Of a stretch of 64,000 nt of DNA, positions 1-64,000 are shown one piece after another. Location: the NCBI GenBank assembly GCA_964638715.1, contig CAZWZF010000008.1, positions 92,109 through 156,108 of the forward strand, given 5' to 3'. The translations under genes were made by a program, and so were the position numbers. How positions within the stretch are numbered: the stretch's first letter is position 1; each line of letters starts with the position of its first letter. Under the pieces are notes generated by a model. That model saw only the letters and a list, made by a program, of their open reading frames with translations. It was not told where the DNA came from and did no database searches. This DNA is from an uncultured bacterium. GTDB lineage: Bacteria; Armatimonadota; Hebobacteria; CAIYQO01.

Positions 1-1504
1 CAAAATCGACGCGGGCGGTCGCCGCGTTGGCCGGCACCGTAAGCGGGGCTATGTAGTGATTCCATCCCTCCTTCAACACGAAAGACGCCTTACCCACTCC
101 ATGAACCATAACGTTCACCGAAGTGCCAGCGGGGCCGTTGAACCAACAGGAGAGTTCGGCGTCGCCTTGGGGCAACCCGCCCAAGGCCTGCACCCGGAAC
201 ATGGTTCCCGGTTTGTCGACCGTCAGCGTATGTTTCTCGGGTAGCGCAGCACCGGCAGGCGCCACCCCAGGTTTGGCGTTGACCAGTTCGTATCCGTCCG
301 GGTTGCCATCCTCGTCGAGATCGCGGTCCAGGGACGGAAAGATATTCCCGGTCAAACGCTTGCCTGAGCGATAAAGAATGTCCGCCCAATCCGCGTGCGA
401 TTTCACCGGGATGCTCTTCGCCTTCAACCACGCCAGCAAGGCGTCCATCTTTTCATAGTAAGCCGACCATGCCGCCGGATTCTGCACCACGTGGCTCCCG
501 ATGATCACCACCTTGTTGACCGCCAGTAGACCGGCGATGCGCTTCTTCACCGCCGGAAGATCGGAACCTGGCGTTTCATCATTCACATCCCCCCACTGCA
601 TGGCAAAGGGGGCGTCTCCCTTCAGATCGGGTTCGTTGAACACCCGGGTGACGGCCTCGGGATACACGCCGGCGGATCGGTAGCCGAACTTGTCGCCATA
701 GGAGGACTTCACCGTGGCGCGGGTGAGGTGCGGCCCGTTGCCGGGCGCGGCATAGCTGACCGGATAGCTCAGGCCGTTGCGGTCGCAGACCCGGCGGATA
801 GTCTGCGCGAGCAGCGCCAGCGCCTCAGGCGTCGGCTGGATCTCATGACTCGCCACCCGCTGAACGGGCACGTTGGCGAGTGTCTTCAAGTCAATATTGT
901 CCTCGCTCCAGAGCGACATGAGTGGGTAGACGCCGTTGACGGCCTCCCGACTCATGACGCGGCACAGTACCTTCGATTCCGGGAAATAGAGAAATTCCTG
1001 ATCCTTGAACCAACGCTCTGCCCCCTCCGCCTCCACCAGCTTGAGGCGGTTGCCGGTCACGTTCACCTTCCGGCTTTCGCGTTCGGCCGGCGGCACCGTC
1101 AGCACGTATTTCAAATAGACAACCTTCTGGTTCACGTGATCCACGCCCGGCTGTCCCTGGATCCAGGCGATGTCCTCCTCCATGGCAAATTTCATCCAGA
1201 AATTGTTATGACTCGGGGTGTGATCCATGAGGTCATGTCCGTTTTTCTGAATTTCCCGAAGCGCCTCGATCATCCCTGGTTGACTCTCGGCAGCGAGCAA
1301 GTTCACTGCTGCGCCGAACTTCAGCCCATGCTTGTCAAAGACCGCCGCCCGCTGGCTGAAATATTCGGGGCTGATGCCATTGTCGTCGGTGCGGAAGGTC
1401 ACGCCCCCGGCAATCGGACGGATTTCCGATTCCGCAGCCAACGCACTCGCTCCCGCAAACAAAGCAAGCGCTAGCCCGGCCAGGAGGGACTTCCTTATAT
1501 TCAT
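1..1504 (-). CDS. Secreted hypothetical protein, partial (C-terminal part lies beyond the window start). Contains an H-T-x-x-H motif (GHDLMDHTPSH) reminiscent of polysaccharide deacetylase/NodB-type hydrolases.
   Basis: Hand translation of the reverse complement from ATG at about 1504-1502 gives MNIRKSLLAGLALALFAGASALAAESE..., a clean signal peptide, then a long open frame to position 1. It is absent from the ORF track because no stop falls inside the window. The plus-strand ORFs 728..1474 and 501..683 are GC-rich shadow frames of it. Confidence 0.5.
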   Translation of the reverse strand, partial: MNIRKSLLAGLALALFAGASALAAESEIRPIAGGVTFRTDDNGISPEYFSQRAAVFDKHGLKFGAAVNLLAAESQPGMIEALREIQKNGHDLMDHTPSHNNFWMKFAMEEDIAWIQGQPGVDHVNQKVVYLKYVLTVPPAERESRKVNVTGNRLKLVEAEGAERWFKDQEFLYFPESKVLCRVMSREAVNGVYPLMSLWSEDNIDLKTLANVPVQRVASHEIQPTPEALALLAQTIRRVCDRNGLSYPVSYAAPGNGPHLTRATVKSSYGDKFGYRSAGVYPEAVTRVFNEPDLKGDAPFAMQWGDVNDETPGSDLPAVKKRIAGLLAVNKVVIIGSHVVQNPAAWSAYYEKMDALLAWLKAKSIPVKSHADWADILYRSGKRLTGNIFPSLDRDLDEDGNPDGYELVNAKPGVAPAGAALPEKHTLTVDKPGTMFRVQALGGLPQGDAELSCWFNGPAGTSVNVMVHGVGKASFVLKEGWNHYIAPLTVPANAATARVDF

Positions 1505-1638
1505 AAAACGATTACCGCGCTTTATGCCTTCGGCGCACGTGTGGAGTATTGACATCTGTTCATTCATGGAGCCATCCCCTTAAATGGATTTTTCATCGCA
1601 TGTTTTCTTTTGGTTTATCGTTCATTCCAATTCCCTGT

Positions 1639-4600
1639 TCACTTTCCCTCGGGTCCCAAGGCGTTCACCACACAGCGGAAGCCGGTCGGCGTCCAATCGC
1701 GAACATGCGGTGGCATGATCATGCGGGCGGCGGTTCGGCTGAAGCGCTCGTCGTAGAGACTGCATCCGCCGCGCAGCACTTTGTGACTGCCCTTCTGCGG
1801 GCCGGTCGGATTCTTGTGCGGTGCGGCCTTGTAATAATCGTAATCGTACCAGTCCGCAACCCATTCCCATACATTGCCCGCCATATCGAGCACGCCATAG
1901 GGGCTGGCTCCATTCGGGTAACTGCCCACCGGCCGGAAGCCGCGGTTGAACTTGTAGATCGTCTCCTCCATGCTTACGCACCTGGTCGAATCCCAATTAT
2001 TGCCCCACGGATACTCCCGCCCGTCCGTGCCGCGCGCGGCCTTCTCCCACTGCGCCTCGGTCGGCAAGGCCGCGCCCATGGCCTTGGCATAGGCGTCCGC
2101 CTCGTACCAGTTCATCTGCGCCGCGTAAACACCCTCTTCGCCCTTCGGGTCGGCATGCATGCCCTGGCCCCAAGTCGGCTCGAATGTCTTGCCGGCCTTG
2201 TCGCAGAACGCCTTGTACTGCGCCAGGGTCACCGGAGTCTTGTAGATCCAGTAGCCGTCAAGCTGCACCTTCTTCTGGGGACGCTCGTCACCGGCGCCTT
2301 TACCGGCCGGGCTACCGCGCAGGAACTCACCGGCCGGAACCCAGACCAACGCCGCGCCGTCGAGTTCATTGATGCCGGTAGTCGAGCCGGTCACCTTGAT
2401 CTTGGGCGGCACGAGTTTCGCCTCAGACTTGGTGGACTTATCGGACACCACCGTCGCTACAGCAACGCTCTTGGCCCTCAAAGTCTGCACCGGCAATTCA
2501 ATGGCCGTCGCTCCCTTGGCTGCGGGTGCACCGACCAGCTTCACTTCCAAATATTTCGCATCCACCACTGGCTTAATCTCTATCCCTTCCCAACCGCTGA
2601 CCGGGGTGGTCAACACGACCGCAACGCCATCGCCGCGATCGAGTTGAATCACTATCTCGCCGGCGGCGTTGGTCGCGATGGGCAGCTTCACCGATTCGGC
2701 GTCCGAGACGGCTATCACATCGTCGAATTTCTGATCCATATAGTCGGCGCCGGGCAGACGCTCTCCAACCTTGACGCCCTTGATGCCACCCGGCACGGCA
2801 TACTTGAGATCGAGCACCTTGGCGATGCCGCCGCCTTTGATCGCGACTTTGGCCACGGTCGAATCAGGCAGCGCCATCAGCCACCGCGTCGTGAAGCGGT
2901 TCGGGTTGTCCAGAACGCCGACGTATTTTCGTTCAATCTGCAATCCGGCATCGGTGACGCTTACAGTCCGGCGGAGATGTCGGCTCGTATCAAATCCGTA
3001 AAACGAGGGCGACAAAGTCAGGTCGGTTTCCAGCCGGTCCTTGGACGGGTTTTTAAACTCGCTCCACACCATCGACCAGTCCTTGTCCGCCGCGTGCGGG
3101 AGATCCTTCTCCGCCACATCCACCGGCAGCCAGATCTGCGAACTGATATTCCCCCTGAACTCGTCCCAATACCCGGCCATCCCACCTTGCACCGCCAGCA
3201 GTTCCTTGCCGCTCTTCCTATCCACCGCGCTCGTGATCTGGCCCCTGAGGTCGGGACAGACCGCCGCCGACACCGTCTTGCCCTCCAATTCGACAAGTGG
3301 TCCGCCGTTGTTGGCAACATACCAGGAGATGGTGCGCAGCACGCCGGCCTCGCCTCCGCCGCCCATAAACGCGGCTTGCTTGCCCCGTTCAAGACAACCA
3401 GGCACGCGCGGATCGGCACCGGCGACGAACCAGTTCTTGCCATCGCGCGGGTTCTTGATCGAGCCCCAGGGCTTGCCGCTGTAGGCGGCTGCATTGAGGT
3501 TGACCGCGTCGACGGAACTGCCCCGCGCCGCAATCAGGTTGGCCAGTCGCGTCGGGTCGCCCTCCTTCTCGGCGGCGGCCAGCGCCTTGTCCATGGCCTT
3601 GGTCATCTTAGCCAGAATAAATGGCGGAAACATCTTCACGCGCGTGGTCGTGGTCCACCCGCTCCAGCGCACCGCGCTGGGCAGGTGCCCGCTGTCTTTA
3701 TAAGCTGCCTGCGCGATTTTCAAATATTCCCAGACATGCGGTGCGGCACCTTTGCCGTAGTTGTCTTCCAAGAACTGGCGAATCAGTTTGTCGGCATCCT
3801 GGCTGGGATTCCAGGCCAATTTCATAAAGACCCAGGCGTAGAGGTTCGCCCAGTTGTCACCGCAAAGCTGCACATTCACGGCTGCAATGCCGCATTCCTG
3901 CCAGTATTTCACCATGTCACCCAGGTAAAAGATCGCCGGCCATTCCGGCTGGAACGGCACCCACTGCCAGGTGGTGGTACGACCGGGGGCAAGCTTGGGC
4001 CATTCGCGCAGTGCCCTGGCATAATCGCGATTTGCCGGGTTGTTCGTGATGGGGCCGACTTGGTCGCCAGCCGCATTCTCGCTCATCTCCCCGCAATGCA
4101 CATTAACCCAAAGGTTGGAGTGCGGTTTCAGGTCCCTGGGCGCCGTGATGTTGCCGAAATACGCGCAGGTGATCAGTTGCGCCTGCGGATGGGTGCGACC
4201 GAGGATCTCGAGCGTGCGGTTGAGCACCAAGATCAGAGGCGCGGCCTCGGACTGCTGCTCATAGACCAACTTACGGCAGGCCGGGCAGTGGCATGGCGTG
4301 TAACCATCGCCCATGCGCACCGAGAAGGGCAGCGACCAATCCACCTCGCCCCCGCGGGCCGCGGCGATGCGCGCCTGAATGTCGCGCTCCAAACCTTGGG
4401 CGAGAAAGGTGGGCAGATCGGGATTGGCACCACAGATGCCATAGTTCGGATCCGTCTGGCGTTTGCCGTCCGGGTCCATTGCATACAGATCCGGATGCTC
4501 GGCAAACAGCCCCTTCACCGTCACCTGGCCCGTCCGCTTGTCCTTGATGTCCTGCGGCGGCAGCAGGCCGTACATATTGAGATTCACACCCAGTGCGCCG

Positions 4601-5244
4601 CTGATTGTATCCGCCGGCTGCCCAACCCCGCGATTCTGGAGAATCCACGGATAACTGCCCGGCCAGTAGATGAACCCACGCTGGACAAAGGCCGGCTCCT
4701 GCAAATCGTCGCTCTTGTCGAGCGCCAGCGTCGCCCGCTTGGGCACCAACTCGTAGCCCGACCCGCCGTAGGAGAGACCTTGGGCCTTGTATGTGTAGAA
4801 GCGGCACCCGAGATGATCTTCGAGCAACCCATACACGGCGTAGCACAGACCCAGAGGCATGGCCGCGGTCAAGGTAATGCGATTGCCCGCGATCCTTATG
4901 CGATAGGCCTGTTTGCCCGTCGGCTTGTCACTGGCGCCCAGCACCTTGTCCACCAGTTCCAGGACGATGGCCGGTTTGTCACCCGCCTCCGCCGGCGTCG
5001 CCACCACCGGCAGTTCCGTACCGGTGATCTGCTGGAGATAATGGTTCAGGGTTTCGACAGGCGGTTTGATGAACTTAACTTCCCTGGAACCCGCCATTTC
5101 GGCCGGCACTTTGGTGTTGCCGTTGTGGACGATCACCGCCAGGGCATGTCCCTTCTCTACAATCGTGACCGCCGCGTGCGTTGCACCGCCCATTGCCAAA
5201 AGGAAAAGGAATACAAAAACTGCTTTTCCAATTTTATGCTTCAT
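1639..5244 (-). CDS. Large secreted fusion protein. An N-terminal ~900-aa DUF4838-like glycoside-hydrolase-like domain is joined to a C-terminal FGE-sulfatase (SUMF1/formylglycine-generating-enzyme fold) domain. GC-rich paralog of 37083..40622.
   Basis: N-terminal signal peptide MKHKIGKAVFVFLFLLAMGGATHAAV. C-terminus carries SUMF1-type motifs (GNVWEWVADWY, KVLRGGCSLYDE, GFRCV). Roughly two-thirds amino-acid identity by eye to ORF 37083..40622 along the full length. The opposite-strand ORF 1549..5439 is a low-complexity shadow. Confidence 0.8.
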   Translation of the reverse strand: MKHKIGKAVFVFLFLLAMGGATHAAVTIVEKGHALAVIVHNGNTKVPAEMAGSREVKFIKPPVETLNHYLQQITGTELPVVATPAEAGDKPAIVLELVDKVLGASDKPTGKQAYRIRIAGNRITLTAAMPLGLCYAVYGLLEDHLGCRFYTYKAQGLSYGGSGYELVPKRATLALDKSDDLQEPAFVQRGFIYWPGSYPWILQNRGVGQPADTISGALGVNLNMYGLLPPQDIKDKRTGQVTVKGLFAEHPDLYAMDPDGKRQTDPNYGICGANPDLPTFLAQGLERDIQARIAAARGGEVDWSLPFSVRMGDGYTPCHCPACRKLVYEQQSEAAPLILVLNRTLEILGRTHPQAQLITCAYFGNITAPRDLKPHSNLWVNVHCGEMSENAAGDQVGPITNNPANRDYARALREWPKLAPGRTTTWQWVPFQPEWPAIFYLGDMVKYWQECGIAAVNVQLCGDNWANLYAWVFMKLAWNPSQDADKLIRQFLEDNYGKGAAPHVWEYLKIAQAAYKDSGHLPSAVRWSGWTTTTRVKMFPPFILAKMTKAMDKALAAAEKEGDPTRLANLIAARGSSVDAVNLNAAAYSGKPWGSIKNPRDGKNWFVAGADPRVPGCLERGKQAAFMGGGGEAGVLRTISWYVANNGGPLVELEGKTVSAAVCPDLRGQITSAVDRKSGKELLAVQGGMAGYWDEFRGNISSQIWLPVDVAEKDLPHAADKDWSMVWSEFKNPSKDRLETDLTLSPSFYGFDTSRHLRRTVSVTDAGLQIERKYVGVLDNPNRFTTRWLMALPDSTVAKVAIKGGGIAKVLDLKYAVPGGIKGVKVGERLPGADYMDQKFDDVIAVSDAESVKLPIATNAAGEIVIQLDRGDGVAVVLTTPVSGWEGIEIKPVVDAKYLEVKLVGAPAAKGATAIELPVQTLRAKSVAVATVVSDKSTKSEAKLVPPKIKVTGSTTGINELDGAALVWVPAGEFLRGSPAGKGAGDERPQKKVQLDGYWIYKTPVTLAQYKAFCDKAGKTFEPTWGQGMHADPKGEEGVYAAQMNWYEADAYAKAMGAALPTEAQWEKAARGTDGREYPWGNNWDSTRCVSMEETIYKFNRGFRPVGSYPNGASPYGVLDMAGNVWEWVADWYDYDYYKAAPHKNPTGPQKGSHKVLRGGCSLYDERFSRTAARMIMPPHVRDWTPTGFRCVVNALGPEGK

Positions 5245-5492
5245 TTTCGATTCTCCCTTATTGTTGTTAAATTTTATTTCGCCGCCGCCCCAAACCGCCG
5301 GGTCATCCCATCGGTCATCATAGCGAAGACGCAGACAGACATGCCCAAACTCGGCACACCGAACGGCTTTCCGGTGTCGCAGTTCCTTGGTGAACGTGTC
5401 TCACGCGAGAAACATGGTTTCGGCGCGTCGAGTCCATAGATAAGTTGATTGCGTAACGCGAATGCATTATTTAACATGTTGTTATTTCCTTG

Positions 5493-7277
5493 TCACTTAA
5501 AACAAATTCCGTCGCCGTTCCCCAGGGAATGCCATTGGTCCGCCGTGAAAGGTCCTGGTTCAACGTGGGTTAACCCACCACCGAGTAGGTCCGACTTAAC
5601 ACAGTCAGGTCCATCGCCCTCGTGGTGAAATTGCAGTTGCAGCGTATCGGCGCTAAAAGTGGCCGCCATATTGACCTGCCGCGAGTCCTCATCCAGTCCG
5701 AAGAACGATTGCCAGGTCACGAGCTTCTGGTAATTCCCTGGTTCCGGATAGGCAATGTGGAAGCCGCAATTGTCGTTCGAGGAATCGAAGAGATTGCCAT
5801 TACTGACATTCTGCTCGCGCCGTCCGAATTCGATCCGCCGTGGACACCGGAATACGATGTTATTCAGAACTTGGTTAGCGCGGCACAGGGCGGTGCGCCC
5901 GTTGCTCTTTCGTTTTGCCTGACCGAGTGAGCACAGGATGGCGCCGCCTTCAGGGATCTCGCCAATCAGGTTGTGGGCGATCACGACGCACTCGTTGCAA
6001 TCCGCATGAATGCCCGTGCCTCGGATGTCCCAGATCACATTATGGTCGATCAGGTTCCTTTCGAAGTTCATTTCTGAATAGATAGCAGCTGTGACCGTTT
6101 CGATATTCACAAACACATTGCCGGAAATGCGGTTGTTGACATTGTCCACATCCAGCCAGATCCCGCCGGCATGTTTCAGGTTGCGGAACAGGTTATCACG
6201 GATCAGACAATTCTCCGCAAAATGGAATTTGATGCCGGCGCATTCATACATCCGCTCCAAGTCCAGATAGCCGATGAATTCAATTCTGTTGTTTTCGAAA
6301 AGACTCGACTTCACTCCCCGTGAGCCGGCAATGCCGCACACGCCGCAATTAACAATCTGATTTCGCCGGACGATGTGATATCCCATGCCCTCGGTTTCGG
6401 TGGCATCCCAGCTTTCGGCACCCAGACTGATACCAACGCCGTTTGCGCCGTCAACGGTGCAGTTTTCGATAATCCAGTGATGCCCGCGGCAAGTGCTGAG
6501 GCTACCCCGTTGAGGAATCGGCAGGCCGTCGGCGGCGTTTTGCAGAACCAACCCGGCCACCCGGATGAATCCCAACCCCATTTCGCGTGGTGCAAACGTC
6601 TGCTCGCGCACTGTGATTTCAAGCGGTTCGACCGGTGCCACGTCACCCGGCAGACGAAAGTGAATCCGCAAGCCCGGTTCCTCAACCCAAAATACACCGG
6701 CTTGGCTTGCCAGGTCGCAAGGGAAAGATACTTGCTTAAGCGGTTCGCCACGAAACCAGACACGGCCGCGACGAAGCAATGCGCGTTTCATCCAGTCCGG
6801 ATCCTGTCGATCGCCGAAATGAAACAGGTATTCGTAGGCATTACGGGCAAGGAAGGGATTATACGCGACAAACGCAGTCTCGGGAAGATCTGCCATCCAG
6901 ACCGTCACCTTTCCTTCTATCGCCGGGATATGCCAGCCTGCGCTTGGCTTCGCGGCCGGGAGGAATTCTTCCGTTGCTGTGATCACCACTCGCTCGTTCG
7001 GTGCCGCTTCGAAGGCAATCATACGATCGGGCCCGGTTCCGCCTCGTTGCAGGCACACCGTCTCGTGGTAAACGCCGGCATGAATCATAACTTTCTCACC
7101 AGGCTGCACGACCCGGCTGGCGGCACCAATGGTCTTGAAAGGCGCGTCCACCGTGCCCGAATTCCCATCCGCAGCCGCGTCATTGTCCTGGGCCACATGA
7201 AGGGTGCGAGCGTAAACAGTTTGGTCGTCCCAAAACGGGAAAAGGGTGCCATCAGGCAAACGGTCAAAGAACGTCAT
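5493..7277 (-). CDS. Right-handed parallel beta-helix repeat protein (pectate-lyase-fold; probable polysaccharide lyase/hydrolase). No signal peptide.
   Basis: Repeated Asn/Gly-rich beta-helix rungs (NNRISGNVFVNI, NCGVCGIAG, HNLIGEI, NNIVFRC). Sits in an operon with a heparinase-like gene. Confidence 0.55.
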   Translation of the reverse strand: MTFFDRLPDGTLFPFWDDQTVYARTLHVAQDNDAAADGNSGTVDAPFKTIGAASRVVQPGEKVMIHAGVYHETVCLQRGGTGPDRMIAFEAAPNERVVITATEEFLPAAKPSAGWHIPAIEGKVTVWMADLPETAFVAYNPFLARNAYEYLFHFGDRQDPDWMKRALLRRGRVWFRGEPLKQVSFPCDLASQAGVFWVEEPGLRIHFRLPGDVAPVEPLEITVREQTFAPREMGLGFIRVAGLVLQNAADGLPIPQRGSLSTCRGHHWIIENCTVDGANGVGISLGAESWDATETEGMGYHIVRRNQIVNCGVCGIAGSRGVKSSLFENNRIEFIGYLDLERMYECAGIKFHFAENCLIRDNLFRNLKHAGGIWLDVDNVNNRISGNVFVNIETVTAAIYSEMNFERNLIDHNVIWDIRGTGIHADCNECVVIAHNLIGEIPEGGAILCSLGQAKRKSNGRTALCRANQVLNNIVFRCPRRIEFGRREQNVSNGNLFDSSNDNCGFHIAYPEPGNYQKLVTWQSFFGLDEDSRQVNMAATFSADTLQLQFHHEGDGPDCVKSDLLGGGLTHVEPGPFTADQWHSLGNGDGICFK

Positions 7278-7806
7278 GCAGGTCTCCTTTCTGATTTAAC
7301 CAACGATTGGACGTTGCACGGTACATAGACTTCGTCAGATAAACGGCGGAATGAGGCATCAAACCCTTTTTGCTGGTCGGATACTGCCAGTTAGCGGCCG
7401 TACCTTCTAAAATCAAGCAGGAAAGATCCGTGGGTATCAAGCGGTGGTTGACAATAACGACAGAGTGACCGAACCAGCCGGTATCGACGCCGAACACGGA
7501 AGCCGTCAGCGGGACGGGCTCCGGCTCGGTGGACAGTTGCACGCGCCCAGTGCCCAGTGCCTGCGCGCTGACCTCCAGGATATAGAACGAATAACCGAGT
7601 GTCCCGTCCCATCCTGGTTGCAGGCGCGTCTCGAGCCCGGCCTGATTGACGATCCGCAAGGGCGCGGTCGATTTAAGAACCACCCTCGCCCACCCGGCTG
7701 CATGGAACTCGAACGTCAGGCCGCCGGCATCGTCAGCGGTAAGCACCGCACCATCCAAGCACCATGCCGCGTGGTCGGGTTGCAGGATAAATATCGGCAA
7801 AGTCAT
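7264..7806 (-). CDS. Hypothetical protein, translationally coupled between heparinase-like and beta-helix genes.
   Basis: The track ORF 7264..7863 begins inside the upstream gene. An internal ATG (MTLPIFILQPDH...) at 7806 overlaps the upstream stop as ATGA. No recognisable family. Confidence 0.4.
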   Translation of the reverse strand: MTLPIFILQPDHAAWCLDGAVLTADDAGGLTFEFHAAGWARVVLKSTAPLRIVNQAGLETRLQPGWDGTLGYSFYILEVSAQALGTGRVQLSTEPEPVPLTASVFGVDTGWFGHSVVIVNHRLIPTDLSCLILEGTAANWQYPTSKKGLMPHSAVYLTKSMYRATSNRWLNQKGDLHDVL

Positions 7807-10310
7807 GGTTGCGCCTCCCAGCCGGTGTTGCCATGGAAGAATCGTTCCGTCCGGCCCCGCCACCAGCGGACGCCGGCCCCACCGTCCGCGCTCAGGTCAT
7901 AAGCCAGCATGATTTCGCCTTGTTCGGCGCGGAGGCCGTCCGCAGAGGCTGTGAACTGCCAGCGCCCGGCCGTGGCCCCAGCCGGCAGCAGTTCAAGCAC
8001 CGTCAGCAGCCGGTGACTACGCGCCGGCGCGGTGACCAACCGCACGAGATTCACGGGCCGGTGCTGATCGTCAATGCTGCATTCGGCAGCGTCCACGACG
8101 CTGGGCGTCCAGTTAACGGCGGCCACGCGCAGACTCACGCCGAGGGCGCGAATCCACGCCTCGCGTCCCCGCACTTCCACCGGCTGCGTAGTGTGCAGCC
8201 TGAAGCTCATCTCAAGCAACTGGCCGGCCTCGATCACATCCTCGATCAGGAACAGGGTCGGCGTGGGCGAGCAGATGCGGCGCAGGTTGGTCTCGAACAG
8301 CCCGTCCGGCCATGCTCCGGCGTTGTCGGACGCGAGCAGCACCAGTCCGTCGACCTCTATGCACTCGCCGAGACGCGCGCCGTAGGCGTGTTCGCCCCAC
8401 CCGGGCTGGACGAACGGCACGCCGTCCGCACGGGGTTCGGGATATAGCAGGCTGTGGGCGGCGGCGCAGTGGAGAAAGGCGTTCTCCGCCTCGTGGTAGG
8501 CCAGTATGCCACGGTCAATCACCAGCGGCTTTCCGGCGGCTTCGAGGATGATACTGCCCTTGTCCTCGTGAAAGTGCCCCCCATAGGCCGGACCGCTGCA
8601 CAGATGCAGATGCACCGCGCCCAGCGCGGCATCCTGCCGCACCGAGGCTGCCTGGCCACCCAGAGGAAAGACGGAGAAACGGTGTTCCGTATCCGGTGTT
8701 CGGGATTCAGTGTTGTCCAAGTCCAGGCCGCCGCAGCCTGCCATTGCCAAGCCGAAGTGATCGACACCGGTGCCGAAGCCGCCATGCCCAGGTTCGGCGG
8801 GGGCGGCAAGCTCCGCGGCGAGCAGCCGCTTCCATTCGGGCCGGTCGGTTATCAGGCTGAATACCACCACGGTGTTGGGGGGATACCCAACCTGGTTGTG
8901 GGCGTCGTTGATGCCGAGATAGCAGGTGCCGGCGCCGAGGGTCGAGAGCAGGCTGAGCGCGAAGTCACCCGTACGCCGCAGTTTTTCCGAGGCATAGTCC
9001 TTCAGCGGCCGGCGATGATGACGCGCCAGCACGTAATAGAGCGGCGAGACGTCCAGAAACGTATGCGCCCAGTAGCCGGGCCCTTCGAGGATGACACCGT
9101 CATCGAGGATGTAGGCATCCATCATCTCGTGCAGATCGCGTTCGGCCTCGGCAAGCTGAGATGCGTAGCGCGGATGGCTTGGGATCAGCGCCAGCAGGCC
9201 CAGAATGCGGCCGATGCTGAAGACGATTCCCTGGTTCATGGAACGGATGTATTCCTTCCGTTTGAAGTCGCTCTCGATACGGGGAAAGCCCTTCATGACG
9301 ATCGCGTCCTCGACCACCCGGCGACCGCGCGGGGTGAACCATGCGCCGGCCCAGTCCAGCACCAGCGCGCAGGCCGCCGAATAGTACGTCTCCTGGAACG
9401 AGGCATGATGCCAGGTCGCGCCCGGGTGTACGCCCATCGGGCTTTCGCACCAGTGCGTGCAATGGGCGACGGCAAGCGCCATGCGCGCCGCCATGCGGGA
9501 AAACTCGGGATTCTGGTCGATGAGCCCCATCAAAGCCAGTGGCTCCATCTTGTGATACAAGTAGGGCTTCCAGTTGTCACGCACCCGCGTCCAACGCAGG
9601 TCCGGCGCCGGGACGAGGGTCCCGACCATCTTTTCCGGTTCGAGTTTCATGGACTCCAACGCCTGGCGGCGCAGGGTGTCGGCCAGCGGCTTCAGCGGCC
9701 CGGACAGGCAGCGCACGCGCAACGTTTCCAGTTCGTCCGCGCCGAAGAGGATGCCGAGTGCCGGCGCCGGTTCTGCAGGTTTTGGAACAAGGCAATACGG
9801 CCAATCGAGCGTGAAGGGGCTGGGCCGGGCCTCGAGCCGGGCCTGCGCCGCGCGATTGGCCAGCCCAAGCCAGCGCAAGGCTACGGTTGCCGGCCGCGAT
9901 TCGAGCAACGAGAACTCAAGCGTGAAGGCGTCCAGCCGCGCGCCGGCCAGTGTACCGTCGATCTCCTGCATCCCGCCATCACCGACATGACTGTCAAGAA
10001 TGACGACTGCGCCTCCGTCCACCGTGCCGGTGATGCGCAACCGCACGTAGGGCGGCTGGCAGGCGAAGACGCGGAAGACGTCGTAGCCGGCAATAGCCAG
10101 CGGCGCGCGGCAGACCAGGGTCAGCGCCGCGGCGCCAACCGGCGCACGGTCGATGACCACATCCACACTGGACCAGGCCGGTTCGGCCCGCGCCGCGCAA
10201 CCCGCACCTGACCGGACCTCAAACGTTTCAAGAAGATTGCCATTGTCGAAAAACGGGGCGAAGATGGCTTCAGCTTCATTGATGGGAACAGGAATCATGT
10301 CCAGCATCAT
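7803..10310 (-). CDS. Heparinase II/III-like (alpha/alpha-toroid polysaccharide lyase) family protein.
   Basis: 835 aa. Contains GGHFHEDKGSIIL, resembling the conserved H-x-H-x-D segment of the heparinase II/III C-terminal domain, and an N-terminal toroid-like region rich in W/H. The opposite-strand ORF 8454..10211 is a GC shadow. Confidence 0.5.
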   Translation of the reverse strand: MMLDMIPVPINEAEAIFAPFFDNGNLLETFEVRSGAGCAARAEPAWSSVDVVIDRAPVGAAALTLVCRAPLAIAGYDVFRVFACQPPYVRLRITGTVDGGAVVILDSHVGDGGMQEIDGTLAGARLDAFTLEFSLLESRPATVALRWLGLANRAAQARLEARPSPFTLDWPYCLVPKPAEPAPALGILFGADELETLRVRCLSGPLKPLADTLRRQALESMKLEPEKMVGTLVPAPDLRWTRVRDNWKPYLYHKMEPLALMGLIDQNPEFSRMAARMALAVAHCTHWCESPMGVHPGATWHHASFQETYYSAACALVLDWAGAWFTPRGRRVVEDAIVMKGFPRIESDFKRKEYIRSMNQGIVFSIGRILGLLALIPSHPRYASQLAEAERDLHEMMDAYILDDGVILEGPGYWAHTFLDVSPLYYVLARHHRRPLKDYASEKLRRTGDFALSLLSTLGAGTCYLGINDAHNQVGYPPNTVVVFSLITDRPEWKRLLAAELAAPAEPGHGGFGTGVDHFGLAMAGCGGLDLDNTESRTPDTEHRFSVFPLGGQAASVRQDAALGAVHLHLCSGPAYGGHFHEDKGSIILEAAGKPLVIDRGILAYHEAENAFLHCAAAHSLLYPEPRADGVPFVQPGWGEHAYGARLGECIEVDGLVLLASDNAGAWPDGLFETNLRRICSPTPTLFLIEDVIEAGQLLEMSFRLHTTQPVEVRGREAWIRALGVSLRVAAVNWTPSVVDAAECSIDDQHRPVNLVRLVTAPARSHRLLTVLELLPAGATAGRWQFTASADGLRAEQGEIMLAYDLSADGGAGVRWWRGRTERFFHGNTGWEAQP

Positions 10311-10567
10311 CGTAATCCCCCTATGTGATAGGCCGCCCCGTTCTCCAGATTGAAGATCGGCCCCAGTTCGGCGTGCCGTTCTACCTTCATAACTTTACAG
10401 AGCGGACACGACATATAACACCCGGAGAAACGCACACCATTTTCCGCAAGTCGGTCAAGATTCGGTGTATGCACATCCCGATTGCCAAAAAATCCCATGC
10501 CAGCTTTAGATAATTGGTCTGCAATGATTATTAAAATATTCACATGCTTTCCTTCAAAACATATCAA
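10307..10567 (-). pseudogene. Truncated sulfatase remnant, N-terminal 86 aa only.
   Basis: NILIIIADQL...HTPNLDRLAENGVRFSGCY matches the sulfatase N-terminus. The CxPxR active-site stretch is degenerate (CYMSCPLCKV) and the frame stops. Followed by an AT-rich structured intergenic region. Confidence 0.55.
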
Positions 10568-10569
10568 TA

Positions 10570-10643
10570 GATGATGTTAGTATCACTGATTAAATATGTA
10601 TCAGAAATTCTAAAAGTGATTATTTTGTGAATACTAACATCAT
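10570..10643. repeat. Inverted repeat. ATGATGTTAGTATCAC is paired with GTGAATACTAACATCAT about 40 nt away, giving a potential ~17-bp-stem hairpin, MITE-like or sRNA-like.
   Basis: Read directly in the AT-rich spacer 10568-10826. Confidence 0.4.
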
Positions 10644-10756
10644 TTCATATCAGTCTTGTCCGGTAAATTACTGATATCAATTATACATTATTAACATTCA
10701 TCAATTCCACCAATACGACTTGCGGGACGAGTAACCATCCAAAGAACTGCAACTCT

Positions 10757-10779
10757 ATTTCGCGCAAGTTGCGCGAAAT
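10757..10779. promoter_or_regulatory. 23-nt palindrome ATTTCGCGCAA-G-TTGCGCGAAAT (11-bp arms). Candidate protein-binding site or tight hairpin.
   Basis: Read directly. Lies between the stop of 10827..13736 and the sulfatase remnant. No downstream T-run, so not a canonical intrinsic terminator. Confidence 0.4.
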
Positions 10780-10826
10780 CATAGGTAACTCCCCGCATCC
10801 GTATACAGATATCCATCATTGTCACC

Positions 10827-13736
10827 TTACTTGGACGCGTCAGGAATGAGAGCCTGATTGCTGAATCGGAAATCGCTCAAGCGTCCCTTAAATTCACAGG
10901 GCACTGACTTATTGTCGTGAAATGCCGTGATTGGGGAGCCAAAAAAATTATAAGTCATTCCACCAAGTCGTGGTGGCACATAGCTCCTCGGAATCTTGCG
11001 TGCAACCGTTTTGCCGACCAACGTACCATCCAGATAGAGGCTCAGTTTGTCGTTCTCGACCGTGTCGGTGGCGCCTGCGAGAACCAGCGTTACCTGATAC
11101 CACTTGTCCGGCTGAACCTCGCCAGATGTGATCCAACTTCCTCTCCCCGGCCATTCTGTGGCCCATGAACCAGCATAGATTTTGCCTTCGAAAAGGTAAA
11201 TATTCGTGCCCCACATATACGAACCGTCCGCATACAGCATCTGGCGCGGCAGGATGGAGGCCGCCTTGAAACGGAAGGAGATAGTCCGGTTGGCTACCCC
11301 CTTAGCGTCCATGACGGTGTCATTGTCCATGGCCAGCCAAACGCCTTCGTTCAACAGGGGATTCCCGGAGAACTCCAGCACAGGCCCACGATCGGGATCA
11401 GCTACAATTTTTCCTCCCGCAACCAGTGCCCGCGCCTTGGACCCGGCATTTGGAAGCTGGCTGTAGGTAGTGAGGATTTCACCATGCTGTCCCGCCCATC
11501 CCCATGGGCCTTTCCACTCGAACAATTGGGTCAATGGCAGGTTGTAGAGAAGTTCAGAGGCCGGTTTCTTGCCGACAAAGATCTCCTGTTGCCCAACCAC
11601 CTTTTGGCCGCTCTTCGTGATGCCAGTGGCAGTGACGAGATAAACTCCTTCCTTGGCAAAGGTAATTTTCACCGGCTCGAGTTTGTCCTGCTTGATTTCC
11701 CTGTCCTCGCCCCAGGTCCAGACAAATTCTGCAATGGGTTCCGCTGGCGGACAAGTGACTGCGGCATTTACGAGCACCTCGCGGCCGGCGGATACATATT
11801 TGTCCGCCAAGCTTAAAGCAATCTCCGCCGGACCTCCGGCGAGTAACGTCTTAACCGATCGGTCAGCCTCATTGACGACAAAGAACGATCCGCTCATCGG
11901 AACCGAATCGAGCTTCACATCGCCGAAGCCCGGCAACTGGACCTTCGTGTTGCCTACCGCGCCGAGAGGTGCGTGGGCGTAGATGAGCCAACTGCGTTTC
12001 GGTTGCTCACCTTTCATCAGGGCGACGGAAAATACTCGCAGAGAGGCGTTGTCCCAGGGGTCCTTGCCCGCTTCATACGGCGTCATCGCCTCAGGGAGCG
12101 CGTTTGCACGCAGTTCTGCCTCCGGCACCCAGGCTCCGCGGGAAGGGTTGGCATCGCAAGTCAACAGATACCACCGATCTATCGCCTTCCAGCTCTTCTT
12201 TTGCTCCTCGGTCCATTCGTCCCACTTCGCCGGACGGCGGGCCGACGGTTCAAAGCGGTTAGGCACCAGCTTGCCGAAGCGCCAGAATTCCCGCAGCACC
12301 GGATAGGCCCACGGACGGTCGACCATGGCCAGCGTGCGCTGCCAGGCGGCGTCCACATAGGCGTTGCGCCGGGAATCGCCGCGGAACTCAAAGTAGAGCT
12401 TCGGACGCATTACCCAGAGGCCGAATTGAAAAACCCCCTCATAACGGTTGAAATCCCAGCGCTGACCAGAAAGCGCATATTGCGCCGTCTTTGCCGGGTT
12501 TGAGACACCTTTACCCCTGGAACGCCAGATATTCGACACGGGGTCCCCGTCCCAAAAGATGGACGACCAGAAAAAGGATGGGTCTGCTTTGAGTATCCCC
12601 GTCTGAGTGGCAAACATGTTCATAGCATCATGTTGCAGACCGGTCGCGGCGAAATCGGTTTTTCCAGGTTGCCAGTCGTTGTCGTAGAACTCTGGCATGC
12701 CGCCGTCATGCGGTCTCCTGAGGTTGTTGTAGGCGACGAACCGTAGATTTTTACTCCAACTCGGCGAAACACAGGCGGCCCGCGCCGCGGCAAACATCGC
12801 CTGATAGCGTTCGTCATAGCCCTCGGCGGTCACTTTCGTCAGAAATGCCACATCGTGTGGCCCATGGCCATACTTCGCTAAAAACCTGTCCGACTTTGGA
12901 TCGACCTGAGCCTTGCCTGCTTCGTTGTTATCCAGAAAAATCACCAACGGCGGGTCGGGATAGATTTTCTGGATCTCGACCATCATCGGATTACTGAACC
13001 AGAAGGTCCCGAATTCCTGCCAAGGCTCGATTGGCCCGCAGGGGTCCATGGACGGGTTCTTCTCTGCAGCCTTGCCCTTGATCAGCAACCGTGGATCCTT
13101 TTCAGGCGCAATCGGCTCCCTGGTGACCTGGCTACGGCGCTGGACGAGGGTGAGCGGATAAGTAGCATAGTTCCAGCCGCGAAAGGCGATGGGCAACTTA
13201 TGATCACGGCAGAACTCCAAGGCCGGCCGCCATTGATCCAGCAAATCGTCGGCCTGCTTCTTGGCCTGGGTCAGACCGGGGTTGTTGCCGGGATTGGGTG
13301 CGGAATATGTCCGCGTCGCCAAGGACATCGTGTCGATGAAGGTTGGGATAACATGATGTCCCTTCTTAACCAACTCTACGAAGTAGTTTGGATCCCAGCC
13401 CAGCGGAGAATCTCCGGGATTCTTCGATAGCTTGGGCAAATCACACATCCAGTTTCCAGTCAGCGGCAGCGGACGACCCGCGGGATCGAGGTAGCTGATG
13501 TTGACCCACTGGCGCAAATCCTCCTCCGCGCCACTGCCTTTCTTTGCCGGAACAGAAGCCACGGTCGCCGGAGCCGCCGTTTTCCCCTTAATCAAGTCAT
13601 CCGGCGTCCAGTCTGCACCATAATGTGTTGCCGGATCAAACACCGTAACCTGACCCTGCGCTACAATAAAGCTCAGTAGAAACAGACAAATCATCATAAA
13701 GATTACCGACAGAATCTTCCCCATAAACTTTTTCAT
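10827..13736 (-). CDS. Large secreted protein (969 aa) with a C-terminal concanavalin-A-like/LamG-type lectin domain. Putative glycan-binding or processing protein.
   Basis: Signal peptide MKKFMGKILSVIFMMICLFLLSFIVAQG. C-terminal ...LYLDGTLVGK...GRLSDFRFSNQAL is typical of LamG/ConA-like jelly-rolls. Confidence 0.65.
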   Translation of the reverse strand: MKKFMGKILSVIFMMICLFLLSFIVAQGQVTVFDPATHYGADWTPDDLIKGKTAAPATVASVPAKKGSGAEEDLRQWVNISYLDPAGRPLPLTGNWMCDLPKLSKNPGDSPLGWDPNYFVELVKKGHHVIPTFIDTMSLATRTYSAPNPGNNPGLTQAKKQADDLLDQWRPALEFCRDHKLPIAFRGWNYATYPLTLVQRRSQVTREPIAPEKDPRLLIKGKAAEKNPSMDPCGPIEPWQEFGTFWFSNPMMVEIQKIYPDPPLVIFLDNNEAGKAQVDPKSDRFLAKYGHGPHDVAFLTKVTAEGYDERYQAMFAAARAACVSPSWSKNLRFVAYNNLRRPHDGGMPEFYDNDWQPGKTDFAATGLQHDAMNMFATQTGILKADPSFFWSSIFWDGDPVSNIWRSRGKGVSNPAKTAQYALSGQRWDFNRYEGVFQFGLWVMRPKLYFEFRGDSRRNAYVDAAWQRTLAMVDRPWAYPVLREFWRFGKLVPNRFEPSARRPAKWDEWTEEQKKSWKAIDRWYLLTCDANPSRGAWVPEAELRANALPEAMTPYEAGKDPWDNASLRVFSVALMKGEQPKRSWLIYAHAPLGAVGNTKVQLPGFGDVKLDSVPMSGSFFVVNEADRSVKTLLAGGPAEIALSLADKYVSAGREVLVNAAVTCPPAEPIAEFVWTWGEDREIKQDKLEPVKITFAKEGVYLVTATGITKSGQKVVGQQEIFVGKKPASELLYNLPLTQLFEWKGPWGWAGQHGEILTTYSQLPNAGSKARALVAGGKIVADPDRGPVLEFSGNPLLNEGVWLAMDNDTVMDAKGVANRTISFRFKAASILPRQMLYADGSYMWGTNIYLFEGKIYAGSWATEWPGRGSWITSGEVQPDKWYQVTLVLAGATDTVENDKLSLYLDGTLVGKTVARKIPRSYVPPRLGGMTYNFFGSPITAFHDNKSVPCEFKGRLSDFRFSNQALIPDASK

Positions 13737-14236
13737 AATTTTTCTCCATTATAGATATGATGCAAACGGAGCATATCTTGTATAACCATTGCAGGAATGG
13801 TACCTATCAATTAAAGCTTGATAAAGTTACCATATCAGATTATTTAGTTAGACTGTATCAGCAAAAATAATTTTTACTGTACTTCAAGATATCCCAAAAT
13901 TCTAACTCATGCCCCGAATGAATTCCATGTTCTGGAATAACTCAAAATAGTTGTGGACCCATTTTCATAATGGTAATTATCGGTTACCATCTAAATAACG
14001 AATCCTGCCTTTTCCACATCTGTAGCCAAATGCCATTGCCATGGCTCAATTTTCCCTAAGCTACACAAAAAAAGACGTACCGTGCAAATCATTCCACGCA
14101 GGCATACAAAATGCTGAGGGAAATAGTTCTCGTAATGCGCACCCGGACGCTGTCACGCCCCAGACCTCAACCCGGTGCATTTCATGGGCGTGTTGCCGGT
14201 GAATGATGTTGTCGCGAATAATAGTGTCTTGCATCA

Positions 14237-15670
14237 TTAGTTCTCCAATATGCTGGGGGATTCTTTCCACTCCGGATTAGGTTGCGGGATTTTGGCTTCG
14301 ACGCGTTGCCGCCAGGCGACAAGTCGTGCGTGCAGGCGACCCGCGATTTCAGGCTGCTCCGCCGCCAGGTTGCGTGTCTCGCCGAGGTCCCCACTCAGGT
14401 CATATAGTTCTAAACTGCCATCTTCAAAGAACTCGATGAGCTTCCAGTCGCCCTCACGGATGGAGCACCCCGGGGTGCCGCCCTGATTGCCGTAGTGCGG
14501 GTAGTGCCAAAACAGCGGGCCGCGGTTGAAATCGGCCGCGCCGCCCAGCGCCGGCAGGAAGCTAACTCCGTCCACATGTTGCTCGGGACGCAGTGGCAGA
14601 CCGGCCGCCTCGAGCAAAGTTGGGTAGAGATCAGGACTGGTGATAGGCGTACGGCAAACCGAGTCCGGCGACACCCGTCCGGGCCAGCGGACGAGATAAG
14701 GTTCGCGGGTGCCGCCATCGTACATCCAGCCTTTGCCCGCTTGCAACGGCAGATTGCACGTCGGGGCGCTTTCGCCCTCCCAATAGCCGCCGGTGGCTAA
14801 CCCGCCATTGTCGGACGTGAATATGACAAGCGTATTCGCCGCCTGGCCAGTATCCTCCAGCGCCTCTAATACGCGCCCGATATTGGTGTCCAGGTTCTCC
14901 ATCATTGCCGCGTACGTGAGGTCAGACTGCAGCATCCGATGTTTGACGACCGCGTCACGCATGCGTTCGGTATGAAAAGTCTCGCCATCGCGAAGGGGGT
15001 CGATCCGCTCCAGTCCCAGTCGTTTAGCTTTAGCCTCGTATTTTTTCACCAGTTCCGGCGGCGCTTGAATCGGTGTATGCACGGCGTAATGCGAAAGATG
15101 CAGAAAAAAAGGACGCTCATCTGATTGGCGGATCAGATCAATCGCGGTATCTGTAAGATGGTCAGTCAGATAAGTACCCGGTGCGGCGTCCGCCATTCCG
15201 GGAATGCTCCACGGACTGAAATATCCCTTCTGGGGCATCCCCCATTCACAACCGCCAACGTTTACTTCAAAGCCATAATCAGTAGGATAATGTCCCGGTC
15301 CACCCAGATGCCACTTGCCGACATGCCATGTCCGGTATCCCCCCTCGCGCAACGCTTGCGCAACCGTAACTTCAGAACATGGCAGTCCTTTCAGATATGG
15401 CACCTCGATTAGCCGCCCCCGCTGGGGATGCCACTGTCCGGTCCAATCAATCCAATCGGTGATGCCTACAGTGGCTGGATATTTCCCGGTTAACAGGCTT
15501 GCGCGGGTTGGCGAACATACCGGACATGACGCATAGGCGTCGGTGAACCGCATTCCCTCCGCAGCCAGGCGATCCAGATTCGGTGTCTCGTAGAAGGTGC
15601 TCCCGTAACAGGTCAAATCCCGCCAGCCCAAATCGTCAATCAGGATAAAAAGGATATTCGGTTTATTCAT
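14237..15670 (-). CDS. Sulfatase (S1 family, Cys-type), no signal peptide.
   Basis: NILFILIDDLGWRD...CPVCSPTRASLLTGKYP, the canonical C-x-P-x-R formylglycine motif. Stop overlaps the downstream fucosidase start (ATGA). Confidence 0.92.
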   Translation of the reverse strand: MNKPNILFILIDDLGWRDLTCYGSTFYETPNLDRLAAEGMRFTDAYASCPVCSPTRASLLTGKYPATVGITDWIDWTGQWHPQRGRLIEVPYLKGLPCSEVTVAQALREGGYRTWHVGKWHLGGPGHYPTDYGFEVNVGGCEWGMPQKGYFSPWSIPGMADAAPGTYLTDHLTDTAIDLIRQSDERPFFLHLSHYAVHTPIQAPPELVKKYEAKAKRLGLERIDPLRDGETFHTERMRDAVVKHRMLQSDLTYAAMMENLDTNIGRVLEALEDTGQAANTLVIFTSDNGGLATGGYWEGESAPTCNLPLQAGKGWMYDGGTREPYLVRWPGRVSPDSVCRTPITSPDLYPTLLEAAGLPLRPEQHVDGVSFLPALGGAADFNRGPLFWHYPHYGNQGGTPGCSIREGDWKLIEFFEDGSLELYDLSGDLGETRNLAAEQPEIAGRLHARLVAWRQRVEAKIPQPNPEWKESPSILEN

Positions 15671-16992
15671 ACTCTATGCCCCCATCCCGCCACAACCGCC
15701 GGTGTGGTCGGTAACCATTTGAAGACTGGCTCTGTCTCAAACTCCAGTTTATATACCACTACGCCGGCATTTGAATCCGGACAATCTACCGGTAAATTTA
15801 GCAACCGGATGCGATATCCCTCCTGCAGAAATTGAACTGGCTGACCGGTCGTCAGGCAGGTGACTTCCTTCAGCGAAGTTTCGTAACCTCCAAGCCCTTG
15901 TTCAGTACCGGCCCAGATTTTCCGCCAGAAATAGACAACATTAGCTTTACGGGAGACCAGCCCGCAATAGGACGGGAAACCACCGAAGGAATCGAGCTGC
16001 CCATACACCGCTTCGCCGTGACGCTCCAGCCAGCGACCAGTCACTTCAAGAGGCTTAATCACATCACTCGGTACGCTGCCGTCGGGAAGAGGGCCGATGT
16101 TGAGCACTAAATTGCCCTGTCCGGCACAGGCTTTGCCCAGCATCTTGACAATGTCGCGGCCGCTCCAGGAATCCACCTCCGCGCCGGTCATGTAACCCCA
16201 CGAGACATCATTGAAGGTCATGGCCGCTTCCCAGCCGCGGTCGCGGACGCTCGGTACCGGAGTAATGTGACCCTCCGGCGTGGAGAAATCTTCCAAGAGA
16301 TTGCCCGGCAACTGCGGGTCGCGATACGGATGGGGTTGCGACCGGTCGTTAATCAGGATGTGCGGCTGAAGCTCGCGCACCATTTGGTTCTGCGCATCCG
16401 CCCCCCAGGCCAGCGCCGTCTTGAGCACATCGGGCGAATCGTACCACAGGATATCGATCCGGCCGTAGTGGGTCATCAGCTCGCGCATGGACTCCAGGTT
16501 GAACTGCAGGAACCGTTGCCGCGCGGCTGTATCGTAGGCCATGGTGCCGCAATCGGGATGACGCAGGTCTTCCCATGGATAATAGAAGCCGACCCTCAAC
16601 CCCTCACCCCGGCAGGCGTCGACGAACTCGCGCACCAGATCGCGCCTGGGGCCGGTCTTGACGCTGTTGAAATCGGTCTGCTTCGTGTCCCACAGGCAGT
16701 AGCCCTCGGAATGCTTGGTGGTGAACACCATGTATTTCATGCCGGCCTTCTTGGCCAACTGAGCCCACTGGCACGCGCAGCCGGGTTGGGGCCGGAAGCC
16801 ATCCACCAGTTTCTCGTATTCCGCCCACGGGATGCACTCGGTCGCCACCGCCGATTCGTGCCGGCCGAGTACCGAGTACAACCCGAGATGGACGAACATC
16901 CCGAAACGCGCTTCCTTCCACCAGCGCATCCGTTCGGCCCGGGTGACGGTAGTCTCCTGCTCGTATTGCCAGCGTGGTTTCAAGGTGGTCAT
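15667..16992 (-). CDS. Alpha-L-fucosidase, glycoside hydrolase family 29.
   Basis: ARFGMFVHLGLYSV, the GH29 signature, and overall alpha-L-fucosidase-like sequence. The track ORF extends to 17136 through a GC-rich R/A/G leader. The internal ATG (MTTLKPRWQY) at 16992 abuts the upstream sulfatase stop. Confidence 0.85.
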   Translation of the reverse strand: MTTLKPRWQYEQETTVTRAERMRWWKEARFGMFVHLGLYSVLGRHESAVATECIPWAEYEKLVDGFRPQPGCACQWAQLAKKAGMKYMVFTTKHSEGYCLWDTKQTDFNSVKTGPRRDLVREFVDACRGEGLRVGFYYPWEDLRHPDCGTMAYDTAARQRFLQFNLESMRELMTHYGRIDILWYDSPDVLKTALAWGADAQNQMVRELQPHILINDRSQPHPYRDPQLPGNLLEDFSTPEGHITPVPSVRDRGWEAAMTFNDVSWGYMTGAEVDSWSGRDIVKMLGKACAGQGNLVLNIGPLPDGSVPSDVIKPLEVTGRWLERHGEAVYGQLDSFGGFPSYCGLVSRKANVVYFWRKIWAGTEQGLGGYETSLKEVTCLTTGQPVQFLQEGYRIRLLNLPVDCPDSNAGVVVYKLEFETEPVFKWLPTTPAVVAGWGHRV

Positions 16993-18386
16993 CAGAGGCT
17001 CCCTTCGTTGACCACAATCGCCTCCGCCGGCGGCCATTCGCCTTGCGGCGATGCGTCCTCCACGCGCTGCGACTTCGCGCCCGGCCACGGCTCGATGCGA
17101 CCGGTCACCAAGGGGTCGTTGGTCTTCACCATCCACGTCTGCAAGCGCTCGCGCATCTCCAGCAACGCGGCGGCGCAGTTCGGATCGCTAGCCCGATTAC
17201 AGGCTTCGTTGGGATCGAAGACCAGATCATACAGCTCCTCGGCGACCTGTGCGCGCGAGTCCCAGCCGGCCTTCCGCAAGAACGTCTTGCTGACGCTGTC
17301 ATCGCAGTTGGGCAATACCGGACCGGAGTGCGGGGCGAAGCGGCGAATGTAGTTGTAACGCGGCGTACGCACTGAGCGCATTGGCTCCGGCGCGGCATGC
17401 CAGTTAACCTCGGCGAACACGGTATCGCGCACATCGGTTTCCTGTCCGTCAACCAACGGAACCAGTGACGCGCCTTCCAGCCATTCAGGCGAGGGTAGTC
17501 CGACCGCCTCACAGAGCGTCGGGAACACATCAATGTGACTGGCGTAAGCATCCAAGACCTTGCCGCCGGTGAATGCGCCTGGACCGCGCAGCAACAGCAG
17601 CACGCCGGTGCCGTGGGCCGTCAAATTGCACTTCATAAGTGGATAGGCGATTCCGTGGTCAGTGGTGATCAAGACAAGAGTATTCTCCGCCAACCCAGCC
17701 TGCTCTAACGCCATCAGCACCCTACCATAACATTCGTCGAGTAACCGGGCTGCAACGTGGAAGTCGGCGAAATCACGGCGTGTTTCGGGTGTATCCGGCA
17801 GCGGCGCGGGCGGACGTACATAGCGCGCGTCGTCATCTGGGGCATGGTGGGATGTGTGCCACTGTTCCCCCATTCCTGTGCGATGGGTCAAGTCAAACCC
17901 GCAATCAAGGAAAAACGGTTTCGCCGGATCAGCATTGAGTAGATATTCTACCGCCGCTTGTGCATACCATTGATTCCATGCTTCAAAATCATTCGCCCAT
18001 TCCGGCCAACGCTCATGGGTGAGCGCCTGCTCGTAACCAAGTTCGTGGATTCCTTCAGGATTATGTTTCGCTGTCACATGCTGCACACCGGAAAGCGCGG
18101 TGGCATAACCCTGGCTTTTCAGGTAGCTGGCCAGATGTTTCGATGGATCGATGAGCTTGCCGCCATGATGCGCAAGGGCAGTCATGCCACACTGGTGCGG
18201 ATATTGTCCGGTCAGCAACGCCGCCCGGCTGGGTGAACAAGTCGGCGCGGCGCAGAAGGCCTGACGGAAGAGCACCCCCTCCTCAGCAAATTTTTGCAGA
18301 TGCGGCGTCTCAACCGCATAGCCGTAAGGCTGGATATAGCGGCCAGTGTCGTGCGAGTGCAGGTAAAGGATATTCAATGTTGGCAT
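16992..18386 (-). CDS. Sulfatase (S1 family, Cys-type), no signal peptide.
   Basis: NILYLHSHDTG...CAAPTCSPSRAALLTGQYPH. Confidence 0.92.
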   Translation of the reverse strand: MPTLNILYLHSHDTGRYIQPYGYAVETPHLQKFAEEGVLFRQAFCAAPTCSPSRAALLTGQYPHQCGMTALAHHGGKLIDPSKHLASYLKSQGYATALSGVQHVTAKHNPEGIHELGYEQALTHERWPEWANDFEAWNQWYAQAAVEYLLNADPAKPFFLDCGFDLTHRTGMGEQWHTSHHAPDDDARYVRPPAPLPDTPETRRDFADFHVAARLLDECYGRVLMALEQAGLAENTLVLITTDHGIAYPLMKCNLTAHGTGVLLLLRGPGAFTGGKVLDAYASHIDVFPTLCEAVGLPSPEWLEGASLVPLVDGQETDVRDTVFAEVNWHAAPEPMRSVRTPRYNYIRRFAPHSGPVLPNCDDSVSKTFLRKAGWDSRAQVAEELYDLVFDPNEACNRASDPNCAAALLEMRERLQTWMVKTNDPLVTGRIEPWPGAKSQRVEDASPQGEWPPAEAIVVNEGSL

Positions 18387-18407
18387 AAGTGGACTCCTGA
18401 ATAACAG

Positions 18408-19865
18408 TTATTTCACCGTCTTTTCGGCTGTACGTGCGCCGCGATCCGGGTAGTTATCGATAATGTCACCATGCCCGGTAGCACGGGGATCGCCTGTACG
18501 TACCAACTCAGCAGACAATTTCCGGTCGAGTTTTCGTTTTATTCCAGTATAGTGAAGTTTGTCAGCAAGATTTATCATTTGGTTCGGATCCCGGCGATTG
18601 TCATAGAGTTCTTCGGCAGGACGCAACCCGGCGTAAGCCTTCCACATAGGCGCCACCACTGGATCATCCTGGTGATTCATCATATAATTCAGTGCAGGTC
18701 CTCCATCGGCAGCCGCTGGCGAAAGTTCTGGTTTGTAATTCCGTATATAGAGGAAATCGCGGGTATGCAATGCGCGGCAAGGATATAGGCTGCCGCCATG
18801 CCGTTCACGGACGACAATAGTATGGTCACACTCTGAATCCACTATACCTTTCTTACCCGACTTCAATATTCTTAGCAGACTGTGTCCTGTCATATCTGTG
18901 GGGATAGGCAATCCAGCCGCAGCCAAAAAGGTTGGCGCTAAATCGCAAAGACTGACAAAGTCGTCTATTACACGTCCCGATTTAATATGTTTACCCCACC
19001 GAATTGCCATCGGCATGCGAGTGCCACTGTCATAAAGATTGCACTTAGCACGCGGGAACGGCATACCATTATCACTGGTCACCACAATCAATGTGTCGTC
19101 AAGGCGACCACTTTTCTCCAGAATATTAAGAGTCGCGCCAAGTTCAGTATCGAACGCCTGAACTTCAGCATAGTAATCCGCCAGGTCTCCGCGCACTTCG
19201 GAGGTATCGGGCAAAAAGGGCGGAACAGGCACAGTTTTCTCGTCAACAGTTCCTTTCAACCAATGTTGATTGTAGGGTCGGTGTGGATTGTTGCTGCCGA
19301 ACCAATAACAGAATGGCGTCTCAGCGGGTAACGCTCCCAGAAATCCCGCAAAATCCTGTGCGGGTGGTCCGGCCGGGTTGCGAGTGCGTCCACCGAGACG
19401 AAAATCACCAGGACCAAGCCCTTTATCTTTCACACCGACGGCATAGCCGGCAGTCTCAAGCAGATCGGGATAAACTGCGAACTTCTTATCGAGAGGCCCG
19501 TTGAGATTTACAGCTTCCTCCAATCGGTAGGGATATTGCCCGGTGAGGATACCGGCACGGGACGCGGTACAGGTAGGCGCGGCGCAGTAGGCATTCCTGA
19601 ACAGCACCCCTTCGCGCGCAATGCGATCGAAGTTAGGGGTCTTTACCGCCGGATCGCCCAAACAGGATGCATGCCCCCATCCCCAATCATCGGCAATAAT
19701 CAGTATTATATTGGGACGTTTTGGTGTTGCCGTAATAGCCCATAATGCACGGGGTAACGCCATAGCGGCGAGACCAATACCAACTACTTTCAAAAAATCA
19801 CGGCGTGTTAAAGAATTATTCATTATATTCATGTTATCTAATACAAACTTACTATTATGTTTCAT
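18408..19865 (-). CDS. Sulfatase (S1 family) with twin-arginine (Tat) signal peptide.
   Basis: SLTRRDFLKVVGIGLAAMALP (Tat motif) then NIILIIADDWGWGH...CAAPTCTASRAGILTGQYP. Intermediate GC content. The true start may be the internal MNIMNN. Confidence 0.9.
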   Translation of the reverse strand: MKHNSKFVLDNMNIMNNSLTRRDFLKVVGIGLAAMALPRALWAITATPKRPNIILIIADDWGWGHASCLGDPAVKTPNFDRIAREGVLFRNAYCAAPTCTASRAGILTGQYPYRLEEAVNLNGPLDKKFAVYPDLLETAGYAVGVKDKGLGPGDFRLGGRTRNPAGPPAQDFAGFLGALPAETPFCYWFGSNNPHRPYNQHWLKGTVDEKTVPVPPFLPDTSEVRGDLADYYAEVQAFDTELGATLNILEKSGRLDDTLIVVTSDNGMPFPRAKCNLYDSGTRMPMAIRWGKHIKSGRVIDDFVSLCDLAPTFLAAAGLPIPTDMTGHSLLRILKSGKKGIVDSECDHTIVVRERHGGSLYPCRALHTRDFLYIRNYKPELSPAAADGGPALNYMMNHQDDPVVAPMWKAYAGLRPAEELYDNRRDPNQMINLADKLHYTGIKRKLDRKLSAELVRTGDPRATGHGDIIDNYPDRGARTAEKTVK

Positions 19866-19880
19866 AAATATATCTCTTTT

Positions 19881-22800
19881 TTACATCTTGAATCCCGCCG
19901 AAGGATTATCTTCATCCGGGTCAAGTAATTTCGCCACCGGTTTTCCATCTGCCAGTGATACTAAATATGTGCTGCCCCCTACCCTTGCTTTTAAAGTTAT
20001 TTCGCCGGCACCGGGGATATTCACGGTTGCGTCATACTGTTTGTCTTCACCACCCTTTGTATCTGCTGTCCAGGCTTCAACCAGCCACTCTGCCTTGTTG
20101 CGGTGTTTTCTTGCAACGACACGAAATGGGCGACCCATTGGCAATACATTTACTTTGCCTTTGGCTATAACGGTCTTTTCCAGTTCTTTCGGCAATAATT
20201 CATAGGCTGGTTGTTCAACCGACCAGATATGTTTATATTTGCCTTCATCCACCAGGTCACCATTACGAATGTAATCTTCGAGATGAGTGAACAACGCATG
20301 GACATGGCCAAGTGCCATTTGCTGCATCATCCAGTCAGGCACAGTATTCAATTTAAATGACGCATTAAAATCAGGTTGATTATATGTGCCGGCATTGCCG
20401 CCCAGAGTACCCATTACATACATACATTTTAAAAAGCCGCGATACTGGCGCATGGAAGTGTCGTATCTTTTGGCCCAGAACCAGTTATAAGATAGTGTAT
20501 CCCCCAGGGCAAGCTGCTGACCAATAGCGTTAAGAGACATCGACAACAAATCTTGATTACCATCAAAACCGGTATTCATGGAATGAAGATAACATTCTAT
20601 GCTTGGCTGGTCGCTTACTCCGCGCATTGGCTTATATGACGGTCCCCAATCTGCCCATCCCCAGTAACGGTCTTTATGACCAGAACCGCCGGATGTGTAA
20701 TAAACATATAAATCACGGTCCGGTACAGCTTTTTTCACCTCATTTGCTATCAATTTCTGGGCATTTCCGGTTTTATCATCTAAATATTCGATTCTGCTAA
20801 GACCTTTTGCCTTATATTCATCTATCGCTTTCTTTATCTTAGGGTCCTGCATCCATACACTGCCGGCAAAACCCCACACGCCAAGACCCCATTCACCACC
20901 ATTCAGAATGATAGAAACCGGCACTAATTTGCGAATTTCTGCAATCGGTTTTGCCCTTCCGGCACCGGCATCAATCCAATATTGGTCTGATACTTCGGGG
21001 CTAATAACCGTATTCATTCCCGGGTGCCATTCTGTACCATCCAGAGATTTTGCCTGGGCATTCAGTAATATGCCATCTTTATCCCGAGTCCACAAATCAG
21101 CAGGAGGATTCGGTGGGTCAAACCGGTCACAAGTCACCTCGAGTTTGTATTTACCGGGATTAGCCTTCATAAGGGAGATAGTTTTCGCCAAATCACTTTC
21201 AGGATTGGCAATTTGTTTTAGTCGTTGACTGCTAAGATACCCACCCGACGGCAACGCGTACCCCCAATTATCAGCAAACTCTTTATTCAATTCAAACGGC
21301 ATAACCCAGCCATACCGGGTTAATGGTGGCAGTTTATTACCCGGTTTGAAATATGGTTTTGGCTGCGTCTGCAAATATGCTATCGGGGTGGTCATACCGC
21401 GTTCTTTATTATATGCTGTCAAAGCCATTTGCTGTTCAGTTATTGAGGTGCGATATTTATCAGTCATTGTTTTTACAGCAGGGACAGTATCGAGATTGTA
21501 TAAAGCATCTATTATCAATTCGCTTTTCATATTATTGATATCTTCGCGCATTTGCTGATGTTCCGGTGTCGCATGATCATTTCTTACCTTTTGTGCGTCA
21601 ACAAATGCCTGCCATCTGCGTTGTGCTATTTTTTTATAATCCGTGGTTTCAGTTTTATTTTCATTACGCATCTTCGCTATTTCAGCATCAAGGTCAGCAA
21701 CCAATTTCTGGCTTTCAATGCATTTCTGGTCTTTTGCCGCCCACGCGTTAAGTTCCGCATCTGCAGCTTTTAAAGCTTCAATTTTCCCTTTATATTTCGC
21801 CTGTTTTGCCGTGAAAACTGCATTGTCGCAGGTGCCATCCAATGCAAATTTTTCAATAGCCTGGCGTTGCTGTGCTGTTTTATTCACTGAACTTTTCCAG
21901 ACAGCTTCCAGTGCTTCAGTATTATCCACCATCTGGAATTGCCGCCACAAATTAGGCAATGCGTTAACACTGCTATTGAAACCGCTGAAAGTTAACCATG
22001 AGAATTTACCCCAGTCTTCCTGAGTCTTCTTATTGGTATCATGCTGATCCCATACGCTCATAGATAACCGGAAAGCACCGCCTTTTTCCAATTTAATTGG
22101 GTATAAACTTGCTTTTGTGTATGCCCATTCATATATCCAACCGGTATCGGTACGCTTTACCGCAATCTCCGCACCGTCCGGCATCGCCGGTCCACTGGGG
22201 ACATAACCCGCACGCAGGAAACTCGCTTTGCCACCCTGTATCGGGCCCAAATGTTCGCGATAATAACCGGTATTTAAAGACTCGCCCATGTGCCATGCCC
22301 ATGGATACAGGCAAAACATGATATTATCATCATTCCAGAATAACTGTTCCTTACCATTTACAACCGGGACATTATCAGTGATTTCCGCGGCAAAATAAAG
22401 TTTCTTATCATCCCAGCGGCTATAAAACTTACCGCTGAACTCTTTCGGGTCGCGTGGTCCGTTATACCATTTTTCATAAGGAATAGGAATTAATTCGTCC
22501 AGATTCCAGTCAGACAAATCGCCATTTACTGTAATTGGAGTATTCGTTTTAAGAGATGCCTGGAAAGATACATCATCTTCGCAAGTGATGTTAAAACCAC
22601 TCTTATCAGCAATGGTGGCGCGCATTTCATAACTGGTGGCTAAATTAGCCTGCTCACGCGATATGGGGAAACGGATTTCTGTAGTGCCACGTGGAGTGAC
22701 GGTATATGCTTGTTCCATTACTGATGGTTCATAATCAGCGCCAAAGAACTTATTCGCGATACTCACCTTGCCGGTCATTGTAGTATCCGACAAACTGCGG

Positions 22801-25490
22801 ACAGTGACAGCGATGGCAGGATTTTGCAGTTTAGTCATTGGAATACCTGTCATCTGCGCAGTCAGAATCTCACCAACAACAAGCGGTTGTTTCAGGACAG
22901 TAATAAGAGTGTCACCATCATAAATTCGTGTTGTGAATGTATAATTTCCTGCTGCGGTGTCTGATGAAATTGATATTGGCAAATCAATATTGCTGACTTT
23001 ACCAACTTCAACATTAACTGTTTTTGTTTCTACTTTCGGCCAGGTTCCGTCTACCGTGGCGACAATCTTCGCGGTAAACGCTTTGTTGAATATTGCCGGC
23101 AATGTTAAAACTGCCTTACCTGATGACCCACGTGCTATTGATGGTAATATCAAACCACCATCAACAGATTTTAATATTCCGGTGGCGGTTTTCGCGTTAT
23201 ATAATCCTGTGACTTCTTTATCAAAAATCAATACCATCGGGTCAAGTGTGGCGACCACCATTGACGCACCGGCAGGGGTAATACGGTCGGTGCGACCATA
23301 AATATCCTGCATGGTATATTGCGCGTCCGCATTTACTGTGAATGTTGTTGGGGTACCAGGTTCACGCATATATAGATAACATATAGTCTTACCATCACGG
23401 GCGTAAACGTATGCAATTGTTTTATCAGTTGGTTGAAATGCCAATTTAAAATCCGCGCATTCTACTGCCTGTACAAAATTATAATACGCCATTGTTTTCA
23501 TCATTGGCATCAGTGACGCGCCGCGCTGGTCAGTACCAAAAGCACCGCGTCCCCAATTATTATCTTTTATACTATCCGCAACCCGTGGTCGGTCTACATA
23601 TTGCATCCACTGAAAACCATCACCGGGGAACTCGCCGCGTAGGATAGCGTTACTACCCAGGTTTGACCCGGCCTCATTAACATACATCAGGAAATAAGTT
23701 ATACGATACATGTCATGGGCATGGGCATCAAGCATTGATGTTATCAAGTCGCGACTGCTTTGCAACTGGTCATTACCACCAACAGCAGCAAACTCAGTTG
23801 ATATTAAATGACGTTCAATGCCCAGTTTTTTCAATTCCCTTTGTAATCTCTGCTGTCCATCCCACACAACTCCGGATTGATATACATGGGTATCAAAGAA
23901 ATCTGATACTTCATATAATTTTTCTTTTAATATCAGATTAACACCGTCATCGCCGGCATTAACACCCCAAACCATCATCCCTACCGGCAAATCGGGGAAC
24001 TCTTTTTTAATTGCCGCGTAGGCTTTTCTTTGTAGTTCCAGGGTGCGGGCATCAATAAAACGCTCTAATCCTGAAGGAACCACTTGGACGATACGATTTT
24101 TATTGGCGCGAATGTAGGCAACAATATATTCCACATAGCCATCTATCTCAAAACCTTTGCAACCGGGATGAAATGGGTCATCTATAATAGCCCAATCCGG
24201 AGCGTTTCTTGACATATCCCCCCATGGGTGATTTGGAGTTCTGCCGCGAATCTGTTCAAGGTTTGGACAATATACCATCTTGGGAAACTCTGGATCGGGT
24301 TTAATAGTTATCGGTCCGCCTTTCACGGGTTGCGCGTTTCTCCAACCATTATAATCCCAGTTATGCACTAAAGATGTGCCCATCTTATCCAACAGTGACT
24401 GCCCTTCATGCTTTGAATCACTATTCTTAAATCCCCCGCCTTCAGCAAAAGATATAAAACGGCATTTATCGTATTCATTTACCCCGGTTTTTCGCGGATT
24501 CACCACAGCATAAGTGATTGTGTCTTCAGCAATCACCTTGTCACCATCCAACAATTTTGCATTCAGGAAAAATTCACGCCCAACTTCTTTTGCTGATTCA
24601 TCAGCTATTAAAGTTGACAGACGCAAATTTTGTGTGCGTTTCGGGTCAAGATGCCGGTCAACAACCGGTGCCGCACCATCAAAAGCAATCTCGCCACTAG
24701 CAATTTTAAATTTCTCATAATCAGTTATTTCATACCGTATCACTGGCTTCTGTAGAGTTCCAATCGGCTTTTTATCATTGGCATACAATAAAAAGTCAAA
24801 TCTGAAAGGATCATCAGAAAAGAAAAGATTAGCGTTTTCCGCCGTACTGACTTCTAACGAATATCGGCTTGCGGCTGATGTTGTTTTTACCTGCGCAACA
24901 TTTGCTGCGACATCTGATACTGCTATGCGGACATCGGTGAAATAACATTCACCACGACTCATAGCCTTTGGCCAGCACAATCGCAAACGAAAAAAATCAC
25001 CAGTTACATTTTTAACAGCATTGTAATTTTTCCATAACAGACCTTCCTTTGTCATAGTGTGGCGAAATTGCGGTATTTGCCGTTTATCATCCCAGGGCAG
25101 CCAGGTCCAATCGCCGCCGTTATTTGCCAATTTACCATCTTTATCACAGGGGATAATTTCAAATGCGGCAGAATATGAAAAATCTTTCTGTGCGTCATAA
25201 TTATCCGCACCCCACAGACTGATCTTTACCGGCTTACCGGGATTTTTAAGTACCGGACTAAGCCAGGCGCTATCCGCCTCTTCGTCTTTTAATTGTTTTA
25301 TAAGCAGACTTTTACCACCGGCGCGCCGGGTGATATCAGAAACGGTGGCATTGTTCACCGCAGTCCAATCCTTGCCGCCATCAGCAAATGTGGTTTCGTA
25401 TAGAACTTCTGCCGCATTGCTTCCAACACCAGCTATTAACGTTACCATACATACCATAAACAGCCTCTTAATAAGATGATTAATACGCAT
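19881..25490 (-). CDS. Giant secreted multidomain protein (1869 aa). Contains a CBM9-like domain, a long coiled-coil segment and TIM-barrel-like regions. Function unknown.
   Basis: Signal peptide MRINHLIKRLFMVCMVTLIAGVGSNAA. Mid-region DLSDWNLDELIPIPY...WDDKKLYFAAEITDNVPV resembles CBM family 9. A KIEALKAADAELNAWAAKDQK...EIAKMRNE heptad-like stretch follows. AT-rich coding. First gene of the AT-rich block. Confidence 0.7.
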   Translation of the reverse strand: MRINHLIKRLFMVCMVTLIAGVGSNAAEVLYETTFADGGKDWTAVNNATVSDITRRAGGKSLLIKQLKDEEADSAWLSPVLKNPGKPVKISLWGADNYDAQKDFSYSAAFEIIPCDKDGKLANNGGDWTWLPWDDKRQIPQFRHTMTKEGLLWKNYNAVKNVTGDFFRLRLCWPKAMSRGECYFTDVRIAVSDVAANVAQVKTTSAASRYSLEVSTAENANLFFSDDPFRFDFLLYANDKKPIGTLQKPVIRYEITDYEKFKIASGEIAFDGAAPVVDRHLDPKRTQNLRLSTLIADESAKEVGREFFLNAKLLDGDKVIAEDTITYAVVNPRKTGVNEYDKCRFISFAEGGGFKNSDSKHEGQSLLDKMGTSLVHNWDYNGWRNAQPVKGGPITIKPDPEFPKMVYCPNLEQIRGRTPNHPWGDMSRNAPDWAIIDDPFHPGCKGFEIDGYVEYIVAYIRANKNRIVQVVPSGLERFIDARTLELQRKAYAAIKKEFPDLPVGMMVWGVNAGDDGVNLILKEKLYEVSDFFDTHVYQSGVVWDGQQRLQRELKKLGIERHLISTEFAAVGGNDQLQSSRDLITSMLDAHAHDMYRITYFLMYVNEAGSNLGSNAILRGEFPGDGFQWMQYVDRPRVADSIKDNNWGRGAFGTDQRGASLMPMMKTMAYYNFVQAVECADFKLAFQPTDKTIAYVYARDGKTICYLYMREPGTPTTFTVNADAQYTMQDIYGRTDRITPAGASMVVATLDPMVLIFDKEVTGLYNAKTATGILKSVDGGLILPSIARGSSGKAVLTLPAIFNKAFTAKIVATVDGTWPKVETKTVNVEVGKVSNIDLPISISSDTAAGNYTFTTRIYDGDTLITVLKQPLVVGEILTAQMTGIPMTKLQNPAIAVTVRSLSDTTMTGKVSIANKFFGADYEPSVMEQAYTVTPRGTTEIRFPISREQANLATSYEMRATIADKSGFNITCEDDVSFQASLKTNTPITVNGDLSDWNLDELIPIPYEKWYNGPRDPKEFSGKFYSRWDDKKLYFAAEITDNVPVVNGKEQLFWNDDNIMFCLYPWAWHMGESLNTGYYREHLGPIQGGKASFLRAGYVPSGPAMPDGAEIAVKRTDTGWIYEWAYTKASLYPIKLEKGGAFRLSMSVWDQHDTNKKTQEDWGKFSWLTFSGFNSSVNALPNLWRQFQMVDNTEALEAVWKSSVNKTAQQRQAIEKFALDGTCDNAVFTAKQAKYKGKIEALKAADAELNAWAAKDQKCIESQKLVADLDAEIAKMRNENKTETTDYKKIAQRRWQAFVDAQKVRNDHATPEHQQMREDINNMKSELIIDALYNLDTVPAVKTMTDKYRTSITEQQMALTAYNKERGMTTPIAYLQTQPKPYFKPGNKLPPLTRYGWVMPFELNKEFADNWGYALPSGGYLSSQRLKQIANPESDLAKTISLMKANPGKYKLEVTCDRFDPPNPPADLWTRDKDGILLNAQAKSLDGTEWHPGMNTVISPEVSDQYWIDAGAGRAKPIAEIRKLVPVSIILNGGEWGLGVWGFAGSVWMQDPKIKKAIDEYKAKGLSRIEYLDDKTGNAQKLIANEVKKAVPDRDLYVYYTSGGSGHKDRYWGWADWGPSYKPMRGVSDQPSIECYLHSMNTGFDGNQDLLSMSLNAIGQQLALGDTLSYNWFWAKRYDTSMRQYRGFLKCMYVMGTLGGNAGTYNQPDFNASFKLNTVPDWMMQQMALGHVHALFTHLEDYIRNGDLVDEGKYKHIWSVEQPAYELLPKELEKTVIAKGKVNVLPMGRPFRVVARKHRNKAEWLVEAWTADTKGGEDKQYDATVNIPGAGEITLKARVGGSTYLVSLADGKPVAKLLDPDEDNPSAGFKM

Positions 25491-25491
25491 T

Positions 25492-28400
25492 TCATTCCCC
25501 TTTATGCAAAATTATTTCAGAAGTCATACCATAAGCACAGGTAAACTCCAGCACTGTTACCGAGTTTCTTGTTTCTTTGACAATTACATTTTCACAAAAC
25601 TTTGGCATTATCCATTTTCCGTGCAACTCTACACGGACAATTGACGAACGTGCAGGTGTGGCATTCGCTTCATCGTCCAGATACCCCATGTTTCGACGTT
25701 TAGGAAGCCGCAGGTCGGGATCGGCAAGACTTAATATAACATTATCCGCGTTTTCTTTAACCATTATCATCACCGGGGTATCTGTCTTACGCACTATTCC
25801 ATATGGAATTACCCAGTCAGTTTCAAACAATGCATACGCGGTCGTATGCTGTGTTAAATGTTCAATTATATGCGCCTGATGATTTTGCAGTAATACCCGG
25901 TATGGTAACGTGTTAGCGTATTTACTTAATGACGCAGCATCTGTTTGAACCAGCATTACATATTCATAACGGACAGAACCATAACCATCATCTTTTGGGG
26001 CATGTCCATGGTCAAGCCAACAAGTGCTGAATGCGCCTGTTGTGTCACCCTTATTCCACGCGTCACGTGATTGCTGCATATTGCGCGTCAGTTTTACACT
26101 GCCAGCATCAGGAATTATATAACCATTGTTATATGAATCAATTATTGTCAGCTTTTCACTTTCTTTTCCATGAAATTCATACGGAAAATCAGTTATTGAT
26201 TCACCATTTATCTGAATCGGCATCTTTTCATCAGGCATCCAGTTTTGAAACAGCGTAGTTTCAGTTGTATGTTCAACATCACTATTCTGAATATTTGAAC
26301 CAAGGCAAATAATTTCATTATCAAAGAAGAAATAACTTTTATAAGCACGGAATGATGGGTCATGATAATGCTCATGCAGTTTCAGCACGAACATACCATT
26401 TTTATTCTCGCTGCTGACACCGCCGACAAAAGTCGCGTTGGAGAAAAACCGGCAAGCCCAGCTTGATTTCGGGTCATAATTTTCGTTAAGGGTAAGGTGC
26501 TTTGTGGTCGCCCCCGGCCACCGGCACCAATCCCAACCTTTATCCAGATTCCACCCACTTGATACCGGATTCACCGGGTCGCCATGGGTAATAGTCTGCA
26601 AAGTGCCATAACTCCAATAGCGCGCGAAAACATTTTCCTCTATCATTGCCCACATTTTGGGATGCATCTCAAAATCCCATACATATTGGCTCCAACCCTT
26701 AACCGCCGCCATCCAATTTTTGCGTCGGTGAATAGCCAACGCCCCCCAAGGTTTGCTCCAAAATCCATGTAGAGGCGGAGTGGCAGGCAAGTTTAGGTCA
26801 ACGAGTTCCTGCATAATCTGCAGGCGACCTGGGGTCTGATAAAAAAGAAACTTCCCCTGTTGTGCATCCAGATCCACGCTCATAATCTGCGGCAGATAAT
26901 TGGTACCCTTATCACCCTCCCCAAGATATGCGCAATTTGGGTCCCATAACCGCATGAAGATTCCAGCCAGGTCCGCATCTATCGTTTCACCCGCAAGCGC
27001 CAGGTAGGCATAGGCTGAGAGTATCCTTATCCCGGGACGCGGCATACGCCCCATCACAGTGTATGGAATGTCATATTTATTAGTGAGAATATCTTGCGTC
27101 AGTAATGCCTTTTTGAGATTGGCAACGCTCTCTGGAGCAGCGGCGAAATCGGTGCCGTGCAGCAACCAGACGATGAGCGAACAGAATTCATAAGCGCAGA
27201 CGGTATAGGCACCTGCATAGATCGCCTGATGATGAAACCCCAGTCCGTCAGGTTTGATTAGTCCGGTAAAACGCGGCGAAATCCTCAGCGCGTCATTATA
27301 CCAGTCCAGCCAGCCATTCATATACTGCACCTTTTGCGGTGTATCATCCATGGCCAGAATCATCGCCAGCGAGGTGAACATAACAGAACGCAAAGCGTCG
27401 GCGTTGGTCTCAACATATTCCTCATCGAATCGTGTAAAGGTCTTGCCAAAGGTCAGATACCAAAATGCCGCGCGTACCGCGGTATCATGCCGATCCGTGG
27501 CGCGAAGTTCATCCCGCATCAAAACAACGGCATGGCAATAAGGCGCAAAGCCGAGGGGAAGCAACCACATATCCCCCAACGCACTGCCTTCACCCCAACC
27601 CTGGTCATGGATGTAATCAAACAAATCCAGCACTGTCTGACATGCGGTTTCGTTGCCGTTGACCTTGTAGTCGAACACCAACGGCATGAGGATGTCATAA
27701 AACATGTGTTTAAAACTGGTGGAACTTCCAAAGTTCTTCACCAATCCTGGCCCGATAATGCGTCCGTGCTCATCCCTGACAATGCCCAGCGCCTCAAGTT
27801 CTGACCAGCCACGACGAATGTAGGTCTGAAACTGCTCAGCGCCACCTCGCAACACCGGACGGCTCAAATCCGGTTGGTCACCAACCAGCCATTTGTGGTA
27901 ACGCGCCAAAATTGTAGCAAAATCCCGTTTTTGTGTTTCCGTCACTGTTTCCGGCAATGGCAGACTCGGGCACTGCCAGGAATAATACAGTGGCCAATGC
28001 TGGCACCAGCCACCAAGGCTGCCACTATATTCAGGTATCTGATAATCAGCGCTGCGTTGGGCAGACATATTCGATGAAATGATAATATTATCCAAATAAA
28101 TACAGCCTGATTTTTTTGATACCGGCGGGATAATTTCCATTTTTTCAATAGTACCACCTAAGTTCTCAGCCTTCGCGTCTGCCTCAAACTGCACCTGGAA
28201 CATTCGCCATCCAGAATAATTCAAGCCGAATCTAAATATATAACGCGGGTTACCTGTTTCTAAATCCTCATCAGAACCCAAACAAAATATCAACTTGTCA
28301 TCCACAGGATTTTCATTGTAAATCCAACCACTAATCCCAGCCTGCGGGTATTCCGGGACAGATAATGACAGGCCATCACAAACTAATATTCCGCCGATAC

Positions 28401-28539
28401 CCCATTTCCACTCCAGCGATTGCCGACCATCTTTAAAATGACATGTCGAAATTTGCAATTCACCAGCATTTTTTGTATGCCAATTAGTTGGTACAGATTT
28501 TTCTTCAAATGATTCTGATAATGATGAGGAAGATTTCAT
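25492..28539 (-). CDS. Large (1015 aa) protein without signal peptide. Toroid-type polysaccharide lyase/hydrolase-like (chondroitinase/PL8-like guess, family unresolved).
   Basis: Long open frame in operon context, adjacent stop/start with neighbours. W/Y/H-rich middle region (GFHHQAIYAGAYTV) followed by a beta-rich C-terminus. Assignment is by architecture only. Confidence 0.35.
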   Translation of the reverse strand: MKSSSSLSESFEEKSVPTNWHTKNAGELQISTCHFKDGRQSLEWKWGIGGILVCDGLSLSVPEYPQAGISGWIYNENPVDDKLIFCLGSDEDLETGNPRYIFRFGLNYSGWRMFQVQFEADAKAENLGGTIEKMEIIPPVSKKSGCIYLDNIIISSNMSAQRSADYQIPEYSGSLGGWCQHWPLYYSWQCPSLPLPETVTETQKRDFATILARYHKWLVGDQPDLSRPVLRGGAEQFQTYIRRGWSELEALGIVRDEHGRIIGPGLVKNFGSSTSFKHMFYDILMPLVFDYKVNGNETACQTVLDLFDYIHDQGWGEGSALGDMWLLPLGFAPYCHAVVLMRDELRATDRHDTAVRAAFWYLTFGKTFTRFDEEYVETNADALRSVMFTSLAMILAMDDTPQKVQYMNGWLDWYNDALRISPRFTGLIKPDGLGFHHQAIYAGAYTVCAYEFCSLIVWLLHGTDFAAAPESVANLKKALLTQDILTNKYDIPYTVMGRMPRPGIRILSAYAYLALAGETIDADLAGIFMRLWDPNCAYLGEGDKGTNYLPQIMSVDLDAQQGKFLFYQTPGRLQIMQELVDLNLPATPPLHGFWSKPWGALAIHRRKNWMAAVKGWSQYVWDFEMHPKMWAMIEENVFARYWSYGTLQTITHGDPVNPVSSGWNLDKGWDWCRWPGATTKHLTLNENYDPKSSWACRFFSNATFVGGVSSENKNGMFVLKLHEHYHDPSFRAYKSYFFFDNEIICLGSNIQNSDVEHTTETTLFQNWMPDEKMPIQINGESITDFPYEFHGKESEKLTIIDSYNNGYIIPDAGSVKLTRNMQQSRDAWNKGDTTGAFSTCWLDHGHAPKDDGYGSVRYEYVMLVQTDAASLSKYANTLPYRVLLQNHQAHIIEHLTQHTTAYALFETDWVIPYGIVRKTDTPVMIMVKENADNVILSLADPDLRLPKRRNMGYLDDEANATPARSSIVRVELHGKWIMPKFCENVIVKETRNSVTVLEFTCAYGMTSEIILHKGE

Positions 28540-28549
28540 ATTACTACCT

Positions 28550-29611
28550 TTATCTGATAATTAATTTACGCAATGCTTTGTCATTCACCCATCCCTGCGC
28601 ACTGGCGAACCAGAAACGGGTTTCGGAAGTTCCCTGTTTTAATAAATCACCGGCAAAATCAACGTAATCCGGATAATCTTTGTTCTCACCGAAAAGAAAT
28701 GGAATATATATTATATCATCACCAAATAGCCGATGAATTTCTTTAAACGGCGTAAATGGATAATGGAACTCCAGGCTGTGTATTTTTATTCCAGACTCTT
28801 TTAATGCCGGTAGATGTTGCGCATAACTGCCGCAGCAATGAATTTGTAAACCGCCGAACGCATCCGCAATTCGGCGCAGACAGGGAATCTCAAAATCACG
28901 GTAAATATCCGGACTGAGCAACGGCATCATATCCTGAGTCAGTGACGCTCCCAATTCCTCCGGTAAAAATGTATAGGGCCAAATGCTGCCGATAACTTTC
29001 CCACCACCTATTTCTTTGCGAAATCGTTTGTGATATTCAATCAATGTGGTAGTGATGGAATCCAACGCAGCGTGAATTGCATCCGGTTCCTCATACATGG
29101 TAATCATCAACTCAGTCTGCTCCATCACCAGTGCCAGTGTATTCATCGGTCCCTGAAAATCCGGGGTGCGGGTAAATATCGCGTCAGACTGTAATTTGTC
29201 ACAAACTAACCAGTATAAATCAACCGCCATTTTAAAATCAGAATCTTCATACGAACAAGCCTGTAATTTTGGGAGATCATTAACGTCATTAATTACCGAT
29301 TCTATATGCACCCCACCGCCTTCCGCGGGTGGTATCACCTTGCCGCCATACATTTTAGCGGTACTGATGGTGCCGAAATCCGGATATATCGCCGGTAATA
29401 TAAACTGCTCATCAGACTCAATGTCAGCACGAATGCATTCCGCGGCAGCAGTTGCCACTTCATCCAAATTGAAATGTTCACGATCCAACATTTGCCGGTA
29501 AGCCGGTGGAACAACCATGCTGACTATTGGCCCGGTGATTTCTCCCTGCCAATATGACCTATAATATTCCAGTGTTTCTTTATAATTTGCAATTTGGTTA
29601 ACGGCGGTCAT
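28550..29611 (-). CDS. Uroporphyrinogen decarboxylase (URO-D)-like family protein.
   Basis: Size ~350 aa. Motif LQIHCCGSY parallels the h-H-x-C-G motif seen in the three other URO-D-like ORFs at the right end (MFHSCGAI, FLHTCGPT, LHMHSGG). Confidence 0.6.
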   Translation of the reverse strand: MTAVNQIANYKETLEYYRSYWQGEITGPIVSMVVPPAYRQMLDREHFNLDEVATAAAECIRADIESDEQFILPAIYPDFGTISTAKMYGGKVIPPAEGGGVHIESVINDVNDLPKLQACSYEDSDFKMAVDLYWLVCDKLQSDAIFTRTPDFQGPMNTLALVMEQTELMITMYEEPDAIHAALDSITTTLIEYHKRFRKEIGGGKVIGSIWPYTFLPEELGASLTQDMMPLLSPDIYRDFEIPCLRRIADAFGGLQIHCCGSYAQHLPALKESGIKIHSLEFHYPFTPFKEIHRLFGDDIIYIPFLFGENKDYPDYVDFAGDLLKQGTSETRFWFASAQGWVNDKALRKLIIR

Positions 29612-29624
29612 ATTATCTCACTTT

Positions 29625-31151
29625 TTATAAATAATTCAGTTGATTTATTCCTGCCCGATATGCCGGACCTGCGGTATTTGATTCTTTACCATCTTCAACA
29701 GTCTTGTAATTATAAGGTTTATTTGCCCAGTCAACGGCAGGCCAAACGCTGACAACCCGGGTGGTGTCAATCAACCATTCCAATAAACGTTTTCTGCCTT
29801 CTGCTACCACATCGCGATAAGACAAGTTATCAAATAAATTGGTTGTTTCATTCGGATCAGTTCTAATATTATATAATTCGCCAAACTCTTCACCACCAAA
29901 CATTTGCGGTTGGTAATGCACCATTCGCCATTCATCCCAACGGATAGCCTTGCTCCAGGGATTTTCTGTTACCGCGACTGACCTGACCGAGGTTTCATCT
30001 CCACTTAATAAAGTGGAAATGTCTTTGCCATCCACAGTCTCCATTGCCGGTAATCCACACAACGCGGTTATTGTCGGGGTAAGGTCGATATTTTCTACTA
30101 ACTGATGACTTACATGCCCACCCTTTGTAACACCGGGAACGCGCCAGATATACGGAACACGACAAACAGCCTGAGAACAAATACCTGGTGCTTTTTCTGG
30201 AACGCCGAAAGTACCGGAATACGCGCCATGGTCACTGCCATAAATTACAATGGTATTATCCGCCAATCTGTTTTGGTCAAGGTAATCAAGAAGTTGACCT
30301 AACGCAAAATCAACCTGGGTTATACAAGCCAGATATCCATGCCACACCCGACGGCGAACGTTTTCTACACCTTTTGGATCAATTAACCCTTCCCACGTCT
30401 TACCACGCTGTACCATTTGCTGAAAATGCGGCGGACGTTTTGAGGTGTCCTGATTTATTGTCTCTGGTAATTCCAAATCATCAGGATACATGTCCCAAAA
30501 TATCTGATCGGGGGTATAACACTGATGTGGCCTGGGTAACGAAACCTGCATACAGAAAAGTTTACCGGCTTTTTGCGATTCACCCATAAACTCTATAGCT
30601 TTTTTTACACACCATCCTTCTACGCTGTGTTCATATGGTAATTGTGATGGTCGGGCTTCATCTTGTTGCGCACCACTGAACTCCGGCAAAGTAATGCTAT
30701 CTTCTTTATCGCGTATACCCAATTCCCGCAGATAATCAAAATATGCCGAACTATTACATTCAAACTTGCCACCGTAATTATATGACTCAGCATATAAATC
30801 TACCTGGTTTAGCAGCCAGTCCTGCGGGTCGTTCGGCGTATGCAGTTTACCAATACCAGCAGTCCGATATCCATTTGATTTAAAATGACCAAGAAAACCC
30901 GGCAAATGGTCAGGACTGGGACCGGATAAACCATAAATGCCGTGGTTGTGGCAATACTGCCCGGTAAAAAATGACATGCGACTGGGGGTACAGATAGGGT
31001 TTTGCGTATATGCATCGGTAAAACGCACCCCTTCAGCAGCTAACCTGTCCATATTAGGAGTAATCGCCTGCGGATGACCTTCGTAACCAGTACAGGCAGC
31101 CTGGTGTTGGTCAGATATTACAAATATAATATTATATGGTGTATTCGGCAT
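29625..31151 (-). CDS. Sulfatase (S1 family, Cys-type), no signal peptide.
   Basis: NIIFVISDQHQ...NPICTPSRMSFFTGQY. Confidence 0.9.
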   Translation of the reverse strand: MPNTPYNIIFVISDQHQAACTGYEGHPQAITPNMDRLAAEGVRFTDAYTQNPICTPSRMSFFTGQYCHNHGIYGLSGPSPDHLPGFLGHFKSNGYRTAGIGKLHTPNDPQDWLLNQVDLYAESYNYGGKFECNSSAYFDYLRELGIRDKEDSITLPEFSGAQQDEARPSQLPYEHSVEGWCVKKAIEFMGESQKAGKLFCMQVSLPRPHQCYTPDQIFWDMYPDDLELPETINQDTSKRPPHFQQMVQRGKTWEGLIDPKGVENVRRRVWHGYLACITQVDFALGQLLDYLDQNRLADNTIVIYGSDHGAYSGTFGVPEKAPGICSQAVCRVPYIWRVPGVTKGGHVSHQLVENIDLTPTITALCGLPAMETVDGKDISTLLSGDETSVRSVAVTENPWSKAIRWDEWRMVHYQPQMFGGEEFGELYNIRTDPNETTNLFDNLSYRDVVAEGRKRLLEWLIDTTRVVSVWPAVDWANKPYNYKTVEDGKESNTAGPAYRAGINQLNYL

Positions 31152-31163
31152 TATTAACCCCTT

Positions 31164-31391
31164 TTAAATAGCTGGTGGTGTTACCCATTCTTTATTTTTC
31201 TGGATTATAATGTTTTGTGATAATGCAAGCAAACGCGGTTCTAAGTCTGCAAAATCAAGTGTGTTTGGCTGAGTATCACCTTGTGCGCACATTGCCGCCA
31301 CGCAACCTGCCGGGCACCCGCCGCAGACTACGACATCATATTCACCGATTACGGGAATGCAGGACCGATAGTCGAGACTGTTAACGCTCAT
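31164..31391 (-). pseudogene. Chimeric remnant of a FAD-dependent oxidoreductase. The N-terminal ~30 aa (GEYDVVVCGGCPAG type) is joined directly to the C-terminal ~40 aa.
   Basis: Translation ...IPVIGEYDVVVCGGCPAGCVAAMCAQGDTQPNTLDFADLEPRLLALSQNIIIQKNKEWVTPPAI. The C-terminal part is near-identical to the end of ORF 33234..34544. Its DNA (31171-31302) is a ~130-nt direct repeat of 33231-33362. Confidence 0.6.
31171..31302. repeat. Direct repeat (~130 nt, about 90% identity by eye) of 33231-33362, the 3' end of the FAD-oxidoreductase gene.
   Basis: Both copies were aligned by eye. They bracket the GC-rich sulfatase plus gene fragments. Confidence 0.6.
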
Positions 31392-31409
31392 GACAATAAC
31401 TCCTTACAC

Positions 31410-32828
31410 TCAAAAGATATCTGTCTTCGTAGGCAGCGGTTCGGACTCAAGGATGAAGGACAGGAGGCGATCGCGCATCTCACGGACCACGTCTTGCCTG
31501 CCAGTGTCGGCCCATAGGTTGCGGAGTTCGCACGGATCGTTCCTGCGGTCATGCAACTCGCCGAACTCCTTGCCCTCGTAATGGACGAACTTCCAGTCGT
31601 CGGTAACAAGGCAACGCACGGCGGGCTCCCATAGGACACCGTCTTTTTGGTGGATATGCGAACCACGCCATTCTGTCAGCACCGCATCGCGTGCCGGCAC
31701 CGGACGAAGCGTACCCTCGCGACTGAACAGTGGCCGTCCCTGTTGCCGATGTGGCCCTTGAATCCCAGCGAGTTCGGCAACCGTAGGCGCAATATCTACT
31801 GATGATGCGAACCCTGTATCGATTGCGGCTGGCACCGCCATCACCTCTGGAAAGCGCCAGATCATCGGCACGCGGATCGACGGATCGAAGAACATCGGCC
31901 CCTTGAGGAGCATGCCGTGGTCACCGAGCAACTCGCCATGATCGGAGGTGAAGATGATCACAGTCGACTCCGCCAGCCCCTGGGATTCCAAAGCCTTCAG
32001 GATGCGGCCGACGGCGTCGTCGAGATGCGCCATCATGGCGTGGAACGCGGCAATAGTGCCACCCACGCGTGCCGGGTCGCGGCAGATGTCAGCGTAGTCC
32101 TTTCGTCGCTCTTTTGCATACGGCGTCATCAACTCCTCGCAGTCCCCGCTGATTGGCGCCGGCATGTCCTCGGCCCTGAACCGCGAGGCATACGGTTCAA
32201 CAGGATCGAATGGATGATGCGGGTCAAAGAAACCGACCGAGAGGAAGAACGGCTTGCCGTCCTCACGCCGCGCCTTGAAGTAGTCGCCGACGTGGTTTGT
32301 GATCCAAGTGTTCGGATGAAACTCCAGTGGGATGTCGCGCACATAGCGCTCGTAGTGGCCGCCAGCCTTAAACTGGGCCAAGTAGGATTCATACAGGCCA
32401 TGCTTCTCAATCCACTGAAAATACTCGTCCTTGCAGTAGGGGTCGCCCTCGCATTCGAGTAGCAGGTCGAAACCATACTTCGGGTGCGGCGTGTTGCGCA
32501 TCCAGATGTTGTCGAGGTGGATCTTCCCGATCAAGCCTGTGTGGTAACCGGCACCCTTCAGCCGAGTCTGGATCATGTCCGAATTCGGATCCAACGGCAC
32601 GCCATTCTGCCAGCAGCCATGGTGACTGGGATACTGGCCGGTGAACCAGGAAGCCCGTGCTGGCATGCACACCGGATTAGCGGTGAAACAACGGTCAAAG
32701 CGAACCCCGTCGGCAGCCAGCCGGTCGAGGTTCGGGGTCTGCGCTACCTCACAGCCATAGCAACCGAGACTGTCGAGACGCTGCTGGTCGGTATTGATAA
32801 AAAGGATGTTGAGAGGTGTGTCAGTCAT
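31410..32828 (-). CDS. Sulfatase (S1 family, Cys-type). GC-rich island gene inside the AT-rich block.
   Basis: NILFINTDQQR...NPVCMPARASWFTGQYPSHHG. Codon third positions are visibly G/C-rich, unlike flanking genes. Confidence 0.9.
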   Translation of the reverse strand: MTDTPLNILFINTDQQRLDSLGCYGCEVAQTPNLDRLAADGVRFDRCFTANPVCMPARASWFTGQYPSHHGCWQNGVPLDPNSDMIQTRLKGAGYHTGLIGKIHLDNIWMRNTPHPKYGFDLLLECEGDPYCKDEYFQWIEKHGLYESYLAQFKAGGHYERYVRDIPLEFHPNTWITNHVGDYFKARREDGKPFFLSVGFFDPHHPFDPVEPYASRFRAEDMPAPISGDCEELMTPYAKERRKDYADICRDPARVGGTIAAFHAMMAHLDDAVGRILKALESQGLAESTVIIFTSDHGELLGDHGMLLKGPMFFDPSIRVPMIWRFPEVMAVPAAIDTGFASSVDIAPTVAELAGIQGPHRQQGRPLFSREGTLRPVPARDAVLTEWRGSHIHQKDGVLWEPAVRCLVTDDWKFVHYEGKEFGELHDRRNDPCELRNLWADTGRQDVVREMRDRLLSFILESEPLPTKTDIF

Positions 32829-33093
32829 GTTCTGTACTCCTATGCGTAACAGGGAAACCTTTGGGCAACCCCATGCCAGGATGCGGCGGCGATAAGTGAT
32901 AAACGGATTGCCTCACCTTGGGGAAATTAACCCCGACGTGCCATAGTTGCCCCTGATTTTCCACCATTAGCAACTCCAGTCCGGTGCGCCGTGCTGACAA
33001 CGCAGTGGCACAGCCTGCAGGCCCGCCACCGCAGACGTCGACATCATATTCACCTATAACCTGACTATTTTTATCTAACAGTTTGTATTTCAT
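32821..33093 (-). pseudogene. N-terminal fragment (about 60 aa of homology) of a FAD-dependent oxidoreductase, then diverges and stops.
   Basis: VIGEYDVDVCGGGPAGCATALSARRTGLELLMVENQGQL matches the N-terminus of ORF 57802..59250 (ARDIPVFGEYDVVVCGGGPAGCAAALSARRSGMSVLIIESQGQL). Confidence 0.55.
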
Positions 33094-33152
33094 TTTATTT
33101 ATGTGACAGTGTGATGCAAAAAATTACGTATCGAAAAAATTCGAAACGATCG

Positions 33153-33233
33153 CATCTTACCATTCTACCTTTTTACCAAAGTTTTTCTTAGCTACTTTAT
33201 TAAACTCAGTGCCTGCGGCATTAATAACCTCTT
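33153..33233 (-). pseudogene. 3'-end fragment of an RraA-like gene (encodes ...FGKKVEW*), duplicated from the 59186..59935 gene end.
   Basis: About 75 nt at roughly 90% identity by eye to 59181-59255. It lies immediately upstream of the FAD-oxidoreductase fragment, the same gene order as at 59.2 kb. Confidence 0.45.
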
Positions 33234-34544
33234 TTAAATATTTGGCGGTGTTACCCATTCTTTATTTTTGCGGATTATAATGTTTTGTGGCGGTGCAAGC
33301 AAACGTGGTTTAATGTCTGCAAAATCAAGGGTGTTTGGCTGAGTATCGCCTTGTGCGCACATCGAGCCTGCCACACCTGCCGACTGTCCAATTTGCGCCA
33401 GGATACATTGCACCCGGTATGATGCCATCGCCAGATGAGTACCACTCATATGCTTACCGACCACCATTATGCCGTCATAATCACGTGGAATAAGTGAACG
33501 ATATGGTATGCCATAAGGCTGCGGTTCCGGGAAATCTGACATTCCTTTTACCTTTTCGCTCCAAATATCCACACTGCGCTGAGTAACATGCACGCTGTCA
33601 TCCGGCACAATACCATTAAAGATATCTTCACTGGTAATTACCTTTTCTCCCATTATACGCCATTGTTCCCGCACCCCAAGTTTTGGAGCAAGATGAACCG
33701 CGTAACCATTTTTTCTCAATAAGATAATATCTTCACTCATCATATTCAGAGCTTCCCGTTGCGCGGTTGCCAATATTCCCGGTTCGCGGGTATCAGCACA
33801 TCGCACTTTGCATCCCCAATGCAGATAAGCACCAATATTTCGTTCTTTCAATCCTTCTATATCGCCTTTAGGCCAACCCTCACCGGATTCCAGTGGAAAA
33901 GAGAGCTTTAATTGACGGAAATCAAAATGCGGTACATTACCGATTTTCTGGCTAATATATTTCCACGTGCATAATTGTACATGGTCAGTGCGTTCCATAG
34001 GAGCAACACCTTCGCCAAAATCGTCCCTGCTGTCTTCGCCATAACGTCCATCCATACCAGAATTAACGCAAAGATTGCCGACACCGGTCGCTTCAATGGT
34101 GACTTTCGCTTTTATCTGCTGTTCTTTGCCGTCCGCACCACGCCAGATCGCGCCAGTCACCCGGCGGCGATTACCGGCATCTTCCACCATCAGCCTTTCT
34201 ACCCGTACCCCACAACGAACAGTGATATTTTTTTCTGCCGTCAGCATTCGTGACAGTACCATCAGATAATCACCGGGCATATACCAAAAGTCCCACCATC
34301 TACCCGGTTTGCGCTCTGTCAGCGGATAGTTCTTGTCCAACTCATTGCATAACTCGGTAATTACACCTGACCGTGGACCGCCATCAAGCATCAGAACATA
34401 TTGATCCATTGCCGCGCCGCCGGGAACCGCGTCCTCTTCCAATAAAATTACTGATGCTCCGGCACGCGCCGCGCCAATTGCCGCCGGCCAACCCGCAGCA
34501 CCGGCACCTATAACTAAAACATCTGTTTCGACTATTGTATGCAT
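33234..34544 (-). CDS. FAD-dependent oxidoreductase (GxGxxG Rossmann N-terminus; PF12831-like family).
   Basis: DVLVIGAGAAGWPAAIGAARAGASVILLEED (dinucleotide-binding motif). C-terminal ...AQIGQSAGVAGSMCAQG parallels ...TGQAAGTAAALS in the right-end paralogs. Confidence 0.8.
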   Translation of the reverse strand: MHTIVETDVLVIGAGAAGWPAAIGAARAGASVILLEEDAVPGGAAMDQYVLMLDGGPRSGVITELCNELDKNYPLTERKPGRWWDFWYMPGDYLMVLSRMLTAEKNITVRCGVRVERLMVEDAGNRRRVTGAIWRGADGKEQQIKAKVTIEATGVGNLCVNSGMDGRYGEDSRDDFGEGVAPMERTDHVQLCTWKYISQKIGNVPHFDFRQLKLSFPLESGEGWPKGDIEGLKERNIGAYLHWGCKVRCADTREPGILATAQREALNMMSEDIILLRKNGYAVHLAPKLGVREQWRIMGEKVITSEDIFNGIVPDDSVHVTQRSVDIWSEKVKGMSDFPEPQPYGIPYRSLIPRDYDGIMVVGKHMSGTHLAMASYRVQCILAQIGQSAGVAGSMCAQGDTQPNTLDFADIKPRLLAPPQNIIIRKNKEWVTPPNI

Positions 34545-34547
34545 AAA

Positions 34548-36863
34548 TTATTCCCTGAAAGTAAGTGGTGAAAAATCATTAAGGTTTGAATTAAATCCGG
34601 TATTTTTAGCATTCAGTTTCTGATCTTCCCGTATGCTATCTGTACCACGTGCATTATCACTCATGCGGTTGCGGGTTATTTGGCAGAACCATGTTACACC
34701 AGTGCCACAACGAATATTTTCGCCTAATGCTTTGAAAGGTACAAATACTTCCATCATCCAGCAACCAACCCCAACTTTGGTAGCAACCTTTAACCCCTCT
34801 GCGTTCCACGAATAGGACCCATTTTTAATATCTTGTACTGCACCATTTGCATTAATTACAAATTGTGCAAAATCACCAATATTTTTACCACTGGTATCCA
34901 GATATAATTCTATGCCATCATCCCAATATGTCAAACCATGATCATTAGTTTTTACATCACGTTTTAATTTATCAGGTGATGGTTCAGTCATTTTGAAGCT
35001 GAATGAAATTCCATCAAGAGTAAATACGGATCGTACTTCAGTGGAATATTTGCATGCGACTTCTTTTCCACCCTCATTTTTCATCAATATTACAGGTTCG
35101 GCTTTCTGCCATACAACATCATCAAGATTTCCGTCAATTACCGGGTTAGCGGCTACCTTAAAAGATTTTATAGTTCGCTGACCTTCACCTTCCATAACAG
35201 CGGCATATTCTTTAAAAAAATCATCAAAGGGATATGAAAAATATGCCAACCGTTTAGTTGCCAACGCATCAGGTGCAGCCTCTGTTTTCGCCTGCGCAAG
35301 AAGTTGTTTGAACTGTTCAACTACTGATTTAGGATATGAAATAGTATAAACAGATTTCGGTGCAAGCCTACCACCCGGCCAGCGGCTTTTTTCCCAACCA
35401 TCCATTTGCAGTTGTACTATTTTACGTACTGTATCGGCAGCAGGACCATACATTCGCTTGCAATATTCGTCAATTGAAGCATCAACATCAAAATCCGGAT
35501 TCCACAACACCTTGAGCCAGGTATAAAGCGATATATGGAATCGCGGCCATTCATCAGGATCACCACCATTAATGAATGTGCCAACAGTTTTATCTCGATT
35601 AGCCTGATAAAAATCTTTTAACACATGCGCGTAAATATATGGTGCCATGGTTCTGTCCGCAGGCCAACAGGAATAGTGCCAATCCTGCATTTTTTGCCCG
35701 GTAGCAGCAATCCAACTATCGATATTTGCCTGGTCAGCAGCAAGAATTGAAGGTTCTTTATACTGGGCAATACCGGGCATTCCACAAATCTGCATCTGCA
35801 CATTATTTGGCAACTTCACTCCTGCAGGTGCCATGGTATAATTCATATATGCTAGAAATATTATAGTCTTGCCGGGGTATTTTACTTTTACTTCATTCGC
35901 TAATTTCGTTGCAAAAGTAGTCATTATCAAAGATGCTGACGACAGGTCTCCACCTGCTTTGTTAAACAATTTTTTACATTCTTCACATTGGCAATTAACC
36001 CCAATATCCGGTGGTGACAAGGTAATTGCGTCACCGGCAATGAATGATGCATTTTTCTTCCCCGAATAATGGTCATCTATATTTTCCATAAATGTTTGCA
36101 GTGTTTTAGGGTTTGAATAACAATACATTGAAAAATCACGGGTACCATCAGGATTAAGCTGGAATATTTCTGGTCTATTTGCACGATACTCAGCATTGCG
36201 CGACCATTCCATAGGTTGGTGAACGCGCAAGTCAACAGGCCAGGAATTACCGGCGCGGAGTGTCATCAATAATGGTCGCAGTTCCTGATTCGCACCACCG
36301 ATTGGACCGGATGGAACAAATGGAGGAAAATACTGGCGTTTGCGAAATACCGGAGCATCAGTATACCAAAGCGGATCTATCACCAATTTATCTGTTTTTA
36401 TTATAGAACGACCATCACGATCAGTTGGCCAATACCAGCGTACCCCGACAACTCGTTCCAGAAAATCATAAACTCCCCAGATCGATCCGACAATAAAAAC
36501 ACCATCTGCCGTTGTTTTCAATTCAAAACCTTCGGGTGGCAATCCGGCAGATACCAGCCCGACAGTCTTTGCTTCCGGGCAATCCCCTAATATTATAGCA
36601 GGAAATATAACTTTTCCCTGCAATATCGGCAGAATCACACCCGTAGTTTCTTTAATGCAGCTTTGCATTTCATTAACAGTCTGATTAAATTCTGGAGACA
36701 TAACGCAAATAGAGAAACTGGATTTACCATCATCAGTCAACACTAATGGTTTATGTACCGGTTTCATCGTAACAGGCATCAAATCATTCCCTTTTACAGC
36801 AGCGTGACAAAATGTCACAAGACCAACCATCAACAAAATTATAAACTTTTGCATCATAAACAT
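34548..36863 (-). CDS. Secreted DUF4838-like domain protein with C-terminal CBM9-like carbohydrate-binding module.
   Basis: Signal peptide MFMMQKFIILLMVGLVTFCHAAV. N-domain resembles the N-domains of 1639..5244 and 37083..40622 (VGVRWYWP, CQCEECKKL vs CHCPACRKL). C-terminus VIDGNLDDVVWQKAEP...GIELYLDTSGKN is CBM9-like. Confidence 0.65.
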   Translation of the reverse strand: MFMMQKFIILLMVGLVTFCHAAVKGNDLMPVTMKPVHKPLVLTDDGKSSFSICVMSPEFNQTVNEMQSCIKETTGVILPILQGKVIFPAIILGDCPEAKTVGLVSAGLPPEGFELKTTADGVFIVGSIWGVYDFLERVVGVRWYWPTDRDGRSIIKTDKLVIDPLWYTDAPVFRKRQYFPPFVPSGPIGGANQELRPLLMTLRAGNSWPVDLRVHQPMEWSRNAEYRANRPEIFQLNPDGTRDFSMYCYSNPKTLQTFMENIDDHYSGKKNASFIAGDAITLSPPDIGVNCQCEECKKLFNKAGGDLSSASLIMTTFATKLANEVKVKYPGKTIIFLAYMNYTMAPAGVKLPNNVQMQICGMPGIAQYKEPSILAADQANIDSWIAATGQKMQDWHYSCWPADRTMAPYIYAHVLKDFYQANRDKTVGTFINGGDPDEWPRFHISLYTWLKVLWNPDFDVDASIDEYCKRMYGPAADTVRKIVQLQMDGWEKSRWPGGRLAPKSVYTISYPKSVVEQFKQLLAQAKTEAAPDALATKRLAYFSYPFDDFFKEYAAVMEGEGQRTIKSFKVAANPVIDGNLDDVVWQKAEPVILMKNEGGKEVACKYSTEVRSVFTLDGISFSFKMTEPSPDKLKRDVKTNDHGLTYWDDGIELYLDTSGKNIGDFAQFVINANGAVQDIKNGSYSWNAEGLKVATKVGVGCWMMEVFVPFKALGENIRCGTGVTWFCQITRNRMSDNARGTDSIREDQKLNAKNTGFNSNLNDFSPLTFRE

Positions 36864-36920
36864 GTTATGTTTCCTTTTAATACCTATTTCAATATTTAAA
36901 ACCAGGAAATTACTAATTCG

Positions 36921-36992
36921 TAGAGGCTTTTGCTAAACCTTGATGGGACAGACACCTTCCTGGCTTCGCCATTCGGTGTCAGCCCCTGATTT
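36921..36992. repeat. ~72-nt conserved intergenic element, copy A, with internal dyad GACACC...GGTGTC. Candidate structured RNA, REP/MITE-like element or bidirectional terminator.
   Basis: tagaggcttttgctaaaccttgatgggacagacaccttcctggcttcgccattcggtgtcagcccctgattt versus copy B at 52287-52358, about 85% identical by eye. Confidence 0.5.
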
Positions 36993-37046
36993 ATACTCGA
37001 TTTTTAATTTAGATCAATAAAAAATTAGGTTTTACAACAGCCTGCG

Positions 37047-37072
37047 TAATTCGTAATTCCTAATTCGTAATT
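37047..37072. repeat. Tandem direct repeat TAATTCGTAATT-cc-TAATTCGTAATT immediately downstream of the 37083 stop. A third TAATTCGTA lies at 36914.
   Basis: Read directly. Lies in the promoter region of 34548..36863. Confidence 0.35.
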
Positions 37073-37082
37073 AATAATTCCT

Positions 37083-40000
37083 TCACTTCGGTCCCAGCGC
37101 GTTAACCACACACCGGAAACCTGTTGGTGTCCAGTCTCGCACATGTGGCGGATTAATAAACCTGGCGGCGGTACGACTTAATCTTTCATCATACAGGGAA
37201 CATCCGCCACGCAATACTTTGTGACTGCCAATTGCCGGACCGGTCGGATTTTTTGATGGTGATGATTTATAATATTCATAACCATACCAATCTGCTACCC
37301 ATTCCCATACGTTGCCGGCCATATCCATCACGCCATAAGGACTGGCCCCCTGCGGGTAACTTCCTACCGGACGGAAACCGGATGAAAACTTATACAAAGT
37401 CTCTTCCATGGATACACATTTTGTAGAATCCCATTTGTTGCCCCATGGATATTCACGACCATCAGTACCACGGGCAGCTTTTTCCCATTGTGCCTCGGTG
37501 GGTAACGCGGCGCCAACCGCTTTCGCGTAAGTATCGGCTTCATACCAACTCATCTGCACCGCATACGCACCTTCATCACCTTTGGGGTCAGCATACATTC
37601 CCTGTCCCCAAGTTGGAGTAAATGTTTTACCGGTTGCGTCGCAATATTTCTTGTATTGCGCGACTGTTACCGGATATTTATACATCCAGTAACCATCCAA
37701 ATAAATTTTTCGCTGTGGTCGTTCATCACCAGCACCTTTGCCATTGGGTGAACCACGCAGAAAATCACCCGCAGGTATCCAGATTAATTCCGCGCCATCC
37801 AATTCATTAACTGCCGTTGTTGTACTGGTAATTTTTATTTTAGGCGCAAATAACACTGCAGTCGTTTCAACAGTTGCGGTAGTAACCTGTTTTGCAACTG
37901 GAACAGTTTTGGCACTCAATACCTGAACCGGTAAATTTACTTCCGTCGCATCTTTTGCCGCAGAGGTGCCAATTAATGTTATCTGTAAATATGCTTTATC
38001 AACTACCGGTTTTAATTCGACAGCGTCCCAGCCATTAGCCGAAGTTGTAATAACCGCAGCAACACCATCACCACGGTCAAGTTGAATAACGATATCTCCA
38101 GTGGAGTTGGCAGTTATAGGAATATTGACCGGTTCCGCGTCAGAAACAGCAATAACATCATCAAACTTCTGGTCCATCGCATCCAAACCGGGTAATCTTT
38201 CTCCAGCTTTCATTCCTTTTATTCCGCCCGGTACAGCATATTGCAAGTCCAGCAACTTTGTGATGCCACCGCCGGTCACTGCGACTTTCGCAACCTTCGG
38301 GTTTGGCAACGCGAGCATCCATCGGGTAGTAAATCGGTTTGTTACAGCCAGACTGCCATTATATTTTCGATCAATCTGCATTCCAGTATCAGTAGTGCTT
38401 ACTACTCTATTCAGGTGATTTTTAGTATCAAATCCATAAAAAGGCTGGGAAAGGGTAAGGTCTGTTTCTAATTTATCTTTATTCGGATTTTGGAATTCAC
38501 TCCACACTGACGACCAGTCTTTATCAGAAATATTAGGGTATTTCAAATCATTTTTTGCTACATCTGCCGGCAGCCATATCATTGAACTAATTCTGGCAAA
38601 CTGGTCAAGATATCCGGCCTGTCCACCCTGAACCGCAAGTAATTCTTTCCCACTTTTTTTATCTATCGCGCTGGTGACTTGTCCTTTCAAATCAGGACAT
38701 ACCGCCACTGACATTGATTTTCCATCCAGTTCCACTACTGGTCCGCCGTTATTGGCAACATACCATGATATGGTGCGCAATACCCCGGCTTCACCGCCGC
38801 CATTCATGAAAGCGGCTTTTTTGGCACGGTCAAGACAACCAGGCACATTCGGGTCAGCACCGGCAACATACCATTTTTTATTATCTGCCGCATATTTCAC
38901 CATTCCCCAAGGATTACCGCTGTAAGACGCCGCATTTAGCGTAACCGCATCCAAAGAGCTTCCCCGCGCCTCTATCATATTGGCAAGCAAACGTTTATCT
39001 TCTTCTTTTTCTGCCGCTGCCAGTGCTTTATCCATTGCCACTGTCATTTTGGCTAATATAGTTGGTGAAAACATCTTCACGCGTGTTGTCGTGGTCCATC
39101 CGCTCCAGCGTACCGCACTGGGAACATGACCGCTGTCAGCATAGGCAGCCTGCGCAAGTTTCAGATACTCCCAAACATAAGGTGCTGCACCTTTACCATA
39201 ATTATCATCCAGGAACTGGCGAATAAGTTTATCAGCATCCTGGTCGGGGTTCCAGGCGAGTTTTAAATAAACCCATGAATACAGCCATTGCCAGTTATCA
39301 CTGCATAACTGCGGATTTGTGCCATAAATTCCGCATTCTTTCCAATATTTCATAATGTCGCTGAGGTAGAAAATCGCTGGCCATTCCGGTTGGTAAGGAA
39401 CCCAATGCCAGGTGGTTACCCGTCCGGGAGCGATTTTTGGCCATTCTTTCAGTGCTTTCGCGTAATCACGGTTTGCCGGGTTATTGGTAATCGGTCCTAC
39501 CTGGTCACCCGCCATATTCTGCGATCGCGCGCTTGATACCACATTAATCCACAGATTTTTATTGGGTTTAATAGTCTTTGGCGCATCAAGAGAGTCAAAA
39601 TATGCGAATGTGATTACCTGCTGGTCCGGGTCGGTCTTTTCTAAATCTTCCAACGCGCGGTTAAGCATCAGTATTAACGGTGCCGCCTCAGATTGTTCAT
39701 CATGCACTAACTTGCGGCAATTATCGCACATACACCCGGTAAAACCATCACCCTGGGCAGCAGGAATCGGCATTGCCGGATCAAATTTTGCCCCCATCTG
39801 TTTTTTTCTTATAGCAATCTGTTTTCGCAATGCATCCGCCAAGAATTTTGGCAAATCCGGATTTGTTCCGCATACACCCATACTCCATGGCGTCTCGCGC
39901 TGACCGGCTTTATTTAAAGGGTAAAAATCAGGATGTTCAGCAAACAAACCTTTTTCAGTAATATTTCCTTTGCCATCTTTCTTATCCTGTGGCGGCAATA

Positions 40001-40622
40001 AATCATAAAAATTATGTCCGGCGCCAAGATCACCGCTTACAGTATTGGCAGGATAACCCGCTCCACGATTCTGCAATATCCACGGGTAACTACCCATCCA
40101 GAAGATAAAACCGCGTTGAGCAAATGCAGGTTGCTGAAAATCATCAACATTTTTTATTGACAATGTCGTTTGTTTTGGCACTACTTCATGCCCCGGACCC
40201 CCGTATGACAATCCTTTCGCCTTAAAAGTGTAAAAACGACAGCCAAGATGATCTTCCAATAAACCCCATACCGCATATTGTATTCCAAGGTCTGATAAGG
40301 CCGAGAGAATTAATTTATCGCCATCAGTTCTGATACGATAGGCCTGTTTCCCCTTCGCGTCATCACTTGCACCGGGTAGTTTATCAACTTTTTCTATAAT
40401 GATAACTGCTTTATCCCGCAATTCGTCAGTCATCGATGCTGCCAATGGTAATTCAGCACCGGTAATCTGCTTCAGATATGACTGCAGATTTTTGGCAGGC
40501 TGCAAAAAACCATTGTGAACAATAGTCGCCTTAGTCACACCATTTTCAGCAAGCGTAATTGCCTGGGTGCTGATTACAAGGCAAAGTAACAGAAATACTA
40601 CCATCGCTTTACAAGTTGACAT
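37083..40622 (-). CDS. Large secreted DUF4838-like::FGE-sulfatase-domain fusion protein. AT-rich paralog of 1639..5244.
   Basis: Signal peptide MSTCKAMVVFLLLCLVISTQA. Collinear similarity to 1639..5244, including the C-terminal SUMF1-type motifs GNVWEWVADWY, RGGCSLYDERLSRTAAR and GFRCVVNALGP. LacI-type palindrome 18 nt upstream of the start. Confidence 0.8.
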   Translation of the reverse strand: MSTCKAMVVFLLLCLVISTQAITLAENGVTKATIVHNGFLQPAKNLQSYLKQITGAELPLAASMTDELRDKAVIIIEKVDKLPGASDDAKGKQAYRIRTDGDKLILSALSDLGIQYAVWGLLEDHLGCRFYTFKAKGLSYGGPGHEVVPKQTTLSIKNVDDFQQPAFAQRGFIFWMGSYPWILQNRGAGYPANTVSGDLGAGHNFYDLLPPQDKKDGKGNITEKGLFAEHPDFYPLNKAGQRETPWSMGVCGTNPDLPKFLADALRKQIAIRKKQMGAKFDPAMPIPAAQGDGFTGCMCDNCRKLVHDEQSEAAPLILMLNRALEDLEKTDPDQQVITFAYFDSLDAPKTIKPNKNLWINVVSSARSQNMAGDQVGPITNNPANRDYAKALKEWPKIAPGRVTTWHWVPYQPEWPAIFYLSDIMKYWKECGIYGTNPQLCSDNWQWLYSWVYLKLAWNPDQDADKLIRQFLDDNYGKGAAPYVWEYLKLAQAAYADSGHVPSAVRWSGWTTTTRVKMFSPTILAKMTVAMDKALAAAEKEEDKRLLANMIEARGSSLDAVTLNAASYSGNPWGMVKYAADNKKWYVAGADPNVPGCLDRAKKAAFMNGGGEAGVLRTISWYVANNGGPVVELDGKSMSVAVCPDLKGQVTSAIDKKSGKELLAVQGGQAGYLDQFARISSMIWLPADVAKNDLKYPNISDKDWSSVWSEFQNPNKDKLETDLTLSQPFYGFDTKNHLNRVVSTTDTGMQIDRKYNGSLAVTNRFTTRWMLALPNPKVAKVAVTGGGITKLLDLQYAVPGGIKGMKAGERLPGLDAMDQKFDDVIAVSDAEPVNIPITANSTGDIVIQLDRGDGVAAVITTSANGWDAVELKPVVDKAYLQITLIGTSAAKDATEVNLPVQVLSAKTVPVAKQVTTATVETTAVLFAPKIKITSTTTAVNELDGAELIWIPAGDFLRGSPNGKGAGDERPQRKIYLDGYWMYKYPVTVAQYKKYCDATGKTFTPTWGQGMYADPKGDEGAYAVQMSWYEADTYAKAVGAALPTEAQWEKAARGTDGREYPWGNKWDSTKCVSMEETLYKFSSGFRPVGSYPQGASPYGVMDMAGNVWEWVADWYGYEYYKSSPSKNPTGPAIGSHKVLRGGCSLYDERLSRTAARFINPPHVRDWTPTGFRCVVNALGPK

Positions 40623-40639
40623 CTTGAAACCCCTTATTA

Positions 40640-40653
40640 TGTTAACGTTAACC
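40640..40653. promoter_or_regulatory. Candidate LacI-family operator TGTTAACGTTAACc (13/14 palindrome), 18 nt upstream of the 37083..40622 start.
   Basis: Sequence read directly. Central CG with TGTTAAC/GTTAACA half-sites fits the generic LacI/GalR operator TGnnAnCGnTnnCA. Confidence 0.55.
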
Positions 40654-40712
40654 TAATTTTTATTTAGACATTATTTTTGATAGATTGTTTTGGGAATTAT
40701 ATTCAAAAAAAA

Positions 40713-42848
40713 TTATTTTAAAAATTTTATACGAAAACGGAATAATGCATCTTCGTCATACCACATCGGAAAGTTTGAACCCCACACATTATTATAAAGA
40801 TTAAAATGCATTCCACCAGATAAATCAGGCAGAGATTTATCAAAATGCAATAATCGCGGATTCCCTGGCGCCACCAATGGCACATCCAATGTTTCCAACA
40901 TCAATTCGCCACTAACTATGGGACATCGCAATCCTGATTGCACAGCATGCAATGTTCTGTTTCCACCTTCTATTACATCCAGCGGTGATATCAATTCTCC
41001 CATTTTATCCATCATCCAGCTTTGAGGTTGTGGCACACAAGGTACGAATGAATACCATAATGCTTCAGGAAAACGACATGCAGGTTTATCGAACCACTGC
41101 AATTTTATTTCTACTATTGGGTTCTCATTGGGAAAGGTATATGTAATATAAATTTCCCGCGGAGCACCATACTCGTCAGAGCACCATACAGGAAATTCTA
41201 CTTTTATTAATAATTCTGAGTCTTTATCAGTTTCTTTACATCCTGCCCAGGTCATCACAGGTTTTACCATACATGACTTTGCACCGTCTTCATTAATTCC
41301 CGGCTTGTTGAAATCATGTTGTGCCCAGGCGGAATTTGTCCACTCAGGTGTAAAATTCACATCCATATTAATCAGATATTCTTTCATAAATTGCGCGTAA
41401 TCATCCTCATTAAAAGTTTGATATCGCATTAATCCCAATGGATTGTTTATTCCGGCTAATTCTACAGCAGTCGCCTTATTAATGAATGAACTCAATGCCC
41501 CGGTTTCAGGATCAAGAGAAATTTTAAAATTAGCTGTATTAAATATTCCATCGCATTTCTGATATTTTTTTTGTTCTGGCAGTGTTGGAATTAACGAATC
41601 TAACTCTGCTATTGCTTCTGTTGACAATTCAGAATTAGATGCCAATGATTTTAATGCGTCAGATATATATTTTCGTTGTTCTACCCATGAATCTGAAAAC
41701 TTCTTGAACTTCGGCGTTTTTCTGGCAATTTCAAATTCTTCTTTACGATAACTTTTATCTTTATTAAACAACTGTCCGAACGGTAATGGTTCATCCGCCG
41801 GCAAATGCGTTTTTTCATCCATTCCCCAGGTGTGTTCCGGTATCAGCAAAATATTTCTACTGAATGCATGGTAAATCGGATCATCCCATGAAACTCGTTC
41901 ATTATGTTCCCATTCAGTCCGCAATCGGCAAAGTGAACGATAAGCCGCAACCTTTGCCGGGTCAGTACCTGCGCCATGTATCCAGGTATCACCTATTTCA
42001 CTATTTATCACCGGTAATCTGTCGCGAATATCTTCAATATTTTCAGCAAACGCATCCATTGTAGATGCCATTACCTGATGCCCGGGGAATTGTTCTTTTA
42101 AATAGTTATATTTTGCCAGTATTGCATCTGCGGTTGGCGGTCCGGCATTATCACCCTGGTGAGCAAATGCCAAGACATTTTTTCCTCCGGGAATAACCTG
42201 TACATCTCCGTAACCGCCGGTTTGATACATAACCACAACTTCATCACCACCCGGCGAACACCAGCGAAAAAGCGGCGGAACCTGTGGCGGTGAACATACC
42301 GGATTAACGCCGATATGCAAAAACTTAACACCGGCCTCGGCAAGATATGGAACCATTGCCCGGGTATGTCCAGGCACATCAGTCATCTTGACGGCAATTG
42401 TTTTATGCCCAAATCTTTTATCAAGAGTCTGCGATAACGACAGTCCAAATTTGAATAATGCCGGATCCATTAATTCGGTATGAGTAGTGAATGGCAGCGC
42501 GTGCCAAGTTATATCACCGGCAGCAATGGCAAATTCCAATTTTCTGCGATTTTTAGTATTTGCCTGCTCAAGATATTCATATATCAGCCATGAACCGGTG
42601 GTCCATACCAGCCTTTCTTCACCACCGCGTTGCCGCAATTCATTTGCTGTTTCAATAGCCTGGGGCAACAGCACATTAAAATATCTATCCACTACAGATT
42701 GTGCGCTGTCAGTAAATCCTACATCAAGATGTGATTTAAATATGATATGCACCACTGACTGCAAATTCGCTTGCATATCAGTTTTTTTATTTAATATCTT
42801 TATTGGTGTTGGACTAACGGTCTTAGTCATTTTTAATTTATCCTTCAT
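40713..42848 (-). CDS. Putative glycoside hydrolase of the GH38/GH57-like (polysaccharide-deacetylase-fold) type, no signal peptide.
   Basis: N-terminal IIFKSHLDVGFTD resembles the HSH-x-D-x-GW metal-binding start of GH38 N-domains. Long ORF in operon context. Weak family call. Confidence 0.4.
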   Translation of the reverse strand: MKDKLKMTKTVSPTPIKILNKKTDMQANLQSVVHIIFKSHLDVGFTDSAQSVVDRYFNVLLPQAIETANELRQRGGEERLVWTTGSWLIYEYLEQANTKNRRKLEFAIAAGDITWHALPFTTHTELMDPALFKFGLSLSQTLDKRFGHKTIAVKMTDVPGHTRAMVPYLAEAGVKFLHIGVNPVCSPPQVPPLFRWCSPGGDEVVVMYQTGGYGDVQVIPGGKNVLAFAHQGDNAGPPTADAILAKYNYLKEQFPGHQVMASTMDAFAENIEDIRDRLPVINSEIGDTWIHGAGTDPAKVAAYRSLCRLRTEWEHNERVSWDDPIYHAFSRNILLIPEHTWGMDEKTHLPADEPLPFGQLFNKDKSYRKEEFEIARKTPKFKKFSDSWVEQRKYISDALKSLASNSELSTEAIAELDSLIPTLPEQKKYQKCDGIFNTANFKISLDPETGALSSFINKATAVELAGINNPLGLMRYQTFNEDDYAQFMKEYLINMDVNFTPEWTNSAWAQHDFNKPGINEDGAKSCMVKPVMTWAGCKETDKDSELLIKVEFPVWCSDEYGAPREIYITYTFPNENPIVEIKLQWFDKPACRFPEALWYSFVPCVPQPQSWMMDKMGELISPLDVIEGGNRTLHAVQSGLRCPIVSGELMLETLDVPLVAPGNPRLLHFDKSLPDLSGGMHFNLYNNVWGSNFPMWYDEDALFRFRIKFLK

Positions 42849-42853
42849 CTTTC

Positions 42854-42881
42854 GTAGAGACGCATGGCCGTGCGTCTCTAC
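42854..42881. repeat. Hairpin repeat GTAGAGACGCA-TGGCCG-TGCGTCTCTAC (11-bp perfect arms) in the 29-nt gap between GH31 stop and next start.
   Basis: Read directly. The right arm contains the GH31 stop codon. Second copy at 45326-45353. Confidence 0.6.
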
Positions 42882-45292
42882 ATATTTAATAAAATTACCA
42901 CCTTGAACGGGTCACCGGATTTAATTTCCGGCAGGTGGAACTGGTAACGATTTTCAGTATCTATTTTTTTACAATTAATTTCAATATCACCATTTAAAAA
43001 TGCTGACAGCGGCAATTTGTCTAATGAAACATCAATAGTTATTTGTCGTATCCCACCTAATGGCTTTCCTTCAATTACCTTTCCGGCAATCTCAATTATG
43101 TTATTATTTTTACGCATATTGAATCGCGTTCTGCAAAAATCACCTTGCTTATAATCGGGCGAACGTCCATCATCTTCGTATAATTCGGCACATCCTTCTG
43201 CACCGGGATATACATCAAGTAACAGATGCTTAATATGGGCTGCATGAATATTGTCATCCGACGATTGCCGTGGGATAATGCTGCCTGCTTTTACATATAC
43301 CGGTACTTCAGACAATTCCACATTACGGGTTATTTCTTGACCGCCGGAGACAATCTTTGCCGTCTCAAACTCGTACCATTCCCCTTCGGGAAGATAAATG
43401 GTTCGTTCCTTATCCGTTGATAATACCGGCGCAACCAGCATATCAGGTCCAAAATAAAACTCGTCAAAACGATAACCTGCATTATTCTCTGGCTCCATCA
43501 GGTATAGACCGCGGGTGATGGGCATACCAGTGTCGTAACAGGTACGGGATGCAGTGTAAATATACGGCAGCAAACTATGGCGTATTCGCAACCATCGCCG
43601 GCATTCACCATTCAATTCAGTATCATAATCATAGGGTTTGCGACTGCCGGAACCTGGTGCGCAGTGAAAACGCATAATAGGGTTAAATACCCCGAATTGC
43701 AGCCAGCGTAGATATAACTCCGGTTTAATAATCTTTTCACCCGATCTATTAGTCGTTAACTGACTCGGAGCCAGGCAAAATCCACCCATATCATGACTGA
43801 TATTGGATACGCCTACCCCGCTGGCGCGGATATTGAACTCGCATTGCAACCGCAGCACATCAAAGTCGGACGTTGTATCGCCAGTGAAAAAGCCGCCATA
43901 ACGGTGCGAACCAAAACCACCATATCTCCCCAATAGCATCCCTCGCCGTCCATCACGTTCTGACTCTTCAAAGAAAGTCTTGTTTGTTACTAACTGTCCA
44001 TGTGTTGTGGTCAATTGCCCGCGCGAACCATCGTTCCACCAGTAATCCAATCCGTCATTAATTATGTGGGTGTGGCACACTTTGCGGAATGCGGTATTCT
44101 GTGCTTTATTGCAGATATCAACCTTCGCCATTCGCAGCGTTTTGCCATTATATTCGCGGGTATTTATCTCTACATCGGGTCCGGCTTGTTTTATATATTC
44201 ATCAAAATGACTGTCATCATCACGCACATCCAAAGGATGGTCGTTGAATGTGACATCAAGATTATATTTGCGGCAAAATGCGAAAAATCGCTGCGGGTCG
44301 GGTATTAATTCGGGGTTATATTCCCAATGCCCCCAACCTTCTTTGTGCCATTCCATGTCCATTACCAAAGTTGACAATGGGTAGCCATTAGCAGCAAAAT
44401 CATGTGCCATCTCAGTAATTTCATCCTCGCTGAAAGCGGGCCAACGAGAAAAAATTATGCCATAATCTTTATGAGGTAATACTGGAACCGGCCCGGACAG
44501 CAATCTAAAGTCCTGCAACGCTTGAAGGTAATTCTTGCCATACGCGAAAAAATACCAGTCCTGATAACCGGGTTTATCGCGTTCTATTGGAAAGTCGTCT
44601 TCATCCATTACCGCACCTTCAGAATCATTCAACAGATAATACCCGCTTCTGGATAAAACACCCGGACAAAACTTTCGTGATACTTTGTACCAGTTGAAGG
44701 TGCGCTCGGTATATTTGCCATCATTAAATTGCTGCTGCGCGTCACGCAACCAGTGACCACGACCAAAATTAGCAGGAGCATCTGGGTGCAAGTCTACATA
44801 CAACGGATCAATCTCGCACTGCAGCCATGCCGGCCAGGTAGTGCCGCCGGGATCTGGCGATTCCATTGTTGCGGTTTGCACACCATCTAATACACACGAC
44901 TCACCACCATATCTATCCAAACTGCGCAGCGTGCCACCGAGATTCTGATAATCCCGATCACCGGGACGCCATATCTGCATCAGTTTGCCGTCGTTCCATC
45001 GTAACTCCAGATTATTGCGGTTACACGGCTTATCATTATCAATTGTACGAATTTGCATCGCGCCAGTATCCAACACATCCCATTTACCATCGCGTGTAAT
45101 TGCAGTGAAAGCTACTGGTTGCTGCTGATTATAAGCGACCATGCTACGCCGGTCATCAAAAATGCCATCTGGTGAAAATTCTATTCTCACCAGTGTTGGG
45201 GAGAGGCATATAAAACGGCGATGACCGATAACCACCGCCGCTGAGTTCACGAAATTATTATCTTTTTTTACATCCGAATATGGAATTGTCAT
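42878..45292 (-). CDS. Glycoside hydrolase family 31 (alpha-glucosidase/alpha-xylosidase-like).
   Basis: LVMDMEWH matches the GH31 catalytic-nucleophile region (WiDMnE). Typical GH31 C-terminal beta-sandwich pattern (YLPEGEWYEF). The track start at 45337 is a TTG inside a hairpin repeat, so the start was moved to the ATG at 45292 (MTIPYSDVKK). Confidence 0.8.
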   Translation of the reverse strand: MTIPYSDVKKDNNFVNSAAVVIGHRRFICLSPTLVRIEFSPDGIFDDRRSMVAYNQQQPVAFTAITRDGKWDVLDTGAMQIRTIDNDKPCNRNNLELRWNDGKLMQIWRPGDRDYQNLGGTLRSLDRYGGESCVLDGVQTATMESPDPGGTTWPAWLQCEIDPLYVDLHPDAPANFGRGHWLRDAQQQFNDGKYTERTFNWYKVSRKFCPGVLSRSGYYLLNDSEGAVMDEDDFPIERDKPGYQDWYFFAYGKNYLQALQDFRLLSGPVPVLPHKDYGIIFSRWPAFSEDEITEMAHDFAANGYPLSTLVMDMEWHKEGWGHWEYNPELIPDPQRFFAFCRKYNLDVTFNDHPLDVRDDDSHFDEYIKQAGPDVEINTREYNGKTLRMAKVDICNKAQNTAFRKVCHTHIINDGLDYWWNDGSRGQLTTTHGQLVTNKTFFEESERDGRRGMLLGRYGGFGSHRYGGFFTGDTTSDFDVLRLQCEFNIRASGVGVSNISHDMGGFCLAPSQLTTNRSGEKIIKPELYLRWLQFGVFNPIMRFHCAPGSGSRKPYDYDTELNGECRRWLRIRHSLLPYIYTASRTCYDTGMPITRGLYLMEPENNAGYRFDEFYFGPDMLVAPVLSTDKERTIYLPEGEWYEFETAKIVSGGQEITRNVELSEVPVYVKAGSIIPRQSSDDNIHAAHIKHLLLDVYPGAEGCAELYEDDGRSPDYKQGDFCRTRFNMRKNNNIIEIAGKVIEGKPLGGIRQITIDVSLDKLPLSAFLNGDIEINCKKIDTENRYQFHLPEIKSGDPFKVVILLNM

Positions 45293-45325
45293 AAAATTAA
45301 ATCCCTGATTTATACATATTTTTTC

Positions 45326-45353
45326 GTAGAGACGCAAAATCTTGCGTCTCTAC
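45326..45353. repeat. Second copy of the hairpin repeat, GTAGAGACGCA-AAATCT-TGCGTCTCTAC, upstream of the GH31 gene. A partial third right arm (CGTCTCTACAG) sits at 45388-45399.
   Basis: Read directly. Arms identical to the 42854 copy, spacer differs. Confidence 0.6.
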
Positions 45354-45393
45354 AGAACAGATATTATTTTTGACTATCGCAAAATAGACGTCT

Positions 45394-46353
45394 CTACAGT
45401 TCCGATTGAACAAACCTTACTTCTGCCAAGCGCATACTATTGTCGCCAAAGTTTGATGTTATTACCATTTTGACCCATTTTGCCTTTGTTGATCCGCCGG
45501 TAAATGGATAAAATTGCGCCCGCCATGTTGATTGCGTTTCATTTCTAAACTCAGCAGGTGCACCATTTACCGCTGTGTATGTTCCATTCAAGTTGGTTGT
45601 AGCATCAATTGATGATGTCAAGGTTATCCCTTTTACTGCCCGGTTTGGATAAGAAGTGCCTTCATAATAGTTCCAGATACAGATACCAGACAAATTATAA
45701 TTATCACCAAGATTAAATAAAATGTATTTATTTAACGCGCATTGCCATACTTTTGCTGTTAAGTAGCTATGGTCAGGCCAGGTTGATGGAGCTTGGTCAC
45801 CTGTATTCAACGGCTTGGTTAATCCTTCGCCATCAATAGCTAATAAAGGTGTCCCGGAGTCAGAATATGCAAATACCGGCTTAACTATAGTCCATTTGTA
45901 TGGATCACCCAATGAGCAATGACCATCAACAAAACTTTTGATTACTTTACCGCTATGGCGCGCATCAATATCATTATCTTTGCCATCCATTGTCAGCCAG
46001 GTTGCGCTGGTATCAGGTATAGTACCAACGGCCATATTTGAACATTTAACAGCATTGTAAATAAAGCCTGGCAATACAGTTCTGCCGGCAGACGGACAAA
46101 TTTTTATACCATCATCAACACTGATACTGGTCCAGAATGTTGTGGAAGATGGTAATATCTCCTGATGGTCCTGGCAATACATTTGTGCGGATACTGCTAT
46201 TTGCCTCTGGTTGCTCATACAGGTTGTTTGCCGCGCTTTTTCTCGTGCCCGGGCAAACACCGGGAACAGTATGGCGGCCAAAATGGCAATTATGGCAATC
46301 ACGACCAGCAGTTCAATAAGGGTAAAACCTTTTCGTGAATTAAATTTATACAT
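45394..46353 (-). CDS. Prepilin-type N-terminal cleavage/methylation domain protein (DUF1559 pseudopilin-like) with C-terminal discoidin/F5-8 type C (CBM32-like) domain.
   Basis: N-terminus [44 protein letters not shown] (class III signal/pilin motif G-F-T-L-I-E). DUF1559 H..DGH motif (VDGHC). C-terminus ...WVKMVITSNFGDNSMRLAEVRFV is discoidin-like. Confidence 0.8.
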   Translation of the reverse strand: MYKFNSRKGFTLIELLVVIAIIAILAAILFPVFARAREKARQTTCMSNQRQIAVSAQMYCQDHQEILPSSTTFWTSISVDDGIKICPSAGRTVLPGFIYNAVKCSNMAVGTIPDTSATWLTMDGKDNDIDARHSGKVIKSFVDGHCSLGDPYKWTIVKPVFAYSDSGTPLLAIDGEGLTKPLNTGDQAPSTWPDHSYLTAKVWQCALNKYILFNLGDNYNLSGICIWNYYEGTSYPNRAVKGITLTSSIDATTNLNGTYTAVNGAPAEFRNETQSTWRAQFYPFTGGSTKAKWVKMVITSNFGDNSMRLAEVRFVQSEL

Positions 46354-46389
46354 AAAATTTCCTCCTCAAAGAAATATGAACGATAATAA

Positions 46390-47403
46390 TTAAGGCGTGT
46401 AGACGAATCGAACTTCACCAAGCCCGGCACCACCACCCCAATGTGAATTGATATATATTTTTACCCATTTAGCTTTTGTAGCTTGTCCGCTAAATGTATA
46501 ATATTGTGCTTTCCACGGATTCGTTGTTTCATTGCCAAATTCAATAGGTGCTCCAGGAATTACAGCCCATACACCATCTGAACCATTTGTTGAATCTAAT
46601 GATGAACTGATAGTTACCGACCTGAGTGATCGGTTTGGCCATGAGGAATTTTCATAATAATTCCAGATAGTGATACCGGTAAGATTGTATGTACCGCCCA
46701 GATAATAAACTATCCAATTTCCACTACTCGACGGCCACCAATAATTTTCATTACCTCCAGAGCCGGAATTGGTTTGAGTTGGCCAGGTTAAAGGTATTGA
46801 ATCTCCGGTGCTTAATGCTTTCGATAATCCAATGCCGTCAGTAGTAGCAGCAAATGAAGAACCTCGTGTACCTGCGGCAGGACCACTGGTTGCCACACAA
46901 GTCGGCTGAATAATATAGTATTGAAATGGTTTCGATGCCGCACAATGACCGTCAACATAGCTAAGTACCAGATTTCCACTGTGACGCGGGTCCATAGCGT
47001 CATTTTTTCCATCGCAGGTCAACCATACAGCTGACGCGTCCGGTATTTTTAACGGGTCGCCGATGGCGGTACCTGAACATATAGCAGCATTATAAACATA
47101 TCCGGGCAGGACATCCCTGCCTGCTGTCGGGCATATCTTCACCCCATCATCAACTTTTATATCATTCCAGAAAGTTGCTGATAAAGGCAGCGTTTCGTCA
47201 TGGTCCTGCGCGAACATCTGAACCGATGCAGATATTTGCCGCTGATTACTGGTACAGGTAGTCTGCCGTGCTTTCTCCCGCGCCCGGGCAAATACCGGGA
47301 ACAATATCGCGGCCAAAATGGCAATAATGGCAATCACAACCAGAAGTTCAATCAGCGTAAATCCTGATTTTCGTTTGCCACATTTGGAATAGTGATGATA
47401 CAT
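46390..47403 (-). CDS. DUF1559 pseudopilin-like protein with C-terminal discoidin (CBM32-like) domain. Tandem paralog.
   Basis: [44 protein letters not shown] and ...WVKIYINSHWGGGAGLGEVRFV. Perfect TGTTAACGTTAACA palindrome 29 nt upstream of the ATG. Confidence 0.8.
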   Translation of the reverse strand: MYHHYSKCGKRKSGFTLIELLVVIAIIAILAAILFPVFARAREKARQTTCTSNQRQISASVQMFAQDHDETLPLSATFWNDIKVDDGVKICPTAGRDVLPGYVYNAAICSGTAIGDPLKIPDASAVWLTCDGKNDAMDPRHSGNLVLSYVDGHCAASKPFQYYIIQPTCVATSGPAAGTRGSSFAATTDGIGLSKALSTGDSIPLTWPTQTNSGSGGNENYWWPSSSGNWIVYYLGGTYNLTGITIWNYYENSSWPNRSLRSVTISSSLDSTNGSDGVWAVIPGAPIEFGNETTNPWKAQYYTFSGQATKAKWVKIYINSHWGGGAGLGEVRFVYTP

Positions 47404-47431
47404 AATAAATACCCCCTTAATAAAAATATTT

Positions 47432-47445
47432 TGTTAACGTTAACA
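47432..47445. promoter_or_regulatory. Candidate LacI-family operator TGTTAACGTTAACA (perfect 14-nt palindrome), 29 nt upstream of the 46390..47403 start.
   Basis: Read directly. Followed (minus sense) by AAGGGGGT Shine-Dalgarno and ATG. Confidence 0.6.
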
Positions 47446-47587
47446 GAATATTGCTAATATTAATTATACCACTGTGTTTGTATGGTGTAAATAGGAATTT
47501 AAAAGAATTTAAAAATAAAAAATCGGGGTGGCTTGCACACCTTAATAGGCAATAGAGCCACCCCTAAATAATTGTATTCGATTCAGA

Positions 47588-48730
47588 TTATTGCAGAATT
47601 CCCCATTTTTTCTTCAGGTATTCATATATGATATTGCTATCAGATGTTGATAATGCAGGAGAGAAACACAATACTTCTGAAACATCACCTGTATAATAAT
47701 CACCACCTTGCATTCCTCGTTTGCCAACACTAAATCCATAGATTGAATAATTGTTGGTAGTAGGAATGCTGCTAAAAACGCAGACACCAGCACCTGGGCC
47801 TGCCTGAATAGCATCTTTTGTTAACTGTTTTGGTGTCAGATAAAAACCACCTGTATTTTCATAATCAGAATAATAAGTTCCGCCATTTAATCCACCGGCA
47901 CCGACAATACGACCCATTTGAGTTGCGTTAGGACTGTTTGATACTGTAAATACACTCCACTTTGCTGACTGGGTTGCACCCACTGCACGAAAATCTACTT
48001 GCATACCACAATTAGTAACACCAGAAAATGATATTGTCGGTTTGCCATTCATCCCTGTTGCTGACAATATCGGCGAAATAGTAGCAGGAGTCAAATCACG
48101 TGCTTTACCAGACTGGTCTTTCCATAAAGTAACCGCACCAGTTGTTGCATTTGCTACAACACCCATATCTGCCATTACCCAAAATTGCAAATTATTCTTT
48201 GATATCGGACATGGTACAAGGTCAAATGAACTGCCTGCCTCGGAATGACCATCTACATAGCTGGCGACAGCCTTGCTGCTATGCCGATTAGTGTCAATGT
48301 CAGTTACAGAGTTTAATATATTTACACCACCCGCGCTATCTGCAGTCATTAGCACTTTTGCTGGGTTATCAATATCACTTGTTACCCGGTCTGACAGCCA
48401 ACTATTATAACCATATACAGAAATAGAGTTATCACCACTTTTAGAAGCAGACGGACATTCCCAAGATTTGCCGGAAATGCCATTGCTGCCGCCTAATGAA
48501 GTTTTCCATGTGCCGCTATTAGGCAATCGCTGTTCGTGGTCCTGCGCATACATAGTCATAGCTATCGCTAATTGCCTCTGGTTGCTGGTACATACCGTCT
48601 GTCGGGATTTCTCACGCGCCTTGGCGAATACCGGGAATAATATCGCGGCCAAAATGGCAATTATGGCAATCACGACCAGAAGTTCTATCAGGGTAAAACC
48701 CTTTCCTTCTGTTTTGTTTAACGTTATCAT
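47588..48730 (-). CDS. DUF1559 pseudopilin-like protein with C-terminal LamG/ConA-like lectin domain. Tandem paralog.
   Basis: [44 protein letters not shown] and C-terminal ...[30 protein letters not shown] (LamG-like ending). Confidence 0.8.
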
Positions 48731-48753
48731 TATCAGTCTCCTCTTAATTTATT

Positions 48754-48800
48754 GTACCAGATGGTACGGTCAGTAATCAATTATCGCAGTTTGCGATAAT
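48754..48800. promoter_or_regulatory. Two short inverted repeats, GTACCA-GA-TGGTAC and ATTATCGCA-GTT-TGCGATAAT, in the 74-nt spacer between DUF1559 genes 4 and 3.
   Basis: Read directly. Could be an internal terminator/attenuator or an operator within the array. Confidence 0.3.
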
Positions 48801-48804
48801 CATG

Positions 48805-49950
48805 TTAAAGTGCGTATTTCGCCTTTAAATATGCCATTACTTTATCAATATCGCTTTGAGACATATCATCGTGATAACACAATATTTCACAAACTTGCAT
48901 TATAGGACTTTTATCAGGATTTTCCCATCCAAGTGTAAGAGGACTAACAACACTGACAGTACGAAAACGTCCAACTCCAAATAGTGATGTTTTTCTGGTT
49001 GGTGTGATTTTTACTGTTGCTGCATTAAAAGCTAAAGGGAATGGACCTGTTGTATCTGTCCAACTAATTGAAGTGCCATTTGCGACATCTGGTGCACAGC
49101 CTTTTAAAATAGTGCCAGTCTGACATTTATCTGTCATGTTGTATACTGTAAAGCATGTAAAAGTAGATATAGAAAGTGGTGTTGCCATTAGACTGTTTGT
49201 TCCCGCCCCTGAATTGTTTTGAATAGTTGTAAATGCGGAATAACCATTTAAGGCACTGGGAGTAACAGTAGCACCGTTTCCGGCAGGATAAAGATCATTT
49301 TTATAACCAGATTCATCAGACCATTTTTTCAAAATACTACTACCACCAGAGGTAATATTCTCCGGCATCAACCAGAGTACCAGATGTCCAGATACCGGCG
49401 GAAGGCGTAACTTTAGTGTATTTGATGTGCCAACAACAACGTGGCCATCTAATGCTGACATGATGGCTTTACCCGAATGTCTTTCTGCTATTAATACCTG
49501 GTTATAGATACATCCAGGAACTTGATATGATGAATTAGTGGTTTGTACCAGAGAATCGCCGGTTAGTAATATTCCCGACGGGTCATCTATTTCGCCTATC
49601 GATGCTGGTTGACCGGTGGATGTTTTACCCAGAAACTGGTTGTAACCATATTCCGGTTTACCGGCACTACCCTCGTCATTCGTGGTCGGACAATCAAATA
49701 TTTTCGGGTCCAATCCGGTTAGCGCAAGCGTCCAACCCTCGGCGGGCGGCAATGTTTCTTCATGATCCTGTGCATACATCATCATAGATGCTGCCAATTG
49801 TTTTTGGCTGTTAGTGCATGTGGTCTGATTAGCCTTTTCTTTTGCCCTGGCAAACACCGGGAAAAGTATCGCCGCTAAAACAGCAATAATGGCAACTACA
49901 ACTAATAGCTCTATCAGTGTAAAACCATGCGAATGAGCATTATTTTTCAT
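48805..49950 (-). CDS. DUF1559 pseudopilin-like protein with C-terminal LamG/ConA-like domain. Tandem paralog, first of the array.
   Basis: [38 protein letters not shown]...VCEILCYHDDMSQSDIDKVMAYLKAKY. TGTTAACGTTAACA palindrome 26 nt upstream of the ATG. Confidence 0.8.
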   Translation of the reverse strand: MKNNAHSHGFTLIELLVVVAIIAVLAAILFPVFARAKEKANQTTCTNSQKQLAASMMMYAQDHEETLPPAEGWTLALTGLDPKIFDCPTTNDEGSAGKPEYGYNQFLGKTSTGQPASIGEIDDPSGILLTGDSLVQTTNSSYQVPGCIYNQVLIAERHSGKAIMSALDGHVVVGTSNTLKLRLPPVSGHLVLWLMPENITSGGSSILKKWSDESGYKNDLYPAGNGATVTPSALNGYSAFTTIQNNSGAGTNSLMATPLSISTFTCFTVYNMTDKCQTGTILKGCAPDVANGTSISWTDTTGPFPLAFNAATVKITPTRKTSLFGVGRFRTVSVVSPLTLGWENPDKSPIMQVCEILCYHDDMSQSDIDKVMAYLKAKYAL

Positions 49951-49975
49951 AATCCCCCCCTTGTAAAAATAAAAT

Positions 49976-49989
49976 TGTTAACGTTAACA
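49976..49989. promoter_or_regulatory. Candidate LacI-family operator TGTTAACGTTAACA (perfect), 26 nt upstream of the first DUF1559 gene (48805..49950).
   Basis: Read directly. Identical to the 47432 site. Confidence 0.6.
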
Positions 49990-50081
49990 GATATTATAAA
50001 TTTATAATAGCAGAATGTGTCATAAATGTCAATAGATTTTTTGTCGAGCATTAATAAATTTTACGTCAAGCTATTACTTGA

Positions 50082-51290
50082 TTATATTATATTTTTATCT
50101 CTATTAAACTTTTTGGCTGGTCCGGTTGAGTTCCGCGGAATAAAGGATGTAGGGAGAGTAATTCTTTGTATTTCTTTGTTATGTTCAATTATCTGACGAA
50201 TCAGCATGCGGGTGGCTTCGCGGCCAACATCTGCTAATGGCAGGTTGGTAGTGGTGACATTTATCCCTTTCACCGGGTCAAGTACCGGAAAACTGTCATC
50301 ATGCCCCACTAAACTGATATCTTCCGGCACGCTAATTCCCTGTTGTTTAAGGTCATTATATATCATTTGTGCCATATAATCATGATGGGTAAAAACTGCG
50401 GTAATTTGTGGATTGGTAATTAGGAATTTATTAAATGCAGTCATACTGGCAATGGGATAATCCCAATCCCATGGACAGGCGTACAAAGCAGAATCCGCGT
50501 CGATGCCGGCATCCATTAGCGCTTTGCCATATCCTGCCAACCGTTGCTGGTAACAATAATATTGTGATTGCTGCTCTGGGAAATGCAGAAAATGCCGGTG
50601 ACCGAGTTCTATCAAATGCTGCATTGCCGCGTAAGCGGAAGACGCGTCATCGGTTAATATCGCAGAACATCCATCCGTAGGTTCAATAATTGTAACGATA
50701 GGCCGGTCAAAAAAGTTGGACTCAGCACGCAGCATATTAACGATATACGCTTGTTCATGTGGTTTTGCCTGCAGCAATGCACCGTCTATATCACCATGGC
50801 AAAATACAGCAGGCAAAGATTCAATCATGTCATAAGGAAACAACTCTTCATCTGTTTTACCTGGCCATATTAACGATTCTATCAACTCAGTTACAGGTTC
50901 CTCTTCTGAATGAGGATAACTGACATAATTAGTATGAACGGAATATCTTTTCAACACCGCAACTGTCATTATACTGTCAAAAATCGGACCATAATAAGCT
51001 GATGCCGGATATCGGGTAAACAATGGCGGAAAAAACAACCCGATGGTATGATTTAACGCGGTAATGCCATGTCGGCGAAGTACCATCTGCCGCGCCATTT
51101 GATTTCGAGCCGGGTCATATCCAAGTCTTTTAGCCACTGCCAGTATCTTCTCACGTGTCTTAGCGGCAACATAACTGCTGCCATTCAACGCCCGTGAAGC
51201 AGTCATCACACTTACGCCGCATTCCTCAGCAACGCTATGCAGATTAACCTGTGAATCCTGAACTTTTTGTTTTTGAGTCGACTTGGCCAT
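50082..51290 (-). CDS. LacI-family transcriptional regulator.
   Basis: N-terminal HTH VNLHSVAEECGVSVMTASRALNGSSYVAAKTREKILAVAKRLGY, then a periplasmic-binding-protein-like sugar-binding domain. An imperfect copy of the palindrome lies 18 nt upstream of its ATG. Confidence 0.85.
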   Translation of the reverse strand: MAKSTQKQKVQDSQVNLHSVAEECGVSVMTASRALNGSSYVAAKTREKILAVAKRLGYDPARNQMARQMVLRRHGITALNHTIGLFFPPLFTRYPASAYYGPIFDSIMTVAVLKRYSVHTNYVSYPHSEEEPVTELIESLIWPGKTDEELFPYDMIESLPAVFCHGDIDGALLQAKPHEQAYIVNMLRAESNFFDRPIVTIIEPTDGCSAILTDDASSAYAAMQHLIELGHRHFLHFPEQQSQYYCYQQRLAGYGKALMDAGIDADSALYACPWDWDYPIASMTAFNKFLITNPQITAVFTHHDYMAQMIYNDLKQQGISVPEDISLVGHDDSFPVLDPVKGINVTTTNLPLADVGREATRMLIRQIIEHNKEIQRITLPTSFIPRNSTGPAKKFNRDKNII

Positions 51291-51307
51291 GTGTACCCCA
51301 TTTAATA

Positions 51308-51321
51308 TGTTAACGTTATTA
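51308..51321. promoter_or_regulatory. Imperfect copy TGTTAACGTTAtta upstream of the LacI-family gene itself (autoregulation candidate).
   Basis: 12/14 match to the palindrome, 18 nt upstream of the LacI ATG at 51290. Confidence 0.45.
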
Positions 51322-51425
51322 TACCGGTTTGATAAAATATTAGCAAGTTAATGATTAGAGAACTTTCTCTCTGTATGTCCTGTTATATATTAAACTTCAG
51401 CCAATAATGTTATAATTTCAGCCAG

Positions 51426-52289
51426 ATGAATAACAAACCATTTGAAAAATATTCTTTAGCGGAATTGCGACGGATTACCGCTTTGCTGACTAATATTATC
51501 CCGACAATTTCCCTTGGGTCGCGGTATATTCGGTTACGCGATTTGCGGCTTCATTATTCTCCTGCTAATGTTTCATCCGGTCAGCATACTCATGATACAT
51601 CAGAAGCAGTTCTTTTATTATCCGGTTCAGTTACATATACCTGGCAAGTTCCACATTTGCTAAATATTGGCGGATCTATTGTTTTCCCTCCTGATTGTAT
51701 GCATGAATGGAATACTGACGATAATGACGCTTTACGATTTGTTTTCTGGTACGAAGATGATTTATTAAAGAATTATCAGGATACCCAACAATCACCTCAT
51801 CGTCCAGAGTTAGCATGGGAAACGCGCGCTTTATTCAATGACGTGCGTGAAGCCCGCCCAGGTTGGCGATTCCGTTCACAGGCTCGTTTAGGTGTAATTC
51901 TTTCCGAATTATTAGCATTGCAACATACAGTAACATTAGCCAGTGACATGATATCGCAACAAGATTATTCAACATCTGTTGATGCATTTATTCGTGCTAA
52001 TTATTTTAAACCGCTAACCTTAAAAGAAATAGCGGATGCTATCGGAATTAGCGAACGAACATTATCCCGTCGATTCAGAGAAGAAACCGGCGTTAGTGTA
52101 ATGCATAAATTAGATGTTTTTAGAATGGAAAAAGCCGGTGAATTGCTTGTTGATACCATTTTGCCTTTAAGTGAAATAAGCAAGTTAATCGGAATAATTC
52201 ATCCAGGCTATTTTGCTATAAAATTTAGACATTACTCAGGAATGACTCCTTCTCAATATAGGCAATTCCACCGATCTGGAAAATTATAG
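51426..52289 (+). CDS. AraC-family transcriptional regulator (N-terminal cupin-type sensing domain, C-terminal double HTH). Only plus-strand gene.
   Basis: LKEIADAIGISERTLSRRFREETGVSV...SEISKLIGIIHPGYFAIKFRHYSGMTPSQYR is a canonical AraC HTH pair. Confidence 0.85.
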   Translation: MNNKPFEKYSLAELRRITALLTNIIPTISLGSRYIRLRDLRLHYSPANVSSGQHTHDTSEAVLLLSGSVTYTWQVPHLLNIGGSIVFPPDCMHEWNTDDNDALRFVFWYEDDLLKNYQDTQQSPHRPELAWETRALFNDVREARPGWRFRSQARLGVILSELLALQHTVTLASDMISQQDYSTSVDAFIRANYFKPLTLKEIADAIGISERTLSRRFREETGVSVMHKLDVFRMEKAGELLVDTILPLSEISKLIGIIHPGYFAIKFRHYSGMTPSQYRQFHRSGKL

Positions 52290-52358
52290 AGGCTCTTACA
52301 AAACCCGGTGGGACAGACACCATCATGGCTTCGCCACTCGGTGTCAGTCCCTGATTTT
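52287..52358. repeat. Copy B of the ~72-nt conserved intergenic element. It starts at the AraC stop codon and lies between convergent genes.
   Basis: tagaggctcttacaaaacccggtgggacagacaccatcatggcttcgccactcggtgtcagtccctgatttt, followed by a T-rich run. Confidence 0.5.
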
Positions 52359-52435
52359 CTCTCAAAAAACGATAATCAACCATCTAAAATATAGAATAAA
52401 TATAGGTTTTGCAAGAGCCTGTATAAAATGTCATT

Positions 52436-53839
52436 TTATTTTCTAACTGTTAGTTCTTCAAATGCAGGTTCAACATCTCTATCAATTTCAAGTTGCTTAA
52501 TTAATAGTTTTGCATCAAGCAACTTGGGTGAAACATCAGCATTTATACTTAGCGCCGCCGCCGTCCCGGCCGCTTGTCCTGTAGCCATACATGTTTGTTG
52601 AATACGCAGGCTTGATTCGGCAATATGTTCTGCGGAAATACATCTGCCTGCAACCAGAAGATTATCAACATTAATTGGAATTAAACTGCCATATCGAATA
52701 TCAAAATAATCTCCAGTCTTAAATCTTTCATGACGTATTTTATAACTTTCAGATTCCCTATCAACCGCAGGTGCTGTATAACTGTCAGCTGGCCAAATAT
52801 CAATATCCCATGAGCTTCGTGCCACCCCATCTGAATATTTATTAAATTCAACTGCGTCTTTTTCAGTTGCCGTGGCTAATCCATGAATCCGACGCGAAGA
52901 ACGCAAACCAATATGTGAAGAAGTATCAACAAGATAGGAATTTTCACATCCCGGCACATAATTCTTATAATAATCTGCTACCTGCCATGCCTGTTCGCGT
53001 CCTTCACGTTCTGCACGGGTAAAATCAAATGGATCCAGCGGATTCACTTTTAACACGCGACTTGTCACCAGCAGTAATTCATTTCTATATGACGGCATTT
53101 GCCACATCCACCATTGAGCATAACCTTTGACACGACCCGTTGTAATTACAGGTGTGGTATATTTACCGCTTTTCATTGCAGCCTGAAATCCATCTTCTAT
53201 CTGCTGTGCAAACTCAGGAGTGTTGAAATTTTCCGGCTTAATCGCGTTGCCAATTCGCAGAACTTTTGTGCATGCCATCGCCCATGGATTTTTCCCATCT
53301 CCCTGATCCCAAGGAACTCTGGCATAATTACATACTATCGCGTCTCCGGTAGCGTCAATCACCTGCTTAGCGGATATAAAACCAGTTCCCGCCTTTGTTT
53401 CAACAGTAATTCCAATGATAGTATTATTTTCTACTATCGCTCCGGAGCAATACGCATGATGCAGGATATCAGCACCTGCCTCTGTTAACAGGTCATCCCA
53501 TACATACTTTACGACTTCCGGGTCAACGATACCCCGAATTTGTCCACTGCCTATACCATCAAGTTTTTCAGAAATCCCGCCGCGTTTTTTCAAACCACGC
53601 GCATATTCATGCCAGATACCTTGAAAATCCACACCATTAGTGCTGAGTACAACACATACAAGCTGTGATACGGTGGCGCCGCCCAGATAGCCGTCTTTTT
53701 CGATAATCAGCGTTTTTGCGCCAAGCCTTGCTGATGCTATTGCTGCCGCACACCCCGCCGGCCCGCCGCCGCAGACGACGACATCATATTCACCGAGTAC
53801 GGGGATATCACGCGCGGGTTCTTGAATGGTAGTTTTCAT
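52436..53839 (-). CDS. FAD-dependent oxidoreductase (PF12831-like), AT-rich paralog.
   Basis: IPVLGEYDVVVCGGGPAGCAAAIASARLGAKTLIIEKDGYLGG. The track start at 53878 overlaps the upstream paralog. The internal ATG (MKTTIQEP) at 53839 abuts the upstream stop. Confidence 0.8.
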   Translation of the reverse strand: MKTTIQEPARDIPVLGEYDVVVCGGGPAGCAAAIASARLGAKTLIIEKDGYLGGATVSQLVCVVLSTNGVDFQGIWHEYARGLKKRGGISEKLDGIGSGQIRGIVDPEVVKYVWDDLLTEAGADILHHAYCSGAIVENNTIIGITVETKAGTGFISAKQVIDATGDAIVCNYARVPWDQGDGKNPWAMACTKVLRIGNAIKPENFNTPEFAQQIEDGFQAAMKSGKYTTPVITTGRVKGYAQWWMWQMPSYRNELLLVTSRVLKVNPLDPFDFTRAEREGREQAWQVADYYKNYVPGCENSYLVDTSSHIGLRSSRRIHGLATATEKDAVEFNKYSDGVARSSWDIDIWPADSYTAPAVDRESESYKIRHERFKTGDYFDIRYGSLIPINVDNLLVAGRCISAEHIAESSLRIQQTCMATGQAAGTAAALSINADVSPKLLDAKLLIKQLEIDRDVEPAFEELTVRK

Positions 53840-55272
53840 ATTGTCTTCCTTTGCGGATTGATTGCGATCAAGCCGCATAGTTCCGGGAATGCCGGCTCGA
53901 TGTCGCGGTCCTTTTCCAATTGTGCAACCACGAGCGCCGGATCGAGTTCACGTGGAGTTGTGTCCGCCTGCAGGCTTAGCGCCGCCGCAGTCCCTGCCGC
54001 CTGACCTGTTGACTGGCAGGTTTGCTGGATTCGCAGGGATGCCTGGGCGGTGCGTTCGGCGGAGATGCAACGTCCTGCCACCAGCAGGTTATCGACACCG
54101 GCAGCCACCAGGCAGCCATAACGAATATCGAAGAAATCACCCGCAAGCATTTTGGCTTTCCGCAACTGATAGGCATCCGATTCCCGATCCACGGCAGGTG
54201 CACTGTAACTCTCCGCCGGCCAAATATCGATATCCCAGGAACTGCGGGCGATACTATCTGCGTATTTACGGAACAACAACGCGTCGTCGCCCGTCACCGT
54301 CGCCATGCCGCGGATGCGCCGGCTGTCGCGCAGACCAATGTGGGCACTGGTATCCAGCAGGTAAGCCTGTGCATAGCCTGGAGCGAAACGTTTCAAGGCA
54401 TCAGCACATTGCCAGACCTGCTCGCGCCCTTCGCGTTCGGCGCGGGTGAGATCCCACGGATCGAGCGGATTGACTTGCAGCACACGGCTGGCGAACACGT
54501 TCATCTCTGTCCGGTACGGCATCACACTCGGATGCACCCAGTTTGCCATACCATAGCTGATGCCGCGGCCATTAGCCAGAACCGGCGTGTCATACTCGCC
54601 ACGAGCGACAGCAATCGCCACAGCCTCTTTAGCTGCCAGCACCGCCTCCACCGAGTAGCCCTCTTCCGGCCAGTGAACATTGCCCATACGGAAAACCTTG
54701 GTCAAGGATTGACCCCAGGTATGAGTTCCGTCACCCTGCTCCCAGGGAACACCCGCCGCCGCGCAGATAGCACCGTCCGCCGTGCAATCAATAACCCGTT
54801 TGGCCAGAATCGCCTGCCGTCCGGCACGGGTCTCGACCACTACTCCGCGACAATCCCCGTCCTCGACGATGGCATCGGCGCACAAGGCATGCAGTAATTG
54901 CCGCGCACCCGCCGCCATCAGCAGATCGTCCCAAGCATACTTTACCACTTCGGGATCGACACCACCGCGAAACTGAGGTGGCTGCCCCACCAGCGCACAG
55001 GCTCCTTCACGCTGCCGCAACGCGCGAATCCACTCGTGCCAGATGCCTTGAAAATCCACGCCGTTGGTACTGAGAATATGGCTCACCAGTTGCGAGACCG
55101 TCGCTCCACCCAGGTAGCCATCTTTCTCGATGAGGAGAGTCTCCGCGCCAAGTCGAGCCGCGGCAATCGCCGCCGCACACCCCGCCGCACCGCCGCCGCA
55201 GACGACGACATCGAATTTACCGAGTACGGGGATCTCGCGGGCAGGTTCGTTCACTGTTTGTTGCTCTTTCAT
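53836..55272 (-). CDS. FAD-dependent oxidoreductase (PF12831-like), GC-rich paralog directly adjacent to the AT-rich one.
   Basis: IPVLGKFDVVVCGGGAAGCAAAIAAARLGAETLLIEKDGYLGG. Collinear with 52436..53839 but with strongly G/C-biased third codon positions. Confidence 0.85.
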   Translation of the reverse strand: MKEQQTVNEPAREIPVLGKFDVVVCGGGAAGCAAAIAAARLGAETLLIEKDGYLGGATVSQLVSHILSTNGVDFQGIWHEWIRALRQREGACALVGQPPQFRGGVDPEVVKYAWDDLLMAAGARQLLHALCADAIVEDGDCRGVVVETRAGRQAILAKRVIDCTADGAICAAAGVPWEQGDGTHTWGQSLTKVFRMGNVHWPEEGYSVEAVLAAKEAVAIAVARGEYDTPVLANGRGISYGMANWVHPSVMPYRTEMNVFASRVLQVNPLDPWDLTRAEREGREQVWQCADALKRFAPGYAQAYLLDTSAHIGLRDSRRIRGMATVTGDDALLFRKYADSIARSSWDIDIWPAESYSAPAVDRESDAYQLRKAKMLAGDFFDIRYGCLVAAGVDNLLVAGRCISAERTAQASLRIQQTCQSTGQAAGTAAALSLQADTTPRELDPALVVAQLEKDRDIEPAFPELCGLIAINPQRKTI

Positions 55273-55295
55273 ATTGTTCCTCTTTCATTATTCTT

Positions 55296-56699
55296 TCAGC
55301 CACGCAACGCCTCCGCGTCCACAATGGCACCTTGGGATCGCAATGCCGTTCGGAGCGTGGCGATGTCAACGGCTGCGAACGACCGATCTAACGTGACGAC
55401 CTGCGCCGCCGCCAAACCAGCCGCTTCGCCCATGGCCATCACCGGCCCCATCACTCGCATCGGACCGAGTACATCGCGTTCGACCGAAACGGCTCGCCCC
55501 GGGCAGATCACATTTCGCAGTCCTCTGGGAACCATGATCCGATAAGGGATCGGCACAACAGGCGGTTTAGAAACGCCATGCATAGGTTGCGTGCCGTCGC
55601 TTTTGGCCAGATCCCAACCGTAAGGGGTGAAACCAATGGTGTCCGGGAACTCACGCCCGTCCCGTACATCCGCCACCGTCAGCCGATACTCGCCGGTAAT
55701 CCGCCGGGTCTCGCGTACCCCAAGATCCATTGCCACCGCGCGAATCCGAGCGTTGGCGCACCCGGGATAGTGACGCTGGAACAGGCGAAGCGTTTTTTCA
55801 TTTCTGTCGCGCACCGCCACCAGAGCGCCGGTACGTGACGCGGAATCGGTGCCGTCCACTCCCGGGAACGGCAGGCCGTTGACCATGAATGACCCATACC
55901 GGGGCATCTTGACAAAGATCGTAATGCTATAATTAAAGCAGTCCTCCCCTTGGTTGCGGAGTTTGGTTAGGAGTTTCTTGAACCGCGGATCGTCTTCGCG
56001 CACGACATAATCCATCAACGCGGCTTCGTCCACATTGTCGAGATGGAAAATGAGGCTGACGACACACATCTCCCCACTCTTTTCGTCACCCTTCACGAAC
56101 TCGCATCCCGCCTGCGCCGCGACATCGGCGTCGCCAGTGGCGTCCACGAACGCGGTTCCTTCCACGGCAAACAGCCCCTCTTTGCCAGCAAGCACGACAT
56201 GAGTCACCCGGCCGCAATCGGTGATTACGTCGGCAACATGCGTCTGAAGAAGGATTTCGACGCCCGCGGCAATCAGTTTCTGTTCGATAAACGACGCCAT
56301 GGCGAACGGGTCAAACGGAATGCCGTCAATCAGCCCTTTGTATTGTCCGTAGGGGATGTAGGGAACATCTGCAAAATCTTCCGCTCGCGGTATGACAGCA
56401 ATACCCAGTGCCGCCGCCTCCTGGATGAATTCCCGGCAGATGCCGCCGACGACATACTGCGTCCCATTATTCATCCTGACGCCAAGCCAATGCGAGACCA
56501 AACCCGCGGTTCCCATGCCGCCCACCACGCCTTGCCGCTCAACCAGCAAGACGGAAAGCCCGCTTCGTCGAGCGGCCAGCGCGGCCGAGAATCCGGCCGG
56601 GCCGCCGCCACACACCACCACATCGTATCGCCCATGTACCGGAAGGTTCCGATTGATTGCCACTGTGCCACTGCTGTTGCCATTATTCTTATTCATCAT
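55296..56699 (-). CDS. FAD-dependent oxidoreductase (PF12831-like).
   Basis: LPVHGRYDVVVCGGGPAGFSAALAARRSGLSVLLVERQGVVGGMGTAG. C-terminal ...GEAAGLAAAQV. Confidence 0.85.
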   Translation of the reverse strand: MMNKNNGNSSGTVAINRNLPVHGRYDVVVCGGGPAGFSAALAARRSGLSVLLVERQGVVGGMGTAGLVSHWLGVRMNNGTQYVVGGICREFIQEAAALGIAVIPRAEDFADVPYIPYGQYKGLIDGIPFDPFAMASFIEQKLIAAGVEILLQTHVADVITDCGRVTHVVLAGKEGLFAVEGTAFVDATGDADVAAQAGCEFVKGDEKSGEMCVVSLIFHLDNVDEAALMDYVVREDDPRFKKLLTKLRNQGEDCFNYSITIFVKMPRYGSFMVNGLPFPGVDGTDSASRTGALVAVRDRNEKTLRLFQRHYPGCANARIRAVAMDLGVRETRRITGEYRLTVADVRDGREFPDTIGFTPYGWDLAKSDGTQPMHGVSKPPVVPIPYRIMVPRGLRNVICPGRAVSVERDVLGPMRVMGPVMAMGEAAGLAAAQVVTLDRSFAAVDIATLRTALRSQGAIVDAEALRG

Positions 56700-57805
56700 C
56701 TGCTCCTATAACCTCGTGAATGATCCCGGACGAAACGCAATAATTCTTCACCCTCACCACGCGACGCCACTTCAGCGCGCAGGACGATGCGCCCTTTGCT
56801 CAGTGTGCCGATGTGCTGGCGAATTTCTGCAGGTGAGGCCGATACGATCAGCGGCTTCAAGCCCACTACATCCAGAACGTCATCGAGTTTTGCCATCACC
56901 GGCTTGTTGACATCGCTCACCAGTTGCAGAAAGGCAATTCCCGGCAGATCCACCACATTCGGCAATTGATGCAGGCCGCCCGAATGCATGTGCAACACAG
57001 TACCTGACCGGTGTGTGGTCAACCGCTCCAGCCATGGCCGCTCAGCTTCCCTGAATGTGTCGGGGCTAATCTGATTCGAAGAATCGATTGTCGTAATCAG
57101 TCCCGCACCGGGAGCGAACACGTTATAGCCCCACCCATAAGCGGCCCAGCCGGACAGAGACTGATTCGCGCTGTAATCCGGTAAGCCGCCGTTGATGGCA
57201 TCAATCGCCGCGCTGATGAAATCCAGCAGAGCGGGCAGACGTTCCGGCTCAGAGACGACGTCCATGTACAAGTCGTTTCCGCGAAGATCCCAAGCCAGGT
57301 CCAGCAGCCCATTGTGCTGCGGCGGTTGGATGGGAATCCGCCCATTGGCGGCGTCAATGGCGAACTGGTACCCATCGCGATAAAACCGCCACCAGAAATT
57401 GTTGTCGTCAAGGATACAGGACAATTCACTCACCTGATCGATCGAGGTGAGGCAATGCTCCGCCCACGCCGAATGTTCCGTGCTCTTGATTAGCCGGTCT
57501 TTGATAATCAAACTGTAAAGATATGGTGTCAACAGCAACTTGATGGCGGGAATATAGTCGTCGTCCAACGGATGCAATTTGTTCTCCTCGATCACCTCGT
57601 CAACCCATCCCTGGTAAATGCGCAACCGGTGTTCATCCTGTCGTATATCCAACCGCCAAAAATGTCGAATCAGGTCGTGAATCTGGAACAGATTATGAGC
57701 CTGGTCATGACATCGTATATTGACGAGTAATGCCGGTTCCTGGACGGCATGAAATCGTTCATACCGCGCCAAGCGTGTTGCAAGATCAATTGTACTGTTA
57801 TTCAT
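56696..57805 (-). CDS. URO-D-like family protein (divergent).
   Basis: ~369 aa, HMHSGG motif aligned with the h-H-x-C-G motif of the other URO-D-like ORFs. ATGA-type overlaps on both sides. Confidence 0.45.
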   Translation of the reverse strand: MNNSTIDLATRLARYERFHAVQEPALLVNIRCHDQAHNLFQIHDLIRHFWRLDIRQDEHRLRIYQGWVDEVIEENKLHPLDDDYIPAIKLLLTPYLYSLIIKDRLIKSTEHSAWAEHCLTSIDQVSELSCILDDNNFWWRFYRDGYQFAIDAANGRIPIQPPQHNGLLDLAWDLRGNDLYMDVVSEPERLPALLDFISAAIDAINGGLPDYSANQSLSGWAAYGWGYNVFAPGAGLITTIDSSNQISPDTFREAERPWLERLTTHRSGTVLHMHSGGLHQLPNVVDLPGIAFLQLVSDVNKPVMAKLDDVLDVVGLKPLIVSASPAEIRQHIGTLSKGRIVLRAEVASRGEGEELLRFVRDHSRGYRSR

Positions 57806-59184
57806 GCTATATCTACCACACTAATAATTGCGCCATTTTCATGCAAGGTATTTCGTAAAGTTTCAATATCTACATCTGCAAATGAAACATTCTGTGATAC
57901 AACCTGCGATGCTGCAACGCCTGCTGCCTCACCCATTGCCATTACTGGCGCCATTACCCGCAACGGACCAAGTACATCACGTTCCACGGAAATCGCACGT
58001 CCCGGACAGATCAGATTTTTCACTACTTGTGGTACCATGACCCGATATGGAATAGGCGTAGGGTATGGCGCCTTGCGCCCTTCCATCGGCTGATGGCTTG
58101 GCCGTTTCGGGTCTGGCAAGTCCCACCAATAGCCGGAAAGACCAATGGTATCTGCGAACACTTTTCCTGTGACCAAGTCGTCGACGGACAGGACATAATC
58201 ACCGACAATCCGTCGCGTCTCGCGCACCCCCAGCAGTGTGGCCACCGCTTTGATGCGGGCATGGGCACAGCCCGGGATGTACTTGCGCATCAAACCCACA
58301 AGTTGTTGTGTCTCCTCACGCCCCCGAATCATCCCCCGCGTCAGCGACCGCGGATCCGTACCGTCGATGCCGACCAGCCGCGAGGTGTTGATCATCATCA
58401 CGCCCGGTTCCTGCAACTGCACGCTGATGAAGATCTCATAGGGGAAGGTCCATTCCCCAATGGCGCGCAAAGCCAGAATCAATTCCTTGAGCCGTGGCGA
58501 CTCCTTGTCCTGAATGTAGGCAGATAGTGCGGTCTGGTCGACGTTGTCGACATGGAACATCAGGGTCGTCGGCGTCATCAGGTGATCACCATCACGCCCC
58601 AGAACGGTTGGACATCCGGCGTACGCGGCCACATCGGCATCGCCGGTGGCATCGACCACGGCACGTGCAGCAACCACCTGTATCCCAGACTTATTGGCGA
58701 TGAGCAGGTGGTTAATTTGCCCATCCACCACCATGGCATCGACCACCCGGGTTTCAAACAGGATTTCCACCCCATCCGTCATCATTTTGCGGTCAAGATA
58801 CGCCGCCATGGAAAAGGGATCAAAAGGCACGCCATGCACCAGACCATTGAACCATCCATGGGGTGGGTATTTCACGCCGGCGTCTTCCCGCGGCAAAAGC
58901 GCGAAGCCTTGCGCGGCAGCTTCTTCGGATAGTTCACGAAATATTCCGCCTACTATCCATTTCCCATCCGCGGTGCGACCACCAAGCCAATGGCTTACCA
59001 GCCCCGATGTGCCCATACCGCCCAGTTGTCCCTGGCTTTCAATTATCAGTACAGACATACCAGATCTTCGCGCTGACAACGCTGCCGCGCAGCCTGCTGG
59101 TCCCCCGCCGCAAACGACAACATCATATTCCCCGAAAACGGGGATGTCACGGGCTGGTATGTGAATGGTATGTTCGATAATCAT
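57802..59184 (-). CDS. FAD-dependent oxidoreductase (PF12831-like).
   Basis: IPVFGEYDVVVCGGGPAGCAAALSARRSGMSVLIIESQGQLGGMGTSG. The track start at 59250 overlaps the upstream gene. ATG (MIIEHTIHIP) at 59184 follows a GGGAGAA Shine-Dalgarno. Confidence 0.85.
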   Translation of the reverse strand: MIIEHTIHIPARDIPVFGEYDVVVCGGGPAGCAAALSARRSGMSVLIIESQGQLGGMGTSGLVSHWLGGRTADGKWIVGGIFRELSEEAAAQGFALLPREDAGVKYPPHGWFNGLVHGVPFDPFSMAAYLDRKMMTDGVEILFETRVVDAMVVDGQINHLLIANKSGIQVVAARAVVDATGDADVAAYAGCPTVLGRDGDHLMTPTTLMFHVDNVDQTALSAYIQDKESPRLKELILALRAIGEWTFPYEIFISVQLQEPGVMMINTSRLVGIDGTDPRSLTRGMIRGREETQQLVGLMRKYIPGCAHARIKAVATLLGVRETRRIVGDYVLSVDDLVTGKVFADTIGLSGYWWDLPDPKRPSHQPMEGRKAPYPTPIPYRVMVPQVVKNLICPGRAISVERDVLGPLRVMAPVMAMGEAAGVAASQVVSQNVSFADVDIETLRNTLHENGAIISVVDIA

Positions 59185-59185
59185 C

Positions 59186-59935
59186 TTACCATTCTCCCTT
59201 TTTACCAAAGTTTTCTTTAGCTGCTTTGTTAAACTCAGCGCCTGCGGCATTAATTCTGTTTAATATTTCTTCAACAGTGCATCCTGCGGCACCACGTGCT
59301 GCCGGAATTACTGTATTGCATTCGTTGCTGTCCATAAACTTTGCCGCTTCCAATAATCCGGATTCGTCTTCATGTGGAATAACCAGAAATCCATGTTTAT
59401 CTGCATGAATAAGTTGTCCTGGTTTCACTGTTCTGCCAAAAACTTCCACTTCGCAGTTCCAATGTACCGGACATGAAAAAGAATGACCTACGCATAACCT
59501 GCGCGCAATTGCTTTAAATCCGGCGTTATTCATCTCGTCGAGATCCCGGATAGCTCCATCGGTAATAGTACCAACACAACCCAAGGCGCGGTGAATATTA
59601 CTGTTTACTTCACCCCAGAAAGCACCAATTACGTTTGGCTTGTCCATATCTTGAACAACTACAATCTTTGGTCCCGGTATGCTGGCAATATATGTGCGAT
59701 ATTCACTCCAGGCATTGGGATTGTCATGCGGATGCTTCGGATTGCTTGGCTCGAATTGCACCGTCGCCGCGTAGCCGACCATCGGTCCCATTTGTGGCAT
59801 AAAGTCGCGACATTCCTCGATATTAAAACCTTCTTTAGAAATATCGTGACTGGTTATTTGTTCCCAACCATTATAGATGGTCGGGGTATTCCAGCGTTTT
59901 AGCTGGAGAAGTTCTGCATGGGTTAACATAATCAA
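59186..59935 (-). CDS. RraA-like protein (RraA / 4-hydroxy-4-methyl-2-oxoglutarate aldolase / oxaloacetate-decarboxylase fold family).
   Basis: VVVVQDMDKPNVIGAFWGEVNSNIHRALGCVGTITDGAIRDLDEM, the characteristic G-x-x-x-DG-x-x-RD region of RraA-family proteins. Lower GC than its neighbours. Confidence 0.7.
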   Translation of the reverse strand: MIMLTHAELLQLKRWNTPTIYNGWEQITSHDISKEGFNIEECRDFMPQMGPMVGYAATVQFEPSNPKHPHDNPNAWSEYRTYIASIPGPKIVVVQDMDKPNVIGAFWGEVNSNIHRALGCVGTITDGAIRDLDEMNNAGFKAIARRLCVGHSFSCPVHWNCEVEVFGRTVKPGQLIHADKHGFLVIPHEDESGLLEAAKFMDSNECNTVIPAARGAAGCTVEEILNRINAAGAEFNKAAKENFGKKGEW

Positions 59936-61008
59936 TTTCCTCCCGAAGTGTTATAGGCCGTCTCGTATAATGCCATGATGTTCGCGGTCGGGACGTCCGT
60001 CTGCAATACGTGGCTGGGCGCCAGGATAAATCCGCCATCAGCGCCAAGGATGTGCATCATTTCCCGTACCGTATGGGTAACATCTGCCATTGATCCTTGC
60101 GGCAAGACGTACTGCGTATCGATAGCACCATGCAGGCAGATGCGTGAACCGAATTGTGTTTTCAACAGGGTGGGATCCATCCCTTTCGCAGCCACCTGAA
60201 TAGGATCAAGGATATCCACCCCCATGGTGATAATACGCTCAATCAACGGCAGAATTGCGCCACAAGAGTGAAACATTACCTTCACATCATGACTATGCGC
60301 CATGTCAATGAGTTTTGTCAGACGTGGCGCGAAAAAGCGGTCGAATATATCCGGACCGATCAACAAGCGATCCTGCATGCCGAGGTCGTCGGCAATACGC
60401 AATATGTCAATTTGTCCCGGTGCCGCGGTGAACATGCGATCGAAGAAGGCGACATAATAATCAGTATACTGATCGAGGAGAAAATCAGCCATTTCCGGAA
60501 TCACCAGCAAATCCATCAGTAATTGATCGAGCCCGCGGAGAAAACTCGGATGCTGCCAGATACTGGCACCAGTGGCCATGATGGCGAATCCATGCCAGGT
60601 GTCAAGTCGGGCGGCAAAATCGCTGAAGTCGAACCAGTCCACTGTTGGCCAACGATGCGCCGCCAATTGTTCCACCGTGTCGCATTCTTCCAATACGAAG
60701 TCACAGAAACAGGTCTCAATGCCGGTCGATGTCTGCATATCCTTGGTTCGCCAACCCCAGTAGTTCTCAGTCACGCCATCAGCCAGTGACCGCTCTTTTG
60801 GGATTGGTCCACGGTAGATAGGGTCGACCACTCCGCGCAGATCCACTATGTCCACATGCAACCGTTCCAGCAACTCCCGATGGGAGGATGTACCCAAATC
60901 GCGGTGAAGCCGGGTAAGCGTAGCGGAATTGGCACTAAAATCCAGCGGTATACGATCGGGTTTCACATGATTGATCGTCGTCAAAACTCGTTCTCGGGAA
61001 TTTTTCAC
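59932..61008 (-). CDS. Uroporphyrinogen decarboxylase (URO-D) family protein.
   Basis: ...VKVMFHSCGAILPLIE...GGFILAPSHVLQTDVP. Typical URO-D/MtaA-like (beta/alpha)8 family motifs. Confidence 0.75.
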   Translation of the reverse strand: MKNSRERVLTTINHVKPDRIPLDFSANSATLTRLHRDLGTSSHRELLERLHVDIVDLRGVVDPIYRGPIPKERSLADGVTENYWGWRTKDMQTSTGIETCFCDFVLEECDTVEQLAAHRWPTVDWFDFSDFAARLDTWHGFAIMATGASIWQHPSFLRGLDQLLMDLLVIPEMADFLLDQYTDYYVAFFDRMFTAAPGQIDILRIADDLGMQDRLLIGPDIFDRFFAPRLTKLIDMAHSHDVKVMFHSCGAILPLIERIITMGVDILDPIQVAAKGMDPTLLKTQFGSRICLHGAIDTQYVLPQGSMADVTHTVREMMHILGADGGFILAPSHVLQTDVPTANIMALYETAYNTSGGN

Positions 61009-61018
61009 GCTTCGCTCC

Positions 61019-61471
61019 TTATTCCGCCAGCACCTTAACTACGATCTTCAGCACCGGCACGGAACTCTCGTATGCAAGACATGGCATGTGGGCATCTTCT
61101 GGGAAGAAAACCAGAAAATCACCGGCTCGTGCAGTCACAAAGTCGCCAGTTCCAGCAAATAATAGATAGTCTTTGTCTTCTGTATAGGACTGCGTTTCCG
61201 TCAGGTTGGCGACGTTTGTCCAGCCAAGAGTCTCGATCCCGGACGCCACGAATTGCACGTCGATGTAGCGGCGATGTGCTTCCCACAACCCCATCTCACG
61301 AGATTTGGTGTCGTATCGTTGCACCATGGCATAGACCGTGTCGCCATCAATGTCGTAACGACCGGACTCCAACGTGGAGAAATCGTTCGCGGCCAGGTAG
61401 TCGAACGCTTTTTTAAGGTTTTCGCTGAGTTCCTGATAGAGTCCAGCATTCTTCAGTTTATCTATAATCAT
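61019..61471 (-). CDS. YhcH/YjgK/YiaL family protein (NanQ-type sugar anomerase fold; DUF386).
   Basis: MIIDKLKNAGLY...HRRYIDVQFVASG...GDFLVFFPEDAHMPCLA...LKIVVKV parallels E. coli YhcH (HARYLDIQIVLKG, GDFVVFYPGEVHKP, KAVVKM). The track start at 61543 is a GC-rich extension, so the ATG at 61471 was used. Confidence 0.8.
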   Translation of the reverse strand: MIIDKLKNAGLYQELSENLKKAFDYLAANDFSTLESGRYDIDGDTVYAMVQRYDTKSREMGLWEAHRRYIDVQFVASGIETLGWTNVANLTETQSYTEDKDYLLFAGTGDFVTARAGDFLVFFPEDAHMPCLAYESSVPVLKIVVKVLAE

Positions 61472-61493
61472 CTTTTGGTAAATCCTTTCAATA

Positions 61494-62681
61494 TTACGAC
61501 AGCATACTCTGCAAGAATGCCCGTCCCTCAGCGGTTGTCCCACCCGTATTTAGTAAGAAGCCGCCGCCAGCACTGATGCGGCGCAGCCAGCCGGCCGTCA
61601 AATTCTCCTCGTCCTGTACCGTGCGGTTGTCCGGCAATATGAACGATTGGAGGGCAACGCGTCCTTGGAGTACGGTCTTCTGCGCTTCCAAGTCGGCGGT
61701 GGTCTTGGAGAAACCGTTGACAAAGGTGGTCTCGAATCCGGCGAATCCGGGTAAATCCAGCAACATACTACCGCACTGCAGAGTCGGGCCGCAGGTATGC
61801 AGAAAGATTGGCCCGAGTTGCTCCGACATCATCTGCCAGGAACTGCGGGCGACTTCCAGATAGGTGTCGGGCTTGATTACTGAGATGTAATCATCCACCA
61901 ACAACCCGCGCACCCAGACTGGCTGTACACCGCGTTGCCGCGTACGTGCCAGTGCAGGATTCCCAATCACCTGCCACATCGCCTTACTGATGTCAATGAT
62001 CATGCCGGTGAGCAATTCGGAGAACTGGCGCACCAACTCCGGTTCCGTGAGGCAAGCGACCAGATAGTCTTCCTGATCCATAAGGCGCACCGCGTTGGTG
62101 GTTGGCCCCTGCATCTGCGGATATACGATAGGCAGCCGACTCTCGGTCGCCTCGACGAGGAAGCGGCAGGTTTCAAGAATGCCGCGGCAGGGTTCGACGG
62201 CCATTGGATCAGGCCGTGACAGCTTGGGCAGGTCCGTCGCCAGGTCGCGAATCAGAAACGCTCTGGGAATGACCGCTCCATCGGCGGAGGCATCGAACTC
62301 CGCCCCCAGCATGCGGGGGATGAGGTCAGAGGTGCCGTAACCGGGATAGAGCATCGGCACGTAGTCCGACTCCGGCAGCGCTTCAAGATTGAGGATCATG
62401 CCCATGAGTTGCCAGGCCAGTGTGTGATCCAGATTGTTCTTAGCCCACTGCGCTGGCTTCTGTTCCAGTCCGGCTGCCGCATCGGTGACGTCATACTGGA
62501 TGAACGGCCGATCCGGCGTCTTGAAGCGAAAGATATCGTCGGCGCGACGTTCGGTTGCCGCGATTCGTTCCTGGTGCGGCGCAAGCGCGTCAAAGAAGAC
62601 ACGGACAGCATCCTCCCGGTTCGACGCATGAGAAAATGCGTTTAGAAAAGATTGTGTAGTTGTTTTAGATGTCATGTTCAT
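61494..62681 (-). CDS. URO-D-like family protein.
   Basis: ...GPIFLHTCGPTLQCG... (h-H-x-C-G motif). The track start at 62780 overlaps the upstream gene. The internal MNMTSKTTTQSF at about 62681 abuts the upstream stop at 62678. Confidence 0.6.
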   Translation of the reverse strand: MNMTSKTTTQSFLNAFSHASNREDAVRVFFDALAPHQERIAATERRADDIFRFKTPDRPFIQYDVTDAAAGLEQKPAQWAKNNLDHTLAWQLMGMILNLEALPESDYVPMLYPGYGTSDLIPRMLGAEFDASADGAVIPRAFLIRDLATDLPKLSRPDPMAVEPCRGILETCRFLVEATESRLPIVYPQMQGPTTNAVRLMDQEDYLVACLTEPELVRQFSELLTGMIIDISKAMWQVIGNPALARTRQRGVQPVWVRGLLVDDYISVIKPDTYLEVARSSWQMMSEQLGPIFLHTCGPTLQCGSMLLDLPGFAGFETTFVNGFSKTTADLEAQKTVLQGRVALQSFILPDNRTVQDEENLTAGWLRRISAGGGFLLNTGGTTAEGRAFLQSMLS

Positions 62682-64000
62682 TTTTCCTGTGAATAGCCGA
62701 AAAGAGTGGCCGAACGCAAAGCGACGTGAACCAGCACTCGGTGCCCAGCGAGTGATCGCAGGTTCGCGTGAGTCTTCCATTTAACAGGAGCCCGCAGACT
62801 GTCCCCGCGGACTGGTTGGCAGTCTGACAGCGCGAAACCTGGCAGCGGCTGGTCGTTTTCATCGAGCAGTGCGACGCGCGCCTCGCCGATGGTTCCGGCA
62901 TCGAGGTTGAGCGTCAGTGCCAAACCGGTGAGAGGGGCGGCAACAAAGGTCAGTTGGCCCTCGCCCGCCTTCGCGACCGCACCGACCAAGCGGTCCCGCT
63001 TCTGCACGAAGCGCCAGATTTCGCCATCGCCATCCGCCATGCGCTTGTCGCCCTGGCCATGAGTCGTATCGAGCACTGCTCCGTATTGCCACAACTCGTC
63101 CCCTCGCTCGATCAGCCCGAGTCCGAGGAAGACCATCCCCGGCTTGCGCCCCAGCAGGGCCGCGGTCACATACGGTGACCTATCAAACCGCTCCCACTGC
63201 CTGCCGTCCCGGCTGGTGGCAAGGTGCGCTACACAGACACCATCATTTTGGTACGGGCCGTTATCCGCTTCAGGGGCGTGGTTATAGAACGTGGGAAACG
63301 CAACATATAACGGCGGGCGGGTCGGGTAAACCTGTGGCATCAGAGTATACACGTCGGTCTCTGGCGGATCGCTTTTGTCACAGGCGAACACAACCGGCAC
63401 TTCGTCGATGAAATGGGGCAGCCGCTGCCGGGTGGGGAACGGACCATCCTTACCGGACGGCGTCAGGCCCACCGGCCGATCCAGCGCGTCCGCTTCCCAC
63501 CGCCCCACCTTGCGCTGCCGGGAGCGATTCGATCCCGGCACCCAGACACGGACATAACCCGCATAGCGACCCGACAGCGGATCAGCGAATACGACGTTTT
63601 GGGTGTCTGACTCGAAGGCCAACAGTGCCTCGGTGTCCCGGGTCCAGCGCCATCCATCTGGAGAAGTCCAGCGAAAAACGCCCTGGCCAAACAAATTTCC
63701 AACGAAAGCGTAACCAGTGGTCGTCCGCAGCACGGATCCCTCCATGGTCGGCAGATCGGTCAGGTTATTCTTCGCCGACCCTTCGAAGGAGCGCAACCCC
63801 AGTTCCGGGCGCTGCCAGATCACCCCGTCCGTCGATTCGGCGTAGGCGAGTCCCTTGAAGGTCGCGGAGCCCCGGCAGCCATACCACAGGCGCAACGTGC
63901 CGCCGTCATCGATGACCGTCAGGTACAGTCCGAGCATGCGCTCCCAGTTCCCGGCGACGCCAAAACAACGCTCGGCACGTATCGGGGGTTGCACGCGTAT
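62678..64000 (-). CDS. BNR/Asp-box repeat beta-propeller glycosidase, sialidase-like. Partial (N-terminus beyond window end).
   Basis: Two Asp-box motifs (AESTDGVIWQR, ATSRDGRQWERF; S-x-D-x-G-x-x-W). The frame is open to the last base of the window. The track start at 63994 is a GTG. Confidence 0.65.
   Translation of the reverse strand: MRVQPPIRAERCFGVAGNWERMLGLYLTVIDDGGTLRLWYGCRGSATFKGLAYAESTDGVIWQRPELGLRSFEGSAKNNLTDLPTMEGSVLRTTTGYAFVGNLFGQGVFRWTSPDGWRWTRDTEALLAFESDTQNVVFADPLSGRYAGYVRVWVPGSNRSRQRKVGRWEADALDRPVGLTPSGKDGPFPTRQRLPHFIDEVPVVFACDKSDPPETDVYTLMPQVYPTRPPLYVAFPTFYNHAPEADNGPYQNDGVCVAHLATSRDGRQWERFDRSPYVTAALLGRKPGMVFLGLGLIERGDELWQYGAVLDTTHGQGDKRMADGDGEIWRFVQKRDRLVGAVAKAGEGQLTFVAAPLTGLALTLNLDAGTIGEARVALLDENDQPLPGFALSDCQPVRGDSLRAPVKWKTHANLRSLAGHRVLVHVALRSATLFGYSQEK

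Follow-up and report, generated by a model that had tools for sequence, protein, structure and literature searches.

The window analysed here, a 64-kb stretch of DNA from an uncultured lake bacterium, contains an array of four modular-pilin genes, all on the minus strand. An ORF check recovered each of them where the initial annotation had placed it. In the direction of transcription the array begins with P4 (48805..49950; 381 aa), predicted to head transcription unit 1, and continues with P3 (47588..48730; 380 aa); both have a predicted ConA/LamG-like C-terminal module, located at residues ~181-380 in P3. P2 (46390..47403; 337 aa), predicted to head transcription unit 2, and its paralogue P1 (45394..46353; 319 aa) end in a predicted CBM32/discoidin module (core ~223-336 in P2). 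The gene adjoining the array at 50082..51290 (minus strand) encodes, as annotated initially, a LacI-family regulator, with a LacI HTH (PF00356, E 2e-14) and a Peripla_BP_3 domain (PF13377, E 3e-27).

Downstream from P1, and predicted to be co-transcribed with it, lies a gene for a GH31 glycoside hydrolase (42878..45292), followed by a gene for a DUF5054 protein (40713..42830); both are on the minus strand and neither product has a signal peptide. A signal peptide is present in the product of the next minus-strand gene (37083..40622), a DUF4838 (GH20-like) protein with an FGE-sulfatase domain. The array heads a sulfated-glycan degradation cluster, in agreement with the glycan-degradation context originally proposed. 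Most of the cluster enzymes (sulfatases, lyases, glycosidases) lack signal peptides; the few secreted enzymes of the locus are DUF4838 proteins, a 969-aa LamG protein and an 1869-aa protein. The 64-kb window contains no genes for a prepilin peptidase, assembly ATPase, platform protein or secretin, and none for ABC or other transporters.

Pilin modules and C-terminal modules

All four proteins carry the class III leader and pilin motif, as the initial annotation had stated. They match both PF07963 (N_methyl; E 1e-7 to 1e-10) and TIGR02532, the latter at 32-36 bits, where the NCBIfam cut-off is 16.3. A motif scan delimits leaders of 9-14 residues with Gly at the end (MKNNAHSHG/FTLIE in P4) and a mature N-terminus, FTLIELLVV(I/V)AIIA, in which Glu5 is kept. 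A conserved segment, PVFA(R/K)AREKAR...C..N..Q, follows the N_methyl region. A regular-expression scan located an H-x9-DG motif in each protein, at residues 133, 141, 150 and 158 (the last in P4). Residues H150, D160 and G161 show little or no variation in alignment A1, where P4 aligns over its full length, and the same holds for H141, D151 and G152 in alignment A2. Homologues, of which each search returned at least 8000, bear the JGI name "prepilin-type processing-associated H-X9-DG protein"; the NCBIfam model TIGR04294 gave no match in P1-P4 at E <= 0.1. The DUF1559 body attributed to these proteins stood only in part: P1 (27.5 bits), P2 (23.6) and P3 (32.2) pass the PF07596 gathering cut-off of 23.3 bits, P4 (16.0) fails it, and the matches in all four are confined to model positions 2-52 of 268.

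The pilin module spans ~140-165 residues. A pair of its cysteines does not vary within either family (C47 and C92 in A1, C50 and C91 in A2), which fits an exported protein. In AlphaFold models (pLDDT 82-95) an alpha1 helix of ~50 residues (14-64 in P3, 17-67 in P2) is followed by a four-stranded sheet and then by a separate beta-sandwich, with a dip in confidence between the two domains at ~170-180 (P3) and ~173-222 (P2). The modelled P3 and P2 thus have the pilin fold, a long alpha1 packed on an antiparallel beta-sheet. Assignment to GspG (TIGR01710) was rejected: the matches are confined to positions 1-61 and score 34-40 bits, whereas this equivalog requires 88.85 bits over all 134 positions. 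Scores for GspH, I, J and K are also far under the respective cut-offs. An HIJK-type minor-pilin tip set was likewise rejected: P1-P4 are all paralogues with Glu5, whereas K lacks Glu5 and the set comprises four non-paralogous pilins.

The paralogues share 51-72% identity in the pilin module versus 21-44% in the C-terminus, P1 and P2 accounting for the pair 72% and 44%; P3 and P4 are homologous in the C-terminus. For the discoidin/CBM32 domain claimed in P1 and P2, F5_F8_type_C (PF00754) scores 16.2 bits in P1 and 26.6 in P2, below the gathering cut-off of 28.2, but a discoidin beta-sandwich is predicted, and 28 of 32 aligned homologues match PF00754 at E <= 0.01 (best 3e-20). Similarly, P3 and P4 give no match to PF13385 (Laminin_G_3) at E <= 0.1 but are predicted to adopt a ConA-like jelly roll, and PF13385 matches 20 of 54 full-length homologues (best 2.7e-10). 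The jelly-roll/lectin folds anticipated for the C-terminal domains are present in the predicted structures.

In a fold search with the models, the best structural matches of the modules are carbohydrate-binding modules and lectins. These include PilC of Streptococcus sanguinis (Foldseek E 2.7e-5), which the P3-family sequence profile also matches (E 5.6e-4), and, for the CBM32 fold, a SusE-like protein (7m1b); neuropilin, factor V/VIII and SUN domains are found as well. The P3-type module also occurs as the repeat unit of giant, surface-protein-like polypeptides of 1000-6700 aa, in up to 17 copies. Taken together, the models support P1-P4 as fusions of a pilin to a lectin-type domain, carbohydrate binding itself being predicted from the fold; it is not guaranteed, since the giant proteins that repeat the P3-type module are of unknown function. 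The binding modules are bulky (170-215 residues) and sit on subunits that all keep Glu5. Size and Glu5 alone do not decide between a place for the modules at a filament tip, along a filament or at the membrane.

Operators and transcription units

The LacI-type palindrome noticed originally, TGTTAACGTTAACA, is real and has two exact copies only. One (O1, 49976..49989) lies 15 bp downstream from the -10 of a promoter-like site upstream of P4 (50004..50032, minus strand; TTGACA-17-TATTAT, extended -10 TG, 11/12 matches). The other (O2, 47432..47445) lies 18 bp downstream from the -10 of the site upstream of P2 (47463..47491, minus strand; TTTACA-17-TATAAT, extended -10 TG, 11/12), whose -35 and -10 are conserved in A3. 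No other promoter-like sites of the region score as well as these two, each of which directly precedes an exact operator. Counting one- and two-mismatch copies at 40640, 51308 and 25434, five operator matches are found against 0.11 expected. The copy at 40640..40653 (O3, one mismatch) closely precedes the ribosome-binding site of the DUF4838/FGE-sulfatase gene. The copy at 51308..51321 (two mismatches) combines a AACGTTAACA half with a degenerate half, overlaps the -10 of the lacI promoter and is kept in two related loci, L088 and L213; it probably serves autoregulation of lacI.

In L088, L089 and L213, O2 is exact and the 16-mer TCTGTTAACGTTAACA is unchanged while the flanking DNA diverges; the same 16-mer stands immediately upstream of LacI-family genes in six unrelated metagenome contigs. 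The operator has the form of a 14-16 bp palindrome with a central CG, located at or just downstream of the promoters it would regulate and kept in relatives. Position and conservation support a predicted operator placed where a bound repressor would block transcription. Adjacency and motif type suggest that the neighbouring LacI protein is probably the one that recognizes TGTTAACGTTAACA. A predicted intrinsic terminator follows P3 (47516..47564, minus strand; GGGGUGGCU...AGCCACCCC and a U-run; -23.9 kcal/mol, z -3.6), making P4-P3 and P2-P1 separate units. Read from these signals, the array consists of a P4-P3 transcription unit, closed by a terminator of its own, and a second one that runs from P2 through P1 and GH31 onward.

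Relatives and recurrent gene context

The two units are carried separately or as mosaics in relatives, with one, two or three such pilin genes per locus. P4-P3 is missing from L088. L213 carries a mosaic pilin together with a truncated copy adjoining an IS66 transposase. This cassette-type rearrangement, seen at the conserved 5′ region of the genes, bears out the suggestion that this region is a substrate for rearrangement. The ~110-nt near-identical 5′ segments from which that suggestion started did not hold up: identity is 70-83% over 139 nt and 69-78% over 180 nt, 32-60% of the conserved codons differ synonymously, and no exact run exceeds 35 nt. Attribution to the PVC superphylum is also unproven, the nearest named pilin homologues among the matches listed being labelled Armatimonadota and that of a flanking gene Planctomycetota.

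Counting the window, pilins of this subfamily have a regulator (LacI, GntR-Peripla_BP or AraC) directly before or divergent from them in eight of ten places, and at most of those eight the pilin gene is visibly first in a carbohydrate-catabolic operon. In some relatives, lectin-pilin-type genes head operons that encode cytoplasmic catabolic enzymes only. General DUF1559-like pilins rarely adjoin LacI-type genes (3 of 80 loci), indicating that the regulator link is limited to the lectin-pilin subfamily and does not extend to the whole family.

Proposed role and relation to known systems

We consider it reasonably probable that P1-P4 are LacI-regulated modular pilins that are taken up by a type IV filament and present glycan-binding modules. 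Glycan capture by such a filament is the best reading of the protein architecture, the predicted folds, the layout and conservation of operators and promoters and the recurrent gene context; from these we infer repression and induction, leader cleavage, filament incorporation and glycan specificity. Both P4-P3 and P2-P1-GH31-DUF5054 would be transcribed from a strong sigma-70-type promoter with TGTTAACGTTAACA in the early transcribed region. The adjacent LacI-family repressor would probably silence the pilins and the enzymes downstream until a sugar from the target glycan releases it. The products would then be inserted in the inner membrane, cleaved after Gly and, most likely, loaded onto a type IV filament machine encoded elsewhere. 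Their substrate-specific modules, displayed by a pilus or pseudopilus, would hold on to the sulfated glycan on which the locus acts and may also draw it in.

The class III signal peptide could alternatively tether the glycan-binding module at the outer face of the inner membrane, or in a short bindosome-like assembly, where imported oligosaccharides would be kept for a transporter. This appears unlikely, although several observations point its way. PF07596 bears the Pfam family name SBP_bac_10; archaeal sugar-binding proteins with class III signal peptides, in Sulfolobus, are assembled by the Bas system (PMC3047682); filament machinery was not found within the 64-kb window; and most cluster enzymes are without signal peptides, so that the substrate must cross the inner membrane. 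Moreover, relatives have dozens of paralogues (79 PulG-like genes in Fimbriimonas, PMC4072686), a number that suits binding proteins better than filament subunits. However, the C-terminal modules have CBM/lectin folds rather than those of periplasmic solute-binding proteins, the 64 kb hold no ABC or other transporter, and all four proteins keep Glu5 and a full alpha1 helix, the elements through which filament subunits pack.

Two other functions for the pilins seem considerably less probable. The modules might bind non-carbohydrate ligands or the surface polymers of other cells, for attachment or aggregation and not for substrate capture. The P3-type module is indeed repeated up to 17 times in the surface-protein-like polypeptides, and discoidin and LamG folds elsewhere bind proteins and lipids, as the neuropilin, factor V/VIII and SUN matches illustrate. 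In many lineages, however, transcription of the pilin genes is tightly coupled to that of glycan-catabolic genes controlled by sugar-type regulators, which, together with nearest structural matches that are carbohydrate-binding modules and lectins, makes such a role improbable. It is slightly less probable again that P1-P4 are specialised T2SS pseudopilins, co-induced so as to adapt the secretion piston to the few secreted enzymes of the locus. The models that fit their N-terminal ~60 residues best are those of GspG, ComGC and PilA, some homologues carry the NCBI name "type II secretion system protein", and several large exported proteins are encoded in the same co-directional cluster. Yet the GspG match is limited to alpha1 and remains far from its cut-off, and in relatives the pilins head operons purely of cytoplasmic catabolic enzymes. 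Lectin or CBM modules are not known to play a part in T2SS cargo recognition, which also counts against this possibility.

Filament-borne glycan capture could be extended, as a conjecture that we regard as distinctly doubtful, to a plug-in system. Each substrate-specific catabolic operon would contribute a lectin-tipped pilin of its own to a common retractile type IV filament machine, which would reel in the bound polysaccharide in the way that competence pili take up DNA. Such a system would explain the absence of a transporter from the 64-kb cluster, the lack of signal peptides in most sulfatases, lyases and glycosidases, and the expansion of the pilin family and its recombination as promoter-operator-leader cassettes. 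If true, it would provide a function for the large DUF1559/H-X9-DG family. Sugar-regulated lectin-pilins are in any case a testable clue to the role of this large uncharacterised pilin family.

P1-P4 belong to the described class of modular pilins, consisting of a pilin module, a linker and a domain not specific to type IV filaments; their fusion architecture has been described before. A 2021 catalogue shows modular pilins to be widespread, with N_methyl+PF13385 in its 15 commonest architectures (Raynaud et al. 2021, PMC8179133). The novelty accorded to the array by the initial annotation was too high, as lectin-module pilins (PMC8179133, PMC9934059) and glycan-foraging or glycan-binding pili (PMC13174399, PMC5394234) had already been proposed or reported. 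The recurrent order of sugar regulator, lectin-pilin and catabolic operon seems not to have been described. With DUF1559/H-X9-DG proteins of Planctomycetota, Verrucomicrobiota, Lentisphaerota and Armatimonadota, P1-P4 share the N_methyl region, the conserved segment and the H-x9-DG motif ending the pilin module, but this module has ~140-165 residues as opposed to ~270 and is followed by an extra binding module.

PilC of S. sanguinis (PDB 7oa7/7oa8), a lectin pilin that binds glycans at the pilus tip (PMC9934059), is alike in its class III signal peptide, Glu5, small pilin module, short linker and ConA-like module of the lectin/glucanase superfamily. It differs in having an extra Ig-like module, in the place of its gene, which is part of the pil machinery locus in a monoderm, and in binding host sialylated glycans for adhesion. 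The P1-P4 genes are away from machinery and head sugar-regulated catabolic operons. The pilin module of P1-P4 is, in addition, of the DUF1559/H-x9-DG type, and there are four paralogues, two with CBM32 in place of ConA-like modules.

Other systems are alike in concept or function. A type IV-like pilus has been proposed to act in glycan foraging in Akkermansiaceae and linked to the use of mucin and fucose-rich glycans (Akkermansia muciniphila MUL2, Amuc_1099-1102; PMC13174399), and pili-like fibres of Planctomycetes are reported to bind dextran (PMC5394234). The likeness is that of a type IV-like filament for attachment to, or uptake of, complex, fucose-rich or high-molecular-weight glycans in bacteria that have no SusC/D-type systems; those filaments are defined by machinery genes (PilM-like, archaeal-type pilin) or microscopy, and not by lectin-fused pilins under LacI. 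The Sulfolobus solfataricus bindosome also combines pilin-type signal peptides on sugar-related binding proteins with a need for type IV-like assembly, but its components are archaeal ABC-transporter solute-binding proteins, in contrast to the CBM/lectin folds found here with no transporter or Bas-like genes nearby. Finally, SusD/SusE-type proteins of Bacteroidota are comparable by function only, as non-catalytic binders that share their regulation with the enzymes degrading one substrate; P1-P4 are without SusD homology, a lipoprotein signal or a SusC-type transporter, and have the pilin helix as their anchor.

Anatomy of the four pilins and their C-terminal modules

Four open reading frames occupy exactly the positions claimed for them in the initial annotation, all on the minus strand and transcribed in the order P4, P3, P2, P1: P1 (45394-46353, 319 aa), P2 (46390-47403, 337 aa), P3 (47588-48730, 380 aa) and P4 (48805-49950, 381 aa). 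Their anatomy had been correctly read. The proteins are already deposited at NCBI (MEI6518558-61), where P2 is annotated as a discoidin domain-containing protein. Each of the four proteins carries the N-terminal methylation motif of prokaryotes (PF07963, E 1e-7 to 1e-10) and also matches TIGR02532 (32-36 bits; cut-off 16.3). Leaders of 9-14 residues ending in glycine precede a mature N-terminus of the form FTLIELLVV(I/V)AIIA, with Glu5 in 4/4, and an H-x9-DG motif closes each pilin module (139-164 residues). The class III leader and pilin motif thus stand as described, but the DUF1559 body does not: the match to PF07596 is confined to the first ~50 of 268 model positions, with P1-P3 above the cut-off and P4 below it. 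Because of this partial coverage, we regard P1-P4 as carrying short DUF1559-like pilin modules, not full DUF1559 bodies. A cysteine pair is invariant within the module (C47/C92 in the P3 family, C50/C91 in the P2 family) and would fit an exported protein.

Structures were predicted from alignments of 54 full-length homologues for P3/P4 and 32 for P2/P1. In the P2 model (mean pLDDT 84), an alpha1 helix of 50 residues and a sheet of four strands are followed, after a low-confidence linker, by a beta-sandwich. The Pfam F5_F8_type_C score of P2 (26.6 bits) falls slightly below the cut-off of 28.2 and that of P1 is weak; 28/32 homologues of the family match this domain, and the C-termini of P1 and P2 are 42% identical (E 4e-46). 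The P3 model (mean pLDDT 77) has high confidence over the pilin module and is poor at residues ~250-330. The lectin-bearing minor pilin PilC of Streptococcus sanguinis is the second-ranked Foldseek match for this model (E 2.7e-5), and the profile of the P3/P4 alignment finds the lectin region of PilC (E 5.6e-4). Pfam yielded no Laminin_G_3 match in P3 or P4, and 20 of the 54 homologues do match; the C-termini of P4 and P3 are homologous (24% identity, E 2e-9). The discoidin-like and LamG-like folds originally proposed are therefore correct, the assignment for P3 and P4 resting on predicted structure and homologues without a direct HMM match.

The P3 module shows no similarity to the 969-aa Laminin_G_3 protein of the window. 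Searched in isolation (residues 176-380) against 1.84 billion representatives, it yields 3523 relatives. The top relatives (P0258-P0406) are giant proteins (1000-6700 aa) in which as many as 17 copies stand in tandem, often spaced by Fn3-like linkers; the repeats keep the signature LWL.AD...W.DQSG...GDIAE...L....R..V..YL..KY.

Operators, promoters and cassette rearrangement

The pilin genes had been described as an array of four under a LacI-type operator. The palindrome and the nearby lacI gene (50082-51290) are confirmed, but the array consists of two units, each headed by a separate promoter and operator. The exact palindrome TGTTAACGTTAACA occurs at 49976-49989 and at 47432-47445. The first lies 15 bp downstream of a promoter-like site, TTGACA-17-TGnTATTAT (50032..50004, minus strand), and the second 18 bp downstream of TTTACA-17-TGnTATAAT (47491..47463, minus strand); no other sigma-70-like site in the region is as good as these two. 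A GC-rich hairpin with a U-run, resembling a terminator, follows P3 (47516-47564; -23.9 kcal/mol, z -3.6). Since this element ends P3 and a promoter with operator heads each group, P4-P3 and the genes from P2-P1-GH31 onward appear to form separate units.

Altogether the operator motif has five matches in the window against 0.11 expected. A one-mismatch copy lies at 40640, just ahead of the ribosome-binding site of a DUF4838+FGE gene, and a two-mismatch copy at 51308 overlaps the -10 element of lacI. The remaining two-mismatch site, TATTAACGTTACCA (25434-25447), falls within the predicted signal-peptide codons of a 1869-aa ORF just after the PL8 lyase gene; it is doubtful and may have arisen by chance or act weakly as an operator within the gene. 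Related strains share the 16-mer TCTGTTAACGTTAACA, the -35, the -10 and an AAGGGGG ribosome-binding site without change, while the remaining intergenic DNA diverges. The same 16-mer lies directly upstream of LacI-family genes in at least six unrelated metagenome contigs (L122, L150, L154, L164, L176, L185; G+C 0.35-0.53), where a rough estimate of the chance expectation is ~0.2. This placement supports TCTGTTAACGTTAACA as a genuine and general LacI-family operator type, and suggests that one operator sequence is reused by distant LacI-family autoregulators. The metagenome scan with the 16-mer for further regulon members returned none from the source lineage among the matches listed. The window's regulator has LacI HTH and Peripla_BP_3 domains; we infer that it binds this operator and that a sugar releases it. 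Judged from this layout, regulation of the pilins by a LacI-type operator is well supported.

Near-identical perfect hairpins, GTAGAGACGC-N8-GCGTCTCTAC, lie either side of GH31 in the P1/GH31 and GH31/DUF5054 gaps (45326-45353 and 42854-42881), with a partial third copy at 45388-45397. They have no U-run and may be REP-like or mRNA-processing or stability elements.

The 5' coding segments of P1-P4, initially called near-identical, are 69-78% identical over 180 nt with a longest exact run of 35 nt, and synonymous differences affect 32-60% of conserved codons. The identity level and the many synonymous differences rule out recent gene conversion among these segments. The accompanying idea of copy-number change does hold between strains. 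In contigs L088 and L089 the order is lacI, operator, P2, P1, GH31, with P4-P3 absent. Contig L213 (JGI 3300044987, same sample as L088) reads lacI, operator, P4', P3', operator, mosaic pilin, operator, fragment, with an adjoining IS66 transposase; the mosaic pilin, third promoter-operator copy and P2 fragment span 4942-7956. The mosaic gene has the promoter, operator, leader and first ~70 codons of P2 followed by an unrelated body and C-terminal domain, and all that the fragment retains is 91 aa from the 5' end of P2. The recombining unit is the whole promoter-operator-leader cassette.

The catabolic locus and its counterparts in relatives

As originally proposed, the pilin genes lie inside a glycan-degradation locus: sulfatases, a PL8 lyase, GH29 and GH31 share the same 64 kb, which form one long, mainly co-directional catabolic region. 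Downstream of P1 come GH31 (42878-45292), DUF5054 (40713-42830) and a DUF4838+FGE-sulfatase-domain protein (37083-40622). The locus encodes six sulfatases, the PL8 lyase (chondroitinase-ABC-like), a heparinase II/III-like protein, a beta-helix protein, the GH29 fucosidase and three DUF4838 (GH20-like) proteins in all. It also holds five FAD_oxidored (PF12831) paralogues (33234-34544 and four within 52436-59250), four URO-D-like paralogues scattered over the cluster, and an RraA-like and a DUF386 gene (59186-61543). The FAD_oxidored, URO-D-like, RraA-like and DUF386 families also adjoin pilin-lectin genes in contigs L001, L091, L211 and L212. No signal peptide is predicted for most sulfatases, the PL8 lyase, GH31, DUF5054, the heparinase-like protein or the FAD oxidoreductases. 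Apart from the class III leaders of the pilins, the only predicted signal peptides belong to the three DUF4838 proteins, the two proteins of 969 and 1869 aa, and a single sulfatase with a Tat signal (18408-19865). The 64-kb window contains no type IV filament or T2SS machinery genes and no multi-spanning transporter (ORF of at least 150 aa with several membrane spans).

A low-G+C block (~20000-53850; 0.39-0.51) is flanked by DNA of 0.51-0.65. Its right boundary falls between overlapping FAD_oxidored paralogues (52436-53878, low; 53836-55272, high), and DUF4838+FGE paralogues occur at low and high G+C alike (37083-40622 and 1639-5244). A chimeric assembly at ~53.8 kb is ruled out, since two independent assemblies (L002, L004) cross the junction. 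By composition, the entire LacI regulon, four pilins included, looks like an island from a lower-GC relative.

Homologue searches returned at least 8000 matches each. In relatives the pilin module is joined to Laminin_G_3, F5_F8_type_C, PA14, PKD, FGE-sulfatase and other domains. P3 has many full-length relatives (31-39% identity), some from Armatimonadota MAGs. Attribution to the PVC superphylum was not established: the nearest named homologues of the pilins are from Armatimonadota, and that of the flanking heparinase-like protein is from Planctomycetota (63% identity; Armatimonadota 49%; others mixed).

A regulator adjoins the pilin at 8 of the 10 places tallied, window included. LacI is directly upstream in the window, in L088/L089, at the second pilin of L091 (the queried pilin there has no adjacent regulator) and in two further contigs; GntR-Peripla_BP is directly upstream in L087 and L092, and AraC is divergent in L211 and L212. 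The tally leaves out L213 although the LacI layout is present. No regulator is adjacent in L085 or L090. The L085 gene (10001-11527) is a fifth modular pilin, of 508 aa with two F5_F8_type_C domains, on the same 170-kb contig ~50 kb from P1-P4, inside a separate sulfatase/heparinase II-III operon. In L087, an Armatimonadota MAG, the GntR-Peripla_BP gene is followed by two pilin-LamG genes and then GH36 genes. Among generic DUF1559-like pilins of species-representative genomes, a LacI-type gene lies within 6 kb at only 3 of 80 loci, which suggests that the regulator link is a property of the lectin-pilin subfamily. These loci come from a profile scan of genome contigs with the P3-family alignment; as N-terminal helix patterns alone drove the matches, the scan gave generic pilins and little lectin-subfamily context.

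Palindromes also occupy the gap between regulator and pilin-lectin genes in L087 (GGTAACA...TGTTACC and ATTGGTTA-N9-TAACCAAT, 9900-9965) and L092 (GATACACATATATATATGTATC, 7953-7975), so the design of regulator, operator and lectin-pilin may be general.

Functional reading and known systems

Few uncharacterised families have expanded as much in Planctomycetota, Verrucomicrobiota, Lentisphaerota and Armatimonadota as the DUF1559/H-X9-DG pilin-like proteins. The subfamily with recognisable CBM or lectin modules heads catabolic operons under sugar control in several lineages. It relates to the question of how bacteria without SusC/D seize and import complex sulfated glycans. We consider it fairly probable that P1-P4 are LacI-repressed, substrate-induced lectin-pilins. 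The repressor would silence their genes until substrate induces them, a type IV filament machine encoded outside the window would process and present the products, and the presented lectin-pilins would bind the glycan degraded by the locus. As a functional model this is plausible.

Among the alternatives, the least unlikely is that they are membrane-tethered, bindosome-like binding proteins; the window is devoid of filament genes, and sugar-binding proteins of Sulfolobus carry class III signal peptides (PMC3047682). The genome of Fimbriimonas, a member of Armatimonadota, holds 79 PulG-like genes (PMC4072686). Adhesion to non-carbohydrate ligands is improbable; the PilC match concerns a lectin, and homology does not settle the ligand of the P3 module because its top relatives are giant tandem-repeat proteins. 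Slightly less probable still is a role as pseudopilins adapting a secretion system. An arrangement of P1-P4 as a HIJK-like minor-pilin tip complex was ruled out, the four being paralogues with Glu5 in all and relatives having 1-3 copies.

The favoured reading, glycan-binding lectin-pilins, could be carried further, with the lectin-pilins as plug-in tips on a machine that takes up glycan by retraction. This would fit the lack of transporters in the window and its cytoplasmic enzymes, and we hold it unlikely, if less so than the adhesion and secretion readings. With their modules and their place in operons, the lectin-pilins move from a vague "pseudopilin of unknown function" to an explicit hypothesis, testable in vitro, as to the glycans bound by the modules and the sugar releasing the repressor. 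The window offers for this a defined operator-repressor pair, the pairing being deduced from sequence, together with naturally occurring cassette variants to compare.

None of this establishes a new kind of system, the literature already having both modular pilins with lectins and glycan foraging assisted by pili. Modular pilins were defined by Pelicic's group (>1200 examples, 264 architectures), with N_methyl+PF13385 among the 15 most frequent architectures (PMC8179133). The same group showed that PilC of S. sanguinis is a lectin-bearing minor pilin that binds glycans and is predicted to sit at the pilus tip (PMC9934059). In Akkermansia, mucin use has been linked to MUL2, a type IV-like pilus locus, and such a pilus has been proposed for attachment to fucose-rich glycans across Akkermansiaceae (PMC13174399). 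Pili-like fibres of Planctomycetes bind gold-labelled dextran (PMC5394234). Our literature search found DUF1559 barely mentioned, nothing relevant under H-X9-DG, and no description of lectin-pilin cassettes heading sugar-regulated catabolic operons; in a paper on fucoidan-degrading Planctomycetota the one related mention was of T2SS up-regulation. Compared with known modular pilins, the proteins of the window differ in that CBM32 or ConA-like modules are joined to a pilin module of the DUF1559/H-x9-DG type, and in that they form paralogous cassettes at the head of such operons.

Follow-up and report, generated by a model that had tools for sequence, protein, structure and literature searches.

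A minus-strand operon of PF12831 flavoenzymes, URO-D-like proteins, a DUF386 protein and an RraA-like protein: probably an undescribed route for acidic-sugar breakdown

The window, a stretch of 64,000 nucleotides analysed here at its full length, is an island of sulfatase, lyase and glycosidase genes, in which positions 52436-64000 hold ten consecutive genes on the minus strand. Their order had been given in an earlier note on this DNA and was found to be exact for all ten. A PVC assignment, suggested by the comparisons with PVC bacteria in that note, is unsupported, the nearest relative bearing the label Armatimonadota. The features are listed below, the operon genes from upstream to downstream, with Pfam scores in bits.

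62678..64000, minus strand: five-bladed-propeller and beta-sandwich glycosidase-like protein (modelled fold); the 3' 440 codons of a 479-508-aa protein
61494..62681, minus strand: URO-D_395 (395 aa, LHTCG motif), URO-D, 32.6 bits
61019..61471, minus strand: DUF386 (YhcH/YjgK/YiaL family) protein, 150 aa, 156 bits
59932..61008, minus strand: URO-D_358, candidate MtaA-like TIM-barrel metalloenzyme, URO-D, 72 bits
59186..59929, minus strand: RraA-like protein, 247 aa (249 with a TTG start at 59935), 80.9 bits
57802..59184, minus strand: FAD_460, PF12831 flavoenzyme without a signal peptide
56696..57805, minus strand: remote URO-D paralogue, 369 aa, recognised by similarity to URO-D_395, with HMHSGG replacing H-x-C-G
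55296..56696, minus strand: FAD_466, PF12831 flavoenzyme, 322 bits
53836..55272, minus strand: FAD_478, PF12831 flavoenzyme of a second subtype, 343 bits
52436..53839, minus strand: FAD_467, PF12831 flavoenzyme, last gene of the operon, 339 bits
51426..52289, plus strand: AraC-type regulator (cupin and HTH, Pfam), convergent with the operon end
50082..51290, minus strand: LacI-type regulator (Pfam)
33234..34544, minus strand: FAD_436, fifth PF12831 paralogue, elsewhere in the island, 232 bits
28550..29611, minus strand: additional URO-D paralogue, 353 aa, HCCG motif, 53 bits, adjoining a gene for a PL8 chondroitinase-ABC-like lyase

The ten genes make up the 3' (downstream) part of a longer minus-strand operon, of 14 genes or more, which extends beyond the window end on the same contig in other assemblies. 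Upstream, locus L001 adds a GH42/35-like gene, a DUF6259 gene, a fourth URO-D gene (410 aa) and an ORF of 55 aa, giving the order GH42/35-like, DUF6259, URO-D, 55-aa ORF, five-bladed-propeller glycosidase-like, URO-D, DUF386, URO-D, RraA-like, FAD, remote URO-D, FAD, FAD, FAD. The operon is not an assembly artefact, since six or more samples yielded the identical sequence in independent assemblies. When the likeliest start codons are used, the junctions from upstream to downstream measure -4, +22, +10, +2, +1, -4, -1, +23 and -4 nt, the first being the ATGA at which the start of URO-D_395 overlaps the stop of the upstream gene; all nine are tight, but only four overlap, fewer than the near totality of 1-4 nt overlaps previously claimed. 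Values of GC3 differ gene by gene across the operon (0.32-0.71), even between ATGA-overlapping neighbours, which suggests that it was assembled piecemeal. The AraC-type regulator gene occupies the same position in L001-L003 and is a candidate for control of the operon, while the LacI-type regulator may control its neighbouring genes.

Nine of the ten family assignments made earlier were correct, the exception being the gene described as BNR sialidase-like and taken to have seeded the operon. From 62678 to the window end no Pfam match was found, BNR included, and three Asp-box-like SxDGxxW motifs are present. The N-terminal end of the protein falls beyond the window; in the full-length version from L001 it resembles a signal peptide. 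An AlphaFold (AF2) model of the protein (pLDDT 93) has its best Foldseek matches in five-bladed families, namely GH137 BT_0996, GH32, GH43, GH130, GH117 and GH62. A six-bladed GH33 sialidase was considered and rejected, the model having no match to the GH33 fold. As modelled, the protein is thus a five-bladed, glycosidase-like one of the GH137/GH32/GH43/GH130-like kind, and the proposed seeding of the operon by a sialidase-like gene does not hold. Its family has no domain annotation, with some members carrying a Tat signal or fusions to GDSL esterase, kelch or methyltransferase domains.

The DUF386 protein scores 124 bits against NCBIfam TIGR00022, over the cut-off, and 105.5 against the NanQ equivalog model, under the cut-off of 160; it is a candidate sugar-acid anomerase, or ring opener. 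In the RraA-like protein, the Arg-Asp catalytic pair aligns with that of the HMG/CHA aldolase 3NOJ, making the protein a candidate metal-dependent pyruvate-type aldolase or decarboxylase. Its orthogroup comprises 6754 proteins (E<1e-10) and more than 583 genome loci and is very conserved, identity staying at 70-96% between Armatimonadota, Verrucomicrobiota, Planctomycetota, Lentisphaerae, Bacillota, Bacteroidota and Chloroflexi, at least seven phyla in all. Four to five URO-D-like, metal-enzyme-like barrels and four flavoenzymes have been counted in the operon. The latter belong to PF12831 (FAD_oxidored; 322-343 bits), FAD_460 being 52% identical to FAD_466 and 30% to FAD_478. Fusion proteins of BNR_2, Golvesin_C and FAD_oxidored domains (Pfam-verified) have been detected immediately upstream of RraA. 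Orthologues of FAD_460 are also found singly, in unrelated contexts, and are often Tat-exported, which fits better with glycan-level or periplasmic chemistry than with a cytoplasmic monosaccharide pathway.

Neighbourhoods in other genomes were surveyed from two independent anchors. Around the RraA-like gene, neighbours within 10 kb were counted in 80 species loci, revealing 2-Hacid_dh in 30, GH33 BNR_2 in 29, DHDPS/NanA-like genes in 21, PF12831 in 15, kelch+SSS genes in 15, URO-D in 8 and DUF386 in 5. BNR_2 was present in seven of the eight loci with URO-D (Fisher p 0.003), in 14 of the 21 with DHDPS (p 0.001) and in nine of the 15 with FAD genes (p 0.04), statistics uncorrected for phylogenetic non-independence and for differences in locus length. 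Individual loci include a minimal GntR, BNR_2 and RraA arrangement and a sialoglycan-type locus with two FAD genes, GH29, 2-Hacid_dh, RraA, DHDPS, GDSL, GH38, GH3 and two BNR_2 genes. In another species, L011 reads URO-D, URO-D, DUF386, URO-D, RraA, BNR_2 (RIP motif), FAD, FAD, the first five genes forming a near-identical block in the same order. A Lentisphaerae locus combines BNR_2, RraA, URO-D, 2-Hacid_dh, four FAD genes and a further BNR_2; in a Prolixibacteraceae PUL, BNR_2 and URO-D alternate around RraA, MFS and DHDPS; in Paenibacillus, RraA and DUF386 adjoin 2-Hacid_dh, DHDPS and an ABC transporter. With related arrangements in Victivallales, Planctomycetales, Lentisphaerae, Anaerolineales and Prolixibacteraceae, the expected co-conservation was confirmed. 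From the second anchor, close relatives of URO-D_358 in metagenomes were found beside canonical FRIP-motif GH33, DHDPS and NanM-kelch+SSS genes. Both anchors lead to sialic-acid-type loci with GH33, a NanA-like lyase, a NanM-kelch+SSS transporter and DUF386, in support of the earlier note. RraA was absent from all 80 URO-D_358-anchored loci and URO-D occurs in only eight of the 80 RraA-anchored ones; the parts of the operon are therefore modular and not one fixed pathway.

Because its relatives adjoin sialic-acid-degrading genes in many phyla, the operon probably represents an undescribed route for acidic-sugar breakdown. The best single explanation, with a probability of roughly 0.45, is that it may be a finishing module for sialic-acid-like or 2-keto-3-deoxy (ulosonic) acidic sugars. 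Such a module would be largely cytoplasmic, the acidic sugars arriving on imported oligosaccharides that the glycosidase-like proteins would trim. The PF12831 flavoenzymes and MtaA-like URO-D metalloenzymes may work on the acidic residue itself, on its glycoside or on groups decorating it, with paralogues possibly serving several variants or positions. DUF386 would then open the ring of the freed keto-acid sugar, and the RraA-like protein, with its pyruvate-aldolase fold and intact Arg-Asp pair, could cleave or decarboxylate the open-chain keto acid to give pyruvate. The window and 10 kb upstream hold no GH33, NanA-like lyase, 2-hydroxyacid dehydrogenase, kinase, epimerase or sugar transporter, so the sialic-acid-type link comes wholly from orthologues elsewhere; the earlier proposal of an uncharacterised acidic-sugar pathway is partly supported, by those neighbourhoods but not by a sialidase, NanA or transporter in the window. 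The link of the operon to sulfated glycans is one of neighbourhood only.

For URO-D-fold proteins the earlier note had named decarboxylases or methyl-transferring enzymes, and NCBIfam and profile-against-PDB comparisons place the URO-D-like proteins nearer to MtaA-type metal-dependent methyltransferases than to decarboxylases. This raises the unlikely alternative that they are methyltransferases dependent on a corrinoid (MtaA/CmuA or O-demethylase MT-I type) and belong to an anaerobe, in which case the operon would serve mainly to strip O-methyl groups from sugars, O-methyl sialic, Kdo, fucose or galactose residues for instance. The URO-D_358 family profile matches MtaA (4AY7, E 1.7e-12) and CdmB of Acetobacterium (9RUI, 7e-6) ahead of true UROD (4WSH, 1.5e-5), the Zn ligands of MtaA line up with the H-x-C-G motif, the presence of several paralogues in one locus would suit several methyl positions, and carriers of URO-D loci are mostly anaerobic or facultative (Victivallales, Lentisphaerae, Anaerolineales, Prolixibacteraceae). 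The NCBIfam matches are to MtaA/MtbA/CmuA models, those of URO-D_395 (MtaA/CmuA) being weak, but all scores fall far under the cut-offs (62.6 against 244). Moreover, the window, L001, L007, L009 and L043 all lack a B12-binding corrinoid protein, an MT-II and an activase, and a search for a cobalamin riboswitch found none. No signal peptides were found in the URO-D_358 family, where H247 never varies, Cys or Asp stands at position 249 and His mostly at position 333. Since the Cys that serves as third Zn ligand has given way to His, and 12 of 57 relatives carry Asp for the Cys of the motif, the site looks, from its residues, like a catalytic metal site rather than one for thiolate alkylation. 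The 369-aa protein, earlier called URO-D-like, is no more than a distant paralogue of URO-D_395 (25% identical over 146 aa, E 3e-6), lacking the Cys of the H-x-C motif and any Pfam or NCBIfam match.

It is also improbable, to a similar degree, that there is no single pathway and that the operon is a mosaic of accessory decoration-removing or glycan-processing paralogues with separate substrates, brought together by cassette exchange within a glycan island. The GC3 differences already described would agree with this, as would FAD_478 and FAD_467, which are 60% identical and yet opposite in codon composition (GC3 0.63 and 0.32), the PF12831 gene relics directly 5' of two sulfatase genes, the solitary FAD orthologues and the free recombination of parts in other genomes. 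Against it, the five-gene order is retained in L011, translational coupling through overlaps and 1-23 nt gaps favours co-expression, and GH33, NanA-like and DUF386 partners recur from both anchors.

The finishing module for sialic-acid-like or ulosonic sugars has likewise been weighed against one handling 4,5-unsaturated uronates released by the polysaccharide lyases of the island, in place of the GH88/KduI/KduD route. Here, the flavoenzymes would act on the carboxy-enol-ether, while DUF386 and the RraA-like aldolase would turn 4-deoxy-5-keto-uronate into pyruvate. The island encodes PL8 chondroitinase-ABC-like and heparinase II/III-like lyases with no GH88 seen among its ORFs of at least 150 aa, and the Armatimonadota locus L007 has URO-D and RraA flanked by heparinase II/III-like and PL8 lyases with PF12831 nearby. 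L007 is one case only, however, window-type PL8 or heparinase II/III homologues occur in none of the 80 RraA-anchored loci as against GH33 in 29, and the structural matches of the flavoenzyme are generic (TM <=0.48), leaving this a doubtful explanation. Least probable is that the PF12831 flavoproteins are sulfatase helpers (formylglycine maturation or oxidative desulfation) in an operon that is primarily a desulfation accessory: sulfatases have PF12831 genes close by in the window (33234-34544 adjoins 31410-32828), L091 and L092, relics precede the two sulfatase genes and the conserved flavoenzyme Arg clusters (R321, R325, R396, R409) would suit an anionic substrate, but FGE-sulfatase domains are already encoded by the island, none of the four flavoenzyme genes of the operon adjoins a sulfatase, the PF12831 fusion partner is BNR_2 and not a sulfatase, and sulfatases occur in only 13 of the 80 RraA-anchored loci.

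Among known systems, no characterised pathway of this gene composition was found in the literature searched, in agreement with the earlier note. The only characterised DUF386 member, YhcH of E. coli, makes the open-chain form of the sugar acid available to an aldolase (PMC8141875). Compared with MtaA, the URO-D-like proteins are without a corrinoid partner in the window and the loci compared but share an MtaA-like metal site.

The operon studied here runs along the minus strand and comprises ten genes within the window, and the long ORFs counted within its interval all lie on that strand.

52436-64000, minus strand: the ten operon genes of the window
62678-64000, minus strand: the 'BNR' gene, 3' part in the window, a predicted five-bladed-propeller protein
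59186-59929, minus strand: the RraA-like gene
56696-57805, minus strand: X369, a 369-aa protein

With the most plausible starts, the nine gene junctions measure -4, +22, +10, +2, +1, -4, -1, +23 and -4 nt, and the operon is translationally coupled. The earlier note had described nearly all of the genes as overlapping; the tight junctions (-4 to +23 nt) bear out the compact arrangement, but the overlaps are not found in nearly all cases. Pfam searches gave full-profile matches to PF12831 (FAD_oxidored) in four operon proteins (322-343 bits), matches to URO-D in two (32.6 and 72 bits), and matches to DUF386 (156 bits) and RraA-like (PF03737, 80.9 bits); no Pfam match was obtained for X369 or for the 'BNR' gene as truncated by the window. 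NCBIfam adds only sub-threshold matches, of the URO-D-like proteins to MtaA/MtbA/CmuA models, of the DUF386 protein to the NanQ equivalog and of the RraA-like protein to aldolase/decarboxylase models. Six independent sources (ENA, the NCBI MAG GCA_037131695.1, JGI, Logan) have contigs that encode an identical X369 protein with its neighbours unchanged, which indicates that the gene arrangement is real. In L001, the same contig from other assemblies, the operon extends further upstream, past the window end, with GH42/35-like, DUF6259 (698 aa) and URO-D (410 aa) genes, a 55-aa ORF and the 479-508-aa gene that the window truncates, the latter with a signal-peptide-like N-terminus in L001. The operon's nearest relative carries the label Armatimonadota. 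Three further long ORFs on the plus strand (1549-5439, 53862-55545 and 56043-56910), with no Pfam match and lying antisense to minus-strand genes of high GC, are in all likelihood shadow ORFs and not genes.

The operon is thus a real and tightly coupled unit made largely of families with no assigned reaction, and its parts are modular, recurring across phyla in loci for sialic-acid-type sugars. It is proposed, with a probability of about 0.45, to be a finishing module for 2-keto-3-deoxy or sialic-type acidic sugars derived from imported oligosaccharides, in which the acidic residue, its glycoside or its decorations would be the target of the URO-D-like and flavin enzymes. The chief weak point of this proposal is the absence of GH33, NanA-like lyase, 2-hydroxyacid dehydrogenase and transporter genes from the window and the 10 kb upstream, and the modularity of the parts also counts against it. 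Escherichia coli YhcH, the only characterised DUF386 protein, passes open-chain Neu5Ac to an aldolase (PMC8141875), and by analogy the presence of a putative RraA-fold aldolase/decarboxylase beside DUF386 would fit this logic.

The gene at the window end had earlier been read as a BNR sialidase-like gene, an assignment that must be given up. Its product has three Asp-box-like motifs; Asp-boxes are known from several propeller glycoside hydrolase families (PMC2716378). It matches no Pfam family even at E <=5 and has no PDB sequence relative, and its 78 detectable homologues are without annotation bar a few, one being called GH32 by NCBI and one having a Tat signal; fusions to a GDSL esterase, kelch or methyltransferase domain occur in some. 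An AlphaFold model (pLDDT 93.3, built on 36 homologues) matches enzymes with a propeller and a C-terminal beta-sandwich, namely BT_0996 (GH137), GH32, GH43, GH130, GH117 and GH62. In this predicted architecture the product resembles the hydrolases and phosphorylases of GH137, GH43, GH32, GH130 and GH117, but it is without Pfam membership and its TM-scores are only 0.35-0.46 on the query. A GH33 exo-sialidase was rejected, there being no match to BNR_2, the GH33-type sialidase domain, and the fold matches being to five-bladed and not six-bladed families. Taken with the lack of a sequence family, the five-bladed fold of the model points to a glycosidase-like protein and not to a sialidase.

The RraA-like protein belongs to an exceptionally conserved orthogroup of 6754 proteins at E<1e-10, the best 120 of which are 74-94% identical, and it occurs in more than 583 species-level genome loci. 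The best 80 of these (69-96% identical) are spread over Armatimonadota, Verrucomicrobiota, Planctomycetota, Lentisphaerae, Bacteroidota, Chloroflexi and others, plus Paenibacillus, with carriers including Chthoniobacter flavus, Opitutaceae, Geminisphaera, Victivallis vadensis, Maribellus, Chitinophaga and Prolixibacteraceae. With the HMG/CHA aldolase/oxaloacetate decarboxylase (LigK/ProA, 3NOJ) the protein has in common the Pfam domain, a length of about 240 aa and the Arg-Asp catalytic pair, its AIRDLDE aligning with GVRDTQT of 3NOJ; conservation of this pair makes an enzymatic role likelier than one as an RNase E regulator. The similarity to 3NOJ amounts to only about 29 bits, however, and does not reach equivalog level for LigK/PcmE in NCBIfam (TIGR02798 39.3 against a cut-off of 304.5; NF006731 43.7 against 179). 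The nearest structure, 3K4I, is of an uncharacterised protein. Context also separates the two, the LigK/ProA family being found in aromatic (protocatechuate/gallate) degradation and the RraA-like genes in glycan and sialic-type loci, as the neighbour counts illustrate.

Neighbours no more than 10 kb away from the RraA-like gene, best 80 loci (ORFs called and HMM-searched, with a clean BNR_2 HMM)
2-hydroxyacid dehydrogenase (2-Hacid_dh): 30/80
GH33-type BNR_2: 29/80
DHDPS/NanA-like lyase: 21/80
PF12831: 15/80
NanM-kelch+SSS transporter: 15/80
MFS: 14/80
sulfatase: 13/80
five-bladed-propeller family: 11/80
URO-D-like: 8/80
DUF386: 5/80

GH33 is present in 7 of the 8 loci that hold URO-D (Fisher p 0.003), in 14 of the 21 with DHDPS (p 0.001) and in 9 of the 15 with PF12831 (p 0.04), p values that take no account of phylogeny or of unequal locus lengths. 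Individual loci have the following compositions.

L094:7104-9747: minimal unit of GntR(FCD), BNR_2 (372 aa) and RraA-like, among housekeeping genes
L093, sialoglycan-type: GntR, FAD, FAD, GH29, Gfo/Idh/MocA, DUF6807, 2-Hacid_dh, RraA, DHDPS, GDSL, GH38, GH3, BNR_2, BNR_2
Lentisphaerae GWF2_49_21: BNR_2, RraA, URO-D, 2-Hacid_dh, four FAD genes, BNR_2
L011, the closest relative: URO-D, URO-D, DUF386, URO-D, RraA, BNR_2 (CRIP motif), FAD, FAD
Prolixibacteraceae PUL: SusD, BNR_2, FG-GAP, URO-D, BNR_2, URO-D, RraA, BNR_2, URO-D, MFS, DHDPS, URO-D
Paenibacillus: RraA and DUF386 adjoining 2-Hacid_dh, DHDPS and an ABC transporter; glycosidase absent

The three-gene unit of L094 could serve as the simplest system for the link between sialidase and RraA. 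The GH33 proteins adjacent to URO-D genes have no signal peptide in PVC-type, Armatimonadota and Chloroflexi loci and have lipoprotein signals in Bacteroidota. In a Prosthecobacter locus without URO-D (L042), the GH33 neighbour aligns end to end with the Micromonospora sialidase (E 3e-28). A subgroup of GH33-like proteins adjoining RraA in Verrucomicrobia has Y-H-I-P in place of the sialidase Y/F-R-I-P (L042:1870-3084, L017:1587-3092, L018:2906-4348, L064:10599-11975, L054 and L084), so that His takes the place of the first Arg in the carboxylate-binding triad; the copies adjoining URO-D genes retain the Arg.

The URO-D-like protein URO-D_358 was used as an independent anchor, metagenome contigs being scanned with a narrow alignment that returned 80 loci. 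Close relatives (48% identity or more, on contigs no shorter than 6 kb) are immediate neighbours of GH33 genes that have the canonical FRIP motif. DHDPS/NanA-like genes and NanM-kelch+SSS transporters also adjoin these relatives, and in many cases a second URO-D paralogue stands immediately upstream; relatives of 40% identity or less are found in other contexts. The RraA-like gene was found in none of these 80 loci, which indicates that URO-D_358 and the RraA-like protein are tied to sialic-acid-type loci separately and not obligatorily together. Co-conservation of the operon genes elsewhere is upheld, a near-identical block being present in L011. In L096, L107, L110 and L113 the upstream paralogue is a protein of about 380 aa with a GGGG(V/I)HSCG motif, about 1.1 kb from the URO-D_358 match, and it also stands upstream of RraA in L043 and L051; the URO-D_358 orthologue and this paralogue may form a pair or heteromer.

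The URO-D_358 family is large, a threshold of E<1e-30 giving 851 representative clusters and one of E<1e-3 giving 8748, and the best 150 representatives all match from about residue 2-3, which indicates that they have no signal peptide. Searched against PDB, a profile of 57 members retrieved MtaA (4AY7, E 1.7e-12), Acetobacterium CdmB (9RUI, 7e-6) and uroporphyrinogen decarboxylase (1.5e-5). HemE was rejected as an assignment for the URO-D-like proteins, its structures scoring no better than the last of these values and the context being glycan catabolism and not haem. With MtaA and CdmB, the best profile matches, a TIM-barrel fold is shared, and FHSCG of URO-D_358 aligns with the MtaA zinc ligands in LHICG, placing H-x-C-G in register. 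The third MtaA ligand, the Cys of APGCG, is replaced by the His of APSH, and the partners are sialidases and aldolases. Among the 57 relatives no substitution occurs at H247, D53, D208 or Q271, while position 249 is occupied by Cys in 45 and Asp in 12, and position 333 by His in 46 and otherwise Gln or Asn; these alignments suggest a catalytic site for a divalent metal. URO-D_358, URO-D_395, URO-D_353 and the upstream URO-D_410 all have the His and Cys of H-x-C-G. X369 is related to URO-D_395 as a distant paralogue (25% identity over 146 aa, E 3e-6) and has HMHSGG in place of H-x-C-G, the Cys being absent. Similarity to MtaA/CmuA is of superfamily level only, the best NCBIfam score being 62.6 against a family cut-off of 244. 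The relationship to MtaA brings to mind a corrinoid-type O-demethylation of methylated sugars, but no corrinoid (B12-binding, PF02310-type) protein was found in the window, L001, L007, L009 or L043, and no Rfam cobalamin riboswitch in the window plus L001. A demethylase of the classical corrinoid-dependent type is thus less favoured, and O-demethylation as an explanation of the operon is considered improbable.

The flavoenzymes form two pairs, FAD_460/FAD_466 (52% identical) and FAD_478/FAD_467 (60%), with about 30% identity between pairs. All four have the N-terminal GxGxxG FAD-binding fold, and a predicted model shows a two-domain flavoprotein fold; the conserved residues R321, R325, R396 and R409 would suit an anionic substrate. 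Orthologues of FAD_460 (61-65% identical) frequently have twin-arginine signal peptides, which the window copies do not, and some stand alone in unrelated neighbourhoods, no conserved partners having been seen in the contexts examined. In verrucomicrobial MAGs, BNR_2/Golvesin_C/FAD_oxidored fusions with a Sec signal lie directly upstream of the RraA-like gene (L068:2470-6156, L083:5531-9256, L046:1-3534; also L046:5204-9268), which favours the view that PF12831 and sialidase-like domains are functionally connected. A Sec-type signal on such proteins is unusual for a flavoprotein, and one of them has two PF12831 domains. NAD(P)H is not available to exported forms, whose action on glycans would be that of an oxidase or of a redox-neutral enzyme. 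To our knowledge no PF12831 member has a known activity, and none was found in the literature searched. NanOx/YjhC, GH4 and GH109 are cofactor-assisted sugar enzymes that employ transient oxidation with NAD; they are oxidoreductase-fold proteins of glycan or sialic-acid loci and are sometimes Tat-exported. PF12831 orthologues are alike in having a cofactor, in locus type and in occasional Tat export, but NAD as cofactor and the folds of those enzymes set them apart.

A bolder version of the proposed role, offered tentatively and thought rather unlikely as a whole, is that the PF12831 flavoproteins and the URO-D_358-type metalloenzymes are two unrecognised carbohydrate-active classes, with the RraA-like protein as a class II aldolase/decarboxylase for the released keto-acid sugar. 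Both classes would work with GH33 sialidases on glycans of nonulosonic or ulosonic acids, for instance removing O-alkyl or other decorations or cleaving glycosides by transient oxidation, and with the RraA-like protein they would constitute a widespread and so far undescribed branch of sialic-acid-type catabolism in environmental bacteria.

The remainder of the window is a glycan-degradation island with the following contents.

S1 sulfatases, six, including those at 14237-15670, 16992-18386, 29625-31151 and 31410-32828, minus strand
GH29, GH31 and DUF5054
DUF4838 proteins, three, of which two are fused to FGE-sulfatase domains (1639-5244 and 37083-40622, minus strand)
PL8 chondroitinase-ABC-like lyase, heparinase II/III-like lyase and beta-helix protein
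45394-49950, minus strand: four tandem prepilin-type/DUF1559 genes
AraC and LacI regulators
33234-34544, minus strand: FAD_436, the fifth PF12831 gene; also a further URO-D gene
19881-25490, minus strand: ORF of 1869 aa between sulfatase and PL8 genes, with a weak CBM9 match alone
32821-33093 and 31164-31391, minus strand: short ORFs that are PF12831 gene relics

In the four sulfatases with coordinates the Pfam domain begins at residues 4-7, which indicates the lack of a signal peptide and an apparently cytoplasmic location, and most operon enzymes are alike in this. The two DUF4838 fusions are proteins of about 1200 aa with a GH20b-like N-terminus and a C-terminal FGE-sulfatase (SUMF1-like) domain, an unusual combination of a glycosidase-like module with a formylglycine-generating-enzyme-like domain. 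The prepilin-type genes lie between GH31 and the LacI regulator and encode the N-terminal methylation motif with DUF1559, one with an F5/8 type C domain; the proteins may be glycan-binding and pseudopilin-like. A promoter and terminator scan gave terminator counts at chance level.

That the operon instead provides an alternative route for unsaturated uronates released by lyases is supported by the comparison locus L007, but no PL8 or heparinase II/III homologue lies near RraA in the 80 genomes, and the explanation appears doubtful. A similarly low likelihood is assigned to the operon being a mosaic of unrelated accessory enzymes, for which its composition and the gene relics speak. GC3 is 0.39 in the RraA-like gene, 0.71 in the propeller gene and 0.57-0.69 in the others except FAD_467; the ATGA-overlapping FAD_478 and FAD_467 genes, for all their protein identity, have 0.63 and 0.32. 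As the contig has been assembled independently several times, this mosaic points to cassette-wise horizontal acquisition. The two DUF4838 fusion paralogues likewise differ (0.39 against 0.76). Each relic lies directly upstream of a sulfatase gene: one has lost all but the Rossmann N-terminus (profile positions 9-56) and overlaps at its end with the start of the sulfatase gene, and the other joins positions 2-37 to 424-459 with the middle deleted, which suggests that flavoenzyme genes were replaced by sulfatase genes. That the flavoproteins are sulfatase helpers is very improbable.

No publication tying PF12831, URO-D-like or RraA-like proteins to sialidases or glycan loci was found in the literature searched. 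PF12831 and URO-D-like proteins are abundant unassigned families in polysaccharide-degrading Verrucomicrobiota, Planctomycetota, Lentisphaerae and others, to whose genomes a large share of complex acidic and sulfated glycan turnover in lakes, soils, oceans and guts is due. Gene neighbourhoods across many phyla, as well as domain fusions, now link both, together with the conserved RraA-like protein, to sialidase/NanA-type loci, giving them testable candidate substrates (sialic acids, KDN, Kdo and decorated forms) where there were none before. The operon is a testable lead to the function of three abundant unassigned families. Should new decoration-removing or glycoside-cleaving enzymes be involved, they would represent new enzyme classes for glycan catabolism and would account for some of the 'dark matter' of glycan-utilisation islands.

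Sugar-acid catabolic operons within glycan islands are already known as a type of system; this enzyme set is not. The E. coli nanATEK-yhcH cluster with nanM/nanS and GH33 is comparable in that a DUF386/YhcH-family gene and a pyruvate-aldolase-type gene likewise share one operon here; the DUF386 protein scores 124 bits with TIGR00022 (cut-off 45.5) and 105.5 with the NanQ equivalog NF040884 (cut-off 160). Elsewhere, RraA-like and URO-D_358 orthologues occur in nan-like loci with GH33, NanA-like DHDPS, NanM-kelch+SSS, GDSL esterase and GntR. The window differs from nan clusters in having no NanA, NanK, NanE, NanT or GH33. No ORF of the window or L001 matched NanA/DHDPS (Pfam, HMM), the clean BNR_2 HMM for GH33, or the kelch-SSS and MFS HMMs, and the window plus 10 kb upstream holds no GH33, NanA-like lyase, 2-hydroxyacid dehydrogenase or transporter. 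A canonical nan operon was rejected on the absence of NanA, GH33 and a sialic-acid transporter, in agreement with the earlier statement that no characterised pathway with this composition is known. The candidate aldolase has the RraA fold and not the class I DHDPS fold, and URO-D-like and PF12831 proteins are present in no described nan cluster. Compared with PVC sulfatase islands, the operon is without the usual CAZyme and sulfatase families bar the upstream GH42-like gene, and the Kiritimatiellales proteogenomics paper makes no mention of PF12831, URO-D-like or RraA-like families (PMC6388578). The window as a whole resembles the Kiritimatiellales F1/F21 sulfatase islands in its S1 sulfatases, GH29, GH31, PL8, heparinase II/III-like lyase, FGE and DUF1559 pseudopilin-like genes, and many of its enzymes are also without signal peptides, cytoplasmic sulfatases having been predicted in Kiritimatiellales too (PMC6388578).
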